From IMG/VR virus record IMGVR_UViG_3300005337_000001, positions 1-64,000 of that record: a stretch of 64,000 nt of DNA, one strand, 5' to 3'. The translations under genes were made by a program, and so were the position numbers. The stretch is from a virus. Positions 1 through 64,000 of this stretch are shown here, in pieces. How positions within the stretch are numbered: the first letter of the stretch is position 1; the number at the start of each line of letters is the position of its first letter. The notes beneath the pieces were generated by a model. It had not been told where the DNA came from. It saw only the letters and a program-made list of their open reading frames with translations, and did not search any database.

Positions 1-523
1 TGTTCTTAGTCCAGTCGCGTTTCCGCACCTTGCTCCAAACCCCGTCGAGAATTTCCAGGAAGTCCTTGTTCAGGTATTTACTGATGAGCTCGAGGTGGGC
101 CAGGATGGCACGGCACGTGTCACCGATAGCGAGCATGTGCTGCTCTGGCGTGCCGCGGATACCCTGCTCACCCTTCAGATGGTGGTGCGCAAGCCGGCGC
201 GCGAGCGGCACGAGGTACGACCATTTTTCAGGGTCCGTGTCCGGCAGCGTGCGGCGTAGCACCCACAGATGGTCGAGCTGCCAGTTGACCTTACCGCAGT
301 AGTCGAGCATGTAGATGGCGATGTCGCCGATAGCGTCGACGACGTCATCGACAGCGGTGGTACGATCTGTGTCGTCTTGCACCAGAGCGCGACGCGTCTG
401 CCAAGCTTCCTCGAACTCGAGGAGCTCCTCGATCATACCCAAGAGCGGGTACCGCGCGTGCTGCTTGCCGAAGTTCCGCTCTGACCACTCGATTTGCTCT
501 GCTTGGATTGCAATGAGATTCAT
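1..523 (-). CDS. MazG-like NTP pyrophosphohydrolase (runs off the window edge)
   Basis: Manual translation, absent from ORF track: MNLIAIQAEQIEWSERNFG..LLGMIEELLEF..DAIGDIAIYMLD..VWSKVRKRDWTKN. EExxE and D-x-x-G-D motifs of all-alpha NTP-PPases. Confidence 0.7.
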   Translation of the reverse strand, partial: MNLIAIQAEQIEWSERNFGKQHARYPLLGMIEELLEFEEAWQTRRALVQDDTDRTTAVDDVVDAIGDIAIYMLDYCGKVNWQLDHLWVLRRTLPDTDPEKWSYLVPLARRLAHHHLKGEQGIRGTPEQHMLAIGDTCRAILAHLELISKYLNKDFLEILDGVWSKVRKRDWTKN

Positions 524-524
524 T

Positions 525-815
525 TCAGTTTGCTCCTGGTGACGGCTCCGAACCCTCTTCCGAGGGTCTTTCGCCTTCGACACATTTTTGATGAACTAGC
601 ACAAGCCCGTTGTCGGCGGGCCTTTGAATGATGTTCGCGAGCGTGAAGCCTTCAGCGCTGCGCGCATTCAGCAGCTGCTCGAGCTCGTTCGCAAAGACCT
701 TGGAGTCGTCATCGACAACAGCACTGGCCTTCCACACAATCGTGATTGGCCTCGGCCGACCAACAGCAATGCCTGATGCGTGTCTTTTATCCATGTGACC
801 TCTCATGAACGTCAT
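525..815 (-). CDS. hypothetical protein
   Basis: ORF coupled to neighbours. Confidence 0.6.
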   Translation of the reverse strand: MTFMRGHMDKRHASGIAVGRPRPITIVWKASAVVDDDSKVFANELEQLLNARSAEGFTLANIIQRPADNGLVLVHQKCVEGERPSEEGSEPSPGAN

Positions 816-1252
816 GGTTCCTCAGGATCATCTGCGGGGTCTGGAGCGCCACGAGTCAACGTGGTCTCCATGCTGTTGGCAAGTACATCCCAATACCAGC
901 GGGTGGCCAGACGTACTTGATCTGCACTGAAGCGGATGTCGTAGTGCTTGGCCTCACGCACGTCTTGCGTGTAAGGCGTCAGCTGTAGCTGCGTCTCCAT
1001 GAGCTCGCCTAGGATTTTGACGAAGCGCACGCCCTTCTGCAGCACAGTTTCGGCTTTCAGCGCACGCTGCTGCAGCTCTTGCGCACGAATTTCTAGCGCC
1101 TTGATGCTGTCTTGCAGCTCATGCTCCCTAGCTTCTTGCACGCCAGGCTTGTTGATGGCGCTGACGTAGGCGTTGAATTCGGTGTTCGCCTGGTGGTTGG
1201 AGCGCAGCAGCTGGTACAGCGTCGGGTAGTTTGTTAGTTGCGGCTTCGCCAT
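812..1252 (-). CDS. hypothetical protein (C-terminal LANSMETTL motif variant)
   Basis: ORF with ATGA-type overlap. Confidence 0.7.
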   Translation of the reverse strand: MAKPQLTNYPTLYQLLRSNHQANTEFNAYVSAINKPGVQEAREHELQDSIKALEIRAQELQQRALKAETVLQKGVRFVKILGELMETQLQLTPYTQDVREAKHYDIRFSADQVRLATRWYWDVLANSMETTLTRGAPDPADDPEEP

Positions 1253-1255
1253 GAC

Positions 1256-1408
1256 CTACGGGGTTTCGTCATCGTCTCTATTATCCCGAGGCGGCCGGTT
1301 CTTTGCTCCGATGTAGGCGGCGAAGCAGAGGATCAAGAACAGTAGGACGAGCGACGCGATGAACACCCAAATGAACACGTCCTGCAGCTTCAAAAAGAAA
1401 TCCCACAT
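1256..1408 (-). CDS. small single-pass membrane protein (50 aa)
   Basis: Manual translation MWDFFLKLQDVFIWVFIASLVLLFLILCFAAYIGAKNRPP; GGAGG RBS upstream. Confidence 0.7.
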   Translation of the reverse strand: MWDFFLKLQDVFIWVFIASLVLLFLILCFAAYIGAKNRPPRDNRDDDETP

Positions 1409-1420
1409 GAAACCTCCGAG

Positions 1421-1451
1421 GGGCTACGCAAAGCGCCCGTGTGGGCGCCCT
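1421..1451 (-). terminator. hairpin-U-tract-TAGCCC terminator-like element
   Basis: Minus strand AGGGCGCCC-ACAC-GGGCGCTTT-GCG-TAGCCC just after the stop at 1456. Confidence 0.7.
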
Positions 1452-1455
1452 GCAA

Positions 1456-2055
1456 CTACTTCATGCCCGCAGCCATGGCTTTGGCACGGACCTCCACCAA
1501 CTTGTACACGAGCGGCCAGTTGCCGACGAGCGCTACGCCAAGAGGTAGCTGCCCTTCGTTACGCCCTGTAGCCCACATCAGGGACATGCCCATCGGATGC
1601 TCGGCTTGCCACTCCTCGCAGTGGACTGGCTTGTCGTCGCACAAGAAATCGCCATCGACCGTGTGCTTCTCGCTCGTGCTCACGATCTTCGCGTCTTCGA
1701 AAAGCTTCTCGAGCCAGAGCCGCCTGTCGTAGCTCCAGGTAGGGCTCGACTTCAACGGCGACGTCAAGAAGAACACGTCGGCGATTTCCATGATCTTCGT
1801 GACGCCCTCCACCGCGCCGGGCAGTGGATTCAACATCGTGGCGAACCCGGGCATGTTGATGAGCGAGTAGACCTTGTCGTCCTCCTCGTCGGTGAGCTTG
1901 AGCGACTTCGACAAGTCCCACTCATCGAACTTGTGATTTTGTGAAAGGCCAGGGCGTACGCCAGTCGCTATCACCGCTGAGACGAAGCCCTGGACGTAGT
2001 TCGCCAGCACGTCGTCCACATCGCACAAGAACCTCGGCCTATTTCTGAAACTCAC
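1456..2055 (-). CDS. HAD-family 5'(3')-deoxyribonucleotidase
   Basis: LCDVDDVLANY (DxD motif I), FFLTSP, DFLCDDKP motifs. Confidence 0.85.
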   Translation of the reverse strand: MSFRNRPRFLCDVDDVLANYVQGFVSAVIATGVRPGLSQNHKFDEWDLSKSLKLTDEEDDKVYSLINMPGFATMLNPLPGAVEGVTKIMEIADVFFLTSPLKSSPTWSYDRRLWLEKLFEDAKIVSTSEKHTVDGDFLCDDKPVHCEEWQAEHPMGMSLMWATGRNEGQLPLGVALVGNWPLVYKLVEVRAKAMAAGMK

Positions 2056-2066
2056 CGGTCACCTCA

Positions 2067-2366
2067 TCAGAAGGGGATGTCTCCATCGTCACCTTTTCCA
2101 CCGCCTCTGTCGTTGCTCGTATCCGTGTTGTCTTCTGCCTGCTCTTCTCCCTTGAACCGAATCGGCGGGTCGTCAGGGTCCATCGGGTCGAGCACGATGT
2201 ACAGCTCATCTTTCCAGGAGAGGCTGAGGCCTGGGTTCAAGACGATCCGAATCTGGTTGAAGCTGCTGGCGAAAGCAGCGCCGGCGATGGTTCGTTGCTT
2301 GGTGTTGTCCTTGTTGACGACCTTCAGCAGATAGATCGGTCTGTTACCCTTCGGCATCTTCTTCAA
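2067..2366 (-). CDS. small beta-strand protein with SSB-like acidic C-terminal tail (DDGDIPF)
   Basis: IAGAAF..IRIVLN core resembling DUF736-like proteins; ends GDDGDIPF. Confidence 0.55.
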   Translation of the reverse strand: MKKMPKGNRPIYLLKVVNKDNTKQRTIAGAAFASSFNQIRIVLNPGLSLSWKDELYIVLDPMDPDDPPIRFKGEEQAEDNTDTSNDRGGGKGDDGDIPF

Positions 2367-4212
2367 CCTCTCCGAAGAGCTCCGGGCTCGCCTTCATGGT
2401 GTCGTAGCCTTTGATGAGCCCCAAGCCACGTAGCATGCTCAAGCCGTTGCTGAAACCACTGCTGGTCAAGGAGTAGGGATTGCCGTCACGCGAATAGGCA
2501 GCGGACCCCTCCGAGATCTCTTCCTTGGTGAGCTCCTTCGGGTACGCCCGATAGAGCGTCTCCAGCATCGCAGCTGGACATGCCGTGACTTTGCTCTTCC
2601 AGAAAGTGAGCAGCTCCTCGCCTTCCGGCAGCGGCTCCGTCGGTCCATGGTGCGCCACACCTGCCTCAGTCGCCGCAATCGTTTTGCCTTTACCTTCAGC
2701 GAACCCAGCTGTGCGGAGCGCCGACAACCCGTTGGCGAAGCCGCTGCTCTTGATCGAGTACTTCGACATGAGCGACAGGTAAGTGAGCGAGACCTTTTTC
2801 GGATACACCGAAGCCAGCACAGCAAGCTGGGCACGGGGCGTGGCCGTGAGCTTCACGTTGCCATCTGGCTGCGCATGGTTGTGCAGGGTCTCCTTGCCAC
2901 GCTTCTCGCGCGCCATCTTTTCCAAGATGTGCGTGCTTTCCTTGCGCGCACGAGCAAGTGTGGGCGGCAGCAGTGCGTCAACGCCTCTGCCCTTCGGCTT
3001 CGGTAGAACCGAGGGCCGTAGCTGCTCCACCTTGATGGAAAACGACTGCGCCGCCTTCTCGTTCGACTGAATGGCGAGGGTCAGCAGGTTCACCGTAGCC
3101 TCGACAGACTTGACCGTCTTCTGCAGCTTGCCGATAGCAGACGCTAGCGGCTTCATGCTGGGCAGCTTCACCTTCGGGATCTTCGGTAGCTTTGCCTGCA
3201 CAACCGCGGTGGGCTTGAGCGGCATCTCTTTTCCTTTCCGGTCCAGCGCCGTGGTGAGGTTGTGCACTTCGGCGTTGAGCTTGGCGATCCGCGAGCGCAG
3301 CACCGCAGGGTTCTCCTGCTGCGCCTTCTCGATGGTCTCCTGGATACGACCCTTAAGCTTGCCAACGTCGACGTCGCGCAGCGAGGCCACCGGACGCCCG
3401 CGCTTGCCCTTCGGCGTAGCGCCAGAATCGAACGTCGCGCTCAGGTTGAAGCGGAAGGTCTTGAACTCCTTGAGCAGGTGCGGCGACCAGATCCAGGCTT
3501 CGCCGTCTTCGAGCGAGCTCAGCGACTCGAGCATCGTGTCGTCAACGGCGTGGTACTTCACCCATTCGGAGATGGCCTTGATGTCCTGCGGCCCCGTCGT
3601 GCGCAGTACGAACAGATTCTCGACCTGCGTGAGCACGTCCTTGTTCACCACCGCCGAACGCTGGGTGATGATGGTCATGCCAAGACCGCGCGAGCGCCCG
3701 CGGCGCACGATGTTCTCCCAAGCTCTCTTCAGATGTAGCTCGTCTCGCATCGGCTTCTGCGGGATGTAGTCATCCGCCTCTTCGAGGAAGAGATGAAGCG
3801 GCTCAGTGTTACGCTTGAACAGGCGCATCGCGAACTTCAACAGGAAGTACTTCTTGTCCGCCTCGGTGTTGAACTCGGTCAGGTCGAGGACGCAGGCCAG
3901 GCGCTGGTCGACGATGACGTCGGCCACGAGCTCGCCGGACTCCCGGGTTAGCGGCACGTCGCCGTGCTTGCCGCCGAAGATGAATACGTCGAGGCCGCCG
4001 CGCTTGGAGCCGTCACGGCCGGCGCGCAGCCCGTACCACGAACCGACCGGATCGACGGCCACGAACGGATAGCCAGCGTGGAACATCTGCTCGGCCATGA
4101 GCCGCGAAGCGTTGGTCTTGCCGGCGCCGCGCACGGCTAGAACGCCACCGGTGCTGGTGACGTAGTCCGTCGGCAGCGACAGCGAGCGTGAGAGGTGTAG
4201 TTTGTTAGCCAT
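2344..4212 (-). CDS. HerA/DUF87-family P-loop ATPase with tandem C-terminal winged-helix repeats
   Basis: Walker A AVRGAGKT, Walker B LFLEEAD, RRGRSRG arginine finger, ITQR motif; start re-picked at MANKLHL. Confidence 0.85.
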   Translation of the reverse strand: MANKLHLSRSLSLPTDYVTSTGGVLAVRGAGKTNASRLMAEQMFHAGYPFVAVDPVGSWYGLRAGRDGSKRGGLDVFIFGGKHGDVPLTRESGELVADVIVDQRLACVLDLTEFNTEADKKYFLLKFAMRLFKRNTEPLHLFLEEADDYIPQKPMRDELHLKRAWENIVRRGRSRGLGMTIITQRSAVVNKDVLTQVENLFVLRTTGPQDIKAISEWVKYHAVDDTMLESLSSLEDGEAWIWSPHLLKEFKTFRFNLSATFDSGATPKGKRGRPVASLRDVDVGKLKGRIQETIEKAQQENPAVLRSRIAKLNAEVHNLTTALDRKGKEMPLKPTAVVQAKLPKIPKVKLPSMKPLASAIGKLQKTVKSVEATVNLLTLAIQSNEKAAQSFSIKVEQLRPSVLPKPKGRGVDALLPPTLARARKESTHILEKMAREKRGKETLHNHAQPDGNVKLTATPRAQLAVLASVYPKKVSLTYLSLMSKYSIKSSGFANGLSALRTAGFAEGKGKTIAATEAGVAHHGPTEPLPEGEELLTFWKSKVTACPAAMLETLYRAYPKELTKEEISEGSAAYSRDGNPYSLTSSGFSNGLSMLRGLGLIKGYDTMKASPELFGEVEEDAEG

Positions 4213-4594
4213 CTCGTTTCCATTCTGTGGGCGGGTAGCCACCCATCTTGAGCCAGCCGTCGAGGGTGTCGAACACGTTACAGACGAGCTCGGCGTTCTC
4301 TTCGTTTGGCTCCATCTCGAGCACAGCAAGCGCGACCCGCAGCTGCTTCAAAGTCTCATTAGGATCCATGAGCTCGCCATCTTCCGCTTGTAGTAGGCAA
4401 CCGCCAACTTGAATGTGGTGTTTGTGGTTGAGTACGACCTCGCCCTCTTCGGTATGAAGGAACGGAACCACACAAGCTGCATGAAGCCCAGCGTCCCACT
4501 CTTCACAGAAGTGATCGCACTTCGGCTTACGACAGTGGAAACACAACCACTTTGGGTCAGCGTCACGTAACGGGTAGATGCCACCGCAGGGCAC
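4205..4594 (-). CDS. hypothetical protein (Cys-rich N-terminus)
   Basis: ORF coupled to the HerA start. Confidence 0.55.
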   Translation of the reverse strand: MPCGGIYPLRDADPKWLCFHCRKPKCDHFCEEWDAGLHAACVVPFLHTEEGEVVLNHKHHIQVGGCLLQAEDGELMDPNETLKQLRVALAVLEMEPNEENAELVCNVFDTLDGWLKMGGYPPTEWKRDG

Positions 4595-5016
4595 TAGGCC
4601 TCGACCTGAGCGAAAGCCGGCGGCGCGAGCGGCAGGACACGCTTGAAGCCCTTCCGAGTCTTGCCGTTGAAGCGCTTGATGTCGATGGTGGTGCGCTTGC
4701 CGTTGAGCAGGTTCTCAACCAGCACCTTGTCGGCGCCCAGGGCCAGAACGCGCACCTGGCGGGTGCGGCCTTCAACGGTGTCACGCGGGTCCAAGGATTC
4801 CCAGACCTGATCGCGCTCGACGCCGTACTCGTTCGTCGTCGTCGTCTCGTTCGCAGGGCGGAAGCCCCGCGGTAGCGGCCTAGCCCTTTGCCTTGGCAAT
4901 GGGTCTTGCTTGAACCAGCCGGAGCCTACGAGACTTTGCAAGAGCGGCGGGGCGTTCTTCGACAGCTTTACCGAGCCGTCTCCCAGCCACCGCATGCTGA
5001 ATATTCGTCTTCCCAT
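4594..5016 (-). CDS. hypothetical protein
   Basis: ORF; DQVWESLDPR..VRVL suggests a small SH3-like beta fold. Confidence 0.6.
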   Translation of the reverse strand: MGRRIFSMRWLGDGSVKLSKNAPPLLQSLVGSGWFKQDPLPRQRARPLPRGFRPANETTTTNEYGVERDQVWESLDPRDTVEGRTRQVRVLALGADKVLVENLLNGKRTTIDIKRFNGKTRKGFKRVLPLAPPAFAQVEA

Positions 5017-5173
5017 TTGAGTCCTCTATGTAGTCGCGAGCCAAGAGAGTTTCGGCGCTCAGCTCACTTGCGGTAACGATTCGAATTTTTGGCATTTGGT
5101 ACCTACGTCTTTCTTGCCGGCTGATGCTGCCGGAGTCAAGAGCGTGGACTTCACTTTGTGACTTGTACCTGGC

Positions 5174-5467
5174 CTACGTTGCCGTTTGCTCTCGGTACTT
5201 GGACACGCAACGCTTGCACGCATGGCCGAGGTGGTGCTCGGTGATCGACGCCTTCACGTCCCAGCCTTTGGTGACCAAGGTGCAGAGGCTTTCGGTGGTG
5301 ATGCCACCGGTGTACTTCGGACCGCTGCTGTCCAACTGACGGATGTGCCAGGGGCTTGAGCCTGTCGCGTGCACTGACTCGCAGAACGAGTAGCGCACCG
5401 GCTGTCTTGTTTGGGGCGAGGAGCTGGATAGGTACTTCGCTCTCTCGTCTGAATTGGGTTCGCTCAT
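5174..5467 (-). CDS. hypothetical protein
   Basis: ORF track. Confidence 0.5.
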   Translation of the reverse strand: MSEPNSDERAKYLSSSSPQTRQPVRYSFCESVHATGSSPWHIRQLDSSGPKYTGGITTESLCTLVTKGWDVKASITEHHLGHACKRCVSKYREQTAT

Positions 5468-5627
5468 TTTTGTTTGTCGGGGGCCACCCCTTGCGCGTGC
5501 GCGCGTAGGGAGGAAGGGAGAGTAAAATAAATAGAGGAGAGAGACGATCGAGAGAAAGAGAAAGCTTTCAGCCTCAAACGCCTCTCAACCCCATACTGAA
5601 CATCCGCCTTGCAGTCGATTTTGAACC

Positions 5628-6383
5628 CTACCCGCGACCTAGTGCTGCCCAGTTGTACCCGCCATGGCCTGCGTCTGGATCATCGGCATGGCCGTCGTAG
5701 ATCTGCGGCGTCAACGCCTGCTCCATCTTGGCCGCTACATCGTCAGACCGCCTGGCTGCCTTGCTGGTCCACTCGCCCCAGGGCGTGTACGTGTTCGTCT
5801 CGGGGTCGTAGAAGTCCCAATCGGTACCGTCGGACTTCTGGACCCGTTCGCCGGCGAAGAAGAGCGTCCAGCAGTTCTTGGTCGGTAGGAGCTCGACCTT
5901 GTGGTAGTCGCCGCGCCTGATGACGTTGAACTGCCCTGGCCCCACAAACCTGGTGTTCACCTGCCGACGGGTAAAGTCCCAGCGGTGGTCGAAGTAGCCC
6001 CCGGCCAGGATGGCGCTGTAGGACTTCGTGAACGGGTGGTTGTGAAAGGCGCGGTCGTCGTCACCGCGGAAGAAGTAGTGCAGGAACGGCCGGTGCACCT
6101 TGAGCGCCAGCTTGGCCATCCAGGACGGTAGGCCCCACTTGAACGCGGTGGCCGCCACGGCAGCCCGGTCTGGTCCCAAGTACACGCGCAGCAGGTAGGG
6201 GTCTGCCAGCCCGCTCGGGTTGGTCGGAATGACCTTGGCGCCGAATGGCGCAGCCTCAGCCAGGTTCCACAGCTTCTCCTCGACAAGTCCGAACGTGCGC
6301 TGCATACGTTCTTGCGAGCGGCTGCCGACAACAAACTTGCGAATCTCTTCCGGGCTGAGCTCTAGCTCTGAATCAGGATCCAT
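5628..6383 (-). CDS. cupin-fold protein (C-terminal VAAKMEQAL motif)
   Basis: LHYFFRGDDDRAFHNHPF..YHKVEL..WTLFF, typical of phage cupin-like proteins. Confidence 0.7.
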   Translation of the reverse strand: MDPDSELELSPEEIRKFVVGSRSQERMQRTFGLVEEKLWNLAEAAPFGAKVIPTNPSGLADPYLLRVYLGPDRAAVAATAFKWGLPSWMAKLALKVHRPFLHYFFRGDDDRAFHNHPFTKSYSAILAGGYFDHRWDFTRRQVNTRFVGPGQFNVIRRGDYHKVELLPTKNCWTLFFAGERVQKSDGTDWDFYDPETNTYTPWGEWTSKAARRSDDVAAKMEQALTPQIYDGHADDPDAGHGGYNWAALGRG

Positions 6384-6651
6384 CTGACAACTCCTCTTTC
6401 AATCGTTCTATCGTGCCCACGACCGTGCCGAGTTGGTCGGCGACATACTTGCCCTTCTTCATCAGCTCACTGGCGGCGCCAGCCTTGATGTCGTTGCTCC
6501 ACGCGGTGAGCGCTTTCTTCACCACCAGGTGTTTCGTCGACTCTTCGTCAGCTGTCTGGCGGAGGTACTCGAGCAGCAAGGTCGTCATGTCGTAGACGTC
6601 CGTGTGCTTGTTGGCCAACTCCTCCAGCCGCTTCTTGGATTCTTGGCTCAT
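6373..6651 (-). CDS. hypothetical helical protein
   Basis: Coupled ORF. Confidence 0.65.
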   Translation of the reverse strand: MSQESKKRLEELANKHTDVYDMTTLLLEYLRQTADEESTKHLVVKKALTAWSNDIKAGAASELMKKGKYVADQLGTVVGTIERLKEELSDGS

Positions 6652-6848
6652 GTGGCTCTCCTCGCTTTGTAGGCCGCCGCCTTCTCCAGGTTCTCCTCCA
6701 ACACTGCACCGAGCTCTGACGCTACTTTCTGTACAGCAGCGTCTTTGTGCTTCAAACTGTTGGCCATGTCGTTGAGCGCGGCCGCTTCATCAAGCGACAG
6801 CGTCAACGACACGAACACTTCGGAGTAAGGGATGATGCGTCCGATCAT
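6648..6848 (-). CDS. hypothetical protein
   Basis: Coupled ORF. Confidence 0.6.
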   Translation of the reverse strand: MIGRIIPYSEVFVSLTLSLDEAAALNDMANSLKHKDAAVQKVASELGAVLEENLEKAAAYKARRAT

Positions 6849-6877
6849 GGGTCACACAAGATGTACCAGTTCTTCAT
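6845..6877 (-). CDS. 10-aa leader micro-ORF MKNWYILCDP
   Basis: AGAGGA RBS; ATGA overlap with next gene; first ORF after the promoter motif. Confidence 0.45.
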   Translation of the reverse strand: MKNWYILCDP

Positions 6878-6897
6878 GGGGAAGTCCTCTGCGTTGC

Positions 6898-6910
6898 TCT
6901 TATGCCCGAT
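6898..6910 (-). promoter_or_regulatory. phage promoter-like motif ATCGGGCATAAGA
   Basis: Recurrent motif at unit starts; divergent partner at 6944. Confidence 0.7.
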
Positions 6911-6943
6911 GAAGTTCCCTGATTACGGCAAGTTCATCTGAGA

Positions 6944-6956
6944 TTCGGGAATAAGA
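6944..6956 (+). promoter_or_regulatory. phage promoter-like motif TTCGGGAATAAGA
   Basis: Recurrent motif at the start of a plus-strand island. Confidence 0.75.
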
Positions 6957-7001
6957 AAGGTGAAGGAACAACGGGCACTGTCGCCCGAGGAGAGAAAACA
7001 C

Positions 7002-7265
7002 ATGTCAACCAACGTAGATACCGACGCCGTGAAGCAAGAACGCGAACGCCTGATGAACGAGACGAAGGCCAACCTCGTCGAGATGCGGGGCTCGCTGGCA
7101 CGCAGCATGGACATGCTGGCCGAATACCCCAACAAGATCGACGACGACGCGCTCAGCGAGCTGCACATGGCGGCCGACCTGATACTTGCCGCTATCAAGC
7201 AAATCGAAAACGGCATGGTGGAAGCGCGCAAGCGTGGCACCAAAGAGGATGAGAAAGTCGCGTGA
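7002..7265 (+). CDS. hypothetical coiled-coil protein
   Basis: GAGGAG RBS before MSTNVD. Confidence 0.7.
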   Translation: MSTNVDTDAVKQERERLMNETKANLVEMRGSLARSMDMLAEYPNKIDDDALSELHMAADLILAAIKQIENGMVEARKRGTKEDEKVA

Positions 7266-7426
7266 GCCTACTGTCGGCAATGCCGCCGACACAAATGACG
7301 GACAGAGAGCTCGCCCGTGAGGCTGCAAAGCTTCGCGGGCGACGCTTCCTCACACCTGCAGAAGATCTAAGATTAGCCGACCTGTCGCAGGAGATGAACC
7401 GTCGAGGTTTGGGAGCAAGTACATGA
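7262..7426 (+). CDS. small hypothetical protein (54 aa)
   Basis: Manual: GTG start overlapping the upstream TGA; stop overlaps the next ATG. Confidence 0.6.
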   Translation: MSLLSAMPPTQMTDRELAREAAKLRGRRFLTPAEDLRLADLSQEMNRRGLGAST

Positions 7427-7896
7427 GCATTCGAATTTCAGCACAGCACGGTGTGAACCCATCCGTGGGACTCTGCTTCTTTTGCCAAGAGGCCAAGGAG
7501 GTCGTGCTGCTGGGAGCTATGAGCCCAGCGCGCCGCGACGCACTCTTTGGCCCAGGGCACAGCAGTCCCAACGATACTCAGTACAGCGCTGAGGCGCCTC
7601 ACGAAGCTATCTACAACATGGAGCCGTGCGCTACGTGCGATAGTTTCATGAGGCAGGGGATCATCTTGATCAGCGTCGACCCAGACCAGTCTGGTGAAGA
7701 TCACCTGAACCCCTGGCGCACCGGCGGCTGGTGCGTCGTCACCGAAGACGCCGTGAAGCGCTGGTTCACCGGCACCATGCTCAACAGCGTGATGCATAGA
7801 CGTTTCGCTTTTGTCGAAGACAAAGTATGGGATCACCTTGGCCTGCCCAGAGGGCCGGCAAGCAGTCCCGACAACCCAGAAGGAAAGAAGGAATAG
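7423..7896 (+). CDS. hypothetical phage protein with CxxC pairs
   Basis: HGVNPSVGLCFFC..EPCATC. Confidence 0.7.
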   Translation: MSIRISAQHGVNPSVGLCFFCQEAKEVVLLGAMSPARRDALFGPGHSSPNDTQYSAEAPHEAIYNMEPCATCDSFMRQGIILISVDPDQSGEDHLNPWRTGGWCVVTEDAVKRWFTGTMLNSVMHRRFAFVEDKVWDHLGLPRGPASSPDNPEGKKE

Positions 7897-8367
7897 ATGG
7901 AAGAGAAGAAAAAGAAGGTCTCCGGTCTTGCAAAACTGGTCGGAGAAGAGAACGCAGCGGTGCTGTTCAAGCAGATCGATGACAGCAGCGAAGAGCTCTA
8001 CACGAGCATCATCGACCTGACGCGAACCTTCAGCGGGACAGTGCGCGCCAAGATGATCGAGATGGTCGACGGCATCGAGGGTCTGTCGAAAGAACAGCAC
8101 GACAATGCCTTGGACATCCTGCGTACTGAAGTTCTTAAGAAGTTGGTGTGTGGCCAGCTGCACTTTGCGGGCACACTGCAGTCCGAAATTCCAACGGCCA
8201 TGTCTGACTACGCTGCGCACGCTCTGATGCACTACGAAGAGGGCATCCAGGACAACGTTCGGCACAGCGCTGCGCATACGCTTCAAGATCTGCTGTCGTC
8301 GCTCCGCGGACATTCGCCGGATACGGCGCAAGCAGCACCTGCTGCAGAAAACAGCCCAGCAAGCTGA
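7897..8367 (+). CDS. hypothetical helical protein
   Basis: Coupled ORF. Confidence 0.7.
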   Translation: MEEKKKKVSGLAKLVGEENAAVLFKQIDDSSEELYTSIIDLTRTFSGTVRAKMIEMVDGIEGLSKEQHDNALDILRTEVLKKLVCGQLHFAGTLQSEIPTAMSDYAAHALMHYEEGIQDNVRHSAAHTLQDLLSSLRGHSPDTAQAAPAAENSPAS

Positions 8368-8386
8368 GCTACCACAGCGAGCTGAA

Positions 8387-8728
8387 CTACTTTGGAGGGC
8401 TGCCCTCGGGCCCTTTTTTTAGCCCCAAATCACTAAGGTCCCCGAGCTCTACGTAGCGCGTCGACTCACGCCGCTCGGGAGACGGCTGCGGAGGTGGAGG
8501 CACGCTCGACTGCTTCAGCACCTCAAGCCGCACACGGTGCATCCGAAAGTCCTGCGCGCTCGAACGCATGCTCTCGCAAAGGTCCTCGGCCTTCTGCAGC
8601 GCGTCGATGAGCTCATTCAAGTCTCGACGCGAGATGTGCAGCGCGAGGATCTCTCTGTCGTTGGGAGGTGGGCTCACGTCCACATGATAGCCTTGTAGGC
8701 ATGAAAAAACCGAGCTGGTTCCAACCAC
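8387..8728 (-). CDS. hypothetical protein (start uncertain)
   Basis: ORF track. Confidence 0.5.
   Translation of the reverse strand: MVGTSSVFSCLQGYHVDVSPPPNDREILALHISRRDLNELIDALQKAEDLCESMRSSAQDFRMHRVRLEVLKQSSVPPPPQPSPERRESTRYVELGDLSDLGLKKGPEGSPPK
8396..8425 (+). terminator. hairpin-U-tract-TAGCCC terminator-like element
   Basis: AGGGC..GCCCT, then T run, then TAGCCC. Confidence 0.7.
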
Positions 8729-9309
8729 TAGATCTCATCCCACTCCTCATGCCCGCGGTTGCAGCAGCTTACGCATTCATCCACGGCTACGAAGCGAAGC
8801 ACCACACGGAAGCCGGTGTCCTGATGGTGACGGTACCGGTACTGATGTGGCTGCTCTGGGGCCGCGTTATGTATGACCGCAAGAAGTTCCTCGACAGCTG
8901 CACATGGCTTCCAACCTACGGCTTCATGGTGGTGCCAGACACCAGAGTGCCCGAACAAGAACGGTACCTGCTGCCCGCTGAACAGGAATTTGACAGCGTC
9001 GTAGCCAGCACGGTGAACGCTTGGAAACCGTTTCATCCTGAAGCCGACAGCCTCATGCACAGAAGTGTGAAGTGGCTCACATTCCGCAAGGACTTGAACG
9101 AGGTGCCGCTCACTCCAAAGATTGGCCTAGTGAAAGGTCTCACCACAGGCTGGGGTACCGAAATCTTCATCGACTACGACAATCGGCTGGACGTGCTCGA
9201 GAAGACGGCGTTCGAGCATGAGCTCGGTCACGTGATCCACGGCCTGGCTACGAACACCTGGGACCAAGAAGAACACCACGCCTTCATGAAGAAGAACCAT
9301 CTCCGCTAA
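8701..9309 (+). CDS. membrane-anchored zincin-like metallopeptidase
   Basis: Two N-terminal hydrophobic segments; HELGH (HExxH) near the C-terminus. Confidence 0.6.
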   Translation: MKKPSWFQPLDLIPLLMPAVAAAYAFIHGYEAKHHTEAGVLMVTVPVLMWLLWGRVMYDRKKFLDSCTWLPTYGFMVVPDTRVPEQERYLLPAEQEFDSVVASTVNAWKPFHPEADSLMHRSVKWLTFRKDLNEVPLTPKIGLVKGLTTGWGTEIFIDYDNRLDVLEKTAFEHELGHVIHGLATNTWDQEEHHAFMKKNHLR

Positions 9310-9313
9310 GACG

Positions 9314-9871
9314 GTGCTGGAAGAATACACACCACTGGTTCACCAAATCGTTGGCGGCTTCCTCAAACGGCTGCCGCGCAACATTCTTCGGGAGGACCTG
9401 CTAGCAGCTGGAATGGGAGGGCTGTGGGACGCCATTCATCGTCATCCCGACGGCGGCGACGAGAGCTTCGAGTGGTACGTGCGGGTTCGCGTCCGCGGCG
9501 CCATCTTGGACGAGCTGCGTGCACAAGATTGGCTGCCGCGCCGAGCTCGGGAAACAGCAAAGACTGACAAGACGACGCTTCCTGCCGTCGTGCGTTACGA
9601 CGACCTGAGCGCAGATGAGCAAAGGAGCCTCTTCGGCTACGACATCAACGTCGACGAGCTATTAGATTGCAGTCGGAGGCTTCGACAACTCCTCGTCCAC
9701 GTCGATGATCTACCGACACGCGAGCGCTACATCATCACCGAACACTACTTCCGTGACGTCAGGCTCAAGGACCTGGCTGTAGAACTTGGGATCTCGGCAC
9801 CACGCGTCTCACAACTTCATGCGCGCGCCCTCACTCATTTGCGTGATCTCGCCAAGCTTACGGAACGTTGA
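9314..9871 (+). CDS. FliA/WhiG-type RNA polymerase sigma factor (regions 2 and 4; region 3 reduced)
   Basis: REDLLAAGMGGLWDA..RVRGAILDELRAQDWLPR; LPTRERYIITEHYFRDVRLKDLAVELGISAPRVSQLHARAL. Confidence 0.9.
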   Translation: MLEEYTPLVHQIVGGFLKRLPRNILREDLLAAGMGGLWDAIHRHPDGGDESFEWYVRVRVRGAILDELRAQDWLPRRARETAKTDKTTLPAVVRYDDLSADEQRSLFGYDINVDELLDCSRRLRQLLVHVDDLPTRERYIITEHYFRDVRLKDLAVELGISAPRVSQLHARALTHLRDLAKLTER

Positions 9872-9963
9872 GGGTTGCGCAAGGGTATTGCGTGAGGCTT
9901 TTTCTTTGCCTACGATGTACTTGCCCCCGGGCCCACGGGTTACCGGACGGCGAAAGGAAGTAC

Positions 9964-10605
9964 ATGGAATCGAACAAAATCGAGAACGATGTTCCGCCCG
10001 CGCCCGAGAGCTGGAAGGACCTGCCCGGCGAGCTGGTGATGAGGTTCGAAGCTGACCCTGCTCGAGCTCACGACACCTACGGCTTCGAGTGGCAGGTGAA
10101 AAAGCTCGAGGCTGGCAAGCACTACGAGCTGAAGGAAGGCCAGACACGTAGGATCTACTTCGAAGCATCGACGCCTTACCGCCACTGCGTGTACGCCGGC
10201 GAGAGTGCTGAAGAGGCGGTGGCTGCCCTGATGAAAGGCATGGCGCTGCTCAGCCGAGAGGGCGCCATCAACCCCAACAACCCACATGGTGTCGGCGCTC
10301 CGATCATCCAGCACGCCATGGAGGTGTTGTCCGAGCGCCTACTATGGAACGTCGAGCAGCGTCAGAACCACTTGGTGACGGGCGGCTACGCAGACTCCCC
10401 CGGCAACATCTGGCCTTCTCCCTACTCCTCAGCGCGATACGCCAGTGCCTTTCCTGAGGGTGAAGACCAAGGCGGTGCTAAAAGCAAGCAAGCGCGCGAG
10501 GAAGCCTTCAACGAGCAGATGGTCAGGGCTGTTGCACGTGACAACGAAATCGTCTCGGCGCTGGCCACAGCCATCGCAGCCCTCGCTCGTGTGAAGGACA
10601 TCTAA
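9964..10605 (+). CDS. hypothetical protein
   Basis: GGAAG RBS before MESNKI; possible HicB-like segment YAGESAEEAVAAL. Confidence 0.65.
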   Translation: MESNKIENDVPPAPESWKDLPGELVMRFEADPARAHDTYGFEWQVKKLEAGKHYELKEGQTRRIYFEASTPYRHCVYAGESAEEAVAALMKGMALLSREGAINPNNPHGVGAPIIQHAMEVLSERLLWNVEQRQNHLVTGGYADSPGNIWPSPYSSARYASAFPEGEDQGGAKSKQAREEAFNEQMVRAVARDNEIVSALATAIAALARVKDI

Positions 10606-10940
10606 GCAGCCGCTGCTGCTAGTTGCACCGGGGCCAGAGGGAGCTCGCGCAGATACGCGTTGGCTCCCTCTCCCATAAAGGCTGCCGCAGTCCAGGCTCC
10701 GTTCAGGTCGGGCTCCCCGAATACCTGACAGGTCGTGCGGTTGTAGTCACGCTCCAGCACGAGCTCTGTCAACGTCGCTTCGTCTGCTACTTGTTTCACG
10801 ATCACATTGTTCGACGTGTCGTACCAAGCTCTGGCCTCAGTTTGGTGCTCGAGCACGAATTGAATGGCAGCATGGATGGCCTGCGCCATCTGCAAGCCAG
10901 GGTCGAGATCTGCACGCACGACGATGAACAGCTTCAGCAT
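10602..10940 (-). CDS. Pth2-family peptidyl-tRNA hydrolase-like protein
   Basis: KLFIVVRADLDPGLQMAQAIHAA..FGEPDLNGAWTAAAF. Confidence 0.8.
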   Translation of the reverse strand: MLKLFIVVRADLDPGLQMAQAIHAAIQFVLEHQTEARAWYDTSNNVIVKQVADEATLTELVLERDYNRTTCQVFGEPDLNGAWTAAAFMGEGANAYLRELPLAPVQLAAAAA

Positions 10941-10952
10941 TTTTCGTGTCCT

Positions 10953-10965
10953 TTCGGGGATAAGA
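10953..10965 (+). promoter_or_regulatory. phage promoter-like motif TTCGGGGATAAGA
   Basis: Recurrent motif about 20 nt before the ATG at 10987. Confidence 0.75.
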
Positions 10966-10986
10966 GAGATGAAGGAGAGAAGCTAC

Positions 10987-11310
10987 ATGGAACAATCAGC
11001 AGAGGTATTTTCAACGACGTTACGGAAGCACGAGATTGCAGCTAGGCGCGTAGGACGCTACGAGCTCTCGAATTGGCTCAGCGAATGCGCTGCCGCGGTT
11101 GAGGCCGGCGACAGGAAATTGCACATCTCCCGGCGCTTCCCACATGGCAATCGCAAGGAGATCGACCGAGAAGGTCGCCGCTTCTACGGACTCACGCATG
11201 GACTGTTCAGCCCCAAAGCCTTTGGTAAGAGAGGCGGTTGCGCTGCGCAGCACATCGAAGACATGCTCGACAAAGTCACACGAGACGCAGCACACAAGAA
11301 GGAGATCTGA
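10987..11310 (+). CDS. hypothetical protein
   Basis: AAGGAG RBS before MEQSAE. Confidence 0.65.
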   Translation: MEQSAEVFSTTLRKHEIAARRVGRYELSNWLSECAAAVEAGDRKLHISRRFPHGNRKEIDREGRRFYGLTHGLFSPKAFGKRGGCAAQHIEDMLDKVTRDAAHKKEI

Positions 11311-11313
11311 ATC

Positions 11314-11949
11314 ATGTTTGTACTTGGACACGCCACGGAAGATGAAATTGCCGCACTCATGAACAACGGCTACGACGTCGAAGAAGCTAGCGGCTTTGGG
11401 CGCGTCGTCGGACGTGAATCGGACACGTTGATGCTGCCGCCGGAGCCCTCGCCATCGAGGACCCGCGCTGTTGTCATTTTCCTCGACACCACCTTGACCG
11501 AAGTGGTGCACAACAACGAGCACGGGAGCTACAACCCAGACGGGTTCACCGATCGCGGGGAACACCACAAACACGGTGAAGAACGCGTCTGGCCCGAGCT
11601 CCCCTTCGACGAGGAGTTCTTGCGCATCATCCTGCTGCAGAACCGCATCCTTGGACGGGACACCACCATGGAGCCGTTCGCCAGCTACCGCGACGAGCTC
11701 GAGTGGCGGCGGACCGACAAGCACGTGCTCGAGACCGAAGGAGGCAAGAAGCTCCCCGTCGAACGCATCGCCGAACGGCACCGCATTCTCGCTAACCTGA
11801 GGGAGATCAGCACCGAACAGAACCACCTGGCTGCGCGGCAGCTGAAGGAGCTCTGCTCGCACAAGTACGAAGACGGCAAGGACGCCACCGCTGGCGTCCC
11901 GGTCTCCGGCGAACGCTGGTGCAGGACCTGCGGATCGCAATTCGATTGA
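11314..11949 (+). CDS. hypothetical protein with C-terminal CxxC
   Basis: AAGGAG RBS; WCRTCG. Confidence 0.7.
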   Translation: MFVLGHATEDEIAALMNNGYDVEEASGFGRVVGRESDTLMLPPEPSPSRTRAVVIFLDTTLTEVVHNNEHGSYNPDGFTDRGEHHKHGEERVWPELPFDEEFLRIILLQNRILGRDTTMEPFASYRDELEWRRTDKHVLETEGGKKLPVERIAERHRILANLREISTEQNHLAARQLKELCSHKYEDGKDATAGVPVSGERWCRTCGSQFD

Positions 11950-11959
11950 GAGCTCTCGG

Positions 11960-11988
11960 GAGAGCGGGCAACCGCTTTCTCGTAGCCC
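11960..11988 (+). terminator. hairpin-U-tract-TAGCCC terminator-like element
   Basis: GAGAGCGG-GCAA-CCGCTTTC-TCG-TAGCCC. Confidence 0.75.
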
Positions 11989-11993
11989 TTCAG

Positions 11994-12068
11994 CGCACCC
12001 CGCTGGACTTGAACCAGCGACCACCGGGTTATTCAATCCTGGTGCTCTACCAACTGAGCTAGGGGTGC
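11994..12068 (-). tRNA. tRNA-like RNA, atypical anticodon arm (central GAA, Phe-like; identity ambiguous)
   Basis: Acceptor GCACCCC/GGGGTGC, D arm GCTC-AGTTGGTA-GAGC, T arm GCTGG-TTCAAGT-CCAGC; anticodon region CCAGGA-TTGAATA-ACCCGG; no encoded CCA. Confidence 0.75.
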
Positions 12069-12115
12069 ATGTGACGGCGGCGACAAGGACGAGTCCAAGT
12101 ACGGCCCGCCGTCGG

Positions 12116-12189
12116 TGGGAAAGGATGGAGTTGAACCACCGACCTCGTGGGCTGTTGGCCCACACGCTCTGCCGCTGAGCTACTTTCCC
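12116..12189 (-). tRNA. tRNA-like RNA, atypical anticodon arm (central AAC, Val-like)
   Basis: Acceptor GGGAAAG/CTTTCCC, D arm GCTC-AGCGGCA-GAGC, T arm GGTGG-TTCAACT-CCATC; anticodon region TGTGGG-CCAACAG-CCCACG. Confidence 0.75.
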
Positions 12190-12196
12190 AAAACGC

Positions 12197-12229
12197 AAAA
12201 ACCCCGCTAGGCAAAGTGCCCGCAGGGTT
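12197..12229 (-). terminator. hairpin plus U-tract immediately upstream of the tRNA pair (terminator or processing stem)
   Basis: AACCCTGCGGGCA-CTT-TGCCTAGCGGGGTT-TTT. Confidence 0.4.
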
Positions 12230-12307
12230 CGTAGGAGACTAACCAGGCCCGGAGGCTGTCGGTCAAATCTTCATCGCCAGGCCATTCTATCCAGCTGGGT
12301 GGCGCCG

Positions 12308-12568
12308 TCAAGGCCCCTGCGGCAGCTCGCGCACGACCAGCACGGCGGTCTCCATCGCCTGCTTGGCCTTCTCCTTGGCGGCTTCAACAGAGGCCTCGAG
12401 CCCCACGCCCAGCGGCACGCCGGCGCTCCAGGCCGCCCATTGGTAGGCGGGCCCGTCGACAGCCTTCTCGACCTTGGCCAGGAGCTGAGTACCTTTGACG
12501 CGGCCGACCCAAAGGGGGAGCTCTACCCACTCCAGCTTCTTGGGAAATTCGATGAGCTTGGCAGGCAC
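12308..12568 (-). CDS. hypothetical protein
   Basis: GAGG RBS; ORF track. Confidence 0.6.
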   Translation of the reverse strand: MPAKLIEFPKKLEWVELPLWVGRVKGTQLLAKVEKAVDGPAYQWAAWSAGVPLGVGLEASVEAAKEKAKQAMETAVLVVRELPQGP

Positions 12569-12615
12569 CTCATGAGCCTACCTCGGAGACTCCGCTCCCA
12601 CAAGTTCATCCCCGT

Positions 12616-12628
12616 TTCGGGAATAAGA
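12616..12628 (+). promoter_or_regulatory. phage promoter-like motif TTCGGGAATAAGA
   Basis: Recurrent motif; shares upstream CAAGTTCATC with the 6944 copy. Confidence 0.75.
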
Positions 12629-12644
12629 GAAGTGGAGGACCGAC

Positions 12645-13028
12645 ATGACCAAGACCCAACCAGACTACTGCACGATCGTTGACATAGCTGCGCTCCGCGC
12701 GGCCATCCATGTGTGGCTACATACGTCGATCATTCACATCCACACCGTTGGCGGCGTGAAGCAGGACCTGTACCTCAAGATCATCGCGATGGCGATCTTG
12801 CGGCCATACGACGAGACGTTCGAGCGCTACCAAAGCGGAGACCAGGGATTGCTTGATGCTCGTCGCAAATGCAAACGCATCATCTTCAATCAACTGGCGC
12901 TAGACCCGACCGCCGTCTTGTACTTCCACGACGAAGTCATAGTTCAAGAGGGAGCCGCTGTAGAATCCGGGCATGCCTCTCAAGAGCTGGAAGATCACAC
13001 CGCAGTCCCACTACATTCGCCGGCGTGA
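12645..13028 (+). CDS. hypothetical protein
   Basis: GGAGG RBS. Confidence 0.7.
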   Translation: MTKTQPDYCTIVDIAALRAAIHVWLHTSIIHIHTVGGVKQDLYLKIIAMAILRPYDETFERYQSGDQGLLDARRKCKRIIFNQLALDPTAVLYFHDEVIVQEGAAVESGHASQELEDHTAVPLHSPA

Positions 13029-13265
13029 CAAGGCGCTGGTGGTGGTCGACTCACTCGATGGCCAGGGCGTGCGCTACCGGACGAAGCCCGCCCTAGTCGA
13101 GCACAAAGTTTCAATCGCTGGATTCAGGCAGGGCTTTCGGCCCGCCACAACGGAGGAGTTGGCTGGCCAACCACCTCAAAGTACGCTTGCGAAAAGCTGA
13201 AGCACAGCGAAACCCACTCACGTTCTAAACCCTCACTAGATCCGAACCTCGAAAGAAGACCGACC

Positions 13266-13472
13266 ATGAAAACCCGTATCCTCACCATTGCGATTCTCGG
13301 CGCTGCCATTCTCACCGCCGCGGTGCAAACTACGCACGCTCAAGAGCCACCTCCCGTACTTACGGGCAGTGATCTCGAGACGCGCGTGCAGGCATTGGAA
13401 GATTCCAACGCCGAGTTGCAAGACGAAGTTGCCGCCCTCGAAGACGCCGTCACGGCCCTGCAAAACCCGTAA
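13266..13472 (+). CDS. small secreted coiled-coil protein
   Basis: Signal peptide MKTRILTIAILGAAILTAAVQTTHA, then heptads LETRVQALEDSNAELQDEVAALED. Confidence 0.65.
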   Translation: MKTRILTIAILGAAILTAAVQTTHAQEPPPVLTGSDLETRVQALEDSNAELQDEVAALEDAVTALQNP

Positions 13473-13628
13473 CGACAGTTCTCTTTGAAGCATAGCGGGA
13501 GCGGGAACTACTACTGAGGGCTCGCGCAACGCGGCTCGCCAGAGTTCCCACAGTGAAGCTCCCGCTATGCCGGGATACCGAACAAGGAGCGTTATGCACG
13601 GACACAACGACGTGAAAGAGGCAACCCA

Positions 13629-13817
13629 ATGAAGTGGTTGCTACTGCTCGCACTGGCGTGGCCAGCAAACACAGAGCGCTGTAGAGCCAAGGAATTCCGC
13701 TGCGAGCTACGCTGCAACGAAGACACAAAGGGCGGGACGATGTCCCGTCTGAAATGCTACGACAAGTGCCGTGAAGATGAAGCAGACTGCCGGAAGTACG
13801 GGAGCGATGAACCCTAG
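13629..13817 (+). CDS. small secreted six-cysteine peptide
   Basis: MKWLLLLALAWPA signal-like; C-x6-C-x3-C-x13-C-x3-C-x6-C. Confidence 0.7.
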   Translation: MKWLLLLALAWPANTERCRAKEFRCELRCNEDTKGGTMSRLKCYDKCREDEADCRKYGSDEP

Positions 13818-14052
13818 CAGGATGCAACAGCAAGAGCTGCCGTTCGAAGAGCAGCTTCGGCCAGGGTGGCAGGGCAAGCGCTACTTGCTCTGTACCGACG
13901 GCGTCTGGCACCTTGCTCTGCGCATACTTGCAGGGGGCGTCGTCGACACGCAATGCTGCGCTGACGCTCAAGCCATCTTGCCTCCGCCAGAGGGCTCAAC
14001 CGAACAGATGTGCCAAGACTGCGTGAAGCTGCACTTCGCGCCGAAGAAGTAG
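13807..14052 (+). CDS. hypothetical Cys-containing protein
   Basis: ORF; start uncertain. Confidence 0.5.
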   Translation: MNPSRMQQQELPFEEQLRPGWQGKRYLLCTDGVWHLALRILAGGVVDTQCCADAQAILPPPEGSTEQMCQDCVKLHFAPKK

Positions 14053-14053
14053 A

Positions 14054-14401
14054 TCAGATGGCGTGGAGCATGGTGACCTTGCTACGTCTGTTGGCGGAGA
14101 GCTTGACGTAGAGCTCCATATCCGTGTGGGCGCCACGGGCCCTGTGCATCAACTCGTCGTGGGCTAGCCGCATGGCGGTGCCGACCGAGAACTCCTCCTG
14201 GTCGATGTGGGGGATCTGCTCGTACAAAAGTTCCCCACTGAGGCGATTGCACTCGCTGAAACCTTGCACCAGCCGGACGAGCAGTGGTTCATCGTCGTGG
14301 GTGACCTCGAGCTCGCCCGCATCCCTGTCCAACGCCGAAACCACGGTGTGCAGGCGCTGAAGCAAGTGCGTCGCCTGTTGGCACCTCTCTGAAAAATTCA
14401 T
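14054..14401 (-). CDS. hypothetical helical protein
   Basis: GAGGAG RBS before MNFSER. Confidence 0.6.
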   Translation of the reverse strand: MNFSERCQQATHLLQRLHTVVSALDRDAGELEVTHDDEPLLVRLVQGFSECNRLSGELLYEQIPHIDQEEFSVGTAMRLAHDELMHRARGAHTDMELYVKLSANRRSKVTMLHAI

Positions 14402-14420
14402 CGAATGAAACTCCTCGCAG

Positions 14421-14747
14421 TTGAGTGAGCCACCGAAAGGCAAGTACCAAACCATGAAGGAGACAGCAAGTAACGGCTGCCAGGTTTTGTCGGATGGTCG
14501 CCGAGTTTGGGTGAACGGTCTGTCCGGAGAATCACTGGCCCGCCTATCGGCATTTGGCGACCGTGTGATGATCGACATCCATCTGCCACTAGAAAAACAG
14601 AAGCAAACTGGCACCGAATGTCTCGACTGCCGCCACGACCTGACGGGAGCTGACGCTTGGAGGCACTTTGTTCAGTCCGTGAAGACCAACTACAACGTGG
14701 ACGTGGGACCAGAACGTCAGCCCGGTTGGGCCAAAGAGAAACCATGA
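14421..14747 (+). CDS. hypothetical protein
   Basis: Coupled ORF; ECLDC. Confidence 0.6.
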   Translation: MSEPPKGKYQTMKETASNGCQVLSDGRRVWVNGLSGESLARLSAFGDRVMIDIHLPLEKQKQTGTECLDCRHDLTGADAWRHFVQSVKTNYNVDVGPERQPGWAKEKP

Positions 14748-15259
14748 AACACATCGCATCGACGGTGCACGCAGTGGGCACCGACATGAACGAGTACACG
14801 TTGCTCGTGCTCATCGACTTCAGCGACATCCGCCTCGAGCAGCTGAAGAAGCTGCGCGCACTGATAATGGACATCGACAAGAAGGTGTTCGACTTGCGAC
14901 ACTCGTTCGCCTATCTGAAGCTATGGACCTCCGACGCCACCTGGCTGCACGTCCACGACTTGGAAGATGAAGCCACCGAGAAGATATTCGAAGCAGCCAG
15001 CTCTTCGGAGTACGGCTTCGTCGAGATCCCTAAGGACGTCTATGATGGACGCATGCGCGCTCACGACGTCAGCGACGGCGAGTACGCAGGTAAACAGCTG
15101 TGCACAGAGCTAGACTTCATTGAGCTCGACGACCGGGGCATCTTCTTCACATGCGCCGAAGACAACTCGCCGGCGTACTTCGAATCCCAGATCATCTCTT
15201 GGTGGCAACTATTCGACGAACCAAAACCGGAGGCTTCATGCGATCAGACACAAACGTAA
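14744..15259 (+). CDS. hypothetical acidic protein
   Basis: ATGA overlap at MKHIAST. Confidence 0.65.
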   Translation: MKHIASTVHAVGTDMNEYTLLVLIDFSDIRLEQLKKLRALIMDIDKKVFDLRHSFAYLKLWTSDATWLHVHDLEDEATEKIFEAASSSEYGFVEIPKDVYDGRMRAHDVSDGEYAGKQLCTELDFIELDDRGIFFTCAEDNSPAYFESQIISWWQLFDEPKPEASCDQTQT

Positions 15260-15573
15260 AGAACCTCAAACAACAGACGCCTCGCATCTGCCTCGAGTGT
15301 GGCAGCAACCGCAAGGTCGAGTTCTGCATCGCCTGTTACGCACCGGTGTGCCCCAGCCATCGAGCAGGGTTCGGTAGCGTGAGCGACGGCTACACTTGCA
15401 TGGGCTGTGTCGGCCACGGCTTTGGAGGTTTCGCTTCAGCAGCCGTAACGCCACTACCAGGCAGATGGCTCAAACGCGAGTACGGAGGCTGGCCACTGTG
15501 GCTCGTAGTACTCACGGGAGTAATCATCTTCTTGTTCATGCTCCTCATCGCAATAGGACCACCACCAAGATGA
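15238..15573 (+). CDS. zinc-finger protein with C-terminal membrane anchor
   Basis: CLEC..CIAC..CPSH..CMGC; hydrophobic C-terminus. Confidence 0.6.
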   Translation: MRSDTNVKNLKQQTPRICLECGSNRKVEFCIACYAPVCPSHRAGFGSVSDGYTCMGCVGHGFGGFASAAVTPLPGRWLKREYGGWPLWLVVLTGVIIFLFMLLIAIGPPPR

Positions 15574-16067
15574 TCAAGTACGTAAAGGGAGACGTGACCA
15601 AGCCCGAGAAGACGGACGGCATCTGCGTCATCGTCCACGTGTGCAACGACGAGGGCGGCTGGGGCCCGAAAGACAGGAGTGTCGCCGACGCCATCGGCAA
15701 GCGCTGGCCCGAAGCCAAGGACGAGTACAAGCAGCAATTCGCCGACGGCGCACCAGGGCTCAAACTCGGCGAGGTGCAGCTAGTCGCCATCGACGGCGAG
15801 AACACTGCGGGCAATCCACCGCTCTGGATTGCCAACTGCATCGCGCAGCACAACTACCGCAAGCCGGGTAACCTGCAGCCGTTCAAGTACGAGGCATTCG
15901 AAGCCTGCTGCGATTTCCTGGTGCGCACCTTTGCCGGTCAGAACGCGAGCTTCCACATGCCCAAGGTTGGCACGAAGCTAGGCGGTGCCGACTGGCACAG
16001 CGTCGAGCACATCATCGAGCGCACGCTAGAAGCAGCTGGGCTAGCCGTCACGGTTTACGTCCTGTGA
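15570..16067 (+). CDS. macrodomain (ADP-ribose binding/hydrolase, DarG/TARG1-like)
   Basis: IKYVKGDVT..VHVCNDEGGWG..LGEVQLV..IANCIAQH..FHMPKVGTKLGGADW. Confidence 0.9.
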   Translation: MIKYVKGDVTKPEKTDGICVIVHVCNDEGGWGPKDRSVADAIGKRWPEAKDEYKQQFADGAPGLKLGEVQLVAIDGENTAGNPPLWIANCIAQHNYRKPGNLQPFKYEAFEACCDFLVRTFAGQNASFHMPKVGTKLGGADWHSVEHIIERTLEAAGLAVTVYVL

Positions 16068-16327
16068 GCGAGCAGGGCATGTCCGTGCTCGACGAGCTCC
16101 TGCTGAAGAAAGATCTCTCGTACGAGGCGCTGTTCTACAAGTACGACGAAGCTGCGTCGAAGCCCTACAGGCACGTGCTCAACAAGAAGAAGCTGTCGCG
16201 TGAAGCTCAGCACGTGGTGAACGGCGCGTACAGATACTTGACGGGCATGGAGCTGCACGTGAACCGCTACTGGCTGGCGGAGTCGATGACCGAGGCCATC
16301 TGCGCTGCAGAGGCTTTCGACCTGTGA
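16064..16327 (+). CDS. hypothetical protein (LAESMTEAI motif variant)
   Basis: Coupled ORF. Confidence 0.6.
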   Translation: MSEQGMSVLDELLLKKDLSYEALFYKYDEAASKPYRHVLNKKKLSREAQHVVNGAYRYLTGMELHVNRYWLAESMTEAICAAEAFDL

Positions 16328-16332
16328 ACGTC

Positions 16333-16361
16333 GAAAGGGGCCTGCGCCCTTTCTCTAGCCC
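16333..16361 (+). terminator. hairpin-U-tract-TAGCCC terminator-like element
   Basis: GAAAGGG-GCCTGCG-CCCTTTC-TC-TAGCCC. Confidence 0.7.
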
Positions 16362-16975
16362 TTCGACGTCAACGCCAGTTTGAGCCGCCGAAACTCGGCC
16401 GCGCGCTCCACGATGAGCACCGCCTGCGCCAGGTTGAAGGGCTTGGGCAAGAACCCGAAGGCACCGATCTTCCGAGCTCGCTCCGCCTCGATGTCGAAGC
16501 CGCTCGTCAGGATGACCTCGATGATCGGGAAGTGCTTACGCACGTGCTCGAGCAGCGTGTAGCCGTTCTTCGGCATCGAGATGTCGGCTACGACCACTTC
16601 GATCATGTGGTCGTTGTCGAGCATTTCAGCAGCGGCCGCACCGCTGCCGGCCTCTCGCACGAGCATTCCCGACGCCGTGAAAATCTTCACGAATGCCTTA
16701 CGAATTTCTGGGTAGTCATCGACCACCAGGACTCGTACAGCCAGCCCATCTTCCCCCTCTCCTTGGGTGGGCATCCCCCGCAACTCCTCCAAAAGACCCT
16801 TGGCCGTTAGGTCGTCACGCAGCTGCCCCATGTCCTGGCGCCAGAGCTCCAGTAGACGATCGTCCCGTGCGTCCAGCTCCTCTTTCAAGCCTTCTTTGAA
16901 CCTGGCGGCGGTACGCGACGCCACAGCCTCGGCGAGCCGGTACTCGTCCGAATTTTCGTCGACCATGATGCCCAA
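16355..16975 (-). CDS. orphan response-regulator receiver (CheY-like) with N-terminal helical extension
   Basis: VLVVDD, VADISMP (phospho-Asp), LTSG, FLPKPF all intact. Confidence 0.9.
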   Translation of the reverse strand: MGIMVDENSDEYRLAEAVASRTAARFKEGLKEELDARDDRLLELWRQDMGQLRDDLTAKGLLEELRGMPTQGEGEDGLAVRVLVVDDYPEIRKAFVKIFTASGMLVREAGSGAAAAEMLDNDHMIEVVVADISMPKNGYTLLEHVRKHFPIIEVILTSGFDIEAERARKIGAFGFLPKPFNLAQAVLIVERAAEFRRLKLALTSKG

Positions 16976-17025
16976 GTTTACCGGACGAGGTCAGGTAACC
17001 CAAAGCGGTGGAGCTAGAAAATCGG

Positions 17026-18234
17026 TTACGGTACGAAGGCCGCGCTGAACGAACCGATGCACATCCAAATGTAGTTCCCGTCAGCAAGGGCGGACACGGC
17101 CTTCCAAAGGAACGTACGAGCAAAGCCTGCCGATGTAGTGCCCGCGGTACCGCCAAAGCCATCGACGAAGTTGATACCAACCCAGGAGCCGCCCGAGTTG
17201 TTGTAGACGGTGAGCACAAACTCTTGTCCGGGGAACAAGATGAACGGCATCGTAATAGTTGGCGCTGTGCCGCTGCTGCTGATCGACTGGCTTTGAAACC
17301 CATTGGCGCACGTGATCGACGCCGAGCTCGTGGTGCTGTACAGCGCACGTCCCAACGACAAACTGCCGGACGGATCCAGCAGGTTGTTGCTGTACATGTT
17401 GATGAGACGGAAGTTGTTGTCACGCTCAGTGATGAAAGCGCCGTCTATGAAGGAGAGAGCTTTGCCGCTGCTGAATGCGCTTTCGAAGGTGTTACCCACG
17501 ATTTCATGCTGACCGACAATGTCAAGAACGCTGATCACGTTCTCGTTGCCAACGTGGTCGATCGCGTCGAAGCGATTGCCCTCAATGAAGGACGCACCCG
17601 CCACCATGGACAGGACAGGCGCCGTAGTGCTGGGGCCTTGGTGTATGTAGTTGTCGATGAGGCGCAGCTTTGAATCGGCACCGCTGTTGAAGAACGCTTC
17701 GCCGGTGCCGCCGGTGCTCTTCTGATAGACGTGGCACTTCTCGAAGATGAAATCCGAGTTGGCGCCCTGCATGTTGACGAGACGCCCAGTAAAATTATCA
17801 TCGTAGCCCGGCGCGTTCCACGAGCAGTTCTTGTAGTGAACACGTGCAGCACCAGAGCTGAAGACAGGGATGCCAGTATTACCGATGAGCGCGCCGAAGA
17901 TGATGTTCTCTACCAACGTGTAGTTGCTGCGAGGGCTACCGCTCACCCAGTCGTGATGGTTGCGGGTCGCATGGTTGTTACGCCACATCGTAGCGTCGGG
18001 CACACCCTTCCAACTCACGTTGGGCTCGAAGTGAATCGTCTGGTCGGTGCGGTACTGCTTGGGGCCAAGAAGAACGGTGCCGCCGGACACGTTGGCCAGA
18101 GCGTCGTTCGCCGCCTGGAACGCAACCGAGTCGTCGACCCCTGGCAAACCGCGCGCGCCGAAGTACTCGGGTGTCACCCAACCTTGTCCGCGCAGGCCTT
18201 TCCGAAACCAGACGTTCTCGTTGAATTGCGGCAT
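17026..18234 (-). CDS. beta-helix tailspike / pectate-lyase-superfamily protein
   Basis: VTPEYFGARG..DDSVAFQAA..GGTVLLGPKQY; repeated Asn/Gly-rich beta coils. Confidence 0.8.
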   Translation of the reverse strand: MPQFNENVWFRKGLRGQGWVTPEYFGARGLPGVDDSVAFQAANDALANVSGGTVLLGPKQYRTDQTIHFEPNVSWKGVPDATMWRNNHATRNHHDWVSGSPRSNYTLVENIIFGALIGNTGIPVFSSGAARVHYKNCSWNAPGYDDNFTGRLVNMQGANSDFIFEKCHVYQKSTGGTGEAFFNSGADSKLRLIDNYIHQGPSTTAPVLSMVAGASFIEGNRFDAIDHVGNENVISVLDIVGQHEIVGNTFESAFSSGKALSFIDGAFITERDNNFRLINMYSNNLLDPSGSLSLGRALYSTTSSASITCANGFQSQSISSSGTAPTITMPFILFPGQEFVLTVYNNSGGSWVGINFVDGFGGTAGTTSAGFARTFLWKAVSALADGNYIWMCIGSFSAAFVP

Positions 18235-18261
18235 GTCTCTACCCCAAGTCTACCACGGGCT

Positions 18262-18639
18262 TCAGACGCCCTTCACCACGCCATTTTGGATGAAGCTGTG
18301 CCAGCACTCGGGCTTGCCCACAGCGATCGACGGATGAATCGTGAGGTCGTGCAGCCCCGTCCCATGCATCTCCCAGCGCGGATGGGGCTCGCCGTCGACC
18401 GATGAAACAGGGCCGTGGTTAGGTGGCAGCGCCGGCGCATTCCGGGGGTTAGCAAAAGGGACGATGAGCCCATGCGGTCGACCACCCGCTTCGGGGTACT
18501 CTGCTTTGCCGTAGCCGCAGGGGCACCAGAGGAACAACCCCTGGGCCCCTTCAATCTGCGGTCCCTGCCTGCGCCACCCGCTTGGCGTCACGTTGCCGTA
18601 GAACTCGGCCTCGAACCACGGGTCCGTCAGGTTGGCCAT
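18262..18639 (-). CDS. DUF6527-like protein
   Basis: LFLWCPCG..LTIHPSI..CWHSFIQNG. Confidence 0.55.
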   Translation of the reverse strand: MANLTDPWFEAEFYGNVTPSGWRRQGPQIEGAQGLFLWCPCGYGKAEYPEAGGRPHGLIVPFANPRNAPALPPNHGPVSSVDGEPHPRWEMHGTGLHDLTIHPSIAVGKPECWHSFIQNGVVKGV

Positions 18640-18648
18640 CCAACGATT

Positions 18649-19317
18649 CTAGGCCGGGCTCTCGGTAGAGCCAAACGAGCTCGGCGGGCGCGGGTACGGC
18701 TTGAGCCCGTACTTCGCGTCGTCGTCCTCGTGCCAGGTGAAGTCGCACCTGATGCGCGGCTCGTCGGGGCCCTCGATAGGTACAAAGCCATTGGGACCGA
18801 TCTTGCCGCGCTGCCCTCGCCCATTGCAGTAGCGCACGAGCTTGCCATCCTCGCCTGCCTTGTTGCTGCCGAATGAGCCGCCCCCGCACTTCGGGCAGGT
18901 GAACTTGCTAGGCCTGGCGTCCTCGCGACGTTTCAGCACACGCTCCTTTTCCTTCTCGGAGTTGAACGAGCGGCAGTTGCTCTCCAGGCACAGTACATCG
19001 TCCTGGCAGGTGGGCTCTTCGCCATCCGCCGGCGGCGGAGGATCACCAGGGTGGCGCTGCCTCCTGAGCAGCGCGTTGTCCACCATCGAAAAGCTCAGCT
19101 TGCCGCCGATGAAGCCCAGCCAGTGCACACCTTCCTTGGGCTCGTTCTTTGGATCCCTCACGACCTCGTTGATGAGCTCGATGAGCTTTCCCTGCTGCGC
19201 CTGCGACAAGTACGTAGGGATGGCGAAGTTGATCTCGATACGGTTGAGCTCGCAGTCGTCCTCGTCCGACGGCGCGCAGCGATCGTTCACGTCAATCTCT
19301 TTGACTTCTTCAATCAT
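18649..19317 (-). CDS. hypothetical protein with zinc ribbon
   Basis: FTCPKCGG..YCNG..RCDFTW. Confidence 0.65.
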   Translation of the reverse strand: MIEEVKEIDVNDRCAPSDEDDCELNRIEINFAIPTYLSQAQQGKLIELINEVVRDPKNEPKEGVHWLGFIGGKLSFSMVDNALLRRQRHPGDPPPPADGEEPTCQDDVLCLESNCRSFNSEKEKERVLKRREDARPSKFTCPKCGGGSFGSNKAGEDGKLVRYCNGRGQRGKIGPNGFVPIEGPDEPRIRCDFTWHEDDDAKYGLKPYPRPPSSFGSTESPA

Positions 19318-19907
19318 AAACTTCTCCTGTGCGACTTGAGCTGCTGCCGCACGGCTTCATGGATGATGGGGAAATCGATTTGGGCTGCGATGTGGTCATG
19401 CAAGTAGCCCTTGGCCTTACGCGCGAAGCCCTTCTCCAAACCGTTGTCGGTGAGGAGCTGCAGCGCCGAGTCCTTCCAAAGAAGGCCAGCGAGAGTGCGT
19501 GCGTCGATGAGCTTCTCGTTGATGGTAGGAAACTTCTCAGGCTGAATCACGCCGCCCTCGTAAATGTAGATGCCCCAGAACGACGGTAGACGTCGGCGTA
19601 CGCTCGCCAAGTACTTGGGCGTGATGACCACCGACAGGTAGTCCATGATTTGCCCGTACAACCGAATCTGGATGCGCGACAGGCGCTGCAACCCATTCGT
19701 GTCGCCGTCGCTCTTGATCTCGAAACAGTGCAGGTGGCTGTTCACCACGCACACGTCGATGCGGCCCTCCTTGCGCCCGACACTGAAGCTGAGCTCGTCG
19801 ATGAGCATGCTGCCTGGCTCTTGCATCAACGTCTTCCGCAGGAAGTCGTGGAGCGACACGCGCATGTGCTTGTCGAGGATGTTCTTGGTCGGACTCATGT
19901 AGGCCAT
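19314..19907 (-). CDS. sce7726-family PD-(D/E)XK nuclease-like protein
   Basis: IDELSF..GRIDVCVVNSHLHCFEIKSDGD..RL..QIRLY. Confidence 0.8.
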   Translation of the reverse strand: MAYMSPTKNILDKHMRVSLHDFLRKTLMQEPGSMLIDELSFSVGRKEGRIDVCVVNSHLHCFEIKSDGDTNGLQRLSRIQIRLYGQIMDYLSVVITPKYLASVRRRLPSFWGIYIYEGGVIQPEKFPTINEKLIDARTLAGLLWKDSALQLLTDNGLEKGFARKAKGYLHDHIAAQIDFPIIHEAVRQQLKSHRRSL

Positions 19908-19926
19908 GGGGCAATCTTACTCAAGG

Positions 19927-19939
19927 TTCGGGGATAAGA
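19927..19939 (+). promoter_or_regulatory. phage promoter-like motif TTCGGGGATAAGA
   Basis: Recurrent motif just before the single-gene plus-strand island. Confidence 0.75.
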
Positions 19940-19955
19940 TAGATAGAGGTGGAAC

Positions 19956-20396
19956 ATGAATTTCCAAGATTTTGTCGGTGCTGCTGAGGTTCATCTACGA
20001 ATAGCCGGGTGGTTGATGCACGGGCACAATGGGGTGTGGCGGAAATACAAGAAAGCAGGTGACACTGAAACGAAGCCGATGCCAGCGGCGCTCGTCCATG
20101 AGCTGAGCCAAGACAACACGTTCCATCCGAACGTGGAACTCTACCTAACCAGCAATGGCTGGCGTCGCGGTACTGGCGGCGTTATCGCAGGCTGGCCGTT
20201 GTTTCACAGAGACGGCCGTTACAAGAACATGCTGCTTGCACTCCTGACCCAGCTTCGAGACGATCGAACAGATCGAGCTACACACTCGCCAAGAAACACG
20301 CCAAGCACGGTCGCTGACCTTCTCAGTGCGACTCGCATTCGTACAGACAGCGCGTCGATCAACGGCCACGCCGACACGGCGCGGGCGCGACGATGA
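19956..20396 (+). CDS. hypothetical protein with duplicated L..(A/N)GW segment
   Basis: GAGG RBS; HLRIAGW / YLTSNGW. Confidence 0.65.
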   Translation: MNFQDFVGAAEVHLRIAGWLMHGHNGVWRKYKKAGDTETKPMPAALVHELSQDNTFHPNVELYLTSNGWRRGTGGVIAGWPLFHRDGRYKNMLLALLTQLRDDRTDRATHSPRNTPSTVADLLSATRIRTDSASINGHADTARARR

Positions 20397-20406
20397 CTGT
20401 AGGGGG

Positions 20407-20435
20407 AAGGCCCGTCAGGGCCTTTTCTCTAGCCC
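20407..20435 (+). terminator. hairpin-U-tract-TAGCCC terminator-like element
   Basis: AAGGCCC-GTCA-GGGCCTT-TTCTC-TAGCCC. Confidence 0.75.
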
Positions 20436-20455
20436 CCAAAGCAGGAGCCTCTTCA

Positions 20456-20842
20456 CTAGAAGCGCCGTGCACACCGTACACAGTACGATTTTGAGTGCAC
20501 TGACAGCTGCCACTTCGAGCGCTTCCACATCGGGCTGCCGTTCGGCCACAGCGGTCCCTGCGGATACCCCATTGCCTTGAGCTCGGCGTGTTTCAGCACC
20601 AGCGTGTTCCTGAACTCGAACAACCAGATGGTCCACCCGTCCTGGAGCTTGTCGTTGAACGGGGAAGCGTCCATGTGCCGCCAGAAGAACCACCTTCGAA
20701 TCCACCAGTGGGCACCGCAGTCGCATGCTCGTAAGCGTACCTTACGTATCGAAAAGAACGGCGTGTCTGAGATCCACGAAGACCAAATGACCATCCCACA
20801 CAGAAGAAGCCAGCCGACGCCTATCACCAATAGCGACGTCAA
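20456..20842 (-). CDS. membrane-anchored Cys-containing protein
   Basis: N-terminal TM; CDCG..CVRC. Confidence 0.6.
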   Translation of the reverse strand: MTSLLVIGVGWLLLCGMVIWSSWISDTPFFSIRKVRLRACDCGAHWWIRRWFFWRHMDASPFNDKLQDGWTIWLFEFRNTLVLKHAELKAMGYPQGPLWPNGSPMWKRSKWQLSVHSKSYCVRCARRF

Positions 20843-20845
20843 AGA

Positions 20846-21289
20846 TCACCAGCGCTGTCCAGTAAAGACCTGAACGACGTCGCCAATGCGAGCGGTTATC
20901 TCCATGCCGGCGGGGATGACGCCGGGAGAGAGGTGCGGCTTGCCACCGGGCGTTGGTTCGATGTGAGGTTCGTTGCGCCAACCTCTGAAGAACTGTACGC
21001 CCACGGAAGGCACCGACCCGCTAGCAGAGAAACCAAGGCCGCAGTACTGGCAGGCATGCATCTTGTGCGCGTGCTTCGCGAACTCACCCACGTCGATGTG
21101 CTGCTTCAAGCAGCGCGGGCAGTAGATGAGTAGCTCGAGAGGCTCCACCGGTTTGTCGAGACGGGCCATGATGGTGATCAAGCGCTCGTTCACTTCACCT
21201 GCAGTCACATCGACGGGCAGGTCGCGTACTCCACGCGCAGCACTTTTGGCGATGTCGATCAGCCAGAGGATGTCGTCGTTATTGAGCAT
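20846..21289 (-). CDS. zinc-ribbon protein
   Basis: YCPRCLKQHID..HKMHACQYCG. Confidence 0.65.
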   Translation of the reverse strand: MLNNDDILWLIDIAKSAARGVRDLPVDVTAGEVNERLITIMARLDKPVEPLELLIYCPRCLKQHIDVGEFAKHAHKMHACQYCGLGFSASGSVPSVGVQFFRGWRNEPHIEPTPGGKPHLSPGVIPAGMEITARIGDVVQVFTGQRW

Positions 21290-21420
21290 GACTTTCCTTC
21301 CAGTCGTTCCAGGCGCCGCGCACCACTAACCAGAGGAGCCAGAGCATGGCCGGGATGAAGCCGAAGATCATCTTGGCGACGTCCTCGTCCAACACCTCGT
21401 TGTTGGTGGGCACCCGTGAC

Positions 21421-21846
21421 CTATTCGGCATCGTTGGGTTTCCTTGGCGGCAAGGGAGGGTTCGGCTGGGCCACAGGCCCGCGCGTTCTACGTACGTCAC
21501 GAATGGTGTAGCCGCGCAGCACCAGGTAGCGTACGGCGTCGTTGAGTGTCGGGTACTCCTCCGAGACCTTGGTTAGGTCGTCGATGTGCACGAAGTAGAA
21601 GCCCTGGCGCTCCCAGAAGATGTCGACGGTGATGCCATTGCCCAAGGCTTTGGCGGCGTCGACGAGCTCGTTCGCCGAGCTGATGATGGTGAGCGCGTCG
21701 TCGAGCACCTGCAGGAGCTGCGGTCCCGTCAGGCTGCTGGCGTCTTCACGCAAGAGCTTCGCCTGGATGCCGAAGCGGATGATGGCGTCGCCCAGCTTCT
21801 GTGCCGCCGTCGCTTGATCGTAGTTGATGGTCAATTTCTCTGTCAT
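21421..21846 (-). CDS. hypothetical protein
   Basis: Coupled ORF. Confidence 0.65.
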   Translation of the reverse strand: MTEKLTINYDQATAAQKLGDAIIRFGIQAKLLREDASSLTGPQLLQVLDDALTIISSANELVDAAKALGNGITVDIFWERQGFYFVHIDDLTKVSEEYPTLNDAVRYLVLRGYTIRDVRRTRGPVAQPNPPLPPRKPNDAE

Positions 21847-22139
21847 GGGTATGGACTCCACGCACTGCAGTCGGCTACGAGCACGCGGTAGTCGTAGCCA
21901 TGGTCTCTTGTTTGGTCTTTGACGAGCCAGACGTCGCCCATCGTGCTGGCGCCCGTTACGCGGTAACGCTTGCCCTCGTACGTGCAGAAGAGCTTGCGGT
22001 CTCTGATGAACGGCTCGAACGCCAGCTTCTGCTCAGCTGGCAGTCGGAAGTGCAGGAACATCCAGCGCGCGTAGGCGTCCTGCCTATGATCGTCGATGAA
22101 GGCGTCGACGTGTTGCTTTTCAAACTCTTCGAGGGCCAT
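21843..22139 (-). CDS. hypothetical phage protein (YRVTGASxxGDVWL type)
   Basis: LFCTYEGKRYRVTGASTMGDVWL. Confidence 0.65.
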   Translation of the reverse strand: MALEEFEKQHVDAFIDDHRQDAYARWMFLHFRLPAEQKLAFEPFIRDRKLFCTYEGKRYRVTGASTMGDVWLVKDQTRDHGYDYRVLVADCSAWSPYP

Positions 22140-22152
22140 TGAGATATGCTGC

Positions 22153-22431
22153 TCACCCCTCAGGATCGGCCGCACTGATGCCTGCCTTCCGCTCAACCTC
22201 GCGAGCTGCAATAAGCAGTAGGCGTCGACCACGAGCGTCGAACACTGAACTACGCGCGATCTCACGCAGGTGCCCAGCAACACCATGCGCCAGTATTGTC
22301 TTCACCGAAGAGGTGACGTTGATCTTCTTGCCTTTGACGCGCAGGATGTTCTCGCCGCCAAGTCGCTGGGCGACAGGGACGAAGTAGTACTGCTCAGTCA
22401 CCCGGCTGTACAGGACTTGGTTGCGCTCCAT
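22153..22431 (-). CDS. hypothetical protein
   Basis: Start re-picked at MERNQV. Confidence 0.5.
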   Translation of the reverse strand: MERNQVLYSRVTEQYYFVPVAQRLGGENILRVKGKKINVTSSVKTILAHGVAGHLREIARSSVFDARGRRLLLIAAREVERKAGISAADPEG

Positions 22432-22837
22432 CCCCAGCCACTTGCCCAGGCCCGACTTCACCTCCTGGTCCGGGTGTGGCTGCTTCAACTTTTGGCTTCT
22501 CTTCGGCTTCGAGCCGCGTCCCGCAGAACGGGCAGAACTTGCAGAGGCCGTAGCTGGTGTCCTTGAACTTGCTCTTGAAGCCATACTTGCTCTCGTCGCC
22601 TTTCTTAGCCTTGGGGAAGTAGATGACCACGGCGGTGCGCCAGGACGCGCGCTTGCCGCTGGTGGACAGCATTGAGCCGGTTTGAATACCGGAGCGCTGG
22701 TTGTCGTTGGCGCGCCCGCACGCCATCTCTAGCGCCGGACAGCAGAACTTGAACCTACCTGCCCTCGATTTCGGCTTCTCTACAGCAGGCTTCGGACTCG
22801 ACGCGCGCGGCATAGCCGCTCGAATGCCTTTGGTCAT
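22394..22837 (-). CDS. zinc-finger protein
   Basis: FCCPAL..CKFCPFCGTRL. Confidence 0.6.
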   Translation of the reverse strand: MTKGIRAAMPRASSPKPAVEKPKSRAGRFKFCCPALEMACGRANDNQRSGIQTGSMLSTSGKRASWRTAVVIYFPKAKKGDESKYGFKSKFKDTSYGLCKFCPFCGTRLEAEEKPKVEAATPGPGGEVGPGQVAGDGAQPSPVQPGD

Positions 22838-23118
22838 TGTAGGGGCGCCTTGTGTGCTGTGATGTTTGCGATGGCTTCGGAGAAGCTATCGTAGAGGATG
22901 TCGACGATGAGAGCCGAGAGCACCGTCTCGTTCATCATCTCTAGCTGCTCGGTCGTGAAGCTGCGGTCGAGGGTGTCGAAGATCTGCCGCTGCGTGAGGC
23001 CGCAGAGATTCAGGGCTTCGTACATGTCGTTCTCATTCGCGTACGGTGGCATCAGATGCTGCACTGCCGGCTCGAACAGCTGAATCGTATCGTGGTCGCC
23101 TGGGTTGGGTTGGTTCAT
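22834..23118 (-). CDS. hypothetical protein
   Basis: Coupled ORF. Confidence 0.6.
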   Translation of the reverse strand: MNQPNPGDHDTIQLFEPAVQHLMPPYANENDMYEALNLCGLTQRQIFDTLDRSFTTEQLEMMNETVLSALIVDILYDSFSEAIANITAHKAPLQ

Positions 23119-23318
23119 GTAGGTATCTCGTAGCCGTACTTGTTGTCGTGTTGGTGGTCGCGTACCTGACGCGTGAATTCAAAGAGCAAGCTCTCCAGCT
23201 CGTTGCGATAGCCTTCTACGCGGATGCGCGTCATCGCTTGGTTTGACGGATGGATGAAGAAGCATTCCAGCACTACCTCCGGCACCGCAGGTAGGTCAGC
23301 TATTACTTCGACCTTCAA
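23115..23318 (-). CDS. hypothetical protein
   Basis: TTG start; AAGGAG RBS. Confidence 0.55.
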   Translation of the reverse strand: MKVEVIADLPAVPEVVLECFFIHPSNQAMTRIRVEGYRNELESLLFEFTRQVRDHQHDNKYGYEIPT

Positions 23319-23710
23319 GGGCTGTCTCCTTCCACCTTCTTATCTCCTAGGAGCTCGAGCAGTTTCTCCGGAGGGCTAGGCGGAAGGCCCGTGAGGGAGG
23401 CCAGTTCCCGCTGCCCCTTCTCCCAGGCGCGCGCTGCGGCGGCGCCGGGATCGGGGGCTTCTACGAATACGATGAGACCAGGCGTGGAATCGAGGGCGAC
23501 GAGCTCGGGCCCGTACGGCATCGGCGCCACCTTGAACACGTAGCCGCCCTCGTCGCCGTCCTTGTCGACACGTACAGAGAACATCGCCGGTGGCGGGCCA
23601 GGGTCGCGCGGCTCGAAGCCCGGGCACGGACACCCACCTGGTTCTACGCAGGGCTTATGCCCGAGCGAGAAGTGCGCCCACGCCGTGTGAGGACAGTGTT
23701 TACACAACAA
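23315..23710 (-). CDS. protein with N-terminal Cys/His zinc finger
   Basis: CKHCPH..AH..C..GCPCPGF. Confidence 0.6.
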   Translation of the reverse strand: MLCKHCPHTAWAHFSLGHKPCVEPGGCPCPGFEPRDPGPPPAMFSVRVDKDGDEGGYVFKVAPMPYGPELVALDSTPGLIVFVEAPDPGAAAARAWEKGQRELASLTGLPPSPPEKLLELLGDKKVEGDSP

Positions 23711-24293
23711 GGTCGGCTCCGTACGCGAAGTGCGAGCCAGCGCGGTGAAGCCCTGCGTACTCCTCCGGCAAAGGCCGGCGCGCTATCCACTTCTGGCCTG
23801 CGTAGACGATGAGGCTGTTCCACCGATCGGGCACAACCGCCAGCACCTCCCGGCGCTTCATGGTCTCCCAGAACTCCGTGCTGCCGCAGGCAGCGCCGTC
23901 GAAGTTCGAGCCGAGGTAGATGACAGTGCGCACGTTGTGTATGAGCTGGACGAGGCCCTGTTGTTCGTAGCACTCGGGCCAGCACACGAACGCCACGTCG
24001 ATGAAGTGCCCGTGCCTGGCGTACTCTTCGAAGTACTCGCCCACCAAATTGACGTTTGGACGCCGGTCGGTGTAGCGGTCCAGGTTACCAGCGTAGTTCT
24101 TGTCGACGGCAGTCACTGTGTGCGCGCCGAGGTCAGAAAGCTGGTTCGCCATACCCAGCTGTCCAGCACCCAGGTCATGGACGTTGTAGCCGGCGACGAA
24201 GTTGCGTACCACCGCTTCTTGCTCGTCGTTGAATTTGCCAATGGAGATGAAAGTCATGACTGTTCCGTCGGGGTTGACCATGTGGTTTTTCAT
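23700..24293 (-). CDS. class I SAM-dependent methyltransferase-like protein
   Basis: VHDLGAG motif I followed by TVTAVDK; start re-picked at MKNHMV. Confidence 0.6.
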   Translation of the reverse strand: MKNHMVNPDGTVMTFISIGKFNDEQEAVVRNFVAGYNVHDLGAGQLGMANQLSDLGAHTVTAVDKNYAGNLDRYTDRRPNVNLVGEYFEEYARHGHFIDVAFVCWPECYEQQGLVQLIHNVRTVIYLGSNFDGAACGSTEFWETMKRREVLAVVPDRWNSLIVYAGQKWIARRPLPEEYAGLHRAGSHFAYGADLVV

Positions 24294-24523
24294 CCGCCAG
24301 TTTCCTTCTGCAGCTGCGCACGCGCTTCCCAGTAGCAGCGCTTCGCCATATCCAAGAACTCCTTCTCGGTCAGTGCCGTGCGCCCTGGGTGGTGCTGAAT
24401 CTTGAACACGTCGAGATGTATCAATGCCGACGTGAACATCCACTTCACGCGCGTCGACGAATTTACACCCCTCGCGTCGTACTCTTCGTTCAGATCTTGA
24501 AGAGCCTTTCCAAAGTCATTCAT
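24290..24523 (-). CDS. hypothetical protein
   Basis: Coupled ORF. Confidence 0.6.
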   Translation of the reverse strand: MNDFGKALQDLNEEYDARGVNSSTRVKWMFTSALIHLDVFKIQHHPGRTALTEKEFLDMAKRCYWEARAQLQKETGG

Positions 24524-24798
24524 GCTCGACCCTCCCGCATGCGCTGTATGTAGTCCTGTGAGAAAGCGGCGAGGGCGCTGCCAGCCGCTGCCGTCTTCTG
24601 TGCAGCCGGCTCGTCGCCATTCGCGCGCTCTTGTTCGGCTTTGGTCAGCAGCGCTTGCGCAAATTTGGATAGATCTTCGAGCACGTCGATGCGCCCGTCC
24701 AACCTACCCGCTTGATACGGGACTGGAGTCTCCTTGAACCGTTCCGGGATCTGAATGCTGTTCAGCGCCTTCGCCCTTTGCTCCGCTGTCGATGCCAT
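24520..24798 (-). CDS. hypothetical protein
   Basis: ORF. Confidence 0.55.
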   Translation of the reverse strand: MASTAEQRAKALNSIQIPERFKETPVPYQAGRLDGRIDVLEDLSKFAQALLTKAEQERANGDEPAAQKTAAAGSALAAFSQDYIQRMREGRA

Positions 24799-26701
24799 CG
24801 TCTTCAACCTTTGGTAGTGAACCAAACTCTGGGTGACCTGGGTGCATCGGCCATGCGTCGGCGATGTGTTCCATAGTCTCTTTCACCTTGTAGTTCCGCA
24901 GCAGCACGTTGCCATGCTCTGGCCCTTTCCAATAGCCCTCGATCCGCATCTGCTTACGCAGCGTCATGCGAGGGCCGTATGCCTGGTTGCGCCAATGCCC
25001 GCGTACGAAGAACTGGACCGTAGGCGTACCGCCACCTCCTCCTGTTTTGCGCTTCTTTCCGGCGATGTAGTCCAAGAGGTGCGGGCGGGCGTCGACCATC
25101 ACCGGCGCACTCAGCATGAACCTGGACACTGTGAAGTCCGGGTCGCCGTCGCGCTGCGCCTTCTTGGCCCCGCCTGCTGCCTTCTCCTTCAGCGACTGAC
25201 GCTTGTACTCGTTTGGATTCGCCAGAGCCAAGCAGGCACCGCGGATGAGCGAGTCGAGCGCCTTGCCGATGGCAGTCACCTCTTTGTCTGCACCTTCGAA
25301 CATCTGCAGGAAGGTCTTGCGGTCGAACGGCCCCAAGATGTCGCCAGTGCTCATGATGAAGAAAGCGGGATCGGCGTTGATGCACCAGATGCGTGCGTAC
25401 GTCTCTTCGCCAGGCTTCTCGCCGAAGAGCCCCGGCGGCACGATGAGGCTCCAGGCCTTCCATGGTGACATGACTTCGATGTCGTCGGGCACGTCGGTCA
25501 TAGCCAGTGACGCTGCCAGCTTGTGGCCAACCTCGAGTTTCGGGAAGCCTGCGTGCATCCACATGACGCCAAAATCCTGCAGGTGCGACGAGTACGGCAT
25601 GCCCTTCAAACAGCCGGCTGTCTTCTCCAACAGTTTCTTGACAGCTGGGTTCTTGTACGAGAACACGCCGACGAGATCAGCGACGTGCTGAGAGAGCCGC
25701 TGCTTGTCGCCCACGCCCGCGAACTGTTGAAATTCATTTAGAGGCTCGAACACGTAGGCCGCAGCCATCAGCAGCGCTTCGACGTTGACCGCCGTGTTGG
25801 TGCTCGGCGGCAGCGGCACCTTCAGCGAGCGCCGCGTCACTACATCCCAGCGAGCTCGGAATTCAGGGATGAGCGAGTCAAACCTGGCTACGTCCTCTGC
25901 TTGTGCAGCCTCGTCTGCTAGCAGCTTGTCGCGCATGTCCTTGAGCACGAGATCCTCGTTGTGCACCTTCTCGAGGATCTCGCGGGCCATCTTCTTCGGG
26001 TACGGCTTGAGCATCCTCACGAGCTCGTCGGTGACGTCGGCTACCTTCTCGTCGCCGCTGTACCCAGGAGCTGCACCGACGTTGAAAGGCCAGCTAGTCA
26101 GGCGCTTATTCGAGGCCTCAGGGTGATGCTTCAAATCAGAGATCACTTCCTTGCCTTCGGCGTCTCTTTTGATCTCGGCCACGTGCGACGTGTGCACCTG
26201 CAATGTGCCGCAGAGCTCGGCCGAGATGAAGAGGACCCTCATCGCACCATGAGGCAGGTCTTTCATGCACGACAGGATGAGCTTCTCTTCGACCAACGGC
26301 TTGTCGAGCGGGCCTCTATCCGTGATCTCTGCGGCATACTTCTCGTAGTCGGCAAGGAAGGAGCGCAGCTCGGTCTTTGGTACTAGGGTGGCGATGTCCT
26401 CGCCCTGATTTGGCAAGAACAGCACCGCCACCTTGGTGGCAGCCTCATCCACGGTCAGCCCGTCTTCTAGCGCCTTCCTCTTGAGGGCATCCAGCGCCAC
26501 CGTGAGACGCTGTTTCAACGTGGGCGAGATGTCCACGCCCGAGTTGTTCTGAAATAGGTTCTGCATTTGCTCTTCTTCCAGCGCGGCACGGCGGGACTGT
26601 ACGCCCGCAAGTTCTGCTTCGAGCTTCTGTTCTTCTACCTGCAACCCCCTCAGCTCCTGCGCGAATCTACCGACGTTAAGGCCTACACTCGGAGCTCGCA
26701 T
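24704..26701 (-). CDS. large hypothetical phage protein with C-terminal VRGHWRNQAYG motif
   Basis: 665-aa ORF; FFVRGHWRNQAYGP..RIEGYWKGP. Confidence 0.75.
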   Translation of the reverse strand: MRAPSVGLNVGRFAQELRGLQVEEQKLEAELAGVQSRRAALEEEQMQNLFQNNSGVDISPTLKQRLTVALDALKRKALEDGLTVDEAATKVAVLFLPNQGEDIATLVPKTELRSFLADYEKYAAEITDRGPLDKPLVEEKLILSCMKDLPHGAMRVLFISAELCGTLQVHTSHVAEIKRDAEGKEVISDLKHHPEASNKRLTSWPFNVGAAPGYSGDEKVADVTDELVRMLKPYPKKMAREILEKVHNEDLVLKDMRDKLLADEAAQAEDVARFDSLIPEFRARWDVVTRRSLKVPLPPSTNTAVNVEALLMAAAYVFEPLNEFQQFAGVGDKQRLSQHVADLVGVFSYKNPAVKKLLEKTAGCLKGMPYSSHLQDFGVMWMHAGFPKLEVGHKLAASLAMTDVPDDIEVMSPWKAWSLIVPPGLFGEKPGEETYARIWCINADPAFFIMSTGDILGPFDRKTFLQMFEGADKEVTAIGKALDSLIRGACLALANPNEYKRQSLKEKAAGGAKKAQRDGDPDFTVSRFMLSAPVMVDARPHLLDYIAGKKRKTGGGGGTPTVQFFVRGHWRNQAYGPRMTLRKQMRIEGYWKGPEHGNVLLRNYKVKETMEHIADAWPMHPGHPEFGSLPKVEDDGIDSGAKGEGAEQHSDPGTVQGDSSPVSSG

Positions 26702-28374
26702 CAGTCCTCCCAATTTGGTCCGCTGCCACCAAGGCTGACGTCATCGATACCAGGGCGTGGGTCGAAGCGCGTGTTGCGCTTGGGCAGTGGTTGCTCGTAG
26801 ATTTTGCGTCGAGCGAATACCAGGCTTTCCTGGACGGTGCGCTCCGTGCCTTGCTCAGCCTCATGTTTGAGCTCGCACTCTCCGCAAATGCGGCCGTCAC
26901 CAAGCTCGCTGCGTCCGAACACCAAGTTCGTCTTCAGGCTGCAACCACACTCGACGCACACACGCACCACCGCACGCTGTATCTCCTCGTCGCCCTTGGC
27001 CGTACGCCGCTCGTGGCCTTGCGCGATGCGCTCTTCCCTGTCTGCGGCTACAGCCTCTGGGGTGGGCTTCTTGTGCAGCTCTTCGTAAATCAGAGCAGCC
27101 ATGTCTCTGCTGTCCAAGATCTTGCCTTCCGCGTAGCCCAGCAACCCCATGTTGGTTGCCATCATGCGTAGCTTGAAGCGCCCTACGGTCGTGAGCTCAT
27201 CAAGGCTCATCTTTCGTGCCTGGTCGAGATCGGACTGCGCCCGGTCTTCGATTTCGTAGTACTTGAACACCTCAGCGCGTGTGATGATCAGGCGGCAATC
27301 CTCCAGCTCACGCGCATCCCACGCCTTCCAGCGATGAGCTTCCGCGCGCGACTTCACGCGCAAATTGAGCTTTCCCATGTCCGGGCACTTCATCCACGTG
27401 GCATGCAACCCAGTCAAGTTCTGGTCGACGCGCGCCATCTGAAACATGTACGTGTTGGGCGACACGCTCTTGTTGCGCCGACGGCCGACGAGCTTCAACG
27501 TAGGCCAGGTCTGGAACGCCAGTAGTAGCCACTTGCTGCCGTGCTCATCGAACACCTCAGCCAGCTCCTTGGCGCGGTCCTCGTCGTTGAGCTCTGTCTC
27601 GGGCTTCGGCTCAGCCAAACCGAGCGACTGCCGGTTCACCGACAGGCGCGTCGTACGCCGAAGTGGGCTTTCCAACCAGCGTGAGCTCATACCGATGCCG
27701 TCTTCGATAGACGTGCGCAGTGTGTGCACCAGCTGCTTGATGGTGTTGTAGTTGAAGTTCGTCCACGTCAGCAGGTGGTAGCGCAATGAGCCATCCAGCA
27801 GCTTCACAGCGACCGCGAAGTCGTAGTTGAAACCGCCACCTTCGGTGTGAAGCTCGCCGAGCCCCACCACGGATGGCTCGTTGTTGAACAGATCCATCAC
27901 CCACGCAGCGCTTGCCCAACCGCCAGTACTGGTGTCGTCTTCACTCGATGCTTCAGTGCGTTCTGCAGGATCGGGATGAAGAATCTTGTGCAGGTTGATG
28001 ACGTTCTTCACCAGGTAGGCCGGCGGTGAATCGTTGACCCATGTGTCAGGCAAGCTCTTGGTCTCGCCGTAGATACGCAAGAGGTCGGCTAGGCATGCCC
28101 GAATGTTTCTGTCGTCGTACGACGTTCGTCGTAGCCAACGATGGCATACCTGCCCGTCAGGCAGCTTCACTGTCATAGCGAAGTCGTACTGAAGCGAGTC
28201 AGACGACTGCTTACGTTCGCACAGCGACAGAATTGCCGGCGTGCTCTCCAACAAATACCGCACCCAAGGTGCTTGGTGCCACTCCGTCTTCACCGTGTTG
28301 GCTTCGGTGGAAGTGGTAACCCTGCCCGTCTCGGTCATATCGTAGCGCTTGGACGGTTGTGAATGATACGTCAT
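26701..28374 (-). CDS. hypothetical protein with three internal repeats
   Basis: W..W..P..YDFAMTVKLPDG / YDFAVAVKLLDG / YMFQMARVDQN. Confidence 0.75.
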   Translation of the reverse strand: MTYHSQPSKRYDMTETGRVTTSTEANTVKTEWHQAPWVRYLLESTPAILSLCERKQSSDSLQYDFAMTVKLPDGQVCHRWLRRTSYDDRNIRACLADLLRIYGETKSLPDTWVNDSPPAYLVKNVINLHKILHPDPAERTEASSEDDTSTGGWASAAWVMDLFNNEPSVVGLGELHTEGGGFNYDFAVAVKLLDGSLRYHLLTWTNFNYNTIKQLVHTLRTSIEDGIGMSSRWLESPLRRTTRLSVNRQSLGLAEPKPETELNDEDRAKELAEVFDEHGSKWLLLAFQTWPTLKLVGRRRNKSVSPNTYMFQMARVDQNLTGLHATWMKCPDMGKLNLRVKSRAEAHRWKAWDARELEDCRLIITRAEVFKYYEIEDRAQSDLDQARKMSLDELTTVGRFKLRMMATNMGLLGYAEGKILDSRDMAALIYEELHKKPTPEAVAADREERIAQGHERRTAKGDEEIQRAVVRVCVECGCSLKTNLVFGRSELGDGRICGECELKHEAEQGTERTVQESLVFARRKIYEQPLPKRNTRFDPRPGIDDVSLGGSGPNWED

Positions 28375-28390
28375 GAGCTTGCTCCTTCTG

Positions 28391-28406
28391 GGCTTCGTAC
28401 GAAGCC
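28391..28406. promoter_or_regulatory. perfect 16-bp palindrome GGCTTCGTACGAAGCC between promoter motif and RBS
   Basis: Read directly; possible operator or leader hairpin. Confidence 0.45.
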
Positions 28407-28416
28407 TTTCCACAGC

Positions 28417-28429
28417 TCTTATGCCCGCA
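28417..28429 (-). promoter_or_regulatory. phage promoter-like motif TGCGGGCATAAGA
   Basis: Recurrent motif in an intergenic gap. Confidence 0.65.
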
Positions 28430-28433
28430 GCGG

Positions 28434-29333
28434 CTACTCGATTTCGAGCATGGCCGCAGCCTTCTTCAAGCGTAGCTTATGGTGCAACTCTTTCTCGCAG
28501 CTCTCCTCCCAGAGCTCCTCGTCGAGCTTGTTCTTGATGGCCTTGCGGATGAGATTGGCCAGGATCTTGGGGTCGAGGGCATCGAGCTCCCACGACTCGT
28601 CGCCGAACTTTTCGACATAGACGTCGGAGCGCGAATCCGTGAGCTTGGCCGGATTGGGCGGCGGGTTGTACTTCTTCACCTGGTCCATGTTCAGCGCGAT
28701 GCGCTCGAGGGCGCCGGCGAACTCGTAGCCTGAGTGATCCATGAAAAGCTGAAGACGGTCCTCGATGTCGCGGCTCATGTCGATACCAGACGGGTCGTGG
28801 TCGCCGAGGTGAATGATGTGCACGCCCTGTTCAGCTTCGCAGTACTTGATGAGCCGCTGCGCTGCCGACCACATCTCGCTCTGGCTCGTGTAGCCACGAC
28901 ACGAGAAGTAGGGCACGTTGAATTCCCGGCATACGCCTTCGATGACGCCGACGAGCGCGTCCTTCTCGATCCACACCTCGAGTCTGAAGTCCTGCTCCGC
29001 CCACTTGTCGATGCGGAACTGCTGCGCGCAGGCTTCAACAATGTCGGCGGGGCTCTCCCACGTCGAGAGCGCTTCCAAATTACGGGTGCGATCGACAATG
29101 GCGCTCCAGTCGATGAGCCCCGCCATACGCCCGTCGTTGATGATGCTGCCGAGGCGCTTGTACTCGGTTTGCTTGTTGGCGATGAGGTCTCTTGACACGA
29201 ACTGGTAGTACAGCTGCCGCAAGGTGAGGTCGAATCCCTGCGCCTGGTATTCGTCGATGATGTCGTTGGCCTGTTCGACGATCTGAAGGCTTCCTGCCGA
29301 CAGTTTCTTGTTCACGTACCTAATCTTGCTCAT
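28434..29333 (-). CDS. Topo VI-A / Wadjet JetD-like TOPRIM nuclease-domain protein
   Basis: LTLRQLYYQ, VWIEKDAL, SCRGYTS, LGDHDPSG, ERIALN, SWELDAL. Confidence 0.8.
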   Translation of the reverse strand: MSKIRYVNKKLSAGSLQIVEQANDIIDEYQAQGFDLTLRQLYYQFVSRDLIANKQTEYKRLGSIINDGRMAGLIDWSAIVDRTRNLEALSTWESPADIVEACAQQFRIDKWAEQDFRLEVWIEKDALVGVIEGVCREFNVPYFSCRGYTSQSEMWSAAQRLIKYCEAEQGVHIIHLGDHDPSGIDMSRDIEDRLQLFMDHSGYEFAGALERIALNMDQVKKYNPPPNPAKLTDSRSDVYVEKFGDESWELDALDPKILANLIRKAIKNKLDEELWEESCEKELHHKLRLKKAAAMLEIE

Positions 29334-29417
29334 GAAATAGCTCCGCCACTACATGTGCGCCACACCGACGCAAATTGCAACGTTGCTATCAGATGAGGCG
29401 CCTCATAGGCTAAAAAG

Positions 29418-29582
29418 ATGGCAATTGCGATTTTCCCCGTCATCCTCCTCGTCATCGGCATCCTCCTGTACTTCGTCTCCACGAATGGGAAAGTACAGGA
29501 GGTCGGCCGTCTGATGTTCTTCTGTGGACTGCTAGTGCTTACGTTCGACCTTTCGCGCGACGTGGTGAGGCTCCTCCACTGA
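29418..29582 (+). CDS. small two-TM membrane protein (54 aa)
   Basis: Manual translation MAIAIFPVILLVIGILLYFVSTNGKVQEVGRLMFFCGLLVLTFDLSRDVVRLLH. Confidence 0.7.
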   Translation: MAIAIFPVILLVIGILLYFVSTNGKVQEVGRLMFFCGLLVLTFDLSRDVVRLLH

Positions 29583-30054
29583 GCAGATTCTCGATAGCTT
29601 CATCCTTCGACCAGCCGTAGTACCAAGCGCTGCCGCGCCCTGAACGGCAGCGCCACACCTTGTGGACGTTGGTACGGTCGAGCTTCACGCGCATCGACGC
29701 CGGCATGCCCGCGGCCTTCACGTCTTGGACGTTTGTCTTGGACGAGAATCTATGGAGCTCGAAGCCGTTGATCAATTCCCCAACGCGCCCCCAGACGTCT
29801 TGCTCTGGCAGCGGCACCGGCGCTAGAGGGTCCACGTAAACCGGCTCGTGGAAGTGCACTTCTTCGACCAGGTCGCTCAAGGTGTCTGTGTCTTCGAAGT
29901 TCCTACCATTGACGTCCACCCAAATGAGACTGGTAAGAAGATCGACGCGCACCGCGCCGAATGGGCAGACGGCGTCTTTCCTCTCCTCAACACAGACGTA
30001 CTTGTAGCCATCGCGCGATCGAAAGAAGCCGCCAGGGTAGATGGTGACGCTCAT
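29539..30054 (-). CDS. hypothetical protein
   Basis: Coupled ORF. Confidence 0.6.
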   Translation of the reverse strand: MSVTIYPGGFFRSRDGYKYVCVEERKDAVCPFGAVRVDLLTSLIWVDVNGRNFEDTDTLSDLVEEVHFHEPVYVDPLAPVPLPEQDVWGRVGELINGFELHRFSSKTNVQDVKAAGMPASMRVKLDRTNVHKVWRCRSGRGSAWYYGWSKDEAIENLLSGGASPRRAKGRT

Positions 30055-30923
30055 GTGGCATTCAGCTCCGCCATCATCTTGGCATAGCGGTCAGGATGTT
30101 TGGAGCGTAGCTCCTTCAACACCGCCACCAAATCAGCGTCTGTGGCATCCCGCTGGTACCTGTCGTAGTCCGAAACCTGCAGTATTAGCGTGTGGGTGTG
30201 GTCCTTACCGTCAATGAACCACCCCTTCAAGGTCTCCTTGAATTCCAGGGCGGGCTCGAGCCTATTGCTAGCCATCGCCAGCATCCGCCGTGACCCGAAG
30301 ATGTTCTTCCTGGCCTGCTTTTCCCAACTTCTGTGCGCAGAGTCGGTGGTGAAGATCCGCGGCATGCAAGCGAAGCGCTGCAGCACCAGCTCACGGCCAC
30401 GGTAGAAATCGGCGTCAGCGACGTGAGCCCACTCCTTACGTATGTTCGCTTCGTATTGCTTGAAGTCTTCTTCGTCAGCGCCGAGCATCGACAAGTCGGC
30501 GTCGATCAGGATGGCCTCGTCTCTACGCACGGGCGCTTTCAGATGCGCTGTGGCCATAACAAGTCTGTACACATCTGCTTGAAAGATCACAGACAAGCCA
30601 GCGCGCTGCGCTGCTACGACGGCCATAGAGGCGGACAACTCCTCGTCCTTGGCTGCGTTAGTCGGGTCGAACGACATGCAGATGTCGTGAAACCACATCG
30701 CCCAGTACACCGACAGCATGTTCTCGTCCGGGTACCTTTCAGCTTCGGCAAGCTCACGCGCGCGCCTCAGGCCCCAGTAGACGTGTTCGAGCGTGTGGTA
30801 GTGACGCTCCGGGCTGTTGTAGCAGCTGACCAGCTTCTCATACACGGGCTGCGCTGAGCCTTTGCACTCGAGCTCGCGCCAGAGCGCTTCGAACATACTA
30901 CCGAGCGCGGGTAGATTGATCAT
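30051..30923 (-). CDS. HD-superfamily metal-dependent phosphohydrolase (COG4339-like)
   Basis: RHYHTLEH, WFHD, DEELSA, ATAH, IDADLSMLG, YEANIRKEW. Confidence 0.85.
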   Translation of the reverse strand: MINLPALGSMFEALWRELECKGSAQPVYEKLVSCYNSPERHYHTLEHVYWGLRRARELAEAERYPDENMLSVYWAMWFHDICMSFDPTNAAKDEELSASMAVVAAQRAGLSVIFQADVYRLVMATAHLKAPVRRDEAILIDADLSMLGADEEDFKQYEANIRKEWAHVADADFYRGRELVLQRFACMPRIFTTDSAHRSWEKQARKNIFGSRRMLAMASNRLEPALEFKETLKGWFIDGKDHTHTLILQVSDYDRYQRDATDADLVAVLKELRSKHPDRYAKMMAELNAT

Positions 30924-31132
30924 TTGAGTGGGCTCACGTAGACGACGGGCTTGTTCACGAGATAGCCGTAAGCAGTTGCATCAGCGTTTGGCTCCAGCAC
31001 ATGTTCAGCAGCACTGACGCTGTACAACTTGTCCTTGTGCCGAAGCTGGTCGCCTTCACGAGGCAGCGTCGACACCAACACTTTCTCGCGCCAGTTCTCG
31101 ATTGGGCAGAACACTTCACAGTAGAAACTCAT
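30920..31132 (-). CDS. hypothetical protein
   Basis: Coupled ORF; LPREGD beta-barrel-like. Confidence 0.55.
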   Translation of the reverse strand: MSFYCEVFCPIENWREKVLVSTLPREGDQLRHKDKLYSVSAAEHVLEPNADATAYGYLVNKPVVYVSPLK

Positions 31133-31605
31133 CTAGTCCTCTTTGCTTTGGGGAGATCGAACAACACCGGCGCTGTCCGCATGAAAAAGTCTCGGGCTCT
31201 GACGTCCACGTTGGGCTGATGCTTGTAGAGCTCCAGGTAGCTCGGGATCAACGCTTGAACCAAGGCCGTGGCGATACCCTGCTCACGGTGATCCTCGTCC
31301 ACGTAGCAGTTCAGAAACACGTGGTTCAAGTAGATGTCGGTGGCTGCCCAACCGACTATACGCGCGCCGAGATGGGCCAGAGCGATACGTACGTCCTCGA
31401 ACTTACCTACGCGAATGTCGCGTAGCAGCCGGTTCAAGTCGCTGTCGTCGTTGCACAGTGTGAGCTCGGCCAGGCGCCCTAGCTCGGCTGGAGTAAGGCT
31501 GCTCGGTACGACGACAATGATTCGCGCCGGGCAAGCTCCAGCTCGATGGTGAAGAGGCTGTGCCGCTGATCGCATTCGGAAAGTTCCTTCGTTTCTGTGC
31601 CACAC
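31129..31605 (-). CDS. GNAT-family acetyltransferase (start uncertain)
   Basis: FLNCYVDEDHREQGIATALV acetyl-CoA binding motif A. Confidence 0.7.
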   Translation of the reverse strand: MWHRNEGTFRMRSAAQPLHHRAGACPARIIVVVPSSLTPAELGRLAELTLCNDDSDLNRLLRDIRVGKFEDVRIALAHLGARIVGWAATDIYLNHVFLNCYVDEDHREQGIATALVQALIPSYLELYKHQPNVDVRARDFFMRTAPVLFDLPKAKRTR

Positions 31606-31736
31606 GTGTCGCAGGTGCAGCTATTGTTAGCGCAGACAAAACGCGCGATCTCGAGTACGTACTTTGGCTTCAACAGCTCGACGCACGAGCGGCAGCACCA
31701 AATGAGGTCACCCTCAAGCACATGCGGCTTACTCAT
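31479..31736 (-). CDS. small Cys-rich protein
   Basis: WCCRSC..CTCDTCG. Confidence 0.5.
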   Translation of the reverse strand: MSKPHVLEGDLIWCCRSCVELLKPKYVLEIARFVCANNSCTCDTCGTETKELSECDQRHSLFTIELELARRESLSSYRAALLQPS

Positions 31737-32088
31737 CGCTGGCGTACAGATTGGAGAGTGACCAACCCTTGGTCGTCAGTCGAAACTCACGTTCGGGAAT
31801 GCCGCCCCGTACTGCTAGCTTTTCAGGCGACAACGGTAGGTTACGGGCGCGCACCAGGCCACGTTCGATGGCCACGCCCAAATCGACGTAGACCGTACCT
31901 CGTTTCGCATAGCCAGCATCGGCGAGCTCACGTCCTGTGCATGGCCCAATCTTAGCTAGCCCGATGATGAGCCTTCGCATGTCGTGCTTGCTGCGCACGG
32001 TCATGTAACTGAACAGCGCGAGGCACAGTCCCAGGATGATGCAGAAGATTCCCCAGAACTGCGAGCTCAGGTGGTCGTAGTTCTTCAT
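31729..32088 (-). CDS. membrane-anchored PadR-like winged-helix protein
   Basis: N-terminal TM; GPCTGREL..GTVYVDL..ERGLV..FRLTTKG. Confidence 0.6.
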   Translation of the reverse strand: MKNYDHLSSQFWGIFCIILGLCLALFSYMTVRSKHDMRRLIIGLAKIGPCTGRELADAGYAKRGTVYVDLGVAIERGLVRARNLPLSPEKLAVRGGIPEREFRLTTKGWSLSNLYASDE

Positions 32089-32537
32089 CGTCTTCCTTCC
32101 CTTTGGTTGAGCGCAAGCTGCAGCACCGCGCTCAGCACCTTCAGCTCTGCAATAGTGGCGTCGCCGGCTTCTTTGTAGTCCTCGGCCAGGTCTTTCAGCT
32201 TGGGCAGCACATCCTTTCGGAAGAACTCGAGGCGCGTCCACTCGTACGTGGTAAGCACATCGGCTTGCTTGCCCTCTGGGAGCAAGCACTTACGCGTCCT
32301 CTTGCTGAAGACGTATTCATACCCGGCTGCGATGATGAAGAGGTCGTCTTCGTTGTGAACCTCTTTCACGAAGCCATCACGCACGTCCTCTTCAGACCCG
32401 CGCTTGAACACGACGACGCAAGTATCGCCGAGACTCAGCGTAAAGCGCTTGTTCGCGACTTCGAGCGCAACCCGCCTGGCCTTCTCCTTCAACAGCTCTT
32501 TACGTGGCTGCATAGATTCTGGAAGCCTCTTCGTCAC
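32085..32537 (-). CDS. hypothetical protein
   Basis: Coupled ORF. Confidence 0.65.
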   Translation of the reverse strand: MTKRLPESMQPRKELLKEKARRVALEVANKRFTLSLGDTCVVVFKRGSEEDVRDGFVKEVHNEDDLFIIAAGYEYVFSKRTRKCLLPEGKQADVLTTYEWTRLEFFRKDVLPKLKDLAEDYKEAGDATIAELKVLSAVLQLALNQREGRR

Positions 32538-32995
32538 TGCTGCGCCGTTCCCAGCACCACGCCGACCAAAGCGTTGAGCTTGGTGTGGGCCTCACGCAAG
32601 CGGCCACGACGCCTGACGCTCGGTATCTCTTGGTACCTGCCAGCGTCCTTCAGCGCCTCCTCGGCGTCGGAGCGTGCTTCCAAGTACTCCTGCGCCGCCA
32701 ACGCTAGCTTCATGTGCTGTGTAACCCACGTATCGCTTATAGGCCCAAGTTCTTCAGCCGGGTTGGCTGCGTGCCGTGCCTTGATGCGCTTGATGCAAGC
32801 TTCGAGGTCGTCGAGCTCGCGATAGAACGCAGTGCGGTTTGACTCGCCGCCCTTTACGATGTGGTTCGGGTCATCGTAGACGTTCTCGAGGCCGAAGCGG
32901 AGGATCTTGCCGAAGTGCTTCAACACCTCGCCGGCCTCCTCGCAGATCTGACCCATCTCACCGAGCAAGTACTTGGGCTCGTAACCTGGTTTCAT
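32534..32995 (-). CDS. second MazG-like NTP pyrophosphohydrolase domain protein
   Basis: ICEEAGEVLKHFGKILRFG..RELDDL. Confidence 0.6.
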   Translation of the reverse strand: MKPGYEPKYLLGEMGQICEEAGEVLKHFGKILRFGLENVYDDPNHIVKGGESNRTAFYRELDDLEACIKRIKARHAANPAEELGPISDTWVTQHMKLALAAQEYLEARSDAEEALKDAGRYQEIPSVRRRGRLREAHTKLNALVGVVLGTAQQ

Positions 32996-33287
32996 CACCG
33001 AATTCCTTTCAAATATTGGATGCAGCAACAGCGACCCGCACGATGGGCATACTCCAATAGCGGGCGCTGTTCCCTGCCATCCGCAGCCATCGACGATACC
33101 GCCATCGCCAAGCTTTCGTTTCTTGCATCTAACGATCATGCGCTGAGCTCCAACATCTCCGCATTGCGGTCGCGGGTGTACTCGAACTTGTAGATGCGGT
33201 AGTAGTGCAGCCAGATTGCGCCGCCGTACCCGCGCTCGTATTTGAGGCGCTCGAACCAACAGAACGAGCGCCAGCAGAGTTCGAAGT

Positions 33288-33671
33288 TCACGATAGGTCT
33301 TCCACGCAGCACATGCGGCTCACGCGCAGCAGGCTCGCCATCGGCGTCTGCTCGAACTCGATGTTGAGCCCGCGGTTGAGCCACCACTCGTGCAATTTGG
33401 CCGGCGCGTCCGCTGTGTAGTCGCCGTTGGGAAGGCGCAGCTGATCGGTCTCGAACATCCGAGCCGCATGCAAGTGCTTCAGCAGCCGCTGCATGGACGG
33501 CCCTGGCTCGGCGGGCAGCTCAATCTCACCGTACAGTCTTAGTGAGTCTCCCCAGTTGATTCGAAAGATGGGTTGTCCTGGTCCAGCTCCATGTACGTCC
33601 GAACCCCATCCATCCACCACACGTACCACGTGCTTCCTTCGACCTTTGTTTTGTCCACGATGCTTTCCCAT
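33288..33671 (-). CDS. hypothetical protein
   Basis: ORF. Confidence 0.55.
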   Translation of the reverse strand: MGKHRGQNKGRRKHVVRVVDGWGSDVHGAGPGQPIFRINWGDSLRLYGEIELPAEPGPSMQRLLKHLHAARMFETDQLRLPNGDYTADAPAKLHEWWLNRGLNIEFEQTPMASLLRVSRMCCVEDLS

Positions 33672-33834
33672 GACTCACCGTCCCAGAGCTGGCTGATAGC
33701 AGCCATGCTCACTTTGTCCTGGCTCTCGATCGTTTCGTTGATCCACGTGCTCAGCGAGAAGCTGTAGAACTCCTCGTCCGCACTTTCAAGACAGATGATA
33801 CTACCGTGCGGAAACTGCTCGCGCCTAGGTATGG

Positions 33835-34149
33835 TCATCGAAGATCCTTAGGCCCTACGTGCTCGTAGTAGCCCGGGCGTTTGTACTCGGGCAAGTACTT
33901 GAGCTTGAGCGCCAAGTTCACCCAGAAGGCGTTACCGCCCACCAGGATCACGCCACCTGCGAACGAGTACCACTGCCCGAGGCTCGGGTAGTAAGCCAGG
34001 TTCCAGAAACCCCACACCGTCATGAAAGCGATGAGCGGCCACCACACGCCCTTTAGCTCGAGGTCCTTACGCAGCTGAAAGTAGTTGCGCCACGTGAAGT
34101 ACGCGCCGCCGAGCTCGAAGAGCCCGTTGACGATGTCGTTCCACTTCAT
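33835..34149 (-). CDS. PQ-loop/SemiSWEET-like three-TM membrane protein
   Basis: DIVNGLFELGG..NYFQLRKD..KGVWW..WGFWNLAYY..GQW. Confidence 0.55.
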   Translation of the reverse strand: MKWNDIVNGLFELGGAYFTWRNYFQLRKDLELKGVWWPLIAFMTVWGFWNLAYYPSLGQWYSFAGGVILVGGNAFWVNLALKLKYLPEYKRPGYYEHVGPKDLR

Positions 34150-34367
34150 GAGGTGCCCTTTCTGTAGAGAAGTAGGTGGAAGCAGAGCCACACTGCAGCG
34201 ATTGCTGTGAGGTAGCCCTGCCAAAAGACGCATTCGATGTTGTAGGTGTCGTAGCTGAAAGCGAACAGCCTGAGCTCGATGTCGAATGCGAAGTAGGTGA
34301 GAAAGAAGCTCGAGGCCAACCGCAGCATGAAGCGCTGGAAAGAGTCAGCCCATTCCTTCAGCTTCAC
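34146..34367 (-). CDS. small membrane protein
   Basis: Two hydrophobic segments. Confidence 0.55.
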   Translation of the reverse strand: MKLKEWADSFQRFMLRLASSFFLTYFAFDIELRLFAFSYDTYNIECVFWQGYLTAIAAVWLCFHLLLYRKGTS

Positions 34368-34834
34368 GGCTTCGGCTCGTCGCCAGCTGTGTCCTGCTCA
34401 GGGTTGTCGTCGTACTTCACCCAGGCGATAGATTCTGGCTTGACGCAGACGATCTTGTCGATGAAGAGCAACGGGTAATTGCCGTCTTCCCGACAGCGCG
34501 CGAAGAGCCGGTTGCGCTTCTGCTGCCGCAGCATCACAAGACGCTCTGCAGCTTCGTTACGCTCTGTTTCTCGCGCGAGAACCTCTGCGATTTTGTGCGC
34601 ATCGCGATCCTTTACATTCTGCCCCATGCGGAAGAGAGCAGTGGCTACAAACAGAGCCACGCAGAAGAAGGCCAGCAGCCAGGCCCACGGCGGTATCTTC
34701 CGGTCGGGCTTCCACAGCTTCGATGGTGGCAGTGGAGCACGCCCTGGCTTGAGCCCTGGCGGCTGCACCTGGTTCGCGTTCCCGCGCGTAGGCACAGACT
34801 GCGTCCTTCCGTGCTCGTCGACTTCGAATTTCAC
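34364..34834 (-). CDS. single-pass membrane protein
   Basis: WAWLLAFFCVALFVATALF followed by coiled coil. Confidence 0.65.
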   Translation of the reverse strand: MKFEVDEHGRTQSVPTRGNANQVQPPGLKPGRAPLPPSKLWKPDRKIPPWAWLLAFFCVALFVATALFRMGQNVKDRDAHKIAEVLARETERNEAAERLVMLRQQKRNRLFARCREDGNYPLLFIDKIVCVKPESIAWVKYDDNPEQDTAGDEPKP

Positions 34835-35139
34835 GACGGCGCCTTCGACAGGTCGGGGCCAGGTTCGTGTTTCAGTACACGTTCTGCAGCCTGCTCCAAG
34901 GACTGCGCAAGCCTATTGTCCGAGTCTGACAACAAACCAAGCTCGGCCGTGGCTTGGGCAGAAAGAGCACAGCGCTGCACGTCTGGGTCGAGCCGCTCGC
35001 GCAGGTCCATGGCCACGAGGAGTGCGAGTAGATCGACGGGACGCACCAACACCCCTGACTCGGCGGTGCCGTTCGCAATCTGGCGCTCGACATGCTCGCG
35101 CAGCTGTTCAGTCGTTATTCCGCTAGGTAGCTTCATCAA
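34831..35139 (-). CDS. hypothetical protein (LAQSLEQAA motif variant)
   Basis: Coupled ORF. Confidence 0.6.
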   Translation of the reverse strand: MMKLPSGITTEQLREHVERQIANGTAESGVLVRPVDLLALLVAMDLRERLDPDVQRCALSAQATAELGLLSDSDNRLAQSLEQAAERVLKHEPGPDLSKAPS

Positions 35140-35753
35140 ATCCTCACTGTCTTGTAGCTGTGAAAGAACGTGCGTAGCACAGCGTCTGCCCGCGCTTGCA
35201 AGCTACGAAGAGCTTCCTCCTCGGTAGCCTCCGAAACTTCGATCAACTTTGGCTCACCGCCGCGCAGGTCAGCCAGCACGGTGAACGCTGTGTAAAGACC
35301 GGTCTGCATGTCCTTGCCCACGATGGCCTGGAACTCGGCGGGCGCGTCCTCGGGTTGTTTCTTCTTGGGAGCCTCTCCCGGCATGGGTGGCACCTCGATG
35401 ATGCTGTAGTGCGTGACCTCGTGCTCGCTAAAGCGCTTGCTGAAGTTCTTGCCCTCGCCAGGCTCGAGAGGCCACCAATTACCAAGAGGCTTGCCTTCTG
35501 TACTTGGTGCCATTGGGTGCCACTCACGGATGTAGCGCTTCTTGTCGTGGATCACCCAAGCAACAGTACCGTGCGGCAGGCCAACGCCGTTACCTATGAC
35601 GAACTTCCCAAGCGCTTCTACTGCACCAAGCATGGCGTCGAGCTCGTCTGCGCAGCGGTAGTAAGCCTGCCGTACACGTTGGTGATTGACCAGGGTCGGT
35701 GAGTCGCCGGCGCTGCGCCAATCCTTGGTGAGCTTCTTCAGAAAATTGGTCAT
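35136..35753 (-). CDS. hypothetical protein
   Basis: Coupled ORF. Confidence 0.65.
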   Translation of the reverse strand: MTNFLKKLTKDWRSAGDSPTLVNHQRVRQAYYRCADELDAMLGAVEALGKFVIGNGVGLPHGTVAWVIHDKKRYIREWHPMAPSTEGKPLGNWWPLEPGEGKNFSKRFSEHEVTHYSIIEVPPMPGEAPKKKQPEDAPAEFQAIVGKDMQTGLYTAFTVLADLRGGEPKLIEVSEATEEEALRSLQARADAVLRTFFHSYKTVRI

Positions 35754-36046
35754 GGGTAGAGCCTCACCGAAGTGTCGTTGGGGTTGTAGTTGTCAGCTTG
35801 GAACTTCAACCAGATGCGGCTACGCAGCGTCTCGTCACGCTGACCCCATGGCAGCTTGAAACCACAGAACTCAGCTGGTTCGCGTGTGAGATTGAAGCTA
35901 CGTGCAGCTTTGTCCAACATCTTGCCGCTGGTGCGGTCGAGTGCTACGCCTACTATCCCTGGACGCATGCCTCGGCGGTTGAAGTAGACCAGCATCTCCT
36001 GCCGGTTCATACAACTAGTGACTGGTTCAAGTTCGGATGTGGACAT
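35750..36046 (-). CDS. small protein with baseplate-like G..LD..R..D..LR.RI motif
   Basis: SGKMLDKAARSFNLTREP..RDETLRSRI. Confidence 0.45.
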   Translation of the reverse strand: MSTSELEPVTSCMNRQEMLVYFNRRGMRPGIVGVALDRTSGKMLDKAARSFNLTREPAEFCGFKLPWGQRDETLRSRIWLKFQADNYNPNDTSVRLYP

Positions 36047-36318
36047 GGTGGCCTTTCGAAATGTCCGGGTCGGCAAATGAAGCAGCCGATGTCGTACGCG
36101 CCGTCGCAGGCGCAGCCGTTTTGTTCCACGAAGCAGGCGTCGCACCTGCCGCACTTCCCTCTATTGCTACGACTGGTACATGGACATGGTGACGTATGCA
36201 GGACGTCGAGCTCGCCTTTGTGCCAAACGTAGCCAGGTAGGTCTTCTACGCTGACGCTGGGCGTCAGAGCGCCGCCGCACAGCGCGCAGTTCTTAGTCAA
36301 GTCGAGCGCGTTCGCCAT
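36007..36318 (-). CDS. Cys-rich hypothetical protein
   Basis: Multiple CxxC. Confidence 0.5.
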   Translation of the reverse strand: MANALDLTKNCALCGGALTPSVSVEDLPGYVWHKGELDVLHTSPCPCTSRSNRGKCGRCDACFVEQNGCACDGAYDIGCFICRPGHFERPPCPHPNLNQSLVV

Positions 36319-36547
36319 TGTCCAATTTCTCCACAGCCTCGAGCGTCTTCTTGGCTAGGTTTTGAAGCAGCCGCAAGGTGAACGGTGAGATGCCCGGTTG
36401 CGTGAGCGTTTCGTTCACCAACGTGCGCAGCACAACCTCGCAGGCAGCGCGTGTTCTACTGTGGTGCATGATCGGGTCACCGCGATGCTCGTAGGCCACA
36501 GCGAGATGCTCGTTGATCTCGGCCTTGGCCTTCTCGATGTGGCTCAT
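36293..36547 (-). CDS. hypothetical protein
   Basis: Coupled ORF. Confidence 0.55.
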   Translation of the reverse strand: MSHIEKAKAEINEHLAVAYEHRGDPIMHHSRTRAACEVVLRTLVNETLTQPGISPFTLRLLQNLAKKTLEAVEKLDNGERARLD

Positions 36548-37266
36548 CGGTGCTCCGGCGGCGCACACTCCCAACAGCCAACACCGCCGCATTTGCAGCT
36601 AGCTTGCTTGAACGAGATACTCTCTTCGTGAATACCGTGCGTGTACGTGCGATCGACTTTAGGTGCTGGCCCAGCATCGTTGGGGTACTCCTTCTCGAGC
36701 TGCAGCATTGCCTTGGCTGCAGCTTCGACAGCGGCGTCGAGCTCCTTGCCATCTTGTGCAGCCAGCCAACCCGACATGGCTGAGCTGAGAGGATTGCCGT
36801 CACCCTCAGTGAAACGGCGAAGCTTCTGCACAGCGACCATGATGCCGCGCGTACCCTCGAGCGCCTTCACGGCGATGCTCAAGTGCCGACCGTATGTGAT
36901 GGTCTCCAACGCGGCGGAGTTCGCACGACGTGTCGCCTCAGCCAGTTGTCTCTCCAGAGATTGGACGTACGTGTCCCTCGCCCAGTCCATGGAGACCTTG
37001 GGGATGGCCACCGTCTCACGCCGGCCGCTGGGGCCTGACTGCCAGGTCACTTCGATCGACTCGCCACCATGGCGGCGCTGCCAATCGCGGATGAGTGGGA
37101 TGATCGAGCTCGGGCGCGCATCCTCAAAAAGCTGGTTGTGCTCCAGCAAGTCCATCGCCAGTGCGCCTGGCCCCCACGTGATGATCTCTTCGTAGCCGTT
37201 GGCTAAGGCCGCCGTGTCGAGTGCTTCGTCGATCTGTGCCTGCGTGAATTCGGGTTGGTTGCTCAT
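36544..37266 (-). CDS. hypothetical protein
   Basis: AAGGAG RBS; first gene after the promoter motif. Confidence 0.7.
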   Translation of the reverse strand: MSNQPEFTQAQIDEALDTAALANGYEEIITWGPGALAMDLLEHNQLFEDARPSSIIPLIRDWQRRHGGESIEVTWQSGPSGRRETVAIPKVSMDWARDTYVQSLERQLAEATRRANSAALETITYGRHLSIAVKALEGTRGIMVAVQKLRRFTEGDGNPLSSAMSGWLAAQDGKELDAAVEAAAKAMLQLEKEYPNDAGPAPKVDRTYTHGIHEESISFKQASCKCGGVGCWECAPPEHR

Positions 37267-37285
37267 GGGAAGTCTCCTTCCCAGC

Positions 37286-37298
37286 TCTTATGCCCTAA
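37286..37298 (-). promoter_or_regulatory. phage promoter-like motif TTAGGGCATAAGA
   Basis: Recurrent motif about 20 nt before the ATG at 37266. Confidence 0.6.
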
Positions 37299-37324
37299 AA
37301 AAAAGAGGTTTTGGAGGCGCAGCG

Positions 37325-38527
37325 TCAGGCGTACTTGCCGTGAATCACGATGCGGCCGGGTGAGCCCTTGCCGCCCTGAGCGCCAGCTGCACCAGGCAGC
37401 GCAGCGCCGACTGAACAGCCGCCGCCTCCGCCGCCTCCACCGCCTCCGCCGCCCTGACCATTGACGCCCGCGGCGCCGGGGCTGCCAGGCGTGAGGCCTG
37501 CGTTGGTGTCAGCCGCACCGCCGTGACCTGGCTGACCGCCTACACCGTCAGTCGCGGCCGTGGCGACGCCCTCGAGCTTGAGCATGTCGGCGATACCACC
37601 ATTACCGCCATCGCCGCCGGCTCCGCCACCACCACGGTTCGAGCCGTTGCCAGAGCCGCCGTTATTGCCCGTCGCACCATTGATTGAACCGGTCACGCCG
37701 TAGCGGTTGTAGATCAGGGAGCCCTTGTTTGCGGTGTTGCCGCCGCTCGTTCCGGTCGGGCCTCCGCCGGCGCCGCTCGCGCCTGGCGCGCCTGCCGCAC
37801 CGCTTGCCACGCTGCCTGTGCCGTTGGTTCCCGTACCGATCGCAGGCGACGCGCCGCCAGCACCAACTAGCCCAGTGAGACCAGCAGGGCCACCGCCACC
37901 GATGCCAGTGTTGGTTGAGGTAACGCCGCCGGGCCAAGCGTCGACAATCAGCCCGCTCACGCTGCCGACGATCGAAGTAGTGCCACCGAGCGAGCCAGGG
38001 CTGCCAGGCGCGCCGGCAGCACCGCCATTGCCTCCCGAGCCGCCGTCACCGATCGTAATCGTCAGCGTTTCGCCGGGTACGATTGAAATGGTGTTGGTGT
38101 AGTAAGAGATTTGCGGCCCGCCGCCGCCTCCACCTCGACCGCCGCTTCCGCCTCCACCTGCGGTAGCTGCATTGAAGCCTGGTCCACCGCCTCCACCTCC
38201 GCCGCCTCCCGAGCTCGCAGGGCGTACTTCAAGTGTGATGTAGGGCGACGCAGTGAGCGGCCATACGACAGTGTAGACGCCCGGTGTGTTGTAGACCTGT
38301 TGGATGGGCGTAGCCGAAGCGATGAGCGCCAGCAGTGCGAGCATGTCGTCGCTGAACAAGAACTTTTTGAAGTTCGCAAGGCTGCCCGAACCAAGCGCAA
38401 TCGGAAGATAGATCGTGCTGTCTACCCGGAAGCGGCGGCCTTGGTCGATGTCGTCTTGCGTAACCGTGTACAGAAGCAGTTCATCGATAGAAATGAACGA
38501 CGCAGTGAGCGCAAAGTATTCCTTCAT
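37325..38527 (-). CDS. glycine-rich virion/tail-fibre-type protein
   Basis: YNTPGVYT..poly-G tracts..LTITIGDGGSGG..GSPGRIVI. Confidence 0.75.
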   Translation of the reverse strand: MKEYFALTASFISIDELLLYTVTQDDIDQGRRFRVDSTIYLPIALGSGSLANFKKFLFSDDMLALLALIASATPIQQVYNTPGVYTVVWPLTASPYITLEVRPASSGGGGGGGGGPGFNAATAGGGGSGGRGGGGGGPQISYYTNTISIVPGETLTITIGDGGSGGNGGAAGAPGSPGSLGGTTSIVGSVSGLIVDAWPGGVTSTNTGIGGGGPAGLTGLVGAGGASPAIGTGTNGTGSVASGAAGAPGASGAGGGPTGTSGGNTANKGSLIYNRYGVTGSINGATGNNGGSGNGSNRGGGGAGGDGGNGGIADMLKLEGVATAATDGVGGQPGHGGAADTNAGLTPGSPGAAGVNGQGGGGGGGGGGGGCSVGAALPGAAGAQGGKGSPGRIVIHGKYA

Positions 38528-38566
38528 CGCGCAGCCTTCACAGTCATTGCGCAGGAAGTATAGCTT

Positions 38567-38914
38567 CTACTCGGGAGTAACCACAGGCTCGATCACGTCG
38601 GGGTTCTCGATGAGCATGTCGACAGCGCCGCTGCCGAACGGAGCCAGATACACGACGCGTGCGTAGCCATCTTCTGGTGGCTTCAAACAAGTACGGAAGA
38701 GCTCACCTTCCGTAACGCCGGCTACCTCCAAGTGCGCACGAATCGACGGCGAGTCGAAGGCGGTGTTGCCGTCTCCAGTCACGATCACAGCAGCTGGTGG
38801 CTTCATCCCACGCACCAACGTGTTCACGTCGTCGAGATTCTGCTGGAGGAAAGCGACGAGCTCCGGCGATACGGCGCCGTCGCTGTTGTTCTTGTAAGTG
38901 GCTGCGAGTTTCAT
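38567..38914 (-). CDS. hypothetical protein
   Basis: GGAG RBS before MKLAAT. Confidence 0.6.
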   Translation of the reverse strand: MKLAATYKNNSDGAVSPELVAFLQQNLDDVNTLVRGMKPPAAVIVTGDGNTAFDSPSIRAHLEVAGVTEGELFRTCLKPPEDGYARVVYLAPFGSGAVDMLIENPDVIEPVVTPE

Positions 38915-39402
38915 GGATCCTGCTCTCCTGTGGCTGGAGGCTCGATTGTACCGCAGACGGAGCCAGGCTGGCCAGGCTCGTTCGAGCCGGTGCATGCGAG
39001 CTCGTGGTCGCTGGCTTTTGGGCAGCGCTTGTTGCCGCAGGTAGGACACACCACGTAGATGGCGACGTTCTTGCCGGCCAAGCACTTCCAACAGATGCAC
39101 TCGCCGGGCTTGGGCGTGTACAGGTTCATCGCCGCGTTCAGCTCGTCGAGCTTACGTCGCTCCTCCAGCATGTCCTCATGCTCGAGCACAGCTGTGCCCA
39201 GCGCATGCGCGTCGAAGTAGTACGTGCGTGAGGTCTTGTCGACGTTGCGCATGGTGACCACGACCCCAGCACCGCTGAGGGTAGGCTCTACCACTATTTG
39301 TCTGCCGTCAGGAAGGTCAGCCGTAGCGCCGGCCATCCTGAAGTAGAGCTTGTGGTCGGAACGCTCGACGGTGATCTTAAGCTCAATCTTCTCGTCTTGC
39401 AC
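38911..39402 (-). CDS. protein with C-terminal CPxCGNKRCP zinc-binding module
   Basis: CICWKC..CPTCGNKRCPKASDHELACTGSNEPGQPGS. Confidence 0.65.
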   Translation of the reverse strand: MQDEKIELKITVERSDHKLYFRMAGATADLPDGRQIVVEPTLSGAGVVVTMRNVDKTSRTYYFDAHALGTAVLEHEDMLEERRKLDELNAAMNLYTPKPGECICWKCLAGKNVAIYVVCPTCGNKRCPKASDHELACTGSNEPGQPGSVCGTIEPPATGEQDP

Positions 39403-39898
39403 GAAGCACAGCTCCTTTCACAGGCAAGCCCCGCAGCTGTTCGCGCTGCTCTTTCGTGGGCACGCTGAAGCCTAGCAGCTTGCCCGACTCATCGTCGTAG
39501 CTGGCAACAACATAGCCCACACCGTCTTCTCCGACGCCGATGAGTCCGTTGATCACACCAAGCATGCCGATGATGTACGCTGGCGAGGCTGTCCACGGAA
39601 CCTCTTCGGTCTGCACCGTCGGATGCTCGGACAGCTCACAGTTGGCCGGCACGCGATAGTTCACGAGCGCGGAGATCGCTGTCTCATGGAGCTTGTGGAG
39701 CTCGTTCAAGTAGTCGACAGTCTCTTGAGCCAGCTGCAGCTTGGCCGCTTCGCTGCGCGCCAGGATGGTCTTGGCTGGCTGCGGCTCTTTGAGCTGCCTG
39801 GCTCGGTCAAGCATCGACGCCATGGTTGCGCACATGCACGGCGCCGAAGAACAAGCTTCACACAGGCCGTGGTTTCGGCCTCCATCTTCTCGACTCAT
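39383..39898 (-). CDS. hypothetical protein
   Basis: Start re-picked at MSREDG. Confidence 0.6.
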   Translation of the reverse strand: MSREDGGRNHGLCEACSSAPCMCATMASMLDRARQLKEPQPAKTILARSEAAKLQLAQETVDYLNELHKLHETAISALVNYRVPANCELSEHPTVQTEEVPWTASPAYIIGMLGVINGLIGVGEDGVGYVVASYDDESGKLLGFSVPTKEQREQLRGLPVKGAVLRARRED

Positions 39899-40284
39899 GG
39901 TACTTTCCTTAGGTAGCGCTGCATCAGCCAATGCCATTGGTAGTAGGGACCGGTGAGCGGCGGATCGAGACGAGCCTGCCATTCGTCTTCGTTGTCTTCC
40001 ACAGTTTGTACTTCAGCCAGGCTGTGCTCGGTGCCGGTGTTCTTGAAGATGTAGCGGTCGCCCACCTTCGGCAGCTCTGGCACGTACCGCTCAGTGGCTT
40101 TCGCTATGCATTCAGGCAGGCGCTTGTACGCATGAACGCCTTCGCTGTCTGACCACTCGCGCTTCTCGTGAAAGATGCCGCAGTTCTCTTCGGGGTAATC
40201 ACCGGTGTTACCAGCGCAGCGGTGATGGCACAGCACCGGCGTGAGCACGGTGACGACCTCGAGCCGCAAGAACTTGAGCTTCAC
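39895..40284 (-). CDS. hypothetical protein
   Basis: Coupled ORF. Confidence 0.55.
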   Translation of the reverse strand: MKLKFLRLEVVTVLTPVLCHHRCAGNTGDYPEENCGIFHEKREWSDSEGVHAYKRLPECIAKATERYVPELPKVGDRYIFKNTGTEHSLAEVQTVEDNEDEWQARLDPPLTGPYYQWHWLMQRYLRKVP

Positions 40285-40526
40285 AGCTCGATCTCCAAGT
40301 CCTCGATAGTCTTCGCTGTCTCTCGCTCGAAGTATCTGCGCACGTAGTCGCGCAGCGAGTCCAACGCCGCTTCTTTGCTAGCGCAGTGATTGCTGTAGAT
40401 CCTAGCCCCACCAGCTGGCGCCCAACTGGCACTGAAGCGGTTCGCAGGGTCTACCTTCCGGTACGGCGGACCCTTTGCGTTCCACTTGTCAACGTCGAGC
40501 TCGACGACCGTTACCATGATTTTCAT
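40281..40526 (-). CDS. hypothetical protein
   Basis: Coupled ORF. Confidence 0.55.
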   Translation of the reverse strand: MKIMVTVVELDVDKWNAKGPPYRKVDPANRFSASWAPAGGARIYSNHCASKEAALDSLRDYVRRYFERETAKTIEDLEIEL

Positions 40527-40538
40527 GTAGTAGCCTCT

Positions 40539-40799
40539 CTAGCGTGGAGCGCCAGCCATGCGCAGCTGGAACGCAAGCAGCTCTGGGAGCTCATCGGTCT
40601 GCCTCAAGTTAGTGGCACCACACTGCGGGCAGTCACCATGGATCCTGCCGTCTGGTGGACGAAGAATTCCAAGCCGCCAGCGCCCGATGAAGCCGCAGTT
40701 CCCGCACTTGGCCAGCACGCACTCGCTATTCATTTCGGCGGTGAAGCGCTCAGCCAACACAGAGGCAGGGTGAACGTCGAAGCGCAGATGACCTACCAT
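40539..40799 (-). CDS. zinc-ribbon protein
   Basis: CGNCG..CPQCG. Confidence 0.6.
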   Translation of the reverse strand: MVGHLRFDVHPASVLAERFTAEMNSECVLAKCGNCGFIGRWRLGILRPPDGRIHGDCPQCGATNLRQTDELPELLAFQLRMAGAPR

Positions 40800-40810
40800 A
40801 ACTAATCCTT

Positions 40811-41065
40811 TCAGATAGCGACCGGTTTGTAGCGCCCCTCGTCACCGACGTGGATGGGACAAGGTACTGGGTGTGGGCCAACGCACTGCGTGCAGAATAG
40901 ACGGCAAGGCACGACGCCGGTCTCATCCAAGAAGGTGGCGCGCGCTTCGTAGCGCTTTAGCTGTTCGTACTCCGTGCGGCTGAGGGTGACAGCCACTTCT
41001 TCGCAGCGAGGGCACAAGCAATCCTTGCCGTGACCTGTCAGCGGATGTCGATAATGCTCGGTCAT
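40811..41065 (-). CDS. small Cys/His-rich protein
   Basis: HGKDCLCPRC..CTQC..CPIH. Confidence 0.55.
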   Translation of the reverse strand: MTEHYRHPLTGHGKDCLCPRCEEVAVTLSRTEYEQLKRYEARATFLDETGVVPCRLFCTQCVGPHPVPCPIHVGDEGRYKPVAI

Positions 41066-41268
41066 TCTTTCTTCACGTGGACGGTGGGGTATTTGACTGC
41101 GCGTGCGCTCATGACGACAGGATGAACCACCCGCACCACACGGTACAGCGTGGGCTTGTGCCTATCCGTCGCTTGAATGGTGAGCAAATCGTCAGGGCGA
41201 GGCAGCGCCTCAGCGTCGAGAGCAACGTCACCCAGATTGAGGCCTTCGATGTTGAGCAGGAACTTCAT
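41062..41268 (-). CDS. hypothetical protein
   Basis: Start re-picked at MKFLLN. Confidence 0.55.
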   Translation of the reverse strand: MKFLLNIEGLNLGDVALDAEALPRPDDLLTIQATDRHKPTLYRVVRVVHPVVMSARAVKYPTVHVKKE

Positions 41269-41334
41269 AGGCTCTCCAAAAGCAGAGGACCTGGGTGCAA
41301 AGGCCGCCCAGGTCCTACGTTCACACACGCGTCT

Positions 41335-41955
41335 TCAGATGTCGCCGCATTGATTGCTGACGAACTTTGCTTTCACGCTCTTCCACGTCGTCACGCCATT
41401 GACCGTGTTCCAGCCCTCGAACCAGAAGCTCGAGTCCGCGCCGGTGTTTTGGCGGATGCGCGAGACGCCGTCGCTGAAAGTGGCGGTGCTTTGCAGACCG
41501 GTGAGGGCGCCAAGGCCGTAGAGCTCCATGACCTTCAGACCGTTCACGGTCCAGCGCGAGATGGCCACTGATTGCAAACCTCCCGGAGTCGATTCCTGTA
41601 GGAACTGAGTGTCGATCCGCCAGGTCGTCAGGCGACCAGCTGGCCATGCGCTGCAAGACAGGCCGCCGATCGTGCAAGCAGTCCCAAGGCGAACGACAGC
41701 GCCGCTCTGAGCCGCCCAGCTCAGCTTCGCCGGGCCGCCGAAGTTGGTCATCACGGCGGTAGAGAAGGACTCGGCGGGAGGACCGCTCCACAGGTTGAAG
41801 GTCGTGATGTACTGCGGATTCGGAGCGGCTCCGGACATGGTACCAACGGTGCCGGTCGCGATGGGAGGGCCTGAGCACGTGTAGTAGGCCGCTGCTGGCA
41901 ATGTAAACACCGTGACGAGAGTGAGGACGAGTAACGAGAGTAGCTTCTTCTTCAT
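41335..41955 (-). CDS. secreted beta-rich protein
   Basis: Signal peptide MKKKLLSLLVLTLVTVFTLPAAA; four Cys. Confidence 0.75.
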   Translation of the reverse strand: MKKKLLSLLVLTLVTVFTLPAAAYYTCSGPPIATGTVGTMSGAAPNPQYITTFNLWSGPPAESFSTAVMTNFGGPAKLSWAAQSGAVVRLGTACTIGGLSCSAWPAGRLTTWRIDTQFLQESTPGGLQSVAISRWTVNGLKVMELYGLGALTGLQSTATFSDGVSRIRQNTGADSSFWFEGWNTVNGVTTWKSVKAKFVSNQCGDI

Positions 41956-42377
41956 TTGGTTTCGGTTCCTTGTAGTGGCGAGGGAACATCCCCCTTTGGT
42001 TGAGAATCTTTCGTAGGCTTGGGCTCGTTGGCACACAAGTGCGGGTGCTTCTTGCAGCTTTCACAGAAGGCAATGCGCACGATGTGGCCGGTGGGTGTGC
42101 CAAGGAAGGGATCGCGCCGGCGGAACCAGCCCTCGTAGTCCGCGGGGTTCGGACAGCCAGGGAATTCGCAGGGTATGGCCGGCGGCTCTGGCGCGCGCTT
42201 GTTCCACTTCGCAGCTGCGTGCTCCTGCATCTGCTCGTCCGTCGTCTCGAGGTTATCGCCGACCTCCTTGTCCGGGTTGGGGCCGAAGCCGCCGCAGCTG
42301 TCGCAGATGATGCAGCTGGTGTCGGGATCGAAGGTCAGATCGGTGCTGCCGCAGAACGGGCAGGGCTTGAGCGACAT
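41952..42377 (-). CDS. Lar-like (restriction alleviation) zinc-ribbon protein with second Cys module
   Basis: MSLKPCPFCGS..IICDSCGGFGP..AAAKWNKRA. Confidence 0.65.
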   Translation of the reverse strand: MSLKPCPFCGSTDLTFDPDTSCIICDSCGGFGPNPDKEVGDNLETTDEQMQEHAAAKWNKRAPEPPAIPCEFPGCPNPADYEGWFRRRDPFLGTPTGHIVRIAFCESCKKHPHLCANEPKPTKDSQPKGDVPSPLQGTETK

Positions 42378-42593
42378 CTAGTGCACCTTCCTGGGCTTGC
42401 GCTTCCTCGGCTCAGGCATCTCTTCCAAGATGTCCTTTGCCATCTGGCGCAGCATCTTCTTGTCGCGCAGTGCGAACTTCACCTCGCCGTCGACAGTTGT
42501 CGCTGTGACCAAGAGCCACGACGCCTTCTTATCCTCGCAGATGAGATGGATCGAGCACTTCTGCGTCACAACGTGATGGCTTGCTTTGCTCAT
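42378..42593 (-). CDS. hypothetical protein
   Basis: AAGGA RBS. Confidence 0.55.
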   Translation of the reverse strand: MSKASHHVVTQKCSIHLICEDKKASWLLVTATTVDGEVKFALRDKKMLRQMAKDILEEMPEPRKRKPRKVH

Positions 42594-42600
42594 GTTGTCC

Positions 42601-42825
42601 TTATTCCGTAGGCCAGCGGTTCCTGAAGAGGCGCCATGGCTCTGTGCGCAGACGCTTGTCGTACTCTTGCCTGATGCGCTTGGCCAAAGACGGCCCGATG
42701 TTCCAGCGGCTGTGCTCGAGCAGCTGAGCCGCTAGAAGGATCGACTGCTTCTGGCCGAGGCTGTAAGCCCACTTCATCGAGCAGATCCAGGCAACCACGA
42801 TGGCAAGCCACTCGTCCCAGCTCAT
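42601..42825 (-). CDS. small membrane-anchored protein
   Basis: N-terminal hydrophobic segment. Confidence 0.5.
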   Translation of the reverse strand: MSWDEWLAIVVAWICSMKWAYSLGQKQSILLAAQLLEHSRWNIGPSLAKRIRQEYDKRLRTEPWRLFRNRWPTE

Positions 42826-43226
42826 AGCGACAGCTCCTGCCAGCGCTTGCGCATGTGGTCCATGATCACCTCGGGTACGTTGTGCGTCGAAGGCCAGGCG
42901 CCTTTAGCCTCGTGGAAGGCGGTCACGAAGCCAAGGTCTCGGTAGGGTTGCATATCCTCGAGCGTGACGAAGGTGTTCGACACCACGACGCGCTTGCCGA
43001 TGTGCAGCATGACGCGCGTCGTCTCCAAGCACCAACGATGCGCAGCCGACGCTTTGGCCGTGTCGTAGACGTACTCGCCCAGTTTCATGTGATACATGTC
43101 GGCTTCAAGATGCATGTCGTATTGGCCGCAGTGCAGCAGCGCCAGAGCGGCGGTGGTCTTCCCAGAGCCTGGCAGACCACGAATGAGCAGCAGCGGCGCT
43201 TTCATAAATTCGAGCGGGTCGGTCAT
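42822..43226 (-). CDS. AAA_33 / polynucleotide-kinase-like P-loop protein
   Basis: LLIRGLPGSGKTT, HLEADMY, VVVSNTF, HNVPEV. Confidence 0.85.
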   Translation of the reverse strand: MTDPLEFMKAPLLLIRGLPGSGKTTAALALLHCGQYDMHLEADMYHMKLGEYVYDTAKASAAHRWCLETTRVMLHIGKRVVVSNTFVTLEDMQPYRDLGFVTAFHEAKGAWPSTHNVPEVIMDHMRKRWQELSL

Positions 43227-43229
43227 TGG

Positions 43230-43565
43230 TTACCTCATGAAGAACAGGTCGACGCGCTTGTCGTTGTACGCCCAAACCTCGACATGCTTCGCATCGCTAG
43301 AGCCTTCACGCTCCCACGCAGCAGCAACCCTGGCCCTAGAAATGACGGGCCTCAAGCCAGCTATGGTCAGTTCAAGCCGAGCGGACTCTACGTCCACGCG
43401 GTTCGAGCTGTGCGGAAACAAGATCAGGTCGAGGTCGTTGGTTGAATGCCCTTCGATGAGCACGCTGCCCATCAGCGCTACGTGGAAACCAACCTGCGTG
43501 AGCTTTGGCTCTAGCATGCGTATGAGCGCCAGCGCTTCTTCGAGAGACCAAGGACTTCGGCTCAT
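43230..43565 (-). CDS. minimal Pol-beta-superfamily nucleotidyltransferase-like protein
   Basis: ALMGSVLIEGHSTNDLDL (GS + DxD) and distal VDLF. Confidence 0.65.
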   Translation of the reverse strand: MSRSPWSLEEALALIRMLEPKLTQVGFHVALMGSVLIEGHSTNDLDLILFPHSSNRVDVESARLELTIAGLRPVISRARVAAAWEREGSSDAKHVEVWAYNDKRVDLFFMR

Positions 43566-43942
43566 GCGTGCCCTTTAAGCAGCAGCATCTTGGTGAGTGA
43601 AATTTGGGTGTTGTGCAGGAGACCACGCAGGTTGCGAATAGCGGCCGCCGAGCTCGCTGAGTGAAGATGCGGCGTGAACTCTATCCCGCCGATGACAGCG
43701 GTAGCACGCCACCCCTCCTCTTCCTTGGCAATAACCACCGTAGAACCATCACGAGCTCGGCCCAACCAGGTCGGGTTGCCTTCGTAAGTTGTTCGTGTGC
43801 ATTCACCACCGAATGCACGAATCACGGCGGGCAGTTCATCAGTCAAAGCTGCGTACTGCGGACAGCTTTGATAGTGCTCGTGTGCCGAAGCCTGCGCTGT
43901 CGCCGGGCAATTGCAGTTACCAGGTCCTTCTTGCTCGCTCAT
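43562..43942 (-). CDS. hypothetical protein
   Basis: Start re-picked at MSEQEG. Confidence 0.55.
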   Translation of the reverse strand: MSEQEGPGNCNCPATAQASAHEHYQSCPQYAALTDELPAVIRAFGGECTRTTYEGNPTWLGRARDGSTVVIAKEEEGWRATAVIGGIEFTPHLHSASSAAAIRNLRGLLHNTQISLTKMLLLKGHA

Positions 43943-44169
43943 TCTTTCTGGACTTTCTTGATTGCTCGACCGTTGGTGTGCCCACACGATTCGCACGGCG
44001 CAATGACAAAGCTCGGGTCGTTGACGATGATGTCGACGATCCCTAACACGTTCTCGCGGCAGAATGGAGCCAGGTCTTGGCCGCCTTCCTTAGCTACCGC
44101 TTTCTTGATGAGCTCGTACTCCGCATCCGTGACGCTGAACGTGATGTAGCGCCGTGCTTTACCTGCCAT
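43939..44169 (-). CDS. ribbon-helix-helix (CopG/MobC-like) DNA-binding protein with zinc ribbon
   Basis: YITFSVTDAEYELIKKAV..LAPFCRE; CESCG. Confidence 0.6.
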   Translation of the reverse strand: MAGKARRYITFSVTDAEYELIKKAVAKEGGQDLAPFCRENVLGIVDIIVNDPSFVIAPCESCGHTNGRAIKKVQKE

Positions 44170-44260
44170 GAAGTCACCTCTGAAGAACACGACACTTCAG
44201 CGTCGAACGTACGTACAAGCTCGAGTGCCGACTCGAACGTCCACATGTCCGGAGGTCCGC

Positions 44261-44724
44261 TCACTCGGCCTCTTCGTCGAACTCGATCGACACCCACTTC
44301 TTAGTCTCAGGGCAGCACACCAGGCTGTCGAGCAGTCGGATGCTAGCAGGGCGCAGGCTCGATACAAGCCAGCCGAGAAGTCGATGTCGTCGCTTGAAGG
44401 CGCTGGATTACCGCTCGGGTGGTTGTGGCCCACAACGATGGCGCGCGCATTGATCGCCAGGGCGCTGCGTAGTACATCCCCGGTCGTGAGGATCATTCCC
44501 GTCTGTGAACCACGAGCCACAGCCTCGAAGCCGATGATGCTGTTGCTGCCGCTGAGAAACACGACGTGCATCTCCTCATGAGGCAACCCTTTCAAGCTCT
44601 TCATAAAGAAGGCAGACGCATCGTCTGCTCCACCGATGGTGCGGTGAGAGCTCACCAGCTGCCCATCGCGCACCATCTTGCACTTGTACTTCTGAATCTT
44701 GTAGCTGGCCATCAGGGCCTCCAC
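44261..44724 (-). pseudogene. RadC/JAB-domain gene with a 1-nt frameshift (or assembly indel)
   Basis: EEMHVVFL, HNHPSG..SSDD; adding one base near 44343 restores LLGIRLLDSLV..EEAE* with a stop at 44261. Confidence 0.75.
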
Positions 44725-44943
44725 TTACGACACACGGTCAACGAACACCGTAGGCATCATGGCGGCGTATGTATTACCAACGCCGCGTAGTGTGGGATGC
44801 AAGATCTTCACTACAACCAAGTGCTCAATCGGCGCGTCCTGCTTAGTCATGGAGATGTGCTCGCCAACGCGAGGTAAGATCTCGGCGTCTTGTATCAAAT
44901 GAGACTGCTGCTTATGGTCAGTAGGCTGCAGCAAATAGTTCAT
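44725..44943 (-). CDS. hypothetical protein
   Basis: Coupled ORF; LPRVGE. Confidence 0.55.
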   Translation of the reverse strand: MNYLLQPTDHKQQSHLIQDAEILPRVGEHISMTKQDAPIEHLVVVKILHPTLRGVGNTYAAMMPTVFVDRVS

Positions 44944-47900
44944 CAGAAGTTCTCTCCTGGGCTCGCCACATCGGGGCCTGTTGGGATGTCTGGCTGTCCT
45001 GGTGAATCAGCGTCGTCGGAGCTGAACTCGAAGTCCTTTTCATCCTGGCTCGAGCCGATGAGCTTCTCACCGCCAGCAGAGCGGCGGTTGAACTTGCGCA
45101 CCGGCAGGTCTTCACGCGCGAGATTGCGCAGGCCGCTCATCAGCGTTCCCGAGTAGCTCACGCCGTCAACGTCCAGGTTGAAGAAGGTGCTGAACTGCCC
45201 TTCGATGAGCAGGTCGATTGCTCTGTCAGCTCCCTTTTGCCTGAATGTCCCCAGCAATGTGTCGACCGGCTCTTGCGCAGGCGCCTTGTAATTTGCGAGG
45301 GCGAACTCCAATGTGTCTTGGCCCACCACCGTTGGTACATGTAACTGTCCAAAGAGGTCTGCTCCATCCGTCGTGAGAACGGCAAGGAGCTTCTTCAGGT
45401 GGTTGTTGGCATCGTTTACCATCGACACAGTCGGATTCGCATTGGTGACGATGGGGTTCAGGAACCTGGCAAGGTCTCGGAAGTAGCTGGTCTGCTGCTC
45501 TGGTTGGGCAAGCCATGCGTCGAGCTCCTCTTTGAATTGGGTGTAGTTGGCCACCTGCACCACACGAATGCGGCCGAACGGATTGGGCACGCCGAAGTCG
45601 AACGACATGACGAACGTGCTCTCGATGAGCTCGAAGAGAGCAACCACACCGAGGGCGGGCTCGAGCCCAGTGATCGTGAACGTACGGCTCACCTCGTTGT
45701 ACTGTGCTTCGTACAATTGCACGCTGTCGCCAACGACGGCTCCTGTGGGGAACGTATCGAAGTGTAGCCAGTTGGTGAAGCCGCGCACAGGCACGCCTAC
45801 GTCTATCGGATCGAGGAAGTAGTTGGCTCCCAGGCTTGCGCCGGCGTTGTCCACGATGACCTCAGAGGCCAGGGTCGTGTCCCGTGAGGCGAACGTCACA
45901 TCTTCGGCGCCGAGCGAAGCGTTGAAGAAGATGGGTAGGTCACCGTCTTTGAAGCTGGTGAGCCCGCGCTCGAGCACTAGCTCGAATGAAGCGGTCGTCT
46001 TCACGCCCTGGTCTTCGCCCACCACATAGCGACCAGCATTTGAGCCGTCGTTCACCACGAGGATGTCGCCGAAGCCGAAGCTGATGTTGGCTCCAATTTC
46101 GAAGGTCACGTCGCCAGCTGTGATGGTAGTTGGGAACGTCACGTCGATGGTCGTGTCAGTGGCTGCGATGATGAAACCCTCTTTGCCTGCGTCAAGACCG
46201 AACGTGCTGCTGCGAAGCACCACAGGATCGTTGATGTCGATGTCCACACGCTGATCTTCAGATGCGATGTTGATGGTGACGGTGGTGCCTCCCACTGTGA
46301 TGGTCCCTGTGCCTGTAACTTTGGTGAACACCACGCGCGTGGGGTCTGTCGGCTCCGAGCGCGCTACGCCCACGTACTCGAAATCGTGGAACACCAGCTT
46401 GGCGGCGAGCTTGGAGGTCGAGCCGTTGATGTTGTCGACCACGGTGGTGGCCGGCACCGGCCTAGACCTGGCCGAAGCGCCAGGGAAGAAGCCGAGCACC
46501 GAGGCTGCTACATCCTCTTCGCCGCCCGTGCGGATGAGCTGAACCGTGCGGCGTTGCGCCAGGCTGCCGGACTCGTCGGTATCGCGCAGTCTCAGCGCGC
46601 GCGCCGCTGGTCCCACCGAGATCATGGCGCCAGGCAAGGGTACCGGCACCACCGGAGCCACACCCAAGGCGTCGATGAACTGCCCACCGGGGTCGACGGC
46701 TGTTACCACCCAGGTCGTACCATCGTTGGCTCCTTCATCGACGTCCACTTCATCACCCACCACGATGCCTAAGCCCGTGAGGGAGCCGCCGAGGATAGTG
46801 AAGCGCGCGTTGTTGCCGCCCAGGCTCGTAATAACGACGGGCGAGTTGTAGCGCACAGGGAAAAAGACCTCCTCGCACACCAGCGCAGAGGCGCCGAGCG
46901 CTGCGTTGATCTCAGAGGCCACCTGCGCCGCCGTGCGCAGCCCGTTCGTGAGCGTCACGGGGAATTGAGGCAGCCCCGTGTCCACGCTTCCGAAGCCGAT
47001 GAGCAGCGCGTCACGGTCAGGGTCGATTTGAAACGGCTCGGCGAGCACGGCGGTGAGCTCGGCGATGAAGCTGAGCGGCAGCGGGTAGTCGAATGGGGCT
47101 CCGCCATCCATGGCGAAGCGGATGAATTGGTTGGCGGCCAGGATTGGGTAGGGCCCAGAGCTCGAGGAGGCGCGCTCGGCCGGCGTTGCCGGGTGCTGGG
47201 CGTCGGCGAAAGCCTGCGCCTGACCCGAAGTGGTGATGAATTCGCTCGGGGCCTGCGCCGCCCCGTACTTTGCGACCAGAGGCTGCTGGGTGATGAGGTC
47301 GAGCGCCACAGCTCGGAGGTTGTCGAGCCGGGCGTTCTCGTCCAGCGCGCTCAACTCAGTGAAATGCTGGTCCAGCACATCCCTGGCCCTCGAGATCACG
47401 CCTTGGGCTGCCACACGCGGCAGGTTCAAGCTCCCAAAGTCGGCGATGGCGTTGCTCAAGAGCCCAGCGCGCCGGATGAGCTCGCTGTGCGCCTCGGCCA
47501 TCTGCCGCACCAGCGCTGGGATCTTCGCCCTAGCCCCGGAGGGGGTGTCTACGATAGCTGACCCGCCGCTCGAAGACGAGGATGAGGAGGCTGACTGGGC
47601 CTGCTTGATGTTGGGGCCCACGGTACCGAGGAAGCCGTCGAGGTTCTGGACGTAGCGCCGGTAGGCGGGGACTTTGGTGATGTCGGAGAAGCCATCGGTG
47701 CGTGAGGAGACTGCGGCCTCGAGCTCTTCAAGTGCGCTGCGGGCGTTGGCCAGAGGTGAAAGGTCGGAGATGGGCGTTACAAGGCGGTCTGTGGCGAAGA
47801 CTGCGTCGATGAGGGATGTAACGGTAGAGGCCTGGGTTAGAGCCAGGTCTTGGAGCTTACGAGCGCCGAGGAGGATGGTGTAGAAGGGCGCGTTGAACCA

Positions 47901-48050
47901 GAGGATGTAGACGCCGGCGGCAGCCTCTTGGATGTCGGAGAAGGATACGGAAATCTTCCGGTCCCCGAGAATACCCGTAGGATGTCGAACCGTTGAACGC
48001 ACGATTTTCTCGACGGCTGCTTGTACTTCTTCGGCGGTGTAGTTGCTCAT
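44943..48050 (-). CDS. large putative virion structural (tail/baseplate-type) protein, 1035 aa
   Basis: Long ORF with helical ends and a beta-rich Gly/Thr/Val core; TAAQVASEIN and ATTVVDNIN segments like phage tail proteins. Confidence 0.6.
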   Translation of the reverse strand: MSNYTAEEVQAAVEKIVRSTVRHPTGILGDRKISVSFSDIQEAAAGVYILWFNAPFYTILLGARKLQDLALTQASTVTSLIDAVFATDRLVTPISDLSPLANARSALEELEAAVSSRTDGFSDITKVPAYRRYVQNLDGFLGTVGPNIKQAQSASSSSSSSGGSAIVDTPSGARAKIPALVRQMAEAHSELIRRAGLLSNAIADFGSLNLPRVAAQGVISRARDVLDQHFTELSALDENARLDNLRAVALDLITQQPLVAKYGAAQAPSEFITTSGQAQAFADAQHPATPAERASSSSGPYPILAANQFIRFAMDGGAPFDYPLPLSFIAELTAVLAEPFQIDPDRDALLIGFGSVDTGLPQFPVTLTNGLRTAAQVASEINAALGASALVCEEVFFPVRYNSPVVITSLGGNNARFTILGGSLTGLGIVVGDEVDVDEGANDGTTWVVTAVDPGGQFIDALGVAPVVPVPLPGAMISVGPAARALRLRDTDESGSLAQRRTVQLIRTGGEEDVAASVLGFFPGASARSRPVPATTVVDNINGSTSKLAAKLVFHDFEYVGVARSEPTDPTRVVFTKVTGTGTITVGGTTVTINIASEDQRVDIDINDPVVLRSSTFGLDAGKEGFIIAATDTTIDVTFPTTITAGDVTFEIGANISFGFGDILVVNDGSNAGRYVVGEDQGVKTTASFELVLERGLTSFKDGDLPIFFNASLGAEDVTFASRDTTLASEVIVDNAGASLGANYFLDPIDVGVPVRGFTNWLHFDTFPTGAVVGDSVQLYEAQYNEVSRTFTITGLEPALGVVALFELIESTFVMSFDFGVPNPFGRIRVVQVANYTQFKEELDAWLAQPEQQTSYFRDLARFLNPIVTNANPTVSMVNDANNHLKKLLAVLTTDGADLFGQLHVPTVVGQDTLEFALANYKAPAQEPVDTLLGTFRQKGADRAIDLLIEGQFSTFFNLDVDGVSYSGTLMSGLRNLAREDLPVRKFNRRSAGGEKLIGSSQDEKDFEFSSDDADSPGQPDIPTGPDVASPGENF

Positions 48051-48211
48051 TTGCTGTGATCTTTCAAGGTGATGAAGCTGTAGTTCTGCAGGTCCCGCTC
48101 GAAGTACTCCCTGAGCAGTGCTTTCAGCAAAATGTGACGTAGGGCACGTGCTAGCGGTGACATCGAGGTGCCGGCTACAAGCTGGCGTTCGGCGGGGGTG
48201 TACTCGCTCAT
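48047..48211 (-). CDS. small hypothetical protein (54 aa)
   Basis: Manual translation MSEYTPAERQLV..KDHSK; ATGA overlap with the large gene. Confidence 0.55.
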   Translation of the reverse strand: MSEYTPAERQLVAGTSMSPLARALRHILLKALLREYFERDLQNYSFITLKDHSK

Positions 48212-48220
48212 GTAGTTCCC

Positions 48221-48613
48221 TCAGAAAGGTAGAATGCGGATGCCTTTACCTTGCCACTTGCCGTACTTGGCCAGCACTTCTTCTTCGGTTTCCATCCCAT
48301 CTAAGTACCACTTGAGCGCCAGATGTTCGAAGTACCGCCAGAGTTCGGGCGGTGTGCCACGCTCTCCCCTGAATTGAATCTGCACACCACAGGGGAGGCC
48401 CTTGGCGAAGTTGCCGCTCACCAGCTCTTCTGGGATTGCAAAAACTATTCTGCCGTTACTGGGACGACGCCAAACCCTGCCTTGCATACCAGCTGGCAGA
48501 GGCAACGTTCCGTGGGTGTTGCGCAGGGTATAGATGCTGCCTTTTCGCTTCACGAAGTGGCTCGCTAGCGCCTCCTCCATGCCTTGCGCAATGTCGTCAG
48601 GTGCTGCGTTCAT
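48221..48613 (-). CDS. hypothetical protein (N-terminal IAQGMEEAL motif)
   Basis: Coupled ORF. Confidence 0.7.
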   Translation of the reverse strand: MNAAPDDIAQGMEEALASHFVKRKGSIYTLRNTHGTLPLPAGMQGRVWRRPSNGRIVFAIPEELVSGNFAKGLPCGVQIQFRGERGTPPELWRYFEHLALKWYLDGMETEEEVLAKYGKWQGKGIRILPF

Positions 48614-48846
48614 GTACTGGACACCTTCATGGCCTTCTTGAAAGCCTTGGACTTCAAGCAGCGCTTGCAGTTCACCTTGGATGAGGCCTTACGCACAGAG
48701 AGTACGGGACCGGCTTGGATGCCACAAGCTGTGCAGCCACCAGGGCCGAGGTGCGGGCGAAAGTGGGTGGCTTTGCCAGGCAGGTTGGGTATGGGTATGA
48801 GCCCAGGGACGAAGCCGGCGTACTCCTCGTTGAAGTGCTTGGTCAT
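48610..48846 (-). CDS. H-C-CxxC zinc-finger family protein
   Basis: THF..TACG..VNCKRC. Confidence 0.65.
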   Translation of the reverse strand: MTKHFNEEYAGFVPGLIPIPNLPGKATHFRPHLGPGGCTACGIQAGPVLSVRKASSKVNCKRCLKSKAFKKAMKVSST

Positions 48847-49238
48847 GTACCGGGCTCTTTCACCAAGGTCAGCTTGCGAGGCTCTTCAACCAACACATCC
48901 ATGGGATCAGCCGTGCGTGTGACCGTGCCAGCAAACATGGCCAATGCGAAGGCCTCTGGGCGCATGGTTACCGTGCCCGTGCCTTGGCGCAGCGTCTTGC
49001 CACACAAAGCGCAGGGATATTCGCCGGGCACTCCGACGGTTTTCTCTTCAGACTCCTCGTTGAAGTGACTACGGCAGACGAAAAGCCAGGTTCGGTTGGT
49101 GTAGGCAGCGGCGAGGCCCGGGCCTTTGGCAGTGGGGTCTGCCATCCTGCTCGAGCCCCTCATGAGCAGCTCGTAGGCTGCCAGCTCTTCGCCTGTGTCA
49201 GCTTCGATGGTGCCATCGGGTAGCTTGCGAATGGTCAC
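48843..49238 (-). CDS. hypothetical protein with zinc ribbon
   Basis: GTG start overlapping the upstream stop; VCRSH..CALCG. Confidence 0.55.
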   Translation of the reverse strand: MTIRKLPDGTIEADTGEELAAYELLMRGSSRMADPTAKGPGLAAAYTNRTWLFVCRSHFNEESEEKTVGVPGEYPCALCGKTLRQGTGTVTMRPEAFALAMFAGTVTRTADPMDVLVEEPRKLTLVKEPGT

Positions 49239-49639
49239 GTCGGTTCCCAGCCTTTCGTTCCTTCGGCTTTCATGTGATCGTAGACGCGGAGAAAAGCTAC
49301 ATCGAGGTCGAGCAGCGGCCCTTGCCAGTTCCACTCGGGGTCGTCAGCGGTCCACCACACCATCACGATGATTGGTATCTCCGGTGTGCGGTCTAGCACC
49401 ACGCGGTAGTCAAGCGCCCAGCCCGTTGCGAGCGACAGCTCGAGGTGCTTGTTGCGCGCTTCGATGAGCCAGCTCGCAGCTACCTGCGGGTCGTCGAACG
49501 CCAGGCAGGTGAGCTCGAAGCGTGCAGCTTTCCAGGCACGGACGTCTCCCGTCTCTTCGAGCGTGTAGATGGTAGCGCCGAGCTTCATGTCATAGACCGA
49601 CCAGAAGTTGGCTCGGCGCGGTTGGATGAGCGCGTTCAT
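49235..49639 (-). CDS. hypothetical protein
   Basis: Coupled ORF. Confidence 0.6.
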   Translation of the reverse strand: MNALIQPRRANFWSVYDMKLGATIYTLEETGDVRAWKAARFELTCLAFDDPQVAASWLIEARNKHLELSLATGWALDYRVVLDRTPEIPIIVMVWWTADDPEWNWQGPLLDLDVAFLRVYDHMKAEGTKGWEPT

Positions 49640-49947
49640 AGACACATGGGTTCTTCCTCGTAGACGTACTCTGCCGGGCCACGACGCCGGCGACAGATAG
49701 GGCCATGGAGATTGCCGTAGCGCCGCTGCAAAAACAGGAATACAGCGTCGGGGAAAGCGTGGCCGCCACCATGCTCATGCTCGAGCTCGCAGCGTTCACC
49801 GCCGCTCTCGAAGTAGGTGCACTGTGGTAGCGACGGTACATGGAGCACAGCAAACACACGGCCCTGCTCACAAACAGGGACAGCAGTCGCTACGCTGTGG
49901 AGCCGCACCGGCGGCTCAATAGGCAAGAGGCGGTAGCCGTAGCTCAC
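49636..49947 (-). CDS. Cys/His-rich hypothetical protein
   Basis: QC..RCELEHEHGGGH. Confidence 0.55.
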   Translation of the reverse strand: MSYGYRLLPIEPPVRLHSVATAVPVCEQGRVFAVLHVPSLPQCTYFESGGERCELEHEHGGGHAFPDAVFLFLQRRYGNLHGPICRRRRGPAEYVYEEEPMCL

Positions 49948-50186
49948 GTGCTCTCCTCAACCGGCAACTTGGCCAAGCAGGCTGGGCAGGTCACCTTCGC
50001 ATCGTCGAAGGTGTAGAGCGGGGTCTTGTCGGAAATGGGCGTGCCGTCCGACCAATCAGCGCGGTGCACGTCCTCAGGCAAGCCAGGGGGCTGGTTGTAA
50101 ACGTAGTACTCTTCCTCGGTGCAAAGCAGCGTCACGTAGGGCTGCGAGGCGTACTGACAGGCGTGAATGGGATCGGTAATGCTCAT
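49944..50186 (-). CDS. H-C-CxxC zinc-finger family protein
   Basis: IHA..LLCT..VTCPAC. Confidence 0.6.
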   Translation of the reverse strand: MSITDPIHACQYASQPYVTLLCTEEEYYVYNQPPGLPEDVHRADWSDGTPISDKTPLYTFDDAKVTCPACLAKLPVEEST

Positions 50187-50422
50187 GCGAACCTCGGTGC
50201 TGAAAACTCGTTCGGTTGGAGACCGTCGCTAGCTGCTAGCGCATCTTCCATGCCCTGGGCCAGGAAAGCCTCGGACGCTCGGCATGCAGGGCAGTCAACA
50301 CGCTCGCGGTGGACAGAACGGTTGTGCATGTACGCGAAGAGCCCGCAACCAGTCTTGGTATCGTTGTAAGCCTTGTCGGTGGTCACGTCCAAGAAGTGGG
50401 TGTAGGTCAAGGTCAGGCTCAT
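50183..50422 (-). CDS. H-C-CxxC zinc-finger family protein (LAQGMEDAL motif)
   Basis: THF..TGCG..VDCPAC, then AFLAQGMEDAL. Confidence 0.7.
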   Translation of the reverse strand: MSLTLTYTHFLDVTTDKAYNDTKTGCGLFAYMHNRSVHRERVDCPACRASEAFLAQGMEDALAASDGLQPNEFSAPRFA

Positions 50423-50610
50423 TTGACAGGCCCCGGAAAGTGCATGGCCAGCGCGCCCGGATCAACAAGGTCACCGTCGAGGCTGAACGTGCTCTTGTAC
50501 TTGGTGAAGCCACGCAGCGTGGACATTTCGATGCGCACCATGCCGGTGTGCTTGGCCAATAGCCGCAGGTCGCTGACTACCAGGGTCCAACCTTGCTCGG
50601 GCTGGCTCAT
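50419..50610 (-). CDS. hypothetical protein
   Basis: Coupled ORF. Confidence 0.55.
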   Translation of the reverse strand: MSQPEQGWTLVVSDLRLLAKHTGMVRIEMSTLRGFTKYKSTFSLDGDLVDPGALAMHFPGPVK

Positions 50611-50798
50611 GTACTTGCCTTCATCAGTGCAATTTCACGTGGTGTAAAGGGGCCATGCTCGCTGTGTTTAGCCACAACTTCAATAGCGCTTGCGAGAGTG
50701 GATTCGTCGCCGTGCTTGAATAAGGCTTTGGCTACACCCAAGGCATGCTTCAGCCTGGGTGGAAGCTCAGGTTTTGGTGCTGGGCGATGCGTGCTCAT
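50607..50798 (-). CDS. hypothetical protein
   Basis: Coupled ORF. Confidence 0.55.
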   Translation of the reverse strand: MSTHRPAPKPELPPRLKHALGVAKALFKHGDESTLASAIEVVAKHSEHGPFTPREIALMKAST

Positions 50799-51016
50799 CG
50801 CCAGCCCTTGGGCATCTTCGTCGGCAGTGTAGCGCCCAGCGGTAGTTTGAGCATGGACGCCTTGATCTGCACCTCCATGCCGTCGATGGCGCGCTTGCAG
50901 GCCTGACGAGCGAGCTGGAGCTGCATACGCATGTCGGCGAAGACCTCGGTCTTGGAGGCGTCATCGACATGTCTCTTGGCTAGGTCGAGCGCGGTTTGTA
51001 TTTCGTCGAATCTCAT
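50795..51016 (-). CDS. hypothetical helical protein
   Basis: AAGGA RBS before MRFDEI. Confidence 0.55.
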   Translation of the reverse strand: MRFDEIQTALDLAKRHVDDASKTEVFADMRMQLQLARQACKRAIDGMEVQIKASMLKLPLGATLPTKMPKGWR

Positions 51017-51041
51017 TTGATGTAGTCCTTCTTGAAGCTCA

Positions 51042-51380
51042 TTAACCTCTGAGGAGCTTCTGGATTTCGGCAGTGGCGTCGGTGACTCCATCGTCGAAGA
51101 CTTTGAACGAAGACTGCTTCATTGAGGCTAGAATGTCGGAGGGGTAGATAGTTTCGAAGAACGATGAGCCAGGAGCTTTAGGTAACCGGTCGCCGTTTCT
51201 ATTCGCTGGCGCCTGCAGCGCTTCCTCCATGCTTGCAGCCTGCGCGTCTTCGAACACAGGGGTGTCTTGGCAGTGCGGGCAGTCGGTGAGCTTGACGTCA
51301 CGGGTGAGCGATAGGTCGTAGCTGATGAAGACGTGACAGGCGGTGTACTTGTCGTCAGCTCGATAGAAGTGCACGGTCAT
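51042..51380 (-). CDS. H-C-CxxC zinc-finger family protein (QAASMEEAL motif)
   Basis: TVHF..TACH..TDCPHC, then QAASMEEAL. Confidence 0.7.
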   Translation of the reverse strand: MTVHFYRADDKYTACHVFISYDLSLTRDVKLTDCPHCQDTPVFEDAQAASMEEALQAPANRNGDRLPKAPGSSFFETIYPSDILASMKQSSFKVFDDGVTDATAEIQKLLRG

Positions 51381-51384
51381 GTGC

Positions 51385-51600
51385 TCACCGATCCCAGAAG
51401 ACGAAGCCTTGACTGTGCCTACCCTGGTGACCTGGCTTGAGCTTGCACGAAAAATTGGACCAGCGGTGGCCGCAGAACTCGGAGGTAGGGTACGGGCGTG
51501 TATTGAGCTCAGCACGTAATGTATCCAAGAGCCGTTCAGCCCAACCTACTGCAGCCACTAGCTCTTCGGTGGTCATGTCCGCGGGACGCTTGGTGTTCAT
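51385..51600 (-). CDS. hypothetical protein with C-terminal C..C..H..H
   Basis: FCGH..CKLKPGHQGRH. Confidence 0.55.
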   Translation of the reverse strand: MNTKRPADMTTEELVAAVGWAERLLDTLRAELNTRPYPTSEFCGHRWSNFSCKLKPGHQGRHSQGFVFWDR

Positions 51601-51974
51601 GTAACAGCTGCTCCAATGACATCGCGCGCAAGCATGTCGTTGAACATGCGGCGTACCGCAATGCACTGCCGATCGCCAGGGTTCAAGGCCTTCTTGCAGA
51701 TGTCGGGGCGCTTCTCATAGATGGAGCAGCTCACCTGCTTGCCGATGGAGCCTCGTAGGCTTACGCACCTGCAGTCCTCGGCGCCCTTGAGCGGACCCGT
51801 CTTGTTGAGAGTAGGCCTCGTGCGGATCTCGCTGTTGATGACGTTCAGCCGCACGTAGCGCCGGCCCAGTTTCTCTTCATCCTTGGGCGTCAGGTTCACG
51901 TAGGTGTCACTCCACGTAAGTGAGACACAACAGATGCCGCACTTGCGGCAGTCGGCTGATGTGAGCTTGGGCAT
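51597..51974 (-). CDS. YkgJ-family (CxxCxxCC) cysteine-cluster protein
   Basis: DCRKCGICCV..CVSLRG..CSIYEKRPDICK. Confidence 0.85.
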   Translation of the reverse strand: MPKLTSADCRKCGICCVSLTWSDTYVNLTPKDEEKLGRRYVRLNVINSEIRTRPTLNKTGPLKGAEDCRCVSLRGSIGKQVSCSIYEKRPDICKKALNPGDRQCIAVRRMFNDMLARDVIGAAVT

Positions 51975-51976
51975 GC

Positions 51977-52324
51977 TCAAAGACCCAACTCGAACCTAGC
52001 CGCTTTGATTGCTGTGAGCGAGATGTGTGAAGGTATATGGTTTTGGAGAGCGTGGATGTCACGACAAAACTCCCGCCAGGTCTCGAGGAGAAGTCTTTCT
52101 GCAGCACGTTCCTCCAGGCTGAGCCAGACTGAGCCGTTGCGGCTGTCCGGATGTAGCGTCTCGATGTCGAAGCGCCCTTGAGAGTGTGAGAACCTTGAGT
52201 CAGGGTACTTGTACTCCGCCCACTTGCGCCCAATTTTGCTGATCTCGTACTCGGTTGGTTTGCCGCGGTCGAAGTCGTGCTCGACGAATACACGCTGGCC
52301 TACCTTCAATTTGTGCTTGTTCAT
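51977..52324 (-). CDS. hypothetical beta-barrel protein
   Basis: LKVGQRVFV..EISKIGRKW. Confidence 0.6.
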   Translation of the reverse strand: MNKHKLKVGQRVFVEHDFDRGKPTEYEISKIGRKWAEYKYPDSRFSHSQGRFDIETLHPDSRNGSVWLSLEERAAERLLLETWREFCRDIHALQNHIPSHISLTAIKAARFELGL

Positions 52325-52326
52325 CT

Positions 52327-52863
52327 CTACTCCAGGTGATGCGGGCCTTCAGCACGGTATCGTTCGAGCTCCTGCGGCGTAGCGCCAGTGAGGCGCGTCT
52401 TCTTGCCCACACCATGCTCAAAATTGGCTTTGTGATGTCGAAACGCTTCAGCCTCGTACTCGAGCGCCACCATCTGCGTGGAGCCCCAGCCAGCTACCTC
52501 GATGGTCCACACGTGCGGCACCCACTTCTCGATTTTCTCGAAGGCCTTCTCCATGAAGCCAAAGCTGGGCTCGCCTTCGGTCTCTTGCTTCTCGATGAAG
52601 CCATGCTTGACTAGGCTTTCGAAGTCAGGGTGGAAGAAGGGGTTGGTAACCCACCAAGCAATGGGATTGGGCACAGGCTTGGCGGTGATCGCTTCTTGCA
52701 TGAGCTCGCCCATTCGCTTGAGCGAGATGAACTTCCACTCGTCCCCGTCTTTGGAAAGCGTCCAGATGAGTAGCGCCCCAGCGCATTCTTCTTCGCTGTG
52801 TCCAAAGGTGGCGGTGAGCGGCGGCATGTCGAGAATCACAGCACTCGGTTTGTAGATGGGCAT
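52327..52863 (-). CDS. hypothetical protein
   Basis: ORF. Confidence 0.65.
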   Translation of the reverse strand: MPIYKPSAVILDMPPLTATFGHSEEECAGALLIWTLSKDGDEWKFISLKRMGELMQEAITAKPVPNPIAWWVTNPFFHPDFESLVKHGFIEKQETEGEPSFGFMEKAFEKIEKWVPHVWTIEVAGWGSTQMVALEYEAEAFRHHKANFEHGVGKKTRLTGATPQELERYRAEGPHHLE

Positions 52864-52865
52864 GT

Positions 52866-53135
52866 TCAATCCCTCATTGGAGCCAGAATCCAACGCCACT
52901 CGTCGGGCCAGCTGTCGTCTTCGTAGATAGGACGTATACCCTCACCAGGAGGGTTGCCAAGAAAGGTGATGGCCCGGTTGTTAACCTGAGCTATGTGCGC
53001 GTTCCAGAAAGTGATGCCAACCGGTGTGAGGATCACGATGTCCTGCCGACCCCGCACTGCTAAACGCGGGTCATCGTCACTCCAGTTCGGCTCACCCCGC
53101 ATCTTCGGGCTCGTCTTTCGTCGTGAACTCGTCAC
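52866..53135 (-). CDS. hypothetical protein
   Basis: ORF. Confidence 0.5.
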   Translation of the reverse strand: MTSSRRKTSPKMRGEPNWSDDDPRLAVRGRQDIVILTPVGITFWNAHIAQVNNRAITFLGNPPGEGIRPIYEDDSWPDEWRWILAPMRD

Positions 53136-53301
53136 GCGCGGCGTAGTCTCGGATTTGGAAGCTGCCGGTGATGGGCAGCGAGTCGAGCTTCACGTTGATG
53201 GAGCCATCAGTATTCTCGAAGGCCACACCGATGCGTGTCCAGTACTTTTTGCCGTTGCGCTCGGTGATGTTGTAGCAAATTTTGTGCTTGCCGTTGCTCA
53301 T
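53092..53301 (-). CDS. small WTRIGVAF-type (DUF736-like) protein
   Basis: YWTRIGVAFENTDGSINVKLDSLP. Confidence 0.65.
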   Translation of the reverse strand: MSNGKHKICYNITERNGKKYWTRIGVAFENTDGSINVKLDSLPITGSFQIRDYAARDEFTTKDEPEDAG

Positions 53302-53510
53302 GTGTACCTCTGTCCTTTCAAGCAGCCTTCAGTTCGTTTGTAGCCGTCCACCTTGCGTCTCTTGTCCCACGTAAGCAGCTCATGAAAGAGCTTGCAGCTC
53401 ATGTTGCTGTTGGCCGTGCCCTCCATCCAATCGCAGTCGTTCGAACAGTGCCCGTTGGTGGAGGTGGTCACGTCAACGCCCACCACGACCGGCAGTATCT
53501 TGCGGTTCAC
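53298..53510 (-). CDS. small Cys-rich protein
   Basis: CSNDCDW..CKLF..C. Confidence 0.55.
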   Translation of the reverse strand: MNRKILPVVVGVDVTTSTNGHCSNDCDWMEGTANSNMSCKLFHELLTWDKRRKVDGYKRTEGCLKGQRYT

Positions 53511-53839
53511 TTATCCCTCACAGGGCGAAACAAGGGGCGCTGGCCGCGTGCGAGCATGCGCTTGCGCATCTCGAGAGAGATTTGGTAGGCCGTGACGCTC
53601 TCGCGTTCCTTGAGCATCTCGTCTCTGATCTCGTCCCACTCCTTGCACTCGTTCGCCCACTGCTGAAGCTGCTCTTCAGTGAGGTCGCAGGACTTGAGCT
53701 CAGGCTCGCCCTCCACCATCTTGCTCTGGTCGATGCCACAGGAGCGGCAGCGTCCATGGAGACGTAGGCCAAGCTGCCCCATCTCTTCCACCTGACCGTT
53801 ACAAGCCAAGCAGATCCACGCATCGGTTTCTTCGGCCAT
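53507..53839 (-). CDS. zinc-ribbon protein
   Basis: ICLACNG..GRCRSCG. Confidence 0.6.
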   Translation of the reverse strand: MAEETDAWICLACNGQVEEMGQLGLRLHGRCRSCGIDQSKMVEGEPELKSCDLTEEQLQQWANECKEWDEIRDEMLKERESVTAYQISLEMRKRMLARGQRPLFRPVRDK

Positions 53840-53840
53840 C

Positions 53841-54095
53841 TCACAGTCCTTCCATACTTGCGGCATTGGTAGGCCAATGCGTTCCAAGAAGAGACAAGCA
53901 CTCACCTCTATGCAGATTCTCCAGACAGCAAGATTCGCTTGTGATAGGCGAGACGGAGGGGCAACCCACCTTTTTGGAGCTACCGTTGAGGTTCTCGAGA
54001 GCGCGCTCAAAGCGATCGAGCGGCGCTTCGTACTTCATGTACTGCTGATGCCTGTGCCGCTTCTTACGCAGCGCACGCTTCTGCAGCTTGTTCAT
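53841..54095 (-). CDS. basic hypothetical protein (LDRFERAL variant)
   Basis: Coupled ORF. Confidence 0.55.
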   Translation of the reverse strand: MNKLQKRALRKKRHRHQQYMKYEAPLDRFERALENLNGSSKKVGCPSVSPITSESCCLENLHRGECLSLLGTHWPTNAASMEGL

Positions 54096-54289
54096 CGCCG
54101 CCTGAGCCTTTCAAGCTCCGCTTTGTACTTCTCAGCCAGGGTGTAGGTGCCTGCTTTGTCGTACCTACGCATGCGTCTGCCGTCGATCTCGGCCTGACTG
54201 GGCCGGCTCAGCGCATCCTCCATGCTCTGTGCAAGCGCTTCGTCGAGCAGCATCTCACGCACATGCTCAGGTAGTTTTGCTTGTTTCAT
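54092..54289 (-). CDS. small helical protein (LAQSMEDAL motif)
   Basis: Coupled ORF. Confidence 0.65.
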   Translation of the reverse strand: MKQAKLPEHVREMLLDEALAQSMEDALSRPSQAEIDGRRMRRYDKAGTYTLAEKYKAELERLRRR

Positions 54290-54654
54290 CAGATGAAGTT
54301 GGCAGCATCATCGAGCGCCACCCAGTATGCTGCGCGCCCCCTGATCCTAGATGGCCGTACTCGATACCCCGCTGTCAGCGGAAGCATCAACTGCGTCCAC
54401 GGTTTGGTGGAGCTCATCGCTCGAAAGCGCTCGAGGTCGTAATCGTCGATGAACTTGCGCTGCTTGTCTTCAGGTATGTCTCGCCACTGCCCCAACACCT
54501 CCTCGTAGTACGACTTACCAGCGGCGCGCAGCGGGTAGCCCATGTACTCGCTAGACCAAGACGTACCCCAATCGATGAAGCGGTACGGAGCCAAGAGGGC
54601 AAGCTCCATGTCGTCAGCCATGAGCTCATTGAAGGGCAGCACAAGTTGTCGCAT
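54289..54654 (-). CDS. hypothetical protein
   Basis: Coupled ORF. Confidence 0.6.
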   Translation of the reverse strand: MRQLVLPFNELMADDMELALLAPYRFIDWGTSWSSEYMGYPLRAAGKSYYEEVLGQWRDIPEDKQRKFIDDYDLERFRAMSSTKPWTQLMLPLTAGYRVRPSRIRGRAAYWVALDDAANFI

Positions 54655-54945
54655 TTACGTGGATGGGCCGACGTAGTTGAAGCGATACACAGGCGTCTCG
54701 ATGTGCGTGTTCTCTTCTAAAGTAGAGCGTAGGTAATCGTGGCGGATGAAGTCGCTCCACGAGTCCTTGCCTTCGGTGGCCCATTCACGCAGGCGCGTGC
54801 GCCCCGTCTCCCCGCACACGTACACCACAAAAAGCTCATCGGTGTCATGGTGCGATGTCAGGAACAGCGCGACGTACTTACCAGGACGCTTGTGGTGCGT
54901 GTAGATGCCGGGCTTGAAGTTCTTCGGGTCTTGGTATGGTTGCAT
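54655..54945 (-). CDS. DUF1653-like protein
   Basis: PGIYTHHKRPGKYVAL..HHDTDELFVVY. Confidence 0.6.
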   Translation of the reverse strand: MQPYQDPKNFKPGIYTHHKRPGKYVALFLTSHHDTDELFVVYVCGETGRTRLREWATEGKDSWSDFIRHDYLRSTLEENTHIETPVYRFNYVGPST

Positions 54946-54951
54946 GGATCC

Positions 54952-55299
54952 TCAGTACGGTTTCAGGGGTTTGTCGTTGGGCTCGCGCACAGCACGTGCC
55001 TCTGCTTCGTCTTCTAGCCCATGGAAGAACCACTCGGTAGCTTCCGGGTAGAGGTGGGTCTCAAATTTATCACTGAAGTAGCGCAGCTCGAGCTCGGCCT
55101 TTGCTTGCCCTTCATGTCTGATGCGCACGTCACACTCCTCGCCAACACGCGGGCCTTGCCGGTGTGCGTTCTGCACGACGTACTTCATCCACGGCGTGTA
55201 GCCGTCGTGGAGCGCGCGCTCCATACGCTCGGCCATGATGTCTTCGACGTCGGCGACGATCTCTTCCAGCCCTTCCGGGCTTCTCACTTTCGCGTTCAA
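54952..55299 (-). CDS. hypothetical protein, paralog of the adjacent upstream gene (MAERMERAL motif)
   Basis: WFFHGLEDEAEAR..LKPY; TTG start overlapping the upstream stop. Confidence 0.6.
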   Translation of the reverse strand: MNAKVRSPEGLEEIVADVEDIMAERMERALHDGYTPWMKYVVQNAHRQGPRVGEECDVRIRHEGQAKAELELRYFSDKFETHLYPEATEWFFHGLEDEAEARAVREPNDKPLKPY

Positions 55300-55712
55300 T
55301 AGGGCCTCATCTTCACCTTGATAGCAGTAGGGCGCACGGTGTAGCCCTCGTATAGCTTGCGCACCTTCGCCTCGTTTTCGATGCCTTCGAAGAACCACAT
55401 ATGGCGCTTCGGTCGATGCAACCGTGACCACTCCAGCTGCGGGAAGTCGGTAGCCCCTATCCCATCAACCCACGGCTCTGGATGTGTAGTTGGTGCTTGG
55501 GTCAGCGCGTAGCGCAGCAGAATACCAGCACGACCTGAACTCTGGGTGTAGAAGCGTACTACGCAGAGCTGGTCCTTCTTGCCGTACTCGTTGTGGCTGC
55601 TGCGCGTGATGTAGTAGTACCAACCGTTGGTGAGCGCAGCTTCCATACGCGCGGCAGGATCTACAAGTTGTTCTTCAGCGCCGCCGCGGTGCACTTTTGT
55701 ATGAAGCCCCAA
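55296..55712 (-). CDS. hypothetical protein, paralog of 54952-55299 (PAARMEAAL motif)
   Basis: WFFEGIENEAKVR..MRPY. Confidence 0.6.
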   Translation of the reverse strand: MGLHTKVHRGGAEEQLVDPAARMEAALTNGWYYYITRSSHNEYGKKDQLCVVRFYTQSSGRAGILLRYALTQAPTTHPEPWVDGIGATDFPQLEWSRLHRPKRHMWFFEGIENEAKVRKLYEGYTVRPTAIKVKMRPY

Positions 55713-56263
55713 ACTTTCTCACTTTCTCCTCCAAGTCCTCCAGCAGGTCGTGCAGCTCGGAGCTGCTCCTGCGCGAGTCGACTAAGAGGGATGGTGCCGT
55801 ACCAGCGGGCCCGCCGAAGTTTGAGGGCTTCCCCCGCTCCGGCGGTGGTCCGGCAAGGGCTCGCTCCATACCTGCAGCAAGCTTGCCATTCTTCAAGTAC
55901 CAGCCTTGGTATTTCCTGGCATAGAGCTTTTTCTTTCGACGACTCATCAGGCCTCTTCGAATACGTATCGGCCAGCGCGTAGGTGCGAGCCAATATGCGG
56001 CACTCGAGCGCCGCATAGTCGATCGTGCCGGTAACCAGCATCTCGTCGTGGATGAACGTCCCCGCAATCATCTTTTGGAGAGGGGTCTTTCGTATTCCCT
56101 GACCGCCGTAGACGGTTTCGAAGTCGAAGGGGATGAGCCCCGAAGGCTTAGGCTCACGAAATGCTTTCTCCATCCCGGCGGCGAGCTTGTCCTCGTAGGC
56201 CTTGAGCCTCAAGTACCGCCTGAGCTTGCGCTCTTTCTTGGAGCGTCGCCTAAGCCTTCGCAT
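55661..56263 (-). CDS. short protein carrying family A DNA polymerase motif fragments (LAAGMEKAF motif); true end probably near 55947
   Basis: FDFET, FIHDEML and DYAALECRILA within about 45 aa. Confidence 0.5.
   Translation of the reverse strand: MRRLRRRSKKERKLRRYLRLKAYEDKLAAGMEKAFREPKPSGLIPFDFETVYGGQGIRKTPLQKMIAGTFIHDEMLVTGTIDYAALECRILARTYALADTYSKRPDESSKEKALCQEIPRLVLEEWQACCRYGASPCRTTAGAGEALKLRRARWYGTIPLSRLAQEQLRAARPAGGLGGESEKVWGFIQKCTAAALKNNL
55675..55947 (-). CDS. basic hypothetical protein (LAAGMERAL motif)
   Basis: Start re-picked at MSRRKKK. Confidence 0.6.
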   Translation of the reverse strand: MSRRKKKLYARKYQGWYLKNGKLAAGMERALAGPPPERGKPSNFGGPAGTAPSLLVDSRRSSSELHDLLEDLEEKVRKFGASYKSAPRRR

Positions 56264-56567
56264 ATTGCGGGCACCCTTCGTAGTGATGCTCGCCCTTGCT
56301 GGCCTGCAGCGACAAACGTTGCTCTTCGGGGAAGCGGTGCGGATCACATCTGCAGGTAGCTGCCAGCACGTCCATAGTCTTCTTGATCACTGCAACTTGT
56401 ACTAGCTCTGTCACAGCACGACTCTTGGCTTGCTCGAAGGCTGCAACAGCATCTTCGTAGGAACCTCCAGTGGCGCGCACCCAGACGAGACGCAGCTGAT
56501 GCTCAGACTCCAAAATCCTTTCGAAACCGCTCGCTAGCTCTTCGTCGCTCTTCGTTTCGTTCGGCAT
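56250..56567 (-). CDS. hypothetical protein (LASGFERIL motif)
   Basis: ORF. Confidence 0.6.
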   Translation of the reverse strand: MPNETKSDEELASGFERILESEHQLRLVWVRATGGSYEDAVAAFEQAKSRAVTELVQVAVIKKTMDVLAATCRCDPHRFPEEQRLSLQASKGEHHYEGCPQYAKA

Positions 56568-56799
56568 CGGTCATCGCCTCCTCTCGCTTGCGACGTTCTG
56601 TGATGAACTCAACGGTGCCCTTCCACGCCTCCTCGTAGGTGTAACCCTTGACCACCTCCATGTACAGAAGCGTGTGCCTGTGGAAGAGCCGCCCGTCAGC
56701 TGAATCGACGAGCGCCTTCTCCATGCTCGCAGCTAGCTCTTCATCACTCAGCTCGTCTGAGGATTCCTTTTCGAGGTCTTGCGACTGGGGTTGTGTCAT
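56503..56799 (-). CDS. hypothetical protein (LAASMEKAL motif)
   Basis: Start re-picked at MTQPQS. Confidence 0.6.
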   Translation of the reverse strand: MTQPQSQDLEKESSDELSDEELAASMEKALVDSADGRLFHRHTLLYMEVVKGYTYEEAWKGTVEFITERRKREEAMTDAERNEERRRASERFRKDFGV

Positions 56800-57106
56800 C
56801 TTCCACCTTGCGCTGACCAAGGAAGGCCTTGGCCTGGAGCACGGTCTCCTGCGTGCCGTTCTTGATCTTGGCACCAAGAATACTCGTTTCCTCGGGCTGC
56901 AGCTCGATGATGTGCAGAAGCTCCTTGATGAGGGAGGGCGCTTCATCTAGGCGCCAGGTCTCCTCCCGCAGCGCTTTGACTGCGCGCACCAGCGCACGAC
57001 TGCCCTTGGTGTGGACAACGCTCGGGTGCGACTCGAGCTCGTCGACGCACTCGAAGGCCGCACGGAGCACGCGCTCCTTCAGCAGGTTCACAGAAGCAAT
57101 GCTCAT
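56744..57106 (-). CDS. hypothetical helical protein
   Basis: Coupled ORF. Confidence 0.6.
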   Translation of the reverse strand: MSIASVNLLKERVLRAAFECVDELESHPSVVHTKGSRALVRAVKALREETWRLDEAPSLIKELLHIIELQPEETSILGAKIKNGTQETVLQAKAFLGQRKVEDDTTPVARPRKGILRRAE

Positions 57107-57846
57107 CGGCGTATCTCCAAAGTTCGAATGACAGCTGGGCTGAGGTAGGGGTTTGCTTTGCAGGCGTTGACGATGAACTCTTCCATCGCCTTGTCGAAGT
57201 TGCCACCGTCGTCCCGACCACCAACGCCAATGCTAGTGGCCGCGCAGGGAATCAGATTCCTCTTCGTGTTCAACACAAGAGAACGCCCACTCGGCAGCCC
57301 CCAGCTAGCGCTGTGACCAGGGAAGTACATCAACTGCTGGATGTACATGCTGCCCACATCACGATCGACGATCTCGGCATTACGTTTGGCTTCGGCCACA
57401 TGCATAGCTCGAGCTGTCGACGTTCGGTGCAGGTCAGCTTCCCAAAGCCTGGCGATCTTGCGCGGCGAGAGCGGTGATACTTCCAGGAGCTGGGCGTCCC
57501 ATTCCTCATCGTGCTCGACGGTCTCCCACCCACTCTTATGTACATCAGGGGCACCCACCTCAATGCAGAAAAGCTGGCCAGGGGCTACGCCGTTCTCGAG
57601 CGCCCAATTGCGCCATGGCTGATGCCAGCTGCGGCCGTATTCCTCCACCGTACTGCCGCTCCAGTTGATGTTCAATGCCGTGTCTAAGTCGAAGTCGCTG
57701 AGCCACCAAGGCCACCATGCCGGCGGCTCGCTGTCTTCCACCTCGTTCCACATCGGCACCTGACCAGCCGCTTCTGGGGTCAGGTCGTAATCGAAGTTGC
57801 CCCAGTGCAGGCGGTACCAGAATTTGCACAGCTCTGGCCCGTGCAC
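57103..57846 (-). CDS. Trp-rich hypothetical protein
   Basis: Start re-picked at GTG 57846; the longer N-terminus is a shadow frame of the upstream acidic tail. Confidence 0.65.
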   Translation of the reverse strand: MHGPELCKFWYRLHWGNFDYDLTPEAAGQVPMWNEVEDSEPPAWWPWWLSDFDLDTALNINWSGSTVEEYGRSWHQPWRNWALENGVAPGQLFCIEVGAPDVHKSGWETVEHDEEWDAQLLEVSPLSPRKIARLWEADLHRTSTARAMHVAEAKRNAEIVDRDVGSMYIQQLMYFPGHSASWGLPSGRSLVLNTKRNLIPCAATSIGVGGRDDGGNFDKAMEEFIVNACKANPYLSPAVIRTLEIRR

Positions 57847-57862
57847 GTTTGCAGCTGAGATG

Positions 57863-58717
57863 TCAGTCGTCGGATACTTCGTCAGCTTCTTCAGTGTCCT
57901 CAGCGTCTTCTTCGTCTTCGTCGTCAGATACGTCATCGCCAGTGCTCCTAGCGTCGGGTGATGAGTCGGCGAGCTCGTCTTTGTCCATAGGTTCCACGTT
58001 TTGGACGGTGACTTCCCACCCATCCTCTTCGAGCTGTTTTACAGCCTCGCTCACCTGATCGTCCACCGGCGTCGCCTCTTGACCATCGTCGATGACGCTC
58101 CAGTTGGGATCGCCCGACATCTTGCGCTCGACCAGCAGCTCCACGTTGTACACGGGCTCGTTGAACATCCTCGCCTGGTCGACAACCTCTTCCGAGCTCA
58201 GATTGGTCAAAAACTCGCTGATGCCAGGCTCTGTGCCGTTGAAGTCCTTACCCGTACATTCTTTGAAGAGCTGCTTGCGTTCTTCGGGCAGAAGCACGAT
58301 GACACGCATCTCGTCCATCACCCACCAGCGCTTGGTGTGATGCTTGAACCACCAATCCAGTAGGGACTGTAGCGACGGCGCATCGGCTACGGTGTAGCTG
58401 TCGGGCGCGTCCTGGTCCTCGTAGGCGTCGATGAGAAGCTGCTGCGCACTTGGCGCTTCCAACTGCACCGGCTTGCAAGGGATGAGCACGTAGGGGATGT
58501 TGATCTCGTCGATCTCAGGCTCGAAGTTCTTGCGCTCGAATGCGCCAGCCTCTTCGAGAGTCTGAAAGTAGCCCTCGTCTTCGTGAGCTTCCCACTGGAA
58601 GAAGCCCTCGGGGTGTTCGTCTTTGAACTGCTCGAGTGAGATGCGCTCCTCACCCGCATGCTCCTTGGCTACGTGCAGAGGCAATCGTCGAATAGCTTCA
58701 AGCAAAGGTGTCGTCAT
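57863..58717 (-). CDS. highly acidic hypothetical protein
   Basis: Glu/Asp-rich throughout; start MTTPLL. Confidence 0.7.
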   Translation of the reverse strand: MTTPLLEAIRRLPLHVAKEHAGEERISLEQFKDEHPEGFFQWEAHEDEGYFQTLEEAGAFERKNFEPEIDEINIPYVLIPCKPVQLEAPSAQQLLIDAYEDQDAPDSYTVADAPSLQSLLDWWFKHHTKRWWVMDEMRVIVLLPEERKQLFKECTGKDFNGTEPGISEFLTNLSSEEVVDQARMFNEPVYNVELLVERKMSGDPNWSVIDDGQEATPVDDQVSEAVKQLEEDGWEVTVQNVEPMDKDELADSSPDARSTGDDVSDDEDEEDAEDTEEADEVSDD

Positions 58718-59592
58718 TTGTCTTTGTCCTCGTTGAACTTCCTGGGATTGAATGCGATACCAGGCACTACATTGGGGTTGTTCTTGTCGTCTTCGTACAC
58801 GTAGCGCGTGGCCGCGCCCTTCTGCTCGATACGTTCGAAATTGCCGCACCGCCCGCATTCGAACAGTGTGGTCTTCGGCTCGCCCGAATCGTCTTCGAAC
58901 AGCTCCTCAAGTGAAACCTCTCGCACCACGGCAAGCTCTTCCGTCTTGGTCGCCGCCCAGCTATCGCAGCGTGGGCACTCGACACCAGGTACCTGCCAGT
59001 TCTGCGCCAGGAAGGCCTCGAGCTGAGTTAGGTCACTGGTGTCGTAGCGCCTCACGATCTCGGGCTTGGGCATGCGCCGCACCTGCTCAGCCGTGGTCTC
59101 GAAGCGCAGGTTCGCACGCACGTGCGCGTAGCGCTCTTCGTGCGCATTGAGCAGGAAGTCCACGACCTCGCCTTGCTCCAAGACCCAGGCCATGGCCGTC
59201 TCGATGCCACGCTCGACGTGCTCGTTGGCCATGCTCTTCAAGTTGATGAGCGCAGCTTCATCGTCGGTGAGCTCACTACCTATCGCCTGGGTCAACAGCC
59301 AGATGGGAGCCTCGCTGAAGCCCATGAACTTGGGGCTGCTGAGAAACTGCATGGCCTTGGAGTAAGCCACGCGCAGCAGGGTCGTATACGAGTCGACACC
59401 GTCATCGCCTCCCTTGGGTCGCGTCCCGATGCAGATAGGGAACCGACTGCAGCCGTAGAACTCGCCCTTCTTACCCACGCGCTCCATCATGGGCACGCCG
59501 CATTCCGGGCATCGCACATGCTGAAGCAGCGTTCTCTCACGCCATTTTTTCAACTTGCCTCCTAGCAGTTTGCGTCGACGAGCACACCGCAC
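58714..59592 (-). CDS. protein with topoisomerase-type C4 zinc finger and further zinc ribbons (start uncertain)
   Basis: CPECGVPMMERVGKKGEFYGCSRFPIC; CPRC..CGRC. Confidence 0.75.
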   Translation of the reverse strand: MRCARRRKLLGGKLKKWRERTLLQHVRCPECGVPMMERVGKKGEFYGCSRFPICIGTRPKGGDDGVDSYTTLLRVAYSKAMQFLSSPKFMGFSEAPIWLLTQAIGSELTDDEAALINLKSMANEHVERGIETAMAWVLEQGEVVDFLLNAHEERYAHVRANLRFETTAEQVRRMPKPEIVRRYDTSDLTQLEAFLAQNWQVPGVECPRCDSWAATKTEELAVVREVSLEELFEDDSGEPKTTLFECGRCGNFERIEQKGAATRYVYEDDKNNPNVVPGIAFNPRKFNEDKDK

Positions 59593-59972
59593 TCATCACA
59601 GCAGCGATCGAGCGCTTCCTTGGCATCACTCCAAAGCGTTGTCATAAAGCCGCTCAGGTACGGCAGGTCAGGGTAGTTACTAGCGTTGGCTTGTACAACC
59701 AACGGTGCGTTGGTCTGCGCTGACAGCGCGATCTCCATACTACGTGCAGTGCAATGCTGGCGATGGCAACGCCAACACACGACGCAGCCGTTGCTGAACG
59801 TGTAGCCGATGAGCAGGTGCACAGCCTCTGACAGCACTCCGCCCCAACGAATCTCACCGCAGTAGGTACATTCCCAACCGCTGTGGAACCGAGGGGGCGG
59901 GTTCACTTCGACGCACTGCGCGTGCGTCTTGCAATTCTGACAGGGGCTGACGGGCTTGACCCGTCGAGTCAT
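59562..59972 (-). CDS. Cys-rich protein (TARSMEIAL motif)
   Basis: CQNC..CTYC..CWRC..CDECG. Confidence 0.6.
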   Translation of the reverse strand: MTRRVKPVSPCQNCKTHAQCVEVNPPPRFHSGWECTYCGEIRWGGVLSEAVHLLIGYTFSNGCVVCWRCHRQHCTARSMEIALSAQTNAPLVVQANASNYPDLPYLSGFMTTLWSDAKEALDRCCDECGVLVDANC

Positions 59973-60280
59973 GGACTGCAGCAGGGCGCTGGCATGTGCT
60001 CTTGCTCGAGCTCGATGGCGCGCTCTACGAGCTGAGTCGCCAAGCCTTCGGGCTGGTGAAACGCGTCGAGGGCATCGAGCAGCTGCACGTGCGGAAGAAG
60101 CTCTTGGTAGAGCTCCACGGCTTTGTCGTGTTCGCCACGAGCTTTCGCTTCTGTTGCGTCGTCCTGAAGCTTGATAGCTGTGGCCATCAAGTCGTCCAAG
60201 GCGATGAAGCCACCCCGGAAAGGAATGAGCCCTCGCCCAACAGCTCCAGCGTCATCGAGCATACGATCATCACCAGCCAT
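59969..60280 (-). CDS. TPR-like helical protein
   Basis: AKARGEHDKAVELYQELL. Confidence 0.55.
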   Translation of the reverse strand: MAGDDRMLDDAGAVGRGLIPFRGGFIALDDLMATAIKLQDDATEAKARGEHDKAVELYQELLPHVQLLDALDAFHQPEGLATQLVERAIELEQEHMPAPCCSP

Positions 60281-60368
60281 GCGACACCTATCACTATCTT
60301 TAGTGCGTTGTTCATACGAGCCTTTTCCTCCGCACCGTTGAAGAGAGGCTCGCCCTTTTCGGGAAACC

Positions 60369-60587
60369 TCACTCCGACGAGTCGTCTTCAGGTGGCTGCT
60401 CTATCAGCAAATCAGCTGGTAGCGCAGGTGCCCGCAGTGCAGGCAAGCCGGAGATCTCCGGCGGTGGATTGGATGAAACGGGAGACAACGGCGGGACCGG
60501 CCATGTTGAATGATCTTCAGGCAGGTCCGGCATGGGCTGGCTCACCAGCGTCTTGTCGTTCTCCTCGTTAGCCTTTGGGATTGTCAT
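60369..60587 (-). CDS. Pro-rich hypothetical protein
   Basis: ORF. Confidence 0.45.
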   Translation of the reverse strand: MTIPKANEENDKTLVSQPMPDLPEDHSTWPVPPLSPVSSNPPPEISGLPALRAPALPADLLIEQPPEDDSSE

Positions 60588-60858
60588 CGATCCCCTTGAT
60601 CTCGTACTGCTCGGACATCTCGGCGGCCTGCCTCATCAGCTCCTCGGCGTTCTTGTGGCCCATCACCTTGCGGTAGTTGCCAATGATGCCTTTGAGCACG
60701 AGCCTGATGGCGGTCAGCTGAACCATCGTGGAATCGACTTCCAGGTTCAGCACTTCCATGATTTTGTTCACGAGCAGAAGAACGCGGTCTTCGGGAACGT
60801 CCTCGGACGGTTTTTTTAGCTGCCACTGCTGTGGCTTCGGGTCGAGAACTTTGCCCAT
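60568..60858 (-). CDS. hypothetical helical protein
   Basis: Start MGKVLD after the promoter-motif variant at 60865-60879. Confidence 0.6.
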   Translation of the reverse strand: MGKVLDPKPQQWQLKKPSEDVPEDRVLLLVNKIMEVLNLEVDSTMVQLTAIRLVLKGIIGNYRKVMGHKNAEELMRQAAEMSEQYEIKGIDDNPKG

Positions 60859-61003
60859 CGTCGTTCTTATACCTCCGAACACGGAGCGTATTACGCCCGC
60901 CGCTCAGAGCAACGTGAAGGGATGTCCAGTGGTGCATCAAGCGCGAGGGATCAGTGTGCCTCCGCCAGCAAACGAAAGGGAAGCGCGGCAAACACTTGGC
61001 CAA

Positions 61004-61016
61004 ATCGGGCATAAGA
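61004..61016 (+). promoter_or_regulatory. phage promoter-like motif ATCGGGCATAAGA
   Basis: Recurrent motif about 22 nt before the ATG at 61039. Confidence 0.75.
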
Positions 61017-61038
61017 GTAGAGAAGGAGGAACTACAAC

Positions 61039-61530
61039 ATGATCCAACTACGAGGAATGGACGACAACAAGGAAGTGGTCGAGGTGGCTGACGACACCGT
61101 GTGCCACCTCATCGACGGCTTGCACTACACGGACACCAAAGAAGTGCGCCGCATTGGAGCGAAGACGACGCTTCAAGAGCTGCGCGCGTTCGAGATTGTG
61201 GAAGTCGACACGGGCTTGGACGACGACGAGCAGCCCCGCATCATGGCCATCATGCCAAGAAGCAGGAGCGGGGTAGCAGCACTGGTCGCCTCACTGGCGC
61301 TGATGCTGCTCTCTGGCTGCGGTAGTGGAGCGACGTACCACTACAGCTACACTTGCTTCGGTAACGGATGTGCGACGCCGGTGCAAATGTTCGGAGCCAT
61401 GTACCCGCACGTGCTGCCTCAACAGGCGCGCGTCGTGTACGTGAACCGACCGGTTGAGCTGCGTGTGCACAATGATGGGGCTTCAGAGATTCAAAGAAGG
61501 GCGGCGATGCCGCGAAGGAGAGAGCGATGA
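61039..61530 (+). CDS. protein with internal lipoprotein-type signal (LSGC lipobox)
   Basis: AAGGAGG RBS; MPRSRSGVAALVASLALMLLSGC begins at the internal ATG 61252. Confidence 0.65.
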   Translation: MIQLRGMDDNKEVVEVADDTVCHLIDGLHYTDTKEVRRIGAKTTLQELRAFEIVEVDTGLDDDEQPRIMAIMPRSRSGVAALVASLALMLLSGCGSGATYHYSYTCFGNGCATPVQMFGAMYPHVLPQQARVVYVNRPVELRVHNDGASEIQRRAAMPRRRER

Positions 61531-62279
61531 AAAACTACAAGATTCTGAGTATGTTTGTACTGACAATAGTGTTCGTGGCTTGTGGCGGCGCAGAGGTTTC
61601 ACTCGCGCCGTCTGCCAAGGCTGATGAGCCTGCCACCGCAGGTACTGCAGGCCAGGCAGCAAATGCCGGCGGCTCGAGTAGCAACAGCTGCGCGTGCCAG
61701 CCTGGCGCCAAGGGAGACCAAGGCGATCAGGGACCGGCTGGGCCGCAGGGATCCCCGGGTAAAGACGGCATTTCTGCGGTGTGCGTGAACGACTTGAACA
61801 GCTGCCCGCCCGGCGTCCCCGGCGCTAAGGGTGATGCCGGACCTGCAGGCCCCCAAGGCCCACGAGGCGAGGCTGGCCTAGACGGGCTCGACGGCAAGAA
61901 CGGTGCGGTTGGACCAGCGGGGCCGCAAGGCGCCGTGGGTCCTGCCGGTGCTCCGGGTGCAGCTGGTCAACAAGGACCAGCTGGGCCTGCTGGACCTGCG
62001 GGCGCCAAGGGCGCTGATGGTAAGGACGGCATCTCGCTTACCAAAGGCAACCTGTACGTGCGCAGCACCAATCTCACGGCCAGCGTCGCCATCGCGTACT
62101 GCGATGACGAGAACGACATCGCGCTCTCAGGCTCCTGCGGCGGGCAGGGGATCTTCTGGGGCTCGATCGGCGTGTACCAACCCACGGACGAGAACACCAA
62201 GTCCGGATGGGAATGCAGGAGCTCCAACATAGGCGGCAACCCCGTGACTGCCACGGTCGTCTGTGTGGGTGTTCCATGA
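61527..62279 (+). CDS. collagen-like (Gly-X-Y) lipoprotein
   Basis: Signal MKNYKILSMFVLTIVFVAC; two G-X-Y runs; Cys-containing C-terminal domain. Confidence 0.85.
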   Translation: MKNYKILSMFVLTIVFVACGGAEVSLAPSAKADEPATAGTAGQAANAGGSSSNSCACQPGAKGDQGDQGPAGPQGSPGKDGISAVCVNDLNSCPPGVPGAKGDAGPAGPQGPRGEAGLDGLDGKNGAVGPAGPQGAVGPAGAPGAAGQQGPAGPAGPAGAKGADGKDGISLTKGNLYVRSTNLTASVAIAYCDDENDIALSGSCGGQGIFWGSIGVYQPTDENTKSGWECRSSNIGGNPVTATVVCVGVP

Positions 62280-62629
62280 CTGCCAAGAAAGCAGAGGAAG
62301 GAGAATTCTGGATCGAGTTTGCTCCACCGTTCACGAGCAAGCTCGACAAGCTGAAAGAGTTCGTAGATGAGCACGACCAACTCGGCGGGCTCGACAAGAA
62401 ATTCCTGCGTCAGGTGCTCGGAGAGATCGAAGCTAGCAACCTCCGAGTCACCCACTTCAAAGCTGGCATCAAGAAAGTGGACAACGAGAAGCACACGCAG
62501 GTGTGGACCACAGCGTTCGTCATCAACAATGTGAAGGAGTTCAAAGGCGAAGCCGTAGACTTCGCCGATGCGTTCCTGGCCATGGCCGAGAACTTCGAGA
62601 GCTTCATCGACCAAGCAAGCGCGAATTGA
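62276..62629 (+). CDS. hypothetical protein
   Basis: ATGA overlap. Confidence 0.7.
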   Translation: MTAKKAEEGEFWIEFAPPFTSKLDKLKEFVDEHDQLGGLDKKFLRQVLGEIEASNLRVTHFKAGIKKVDNEKHTQVWTTAFVINNVKEFKGEAVDFADAFLAMAENFESFIDQASAN

Positions 62630-62667
62630 GAAGGGTACGGGGTCAAGCCCCGGCCTTCTTTTAGCCC
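62630..62667 (+). terminator. hairpin-U-tract-TAGCCC terminator-like element
   Basis: GAAGG..CGGGG-TCAAG-CCCCG..CCTTC-TTT-TAGCCC. Confidence 0.75.
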
Positions 62668-63425
62668 TCTGCTGCGAACATCGGGTCGTATGATGTGATG
62701 CTGCTCACGTCGACGTCGAACACGTTCAAGTCGTCGCTGTGCATGACCTCGTCAGCGCTCGCTTTGTGCTTGCGCTTCTCTGCAGGTCGACCAGCTCCCA
62801 TGATGTCGCGCTCGGTGAGCGTGCGGATGCGCTTGCGCACTTGATTCACGTCGAGCTCGAGCGCATCGCAGATCGCAACGAAGCCGGTGAGCTCCTTGTC
62901 GTTGAACTCGCGCTGCTTCCACGCCGACGTGCCTTCCTCTTCCACGAAGAGCCAGTGGTACGCGTTGTCGGCCAGCATGCGATTGGCCAGCTTCGAGCTC
63001 GTACGGTAGAGCACCCAGTCGTAGCTGGCGCGCCTGATGATTTCCAGTAGGAGTGCACGGCAGGAGCTCGACTCGAGCAGAGGGTCCGAGTCCAAGCTGT
63101 ACGGCCGCTCGTCGGGGTCCCAGGCGCTGCGCAGGTCCAGGCCGTTGAGGTCTGGCGGCGCCGGCAGCTGCCCCGGCGCCAAGGCCTGGAGGGTGGGCTT
63201 GCGCGCCCGCCGACGCTTGCGTGGACGCCGCGCACGCTGCGGCTGAGGCTCGTCGCCGAGGAGCGACGAAAGCCGCTCGAGCGGGCCCGTTATGGTCTGG
63301 TAAATAAATTCCTCGGACACGTACACGTCCGACGACGCGTCAGACGCACGTCCGGCCTGGTACATCGCGGCGGCCCCCGCGGATACCTCCCGGAGGGCCA
63401 GCTGAAGCTGGCTGTTGTCGAGCAT
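62661..63425 (-). CDS. putative phage helical regulatory protein
   Basis: LLLEIIRRASYDW..A..WLF..FVAICDALELD..VR pattern; start re-picked at MLDNSQ. Confidence 0.55.
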   Translation of the reverse strand: MLDNSQLQLALREVSAGAAAMYQAGRASDASSDVYVSEEFIYQTITGPLERLSSLLGDEPQPQRARRPRKRRRARKPTLQALAPGQLPAPPDLNGLDLRSAWDPDERPYSLDSDPLLESSSCRALLLEIIRRASYDWVLYRTSSKLANRMLADNAYHWLFVEEEGTSAWKQREFNDKELTGFVAICDALELDVNQVRKRIRTLTERDIMGAGRPAEKRKHKASADEVMHSDDLNVFDVDVSSITSYDPMFAAEG

Positions 63426-63427
63426 GG

Positions 63428-64000
63428 CTAACCTACTGAGATGGCGGCTGGCACGTCCCCAAGTACCGGTGTGTTTGGGATGCGAATGATCGAGCGGTCG
63501 GCACGCAAGGCTTGGAGCTCGGCGGTGCCGACGCCAATGCCGCGCAGCACGAGCTTTGATGGCGTCACGTCGACAGCGGCGATGTTGGTGTCGCTGATGC
63601 GCCAGAGCACATCGACGAGCGCGGTGCCAGGCAGCTCTCGCCCCGACGACGCCCACACTGTAGGTATGATTTCGATTTCCGCCGAGGGGCCAAGGCCGAT
63701 GTTGTACGGGCCAGGCGGGTCCAGCGTGACGCGCTCGATAACCGGGAACAGCAGGTCCGGCAGATTGGAGCTCGGGTAGTCGGGGATGGTGATGCAACGC
63801 TGCTGATCTTCGAGACCTTCCACCGTCACGTCGTACTGACCAAAGCGCACGAGGTCGACTTCGAAGTAGCCGCGCTCGTCGGTGCGCCCATGCACACGCT
63901 CTTTGAGCATGGCGTCACCTTCGAACAGTAGCGGGTCGAACCGCGCAATGAAGTGGATGTCGTGGTTCGGAGCTACAGCGCCGTTGGGGTACAGGAAGAA
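63428..64000 (-). CDS. virion-type protein with Ig-like (Big_2) domain; 5' end lies outside the window
   Basis: Frame open to the window end; TDERGYFEVDL, VLWRISDTNIAAV..LRGIGVGTAEL. Confidence 0.7.
   Translation of the reverse strand, partial: FFLYPNGAVAPNHDIHFIARFDPLLFEGDAMLKERVHGRTDERGYFEVDLVRFGQYDVTVEGLEDQQRCITIPDYPSSNLPDLLFPVIERVTLDPPGPYNIGLGPSAEIEIIPTVWASSGRELPGTALVDVLWRISDTNIAAVDVTPSKLVLRGIGVGTAELQALRADRSIIRIPNTPVLGDVPAAISVG

Follow-up and report, generated by a model that had tools for sequence, protein, structure and literature searches.

About a dozen small and mostly unrelated proteins of an uncultured phage, encoded side by side in its genome of 195,580 bp (~196 kb), have in common a short peptide, L-A-x-x-M-E-x-A-L, and we propose, with a probability of about 40%, that it forms a docking helix recognised by a single shared partner, which is probably encoded by the phage. 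Coordinates are those of the window, the 64,000-nucleotide stretch that was analysed and that forms positions 1 to 64,000 of the record. Six-frame translation of the whole 195,580-bp genome gave 12 matches to the strict core A-x-x-M-E-x-A-L, ten of them on the minus strand within 11 kb (48,566-59,750), one at 5712-5738 (minus strand) and one at 105361 (plus strand), against an expectation of 0.09 from amino-acid composition. In 2,000 within-protein shuffles the mean number of matches was 0.106 and the maximum 2, so the enrichment is real and far above chance. Across 53 instances from six related phages the conserved unit is longer than nine residues and reads [DE]-[DE]-x-L-A-[AEQ]-[GSR]-M-E-x-A-L-x-x-[PG]. 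When the helix positions are numbered L0, A1, M4, E5, A7 and L8, nucleotide information over these instances reaches 2.0 bits at codon positions 1 and 2 of A1, M4 and E5, and is 0.08-0.7 bits at most third codon positions. Third positions vary, and selection therefore acts on the peptide and not on a DNA repeat, as the initial annotation had proposed.

Twelve carriers lie in a plastic cluster of ~37 small same-strand genes (48047-60858, minus strand) that runs from a divergent intergenic region (60.9 kb) to a conserved gene for 1,035 amino acids (44943-48050). The cluster is highly mosaic, which implies frequent recombination. Its carriers head a long leftward unit that continues into DNA-metabolism genes (topoisomerase and phosphohydrolase), and from this gene context we presume that the region occupies an early-gene position. 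The motif is absent from the long minus-strand blocks with terL and RNA polymerase, and the sole match among the called genes of 62-147 kb is in a plus-strand gene of 295 amino acids.

All carrier genes within the window are on the minus strand. Three belong to what we call carrier family A: the 115-aa gene 54952-55299 with MAERMERAL (55210-55236; residues 22-30), the 138-aa gene 55296-55712 with PAARMEAAL (55632-55658) and a diverged member, the 130-aa gene 48221-48613, with IAQGMEEAL near its N terminus (48566-48592; residues 8-16). LAQGMEDAL (50237-50263; residues 54-62) follows a Cys4 zinc-ribbon-like segment in the 79-aa gene 50183-50422, and QAASMEEAL (51216-51242) follows a zinc-ribbon-like segment in a paralogue of that gene (51042-51380, 112 aa); TARSMEIAL (59724-59750) comes after a Cys-rich segment in the 136-aa gene 59562-59972. 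An Arg/Lys-rich N terminus precedes both LAAGMERAL (55855-55881) in the 90-aa gene 55675-55947 and LAAGMEKAF, with a final F (56159-56185), in the long open reading frame 55661-56263. Gene 55675-55947 lies entirely within the +1 frame of the latter. LAASMEKAL (56710-56736) stands behind an acidic Ser/Asp/Glu run in the 98-aa gene 56503-56799, a weak paralogue of which, the 105-aa gene 56250-56567, carries the degenerate LASGFERIL (56511-56537; F-E for M-E). The 65-aa gene 54092-54289 contains LAQSMEDAL (54209-54235; residues 19-27), and the 121-aa gene 54289-54654 contains M-A-D-D-M-E-L-A-L (54595-54621; residues 12-20). Outside the cluster, VAAKMEQAL (5712-5738) sits in a variable C-terminal linker of the 251-aa gene 5628-6383, and LANSMETTL (857-883), a weak instance with T-T-L for x-A-L, near the C terminus of the 146-aa gene 812-1252.

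The 15 peptides listed in the initial annotation proved correct in translation, coordinates and strand. The list had missed the copy at 54595-54621, those at 56511-56537 and 857-883 are degenerate, and two offered as weaker instances (16274-16300, plus strand; 34885-34911, minus strand) lack the invariant M-E and cannot be counted. The motif lies 7 to 215 residues from the N terminus and is at the extreme terminus of no carrier; in 9 of 14 it falls within the first 35 residues, with unlike bodies after it. Order-promoting residues are often scarce in its flanks (downstream fraction 0.07-0.13 in six carriers).

We compared the profiles of the 12 cluster carriers using hhalign with the motif and three flanking residues masked. 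Signal persisted for 54952/55296 (99.8%), 50183/51042 (60%), 48221/54952 (49%) and 56250/56503 (17%), and all remaining pairs were at or below 6%. The 12 thus form at least 8 groups without similarity beyond the motif, and when the motif is left unmasked, alignments between groups extend over just 11-25 columns in its vicinity; for two carriers the resemblance is limited to a basic run, the motif and a Pro-rich stretch. With the two carriers outside the cluster, the 8 groups bear out an earlier estimate of about 9-10 independent carriers. Conservation of the motif among related phages while its flanks diverge, which had been put forward as a check, was found in two families. Across the zinc-ribbon family, invariance is confined to an N-terminal His, a Thr, the Cys ligands, one Pro and four motif residues (A, M, E and L). 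All 18 members of family A, with identity falling to ~31%, retain M and E of the motif; the motif could be structural there, as a low-confidence model (pLDDT about 51-54) places it within a long predicted helix, residues 11-32, that is continuous with the fold.

In each of five closer relatives the syntenic cluster contains 7-13 in-frame copies, invariably on its coding strand. More distant relatives use dialects that include I-A-x-x-[MV]-E-x-A-L, [LI]-A-x-x-[VA]-E-x-x-F and V-A-x-x-M-E-x-K-[FI], and a generalised pattern matched the coding strand and not the other in L078 (10 versus 0), L080 (9 versus 0), G002 (7 versus 0) and G001 (4 versus 0). Position 8 is occupied by L in all 10 instances from L078 and by F in 9 of 10 from L080. 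Orthologous carriers follow the dialect of their own genome: family A has MAERMERAL here and VAVHMEVKF in G001, and the 55661-56263 family has LAAGMEKAF here and LLDRVENAF in L080. The protein encoded by 5628-6383 acquired the motif recently, inside its variable linker. Only orthologues of 84-87% identity contain it, and homologues at ~50% identity, including one on a 201-kb contig that bears the cluster of a close relative, retain the conserved C-terminal end without the motif.

We suggest that the motif folds into an amphipathic helix, ~12-15 residues long, that serves for docking and has the consensus [DE]-[DE]-x-L-A-x-x-M-E-x-A-L-x-x-[PG]. L0, A1, M4, E5, A7 and L8 would form one exposed face, acidic residues would cap the N terminus, and Pro or Gly would terminate the helix. 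At least ten small proteins of the presumed early region, otherwise unrelated, would have received it, among them zinc-ribbon proteins, members of a beta-rich family, peptides rich in Arg and Lys and a 251-aa enzyme-like protein, and one partner may read all carriers of a genome and so bring them to one place or machine. That relatives keep genome-specific dialects argues that the motif is most likely a common handle for one partner, and as its wording changes in step across carriers between lineages, the partner is probably encoded by the phage. The unrelated carriers, the divergent flanks, the gain in a linker and the in-step dialects give good, if indirect, support to the common amphipathic tag of the initial annotation. 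Competition of 12 different proteins for one site would be unusual for a stoichiometric hub and counts against a docking role.

The leading candidate for the reader is the 103-aa product of the third gene of the operon (59969-60280, minus strand), a predicted TPR/MIT-like three-helix bundle, that is, a fold of a peptide-binding type. Its AlphaFold2 model (pLDDT 80) has helices at residues 28-47, 51-70 and 80-94. The best structural matches are the MIT domains of katanin p60 and Vps4, with Z of 9-10 and rmsd of 1.9-2.5 Å over ~70 residues, where Z below ~13 for helical bundles may mean a shared arrangement alone and three-helix bundles match many things. Several of the matched MIT structures were solved with helical peptides bound. 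Foldseek E-values are weak (0.2-1), the profile matches consensus TPR repeats, and Pfam MIT is the commonest sub-threshold match (18 bits against a cut-off of 30). All genomes that have the motif also encode this protein; genes 60568-60858, 58714-59553 and 56744-57106 have an identical distribution, however, so the phyletic pattern fails to single it out. In G003 and G004 it accompanies only 1-3 carriers.

Descent from a single source offers a doubtful but serious alternative. One ancestral small gene, most likely of the Arg/Lys-rich N-terminus type that is found in all lineages, would have multiplied through duplication and recombination and become fused to new C-terminal parts. There would be no common reader, and the helix would be kept for reasons internal to each protein or for a ligand other than a protein (nucleic acid beside the basic run, metal, or self-association of carriers). 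The N-proximal position of the motif ahead of unlike bodies, the mosaic cluster, the two carriers alike only in basic run, motif and Pro-rich stretch, and the fact that the basic-N-terminus type is the only one to occur in G001, G002, G004, L079 and here all fit such a history. Descent alone, however, leaves unexplained why orthologous and unrelated carriers change in step in each genome, why the motif follows zinc ribbons, and why it entered the linker of 5628-6383. Synonymous sites, moreover, differ among copies, which excludes recent gene conversion as the source of its uniformity. Further removed is a DNA or RNA word around ATGGAG, serving as a protein-binding site, an internal Shine-Dalgarno-like pause site or a recombination linker with the peptide as by-product. 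GGAG does occur within ATG-GAG, and the copies are all on one strand, but this idea is close to refuted: conservation tracks codon structure, with Ala, Leu and Glu codons varying, every copy is in the coding frame, and no start codon was found at Shine-Dalgarno distance downstream. In L080 position 4 is never M, and Val, Ala or Ser codons replace that of Met with the peptide pattern intact.

It is improbable that the motif sends carriers to the prohead core or scaffold for packaging and ejection with the DNA, with or without prohead-protease cleavage after Glu, although one signal on many different cargoes is more easily squared with packaging than with a stoichiometric hub, and several carriers are small basic or zinc-binding proteins, like many internal proteins. 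The cleavage and capsid-loading parallel drawn initially with T4 gp21 and phiKZ gp175 is unsupported on several grounds: a G or S before M, which would suit it, occurs in 32 of 53 instances, but R, D, N or K in the other 21, and this residue is variable in other lineages; the motif is never extreme N-terminal; it has no instance in the terL and RNA polymerase blocks; and the carriers head a unit of early type. Quite improbable, too, is a shared degron or timing signal, by which a host or phage protease or adaptor would recognise the helix and clear early proteins together once they are unneeded. Such a signal would again pair many substrates with one reader, the carriers resemble early, dispensable, fast-evolving genes, and several expose the motif in low-complexity flanks. 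Most known bacterial degrons, however, are at extreme termini, the lineage-specific dialects speak against a conserved host protease as reader, and the cluster yielded no protease family.

Among known systems, the putative docking helix most recalls the MIT-MIM1 interaction, in which Vps4, katanin and related AAA ATPases bind ESCRT-III tails. The MIM1 consensus is (D/E)xxLxxRLxxL(K/R). Both are short amphipathic helices with acidic residues ahead and hydrophobics at i, i+4 and i+7/8, both are borne by several different proteins, and the product of 59969-60280 best matches MIT domains in predicted fold and, below threshold, in sequence. The MIT reader is a three-helix bundle in which the docked helix lies between helices 2 and 3 (PMC7240154, PMC11218997). 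The phage protein stands alone, however, with no ATPase attached; its presumed ligand is internal or N-proximal, whereas MIM1 is C-terminal; and the invariant residues of that ligand are Met-Glu where MIM1 has Arg-Leu. No ESCRT-III-like protein was found among the carriers. A weak match suggesting CdvB2 was not upheld.

The T4 capsid targeting sequence (IPI-III, Alt) and the prohead-protease sites (L/I-x-E for T4 gp21, S/A/G-x-E for phiKZ gp175) likewise combine a short address label on unlike phage proteins with a central Glu; they differ from the present motif in position, in the pre-Glu pattern, which is not kept here, and in gene context, the carriers lying in an early-type cluster and not with terL and RNA polymerase. 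At phage replication hubs, C-termini bind the T4 gp45 clamp, and the acidic C-terminal tails of T7 gp2.5 and gp4 dock on T7 DNA polymerase; the present genome encodes a family-A polymerase. Hub motifs are C-terminal and extended or acidic, whereas this one is a putative internal helix, on mostly tiny proteins without assigned function. What the hubs have in common with the proposed docking helix is the arrangement itself, a short peptide on unlike proteins and one phage-encoded reader, co-evolving within a lineage.

The peptides listed in the initial annotation all translate as reported there, and a six-frame translation of the whole genome returned 12 matches to A-x-x-M-E-x-A-L, the strict core of the motif L-A-x-x-M-E-x-A-L (numbered L0, A1, M4, E5, A7 and L8), 10 of them on the minus strand at 48.5–59.8 kb. 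That list had missed one full instance (54595-54621), and its weaker entries at 16274 and 34885, which are without the invariant M-E, are not members. Motif frequency against a shuffled background had been named in advance as a test: composition predicts 0.09 strict cores, and 2000 shuffles of the called proteome gave a mean of 0.106 and a maximum of 2, ruling out chance as the source. Every instance is read in frame within a plausible gene. In 53 instances drawn from this genome and five relatives, the information content is the maximum of 2 bits at codon positions 1 and 2 of A1, M4 and E5, against 0.08–0.7 bits at third codon positions of the motif (Glu, 1.39). These values, together with the in-frame copies, uphold the suggestion that selection acts on the peptide rather than on a DNA repeat. 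In one relative, L080, the Met codon has been replaced and the peptide pattern kept.

The conserved unit extends to [DE]-[DE]-x-L-A-[AEQ]-[GSR]-M-E-x-A-L-x-x-[PG]. L0, A1, M4, E5, A7 and L8 would lie on one face of a helix, which the acidic cap and the Pro/Gly stop would bound at about three turns. The motif begins between residues 8 and 216 (7 to 215 residues past the start codon), never at an extreme terminus and always preceded by other conserved residues. Its flanks are rich in Pro, Gly and Ser in six carriers, as we call the small proteins that bear it. In family A (48221-48613, 54952-55299 and 55296-55712) it falls within a long predicted helix with a pLDDT of about 51–54, and the AlphaFold2 model of the family, at pLDDT 64, is too uncertain to place this helix relative to the family's own domain. 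Variant copies were also observed. The 84-aa product of 53841-54095(-) ends in A-A-S-M-E-G-L right at the stop codon, which looks like a truncated motif at the extreme C terminus, and two small ORFs just past the window, 65802-66215(-) and 68146-68367(-), have variants near their N termini (V-A-Q-G-M-E-D-Q-L after a Gly/Pro-rich stretch; L-L-E-E-M-E-E-A-L at the start).

We compared ortholog alignments of the carriers by profile–profile comparison (hhalign) after masking the motif plus three residues to either side of it. Naming genes by their first coordinate, signal was left for 54952/55296 (99.8%) and 48221/54952 (49%) within family A, for 50183/51042 (60%), which form a zinc-ribbon family (50183-50422 and 51042-51380), and for 56250/56503 (17%). 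Every other pair scored a probability of 6% or less, so the cluster of small minus-strand genes at 48047-60858 holds at least 8 unrelated carrier groups. With the motif unmasked, cross-group alignments covered only 11–25 columns. The earlier statement that the motif occurs on unlike proteins therefore holds, and a single paralogous family is ruled out, as full-length homology is absent and masked signal is confined to those four pairs. No Pfam family was found for the carriers. Two lie outside the cluster, 5628-6383 and, weakly, 812-1252. A short conserved peptide on otherwise unrelated proteins is a hallmark of short linear motifs.

Another hallmark, plasticity in a variable segment while the domains stay, is seen in the family of 5628-6383(-). 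This 251-aa protein has no Pfam match and more than 60 homologues, many on phage contigs of about 200 kb, of which only the two at 84–87% identity have the motif. There it sits in a variable linker, with the conserved body on one side and a conserved C-terminal end on the other, and the homologue that shares a 201-kb contig with the cluster of a close relative is without it. Since the motif is limited to these close orthologues and to a variable linker, a protein formerly without it can gain it. Closer full-length homologues share the conserved end D-D-P-x-A-G-H-G-G-Y-N-W, which follows a hypervariable linker.

The source is an uncultured phage, represented by a single contig of 195,580 bp with direct terminal repeats and 59% G+C, of which the window is the first 64 kb; among its genes are those for a large terminase, a family-A DNA polymerase and a helicase, as well as a 2129-aa ORF (140307-146696). 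We found no close cultured phage: the terminase is at most 28% identical to those of cultured phages, and neither megablast with the cluster nor tblastn with the 1035-aa protein encoded at 44943-48050 matched a cultured relative. Used alone as a query, the 1035-aa protein returned no viral contig and a single 1.4-kb metagenome fragment. Terminase-based searches of IMG/VR yielded relatives of 160–190 kb (G001–G010), and five closer relatives (L064, L066, L068, L069 and L071) were reached in public assemblies through the orthologues of a single carrier.

The cluster comprises about 37 small genes on the minus strand (48047-60858), running from a divergent intergenic region near 60.9 kb to the conserved 1035-aa gene; past that gene, topoisomerase and phosphohydrolase genes are transcribed in the same direction. 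Position and onward direction suggest that these are early genes. When about 30 proteins of the cluster were scanned against Pfam, no enzyme family was matched, and the families that were are zinc ribbons, a ProQ_C-like domain, DUF1653 and CxxCxxCC. Among phages with close terminase and 1035-aa proteins the cluster is a presence/absence mosaic, many genes occurring in only 1–3 of the five closer relatives, and the motif persists nonetheless; the first few operon genes are common even to relatives at about 50% identity. Within this mosaic, the 115-aa product of 51977-52324(-), which matches Pfam Phage_ProQ_C_like (E 6.6e-13), is present in all five closer relatives at only 33–43% identity. The 284-aa product of 57863-58717(-) is likewise kept in the five and has a tail of ~45 residues that are nearly all Asp, Glu and Ser. 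In L079, a distant relative, a 200-aa sigma-70-family gene with regions 2 and 4 (15305-15907(+)) lies directly upstream of the ~1038-aa cluster-closing gene; it is without a counterpart at the equivalent place in the window.

As the initial annotation had asked of a functional signal, the motif is kept in related phages while its flanks diverge. The syntenic cluster of each closer relative has 7–13 copies, all in frame and on its coding strand. Members of the zinc-ribbon family diverge completely in their tails and are invariant at an N-terminal His, a Thr, the Cys ligands, four motif residues (A, M, E and L) and one Pro. All 18 members of family A, down to about 31% identity, retain M and E. 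In more distant relatives M-E-x-A-L is absent and a version of their own, which we term a dialect, stands in the same place. Counted on the coding versus the other strand, these are V-A-x-x-M-E-x-K-[FI] in G001 (4 versus 0), V-A-x-x-[MVL]-E-x-x-I in G002 (7 versus 0), I-A-x-x-[MV]-E-x-A-L after T-D-D-E in L078 (10 versus 0) and [LI]-A-x-x-[VA]-E-x-x-F in L080 (9 versus 0). By eye only, we also noted [VI]-E-x-[VA]-L-x-P, without A1, in four L079 proteins with a basic N terminus. The strict pattern is at background level in five still more distant relatives, and the syntenic region of G006 has no instance.

Orthologous carriers match the dialect of their own genome: family A has MAERMERAL here and VAVHMEVKF in G001, and the family of 55661-56263 has LAAGMEKAF here and LLDRVENAF in L080. 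Unlike proteins thus change together, and because synonymous sites differ between copies, recent gene conversion is not behind the uniformity.

Two of the carriers, 55661-56263(-) and 55675-55947(-), form a conserved overlapping pair. The 90-aa gene 55675-55947 is nested entirely, in the +1 frame, within the 3' half of the 201-aa ORF 55661-56263. Four relatives (L064, L066, L068 and L069) have the long ORF open as well, always ending 14 nt past the embedded stop with a conserved end; in each phage, only about 5% of synonymous resamplings of the embedded gene keep the long frame open. Within the overlap, codon scores favour the embedded frame. The N-terminal half of the long ORF, 55961-56263(-), contains D-F-E-T and D-Y-x-A-L-E-x-R-I-x-A, which recall Exo I and motif A of family-A polymerases. 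The L080 homologue (BLASTP E 7e-5) retains the latter word and the basic N terminus, and D-F-E-T recurs in closer relatives.

The original observation is confirmed and extended to a peptide-level, clade-wide, dialect-forming helix, its geometry predicted, on many unrelated small proteins. The mechanism that we find best supported, with a probability of about 0.4, is that this helix would dock all of these unlike proteins on one common partner, or reader, that is probably phage-encoded. The joint change of unlike carriers is the strongest indirect argument for one such reader per genome, which would evolve with its phage. Inheritance of the motif as a leader, with no common reader, is unlikely; it would have to accommodate the same joint change.

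The initial annotation had also raised prohead-protease cleavage and capsid loading, for which we found no support. A role as virion cargo or cleavage signal is improbable: M is preceded by G or S in only 32 of 53 instances and otherwise by R, D, N or K, the motif does not begin at the N terminus, and no instance occurs in the minus-strand blocks with terL and the putative RNA polymerase. The one match in our scan of the terL/putative RNA polymerase region is in a plus-strand 295-aa gene. A degron is slightly less probable still. A nucleotide repeat or regulatory DNA element is ruled out by the low information of third codon positions (0.08–0.7 versus 2.0 bits) and by all copies being in frame, and the chance that a nucleic-acid element explains the motif is close to nil.

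If docking on a common partner is right, the operon genes common to all or most of G001–G004 (60568-60858, 59969-60280, 58714-59553, 57103-58023 and 56744-57106) include one, 59969-60280(-), whose 103-aa product has a predicted fold of a peptide-binding type. Its AlphaFold2 model has three confident helices (pLDDT 80), and the best structural matches are the MIT domains of katanin p60 and Vps4, several solved with bound helical peptides, as well as TPR domains with peptides; Z is 9–10 with an rmsd of about 2 Å over about 70 residues, below the level specific for helical bundles and common among them. The profile of the protein matches TPR repeats in the PDB and in a library of 1.8 billion proteins. 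Its true family consists of some 25 stand-alone clusters, each of roughly 100 aa, no fused forms were seen, and the long matches are ordinary multi-TPR proteins. Pfam MIT is the family's commonest match, at a sub-threshold 18.2 bits against a cut-off of 30 and in 4 of 9 members. A search for literature on a comparable phage motif, or on phage MIT domains, found nothing relevant.

In a nine-member alignment, helix 3 of this family has an invariant polar stripe (Q83, R87 and E90), of which R87 varies in more distant members. Carriers lie downstream in every genome in which a member was found. The four conserved operon proteins tested are all absent from five motif-free relatives, a shared phyletic pattern that does not discriminate between them. 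As a lead only, from 13 related sequences, twelve columns separate the family by motif position 8, and position 66 is Q, A or S in L-type genomes and R in F/I-type genomes.

The product of 59969-60280 is our leading, but doubtful, candidate for the reader. Equally doubtful is the fuller scheme, in which a clade-own MIT/TPR-like adaptor would grip the M-E helix of 8–13 unrelated early proteins and bring these together on a single target as an exchangeable set of effectors, with the dialects co-evolving. Were it true, co-evolution of reader and helix into lineage dialects would make effectors unreadable across lineages. Two other proteins were considered and rejected. An ESCRT-III-like partner at 56744-57106 rested on a weak CdvB2 match (E 0.53) that the family profile did not uphold against the PDB or Pfam, and no ESCRT-III-like protein was found. 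The 1035-aa protein was rejected as a hub; it has no Pfam or PHROG family, and it has a 31% homologue in G006, whose syntenic region is without the motif.

The small early genes of large phages mostly lack an assigned function and any handle by which to study them. An internal helix that is shared and varies in concert genome-wide would mark a set of proteins acting through one partner. Once found, that partner would at a stroke tie a dozen or more orphan genes in every phage of the clade to a common pathway, and would provide a portable docking pair of helix and reader, for which the dialects are a natural specificity experiment.

The motif was also compared with known systems. A T4-type capsid targeting sequence is at the extreme N terminus of its cargo, whereas this motif starts at residues 8 to 216. 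A prohead protease site has the same consensus in the phage's own head proteins; here there is none in the minus-strand terL and putative RNA polymerase blocks, the capsid gene itself not having been located. RiPP-type leader peptides are shared by many precursors with modifying enzymes encoded next to them; the Pfam scans of the cluster recognised no enzyme family, and the carriers are proteins of 65–250 aa with folded bodies. In the MIT–MIM1 system the docking element is a C-terminal Leu-rich helix on an ESCRT-III protein, whereas here it is internal or N-proximal and is found on unrelated small proteins.
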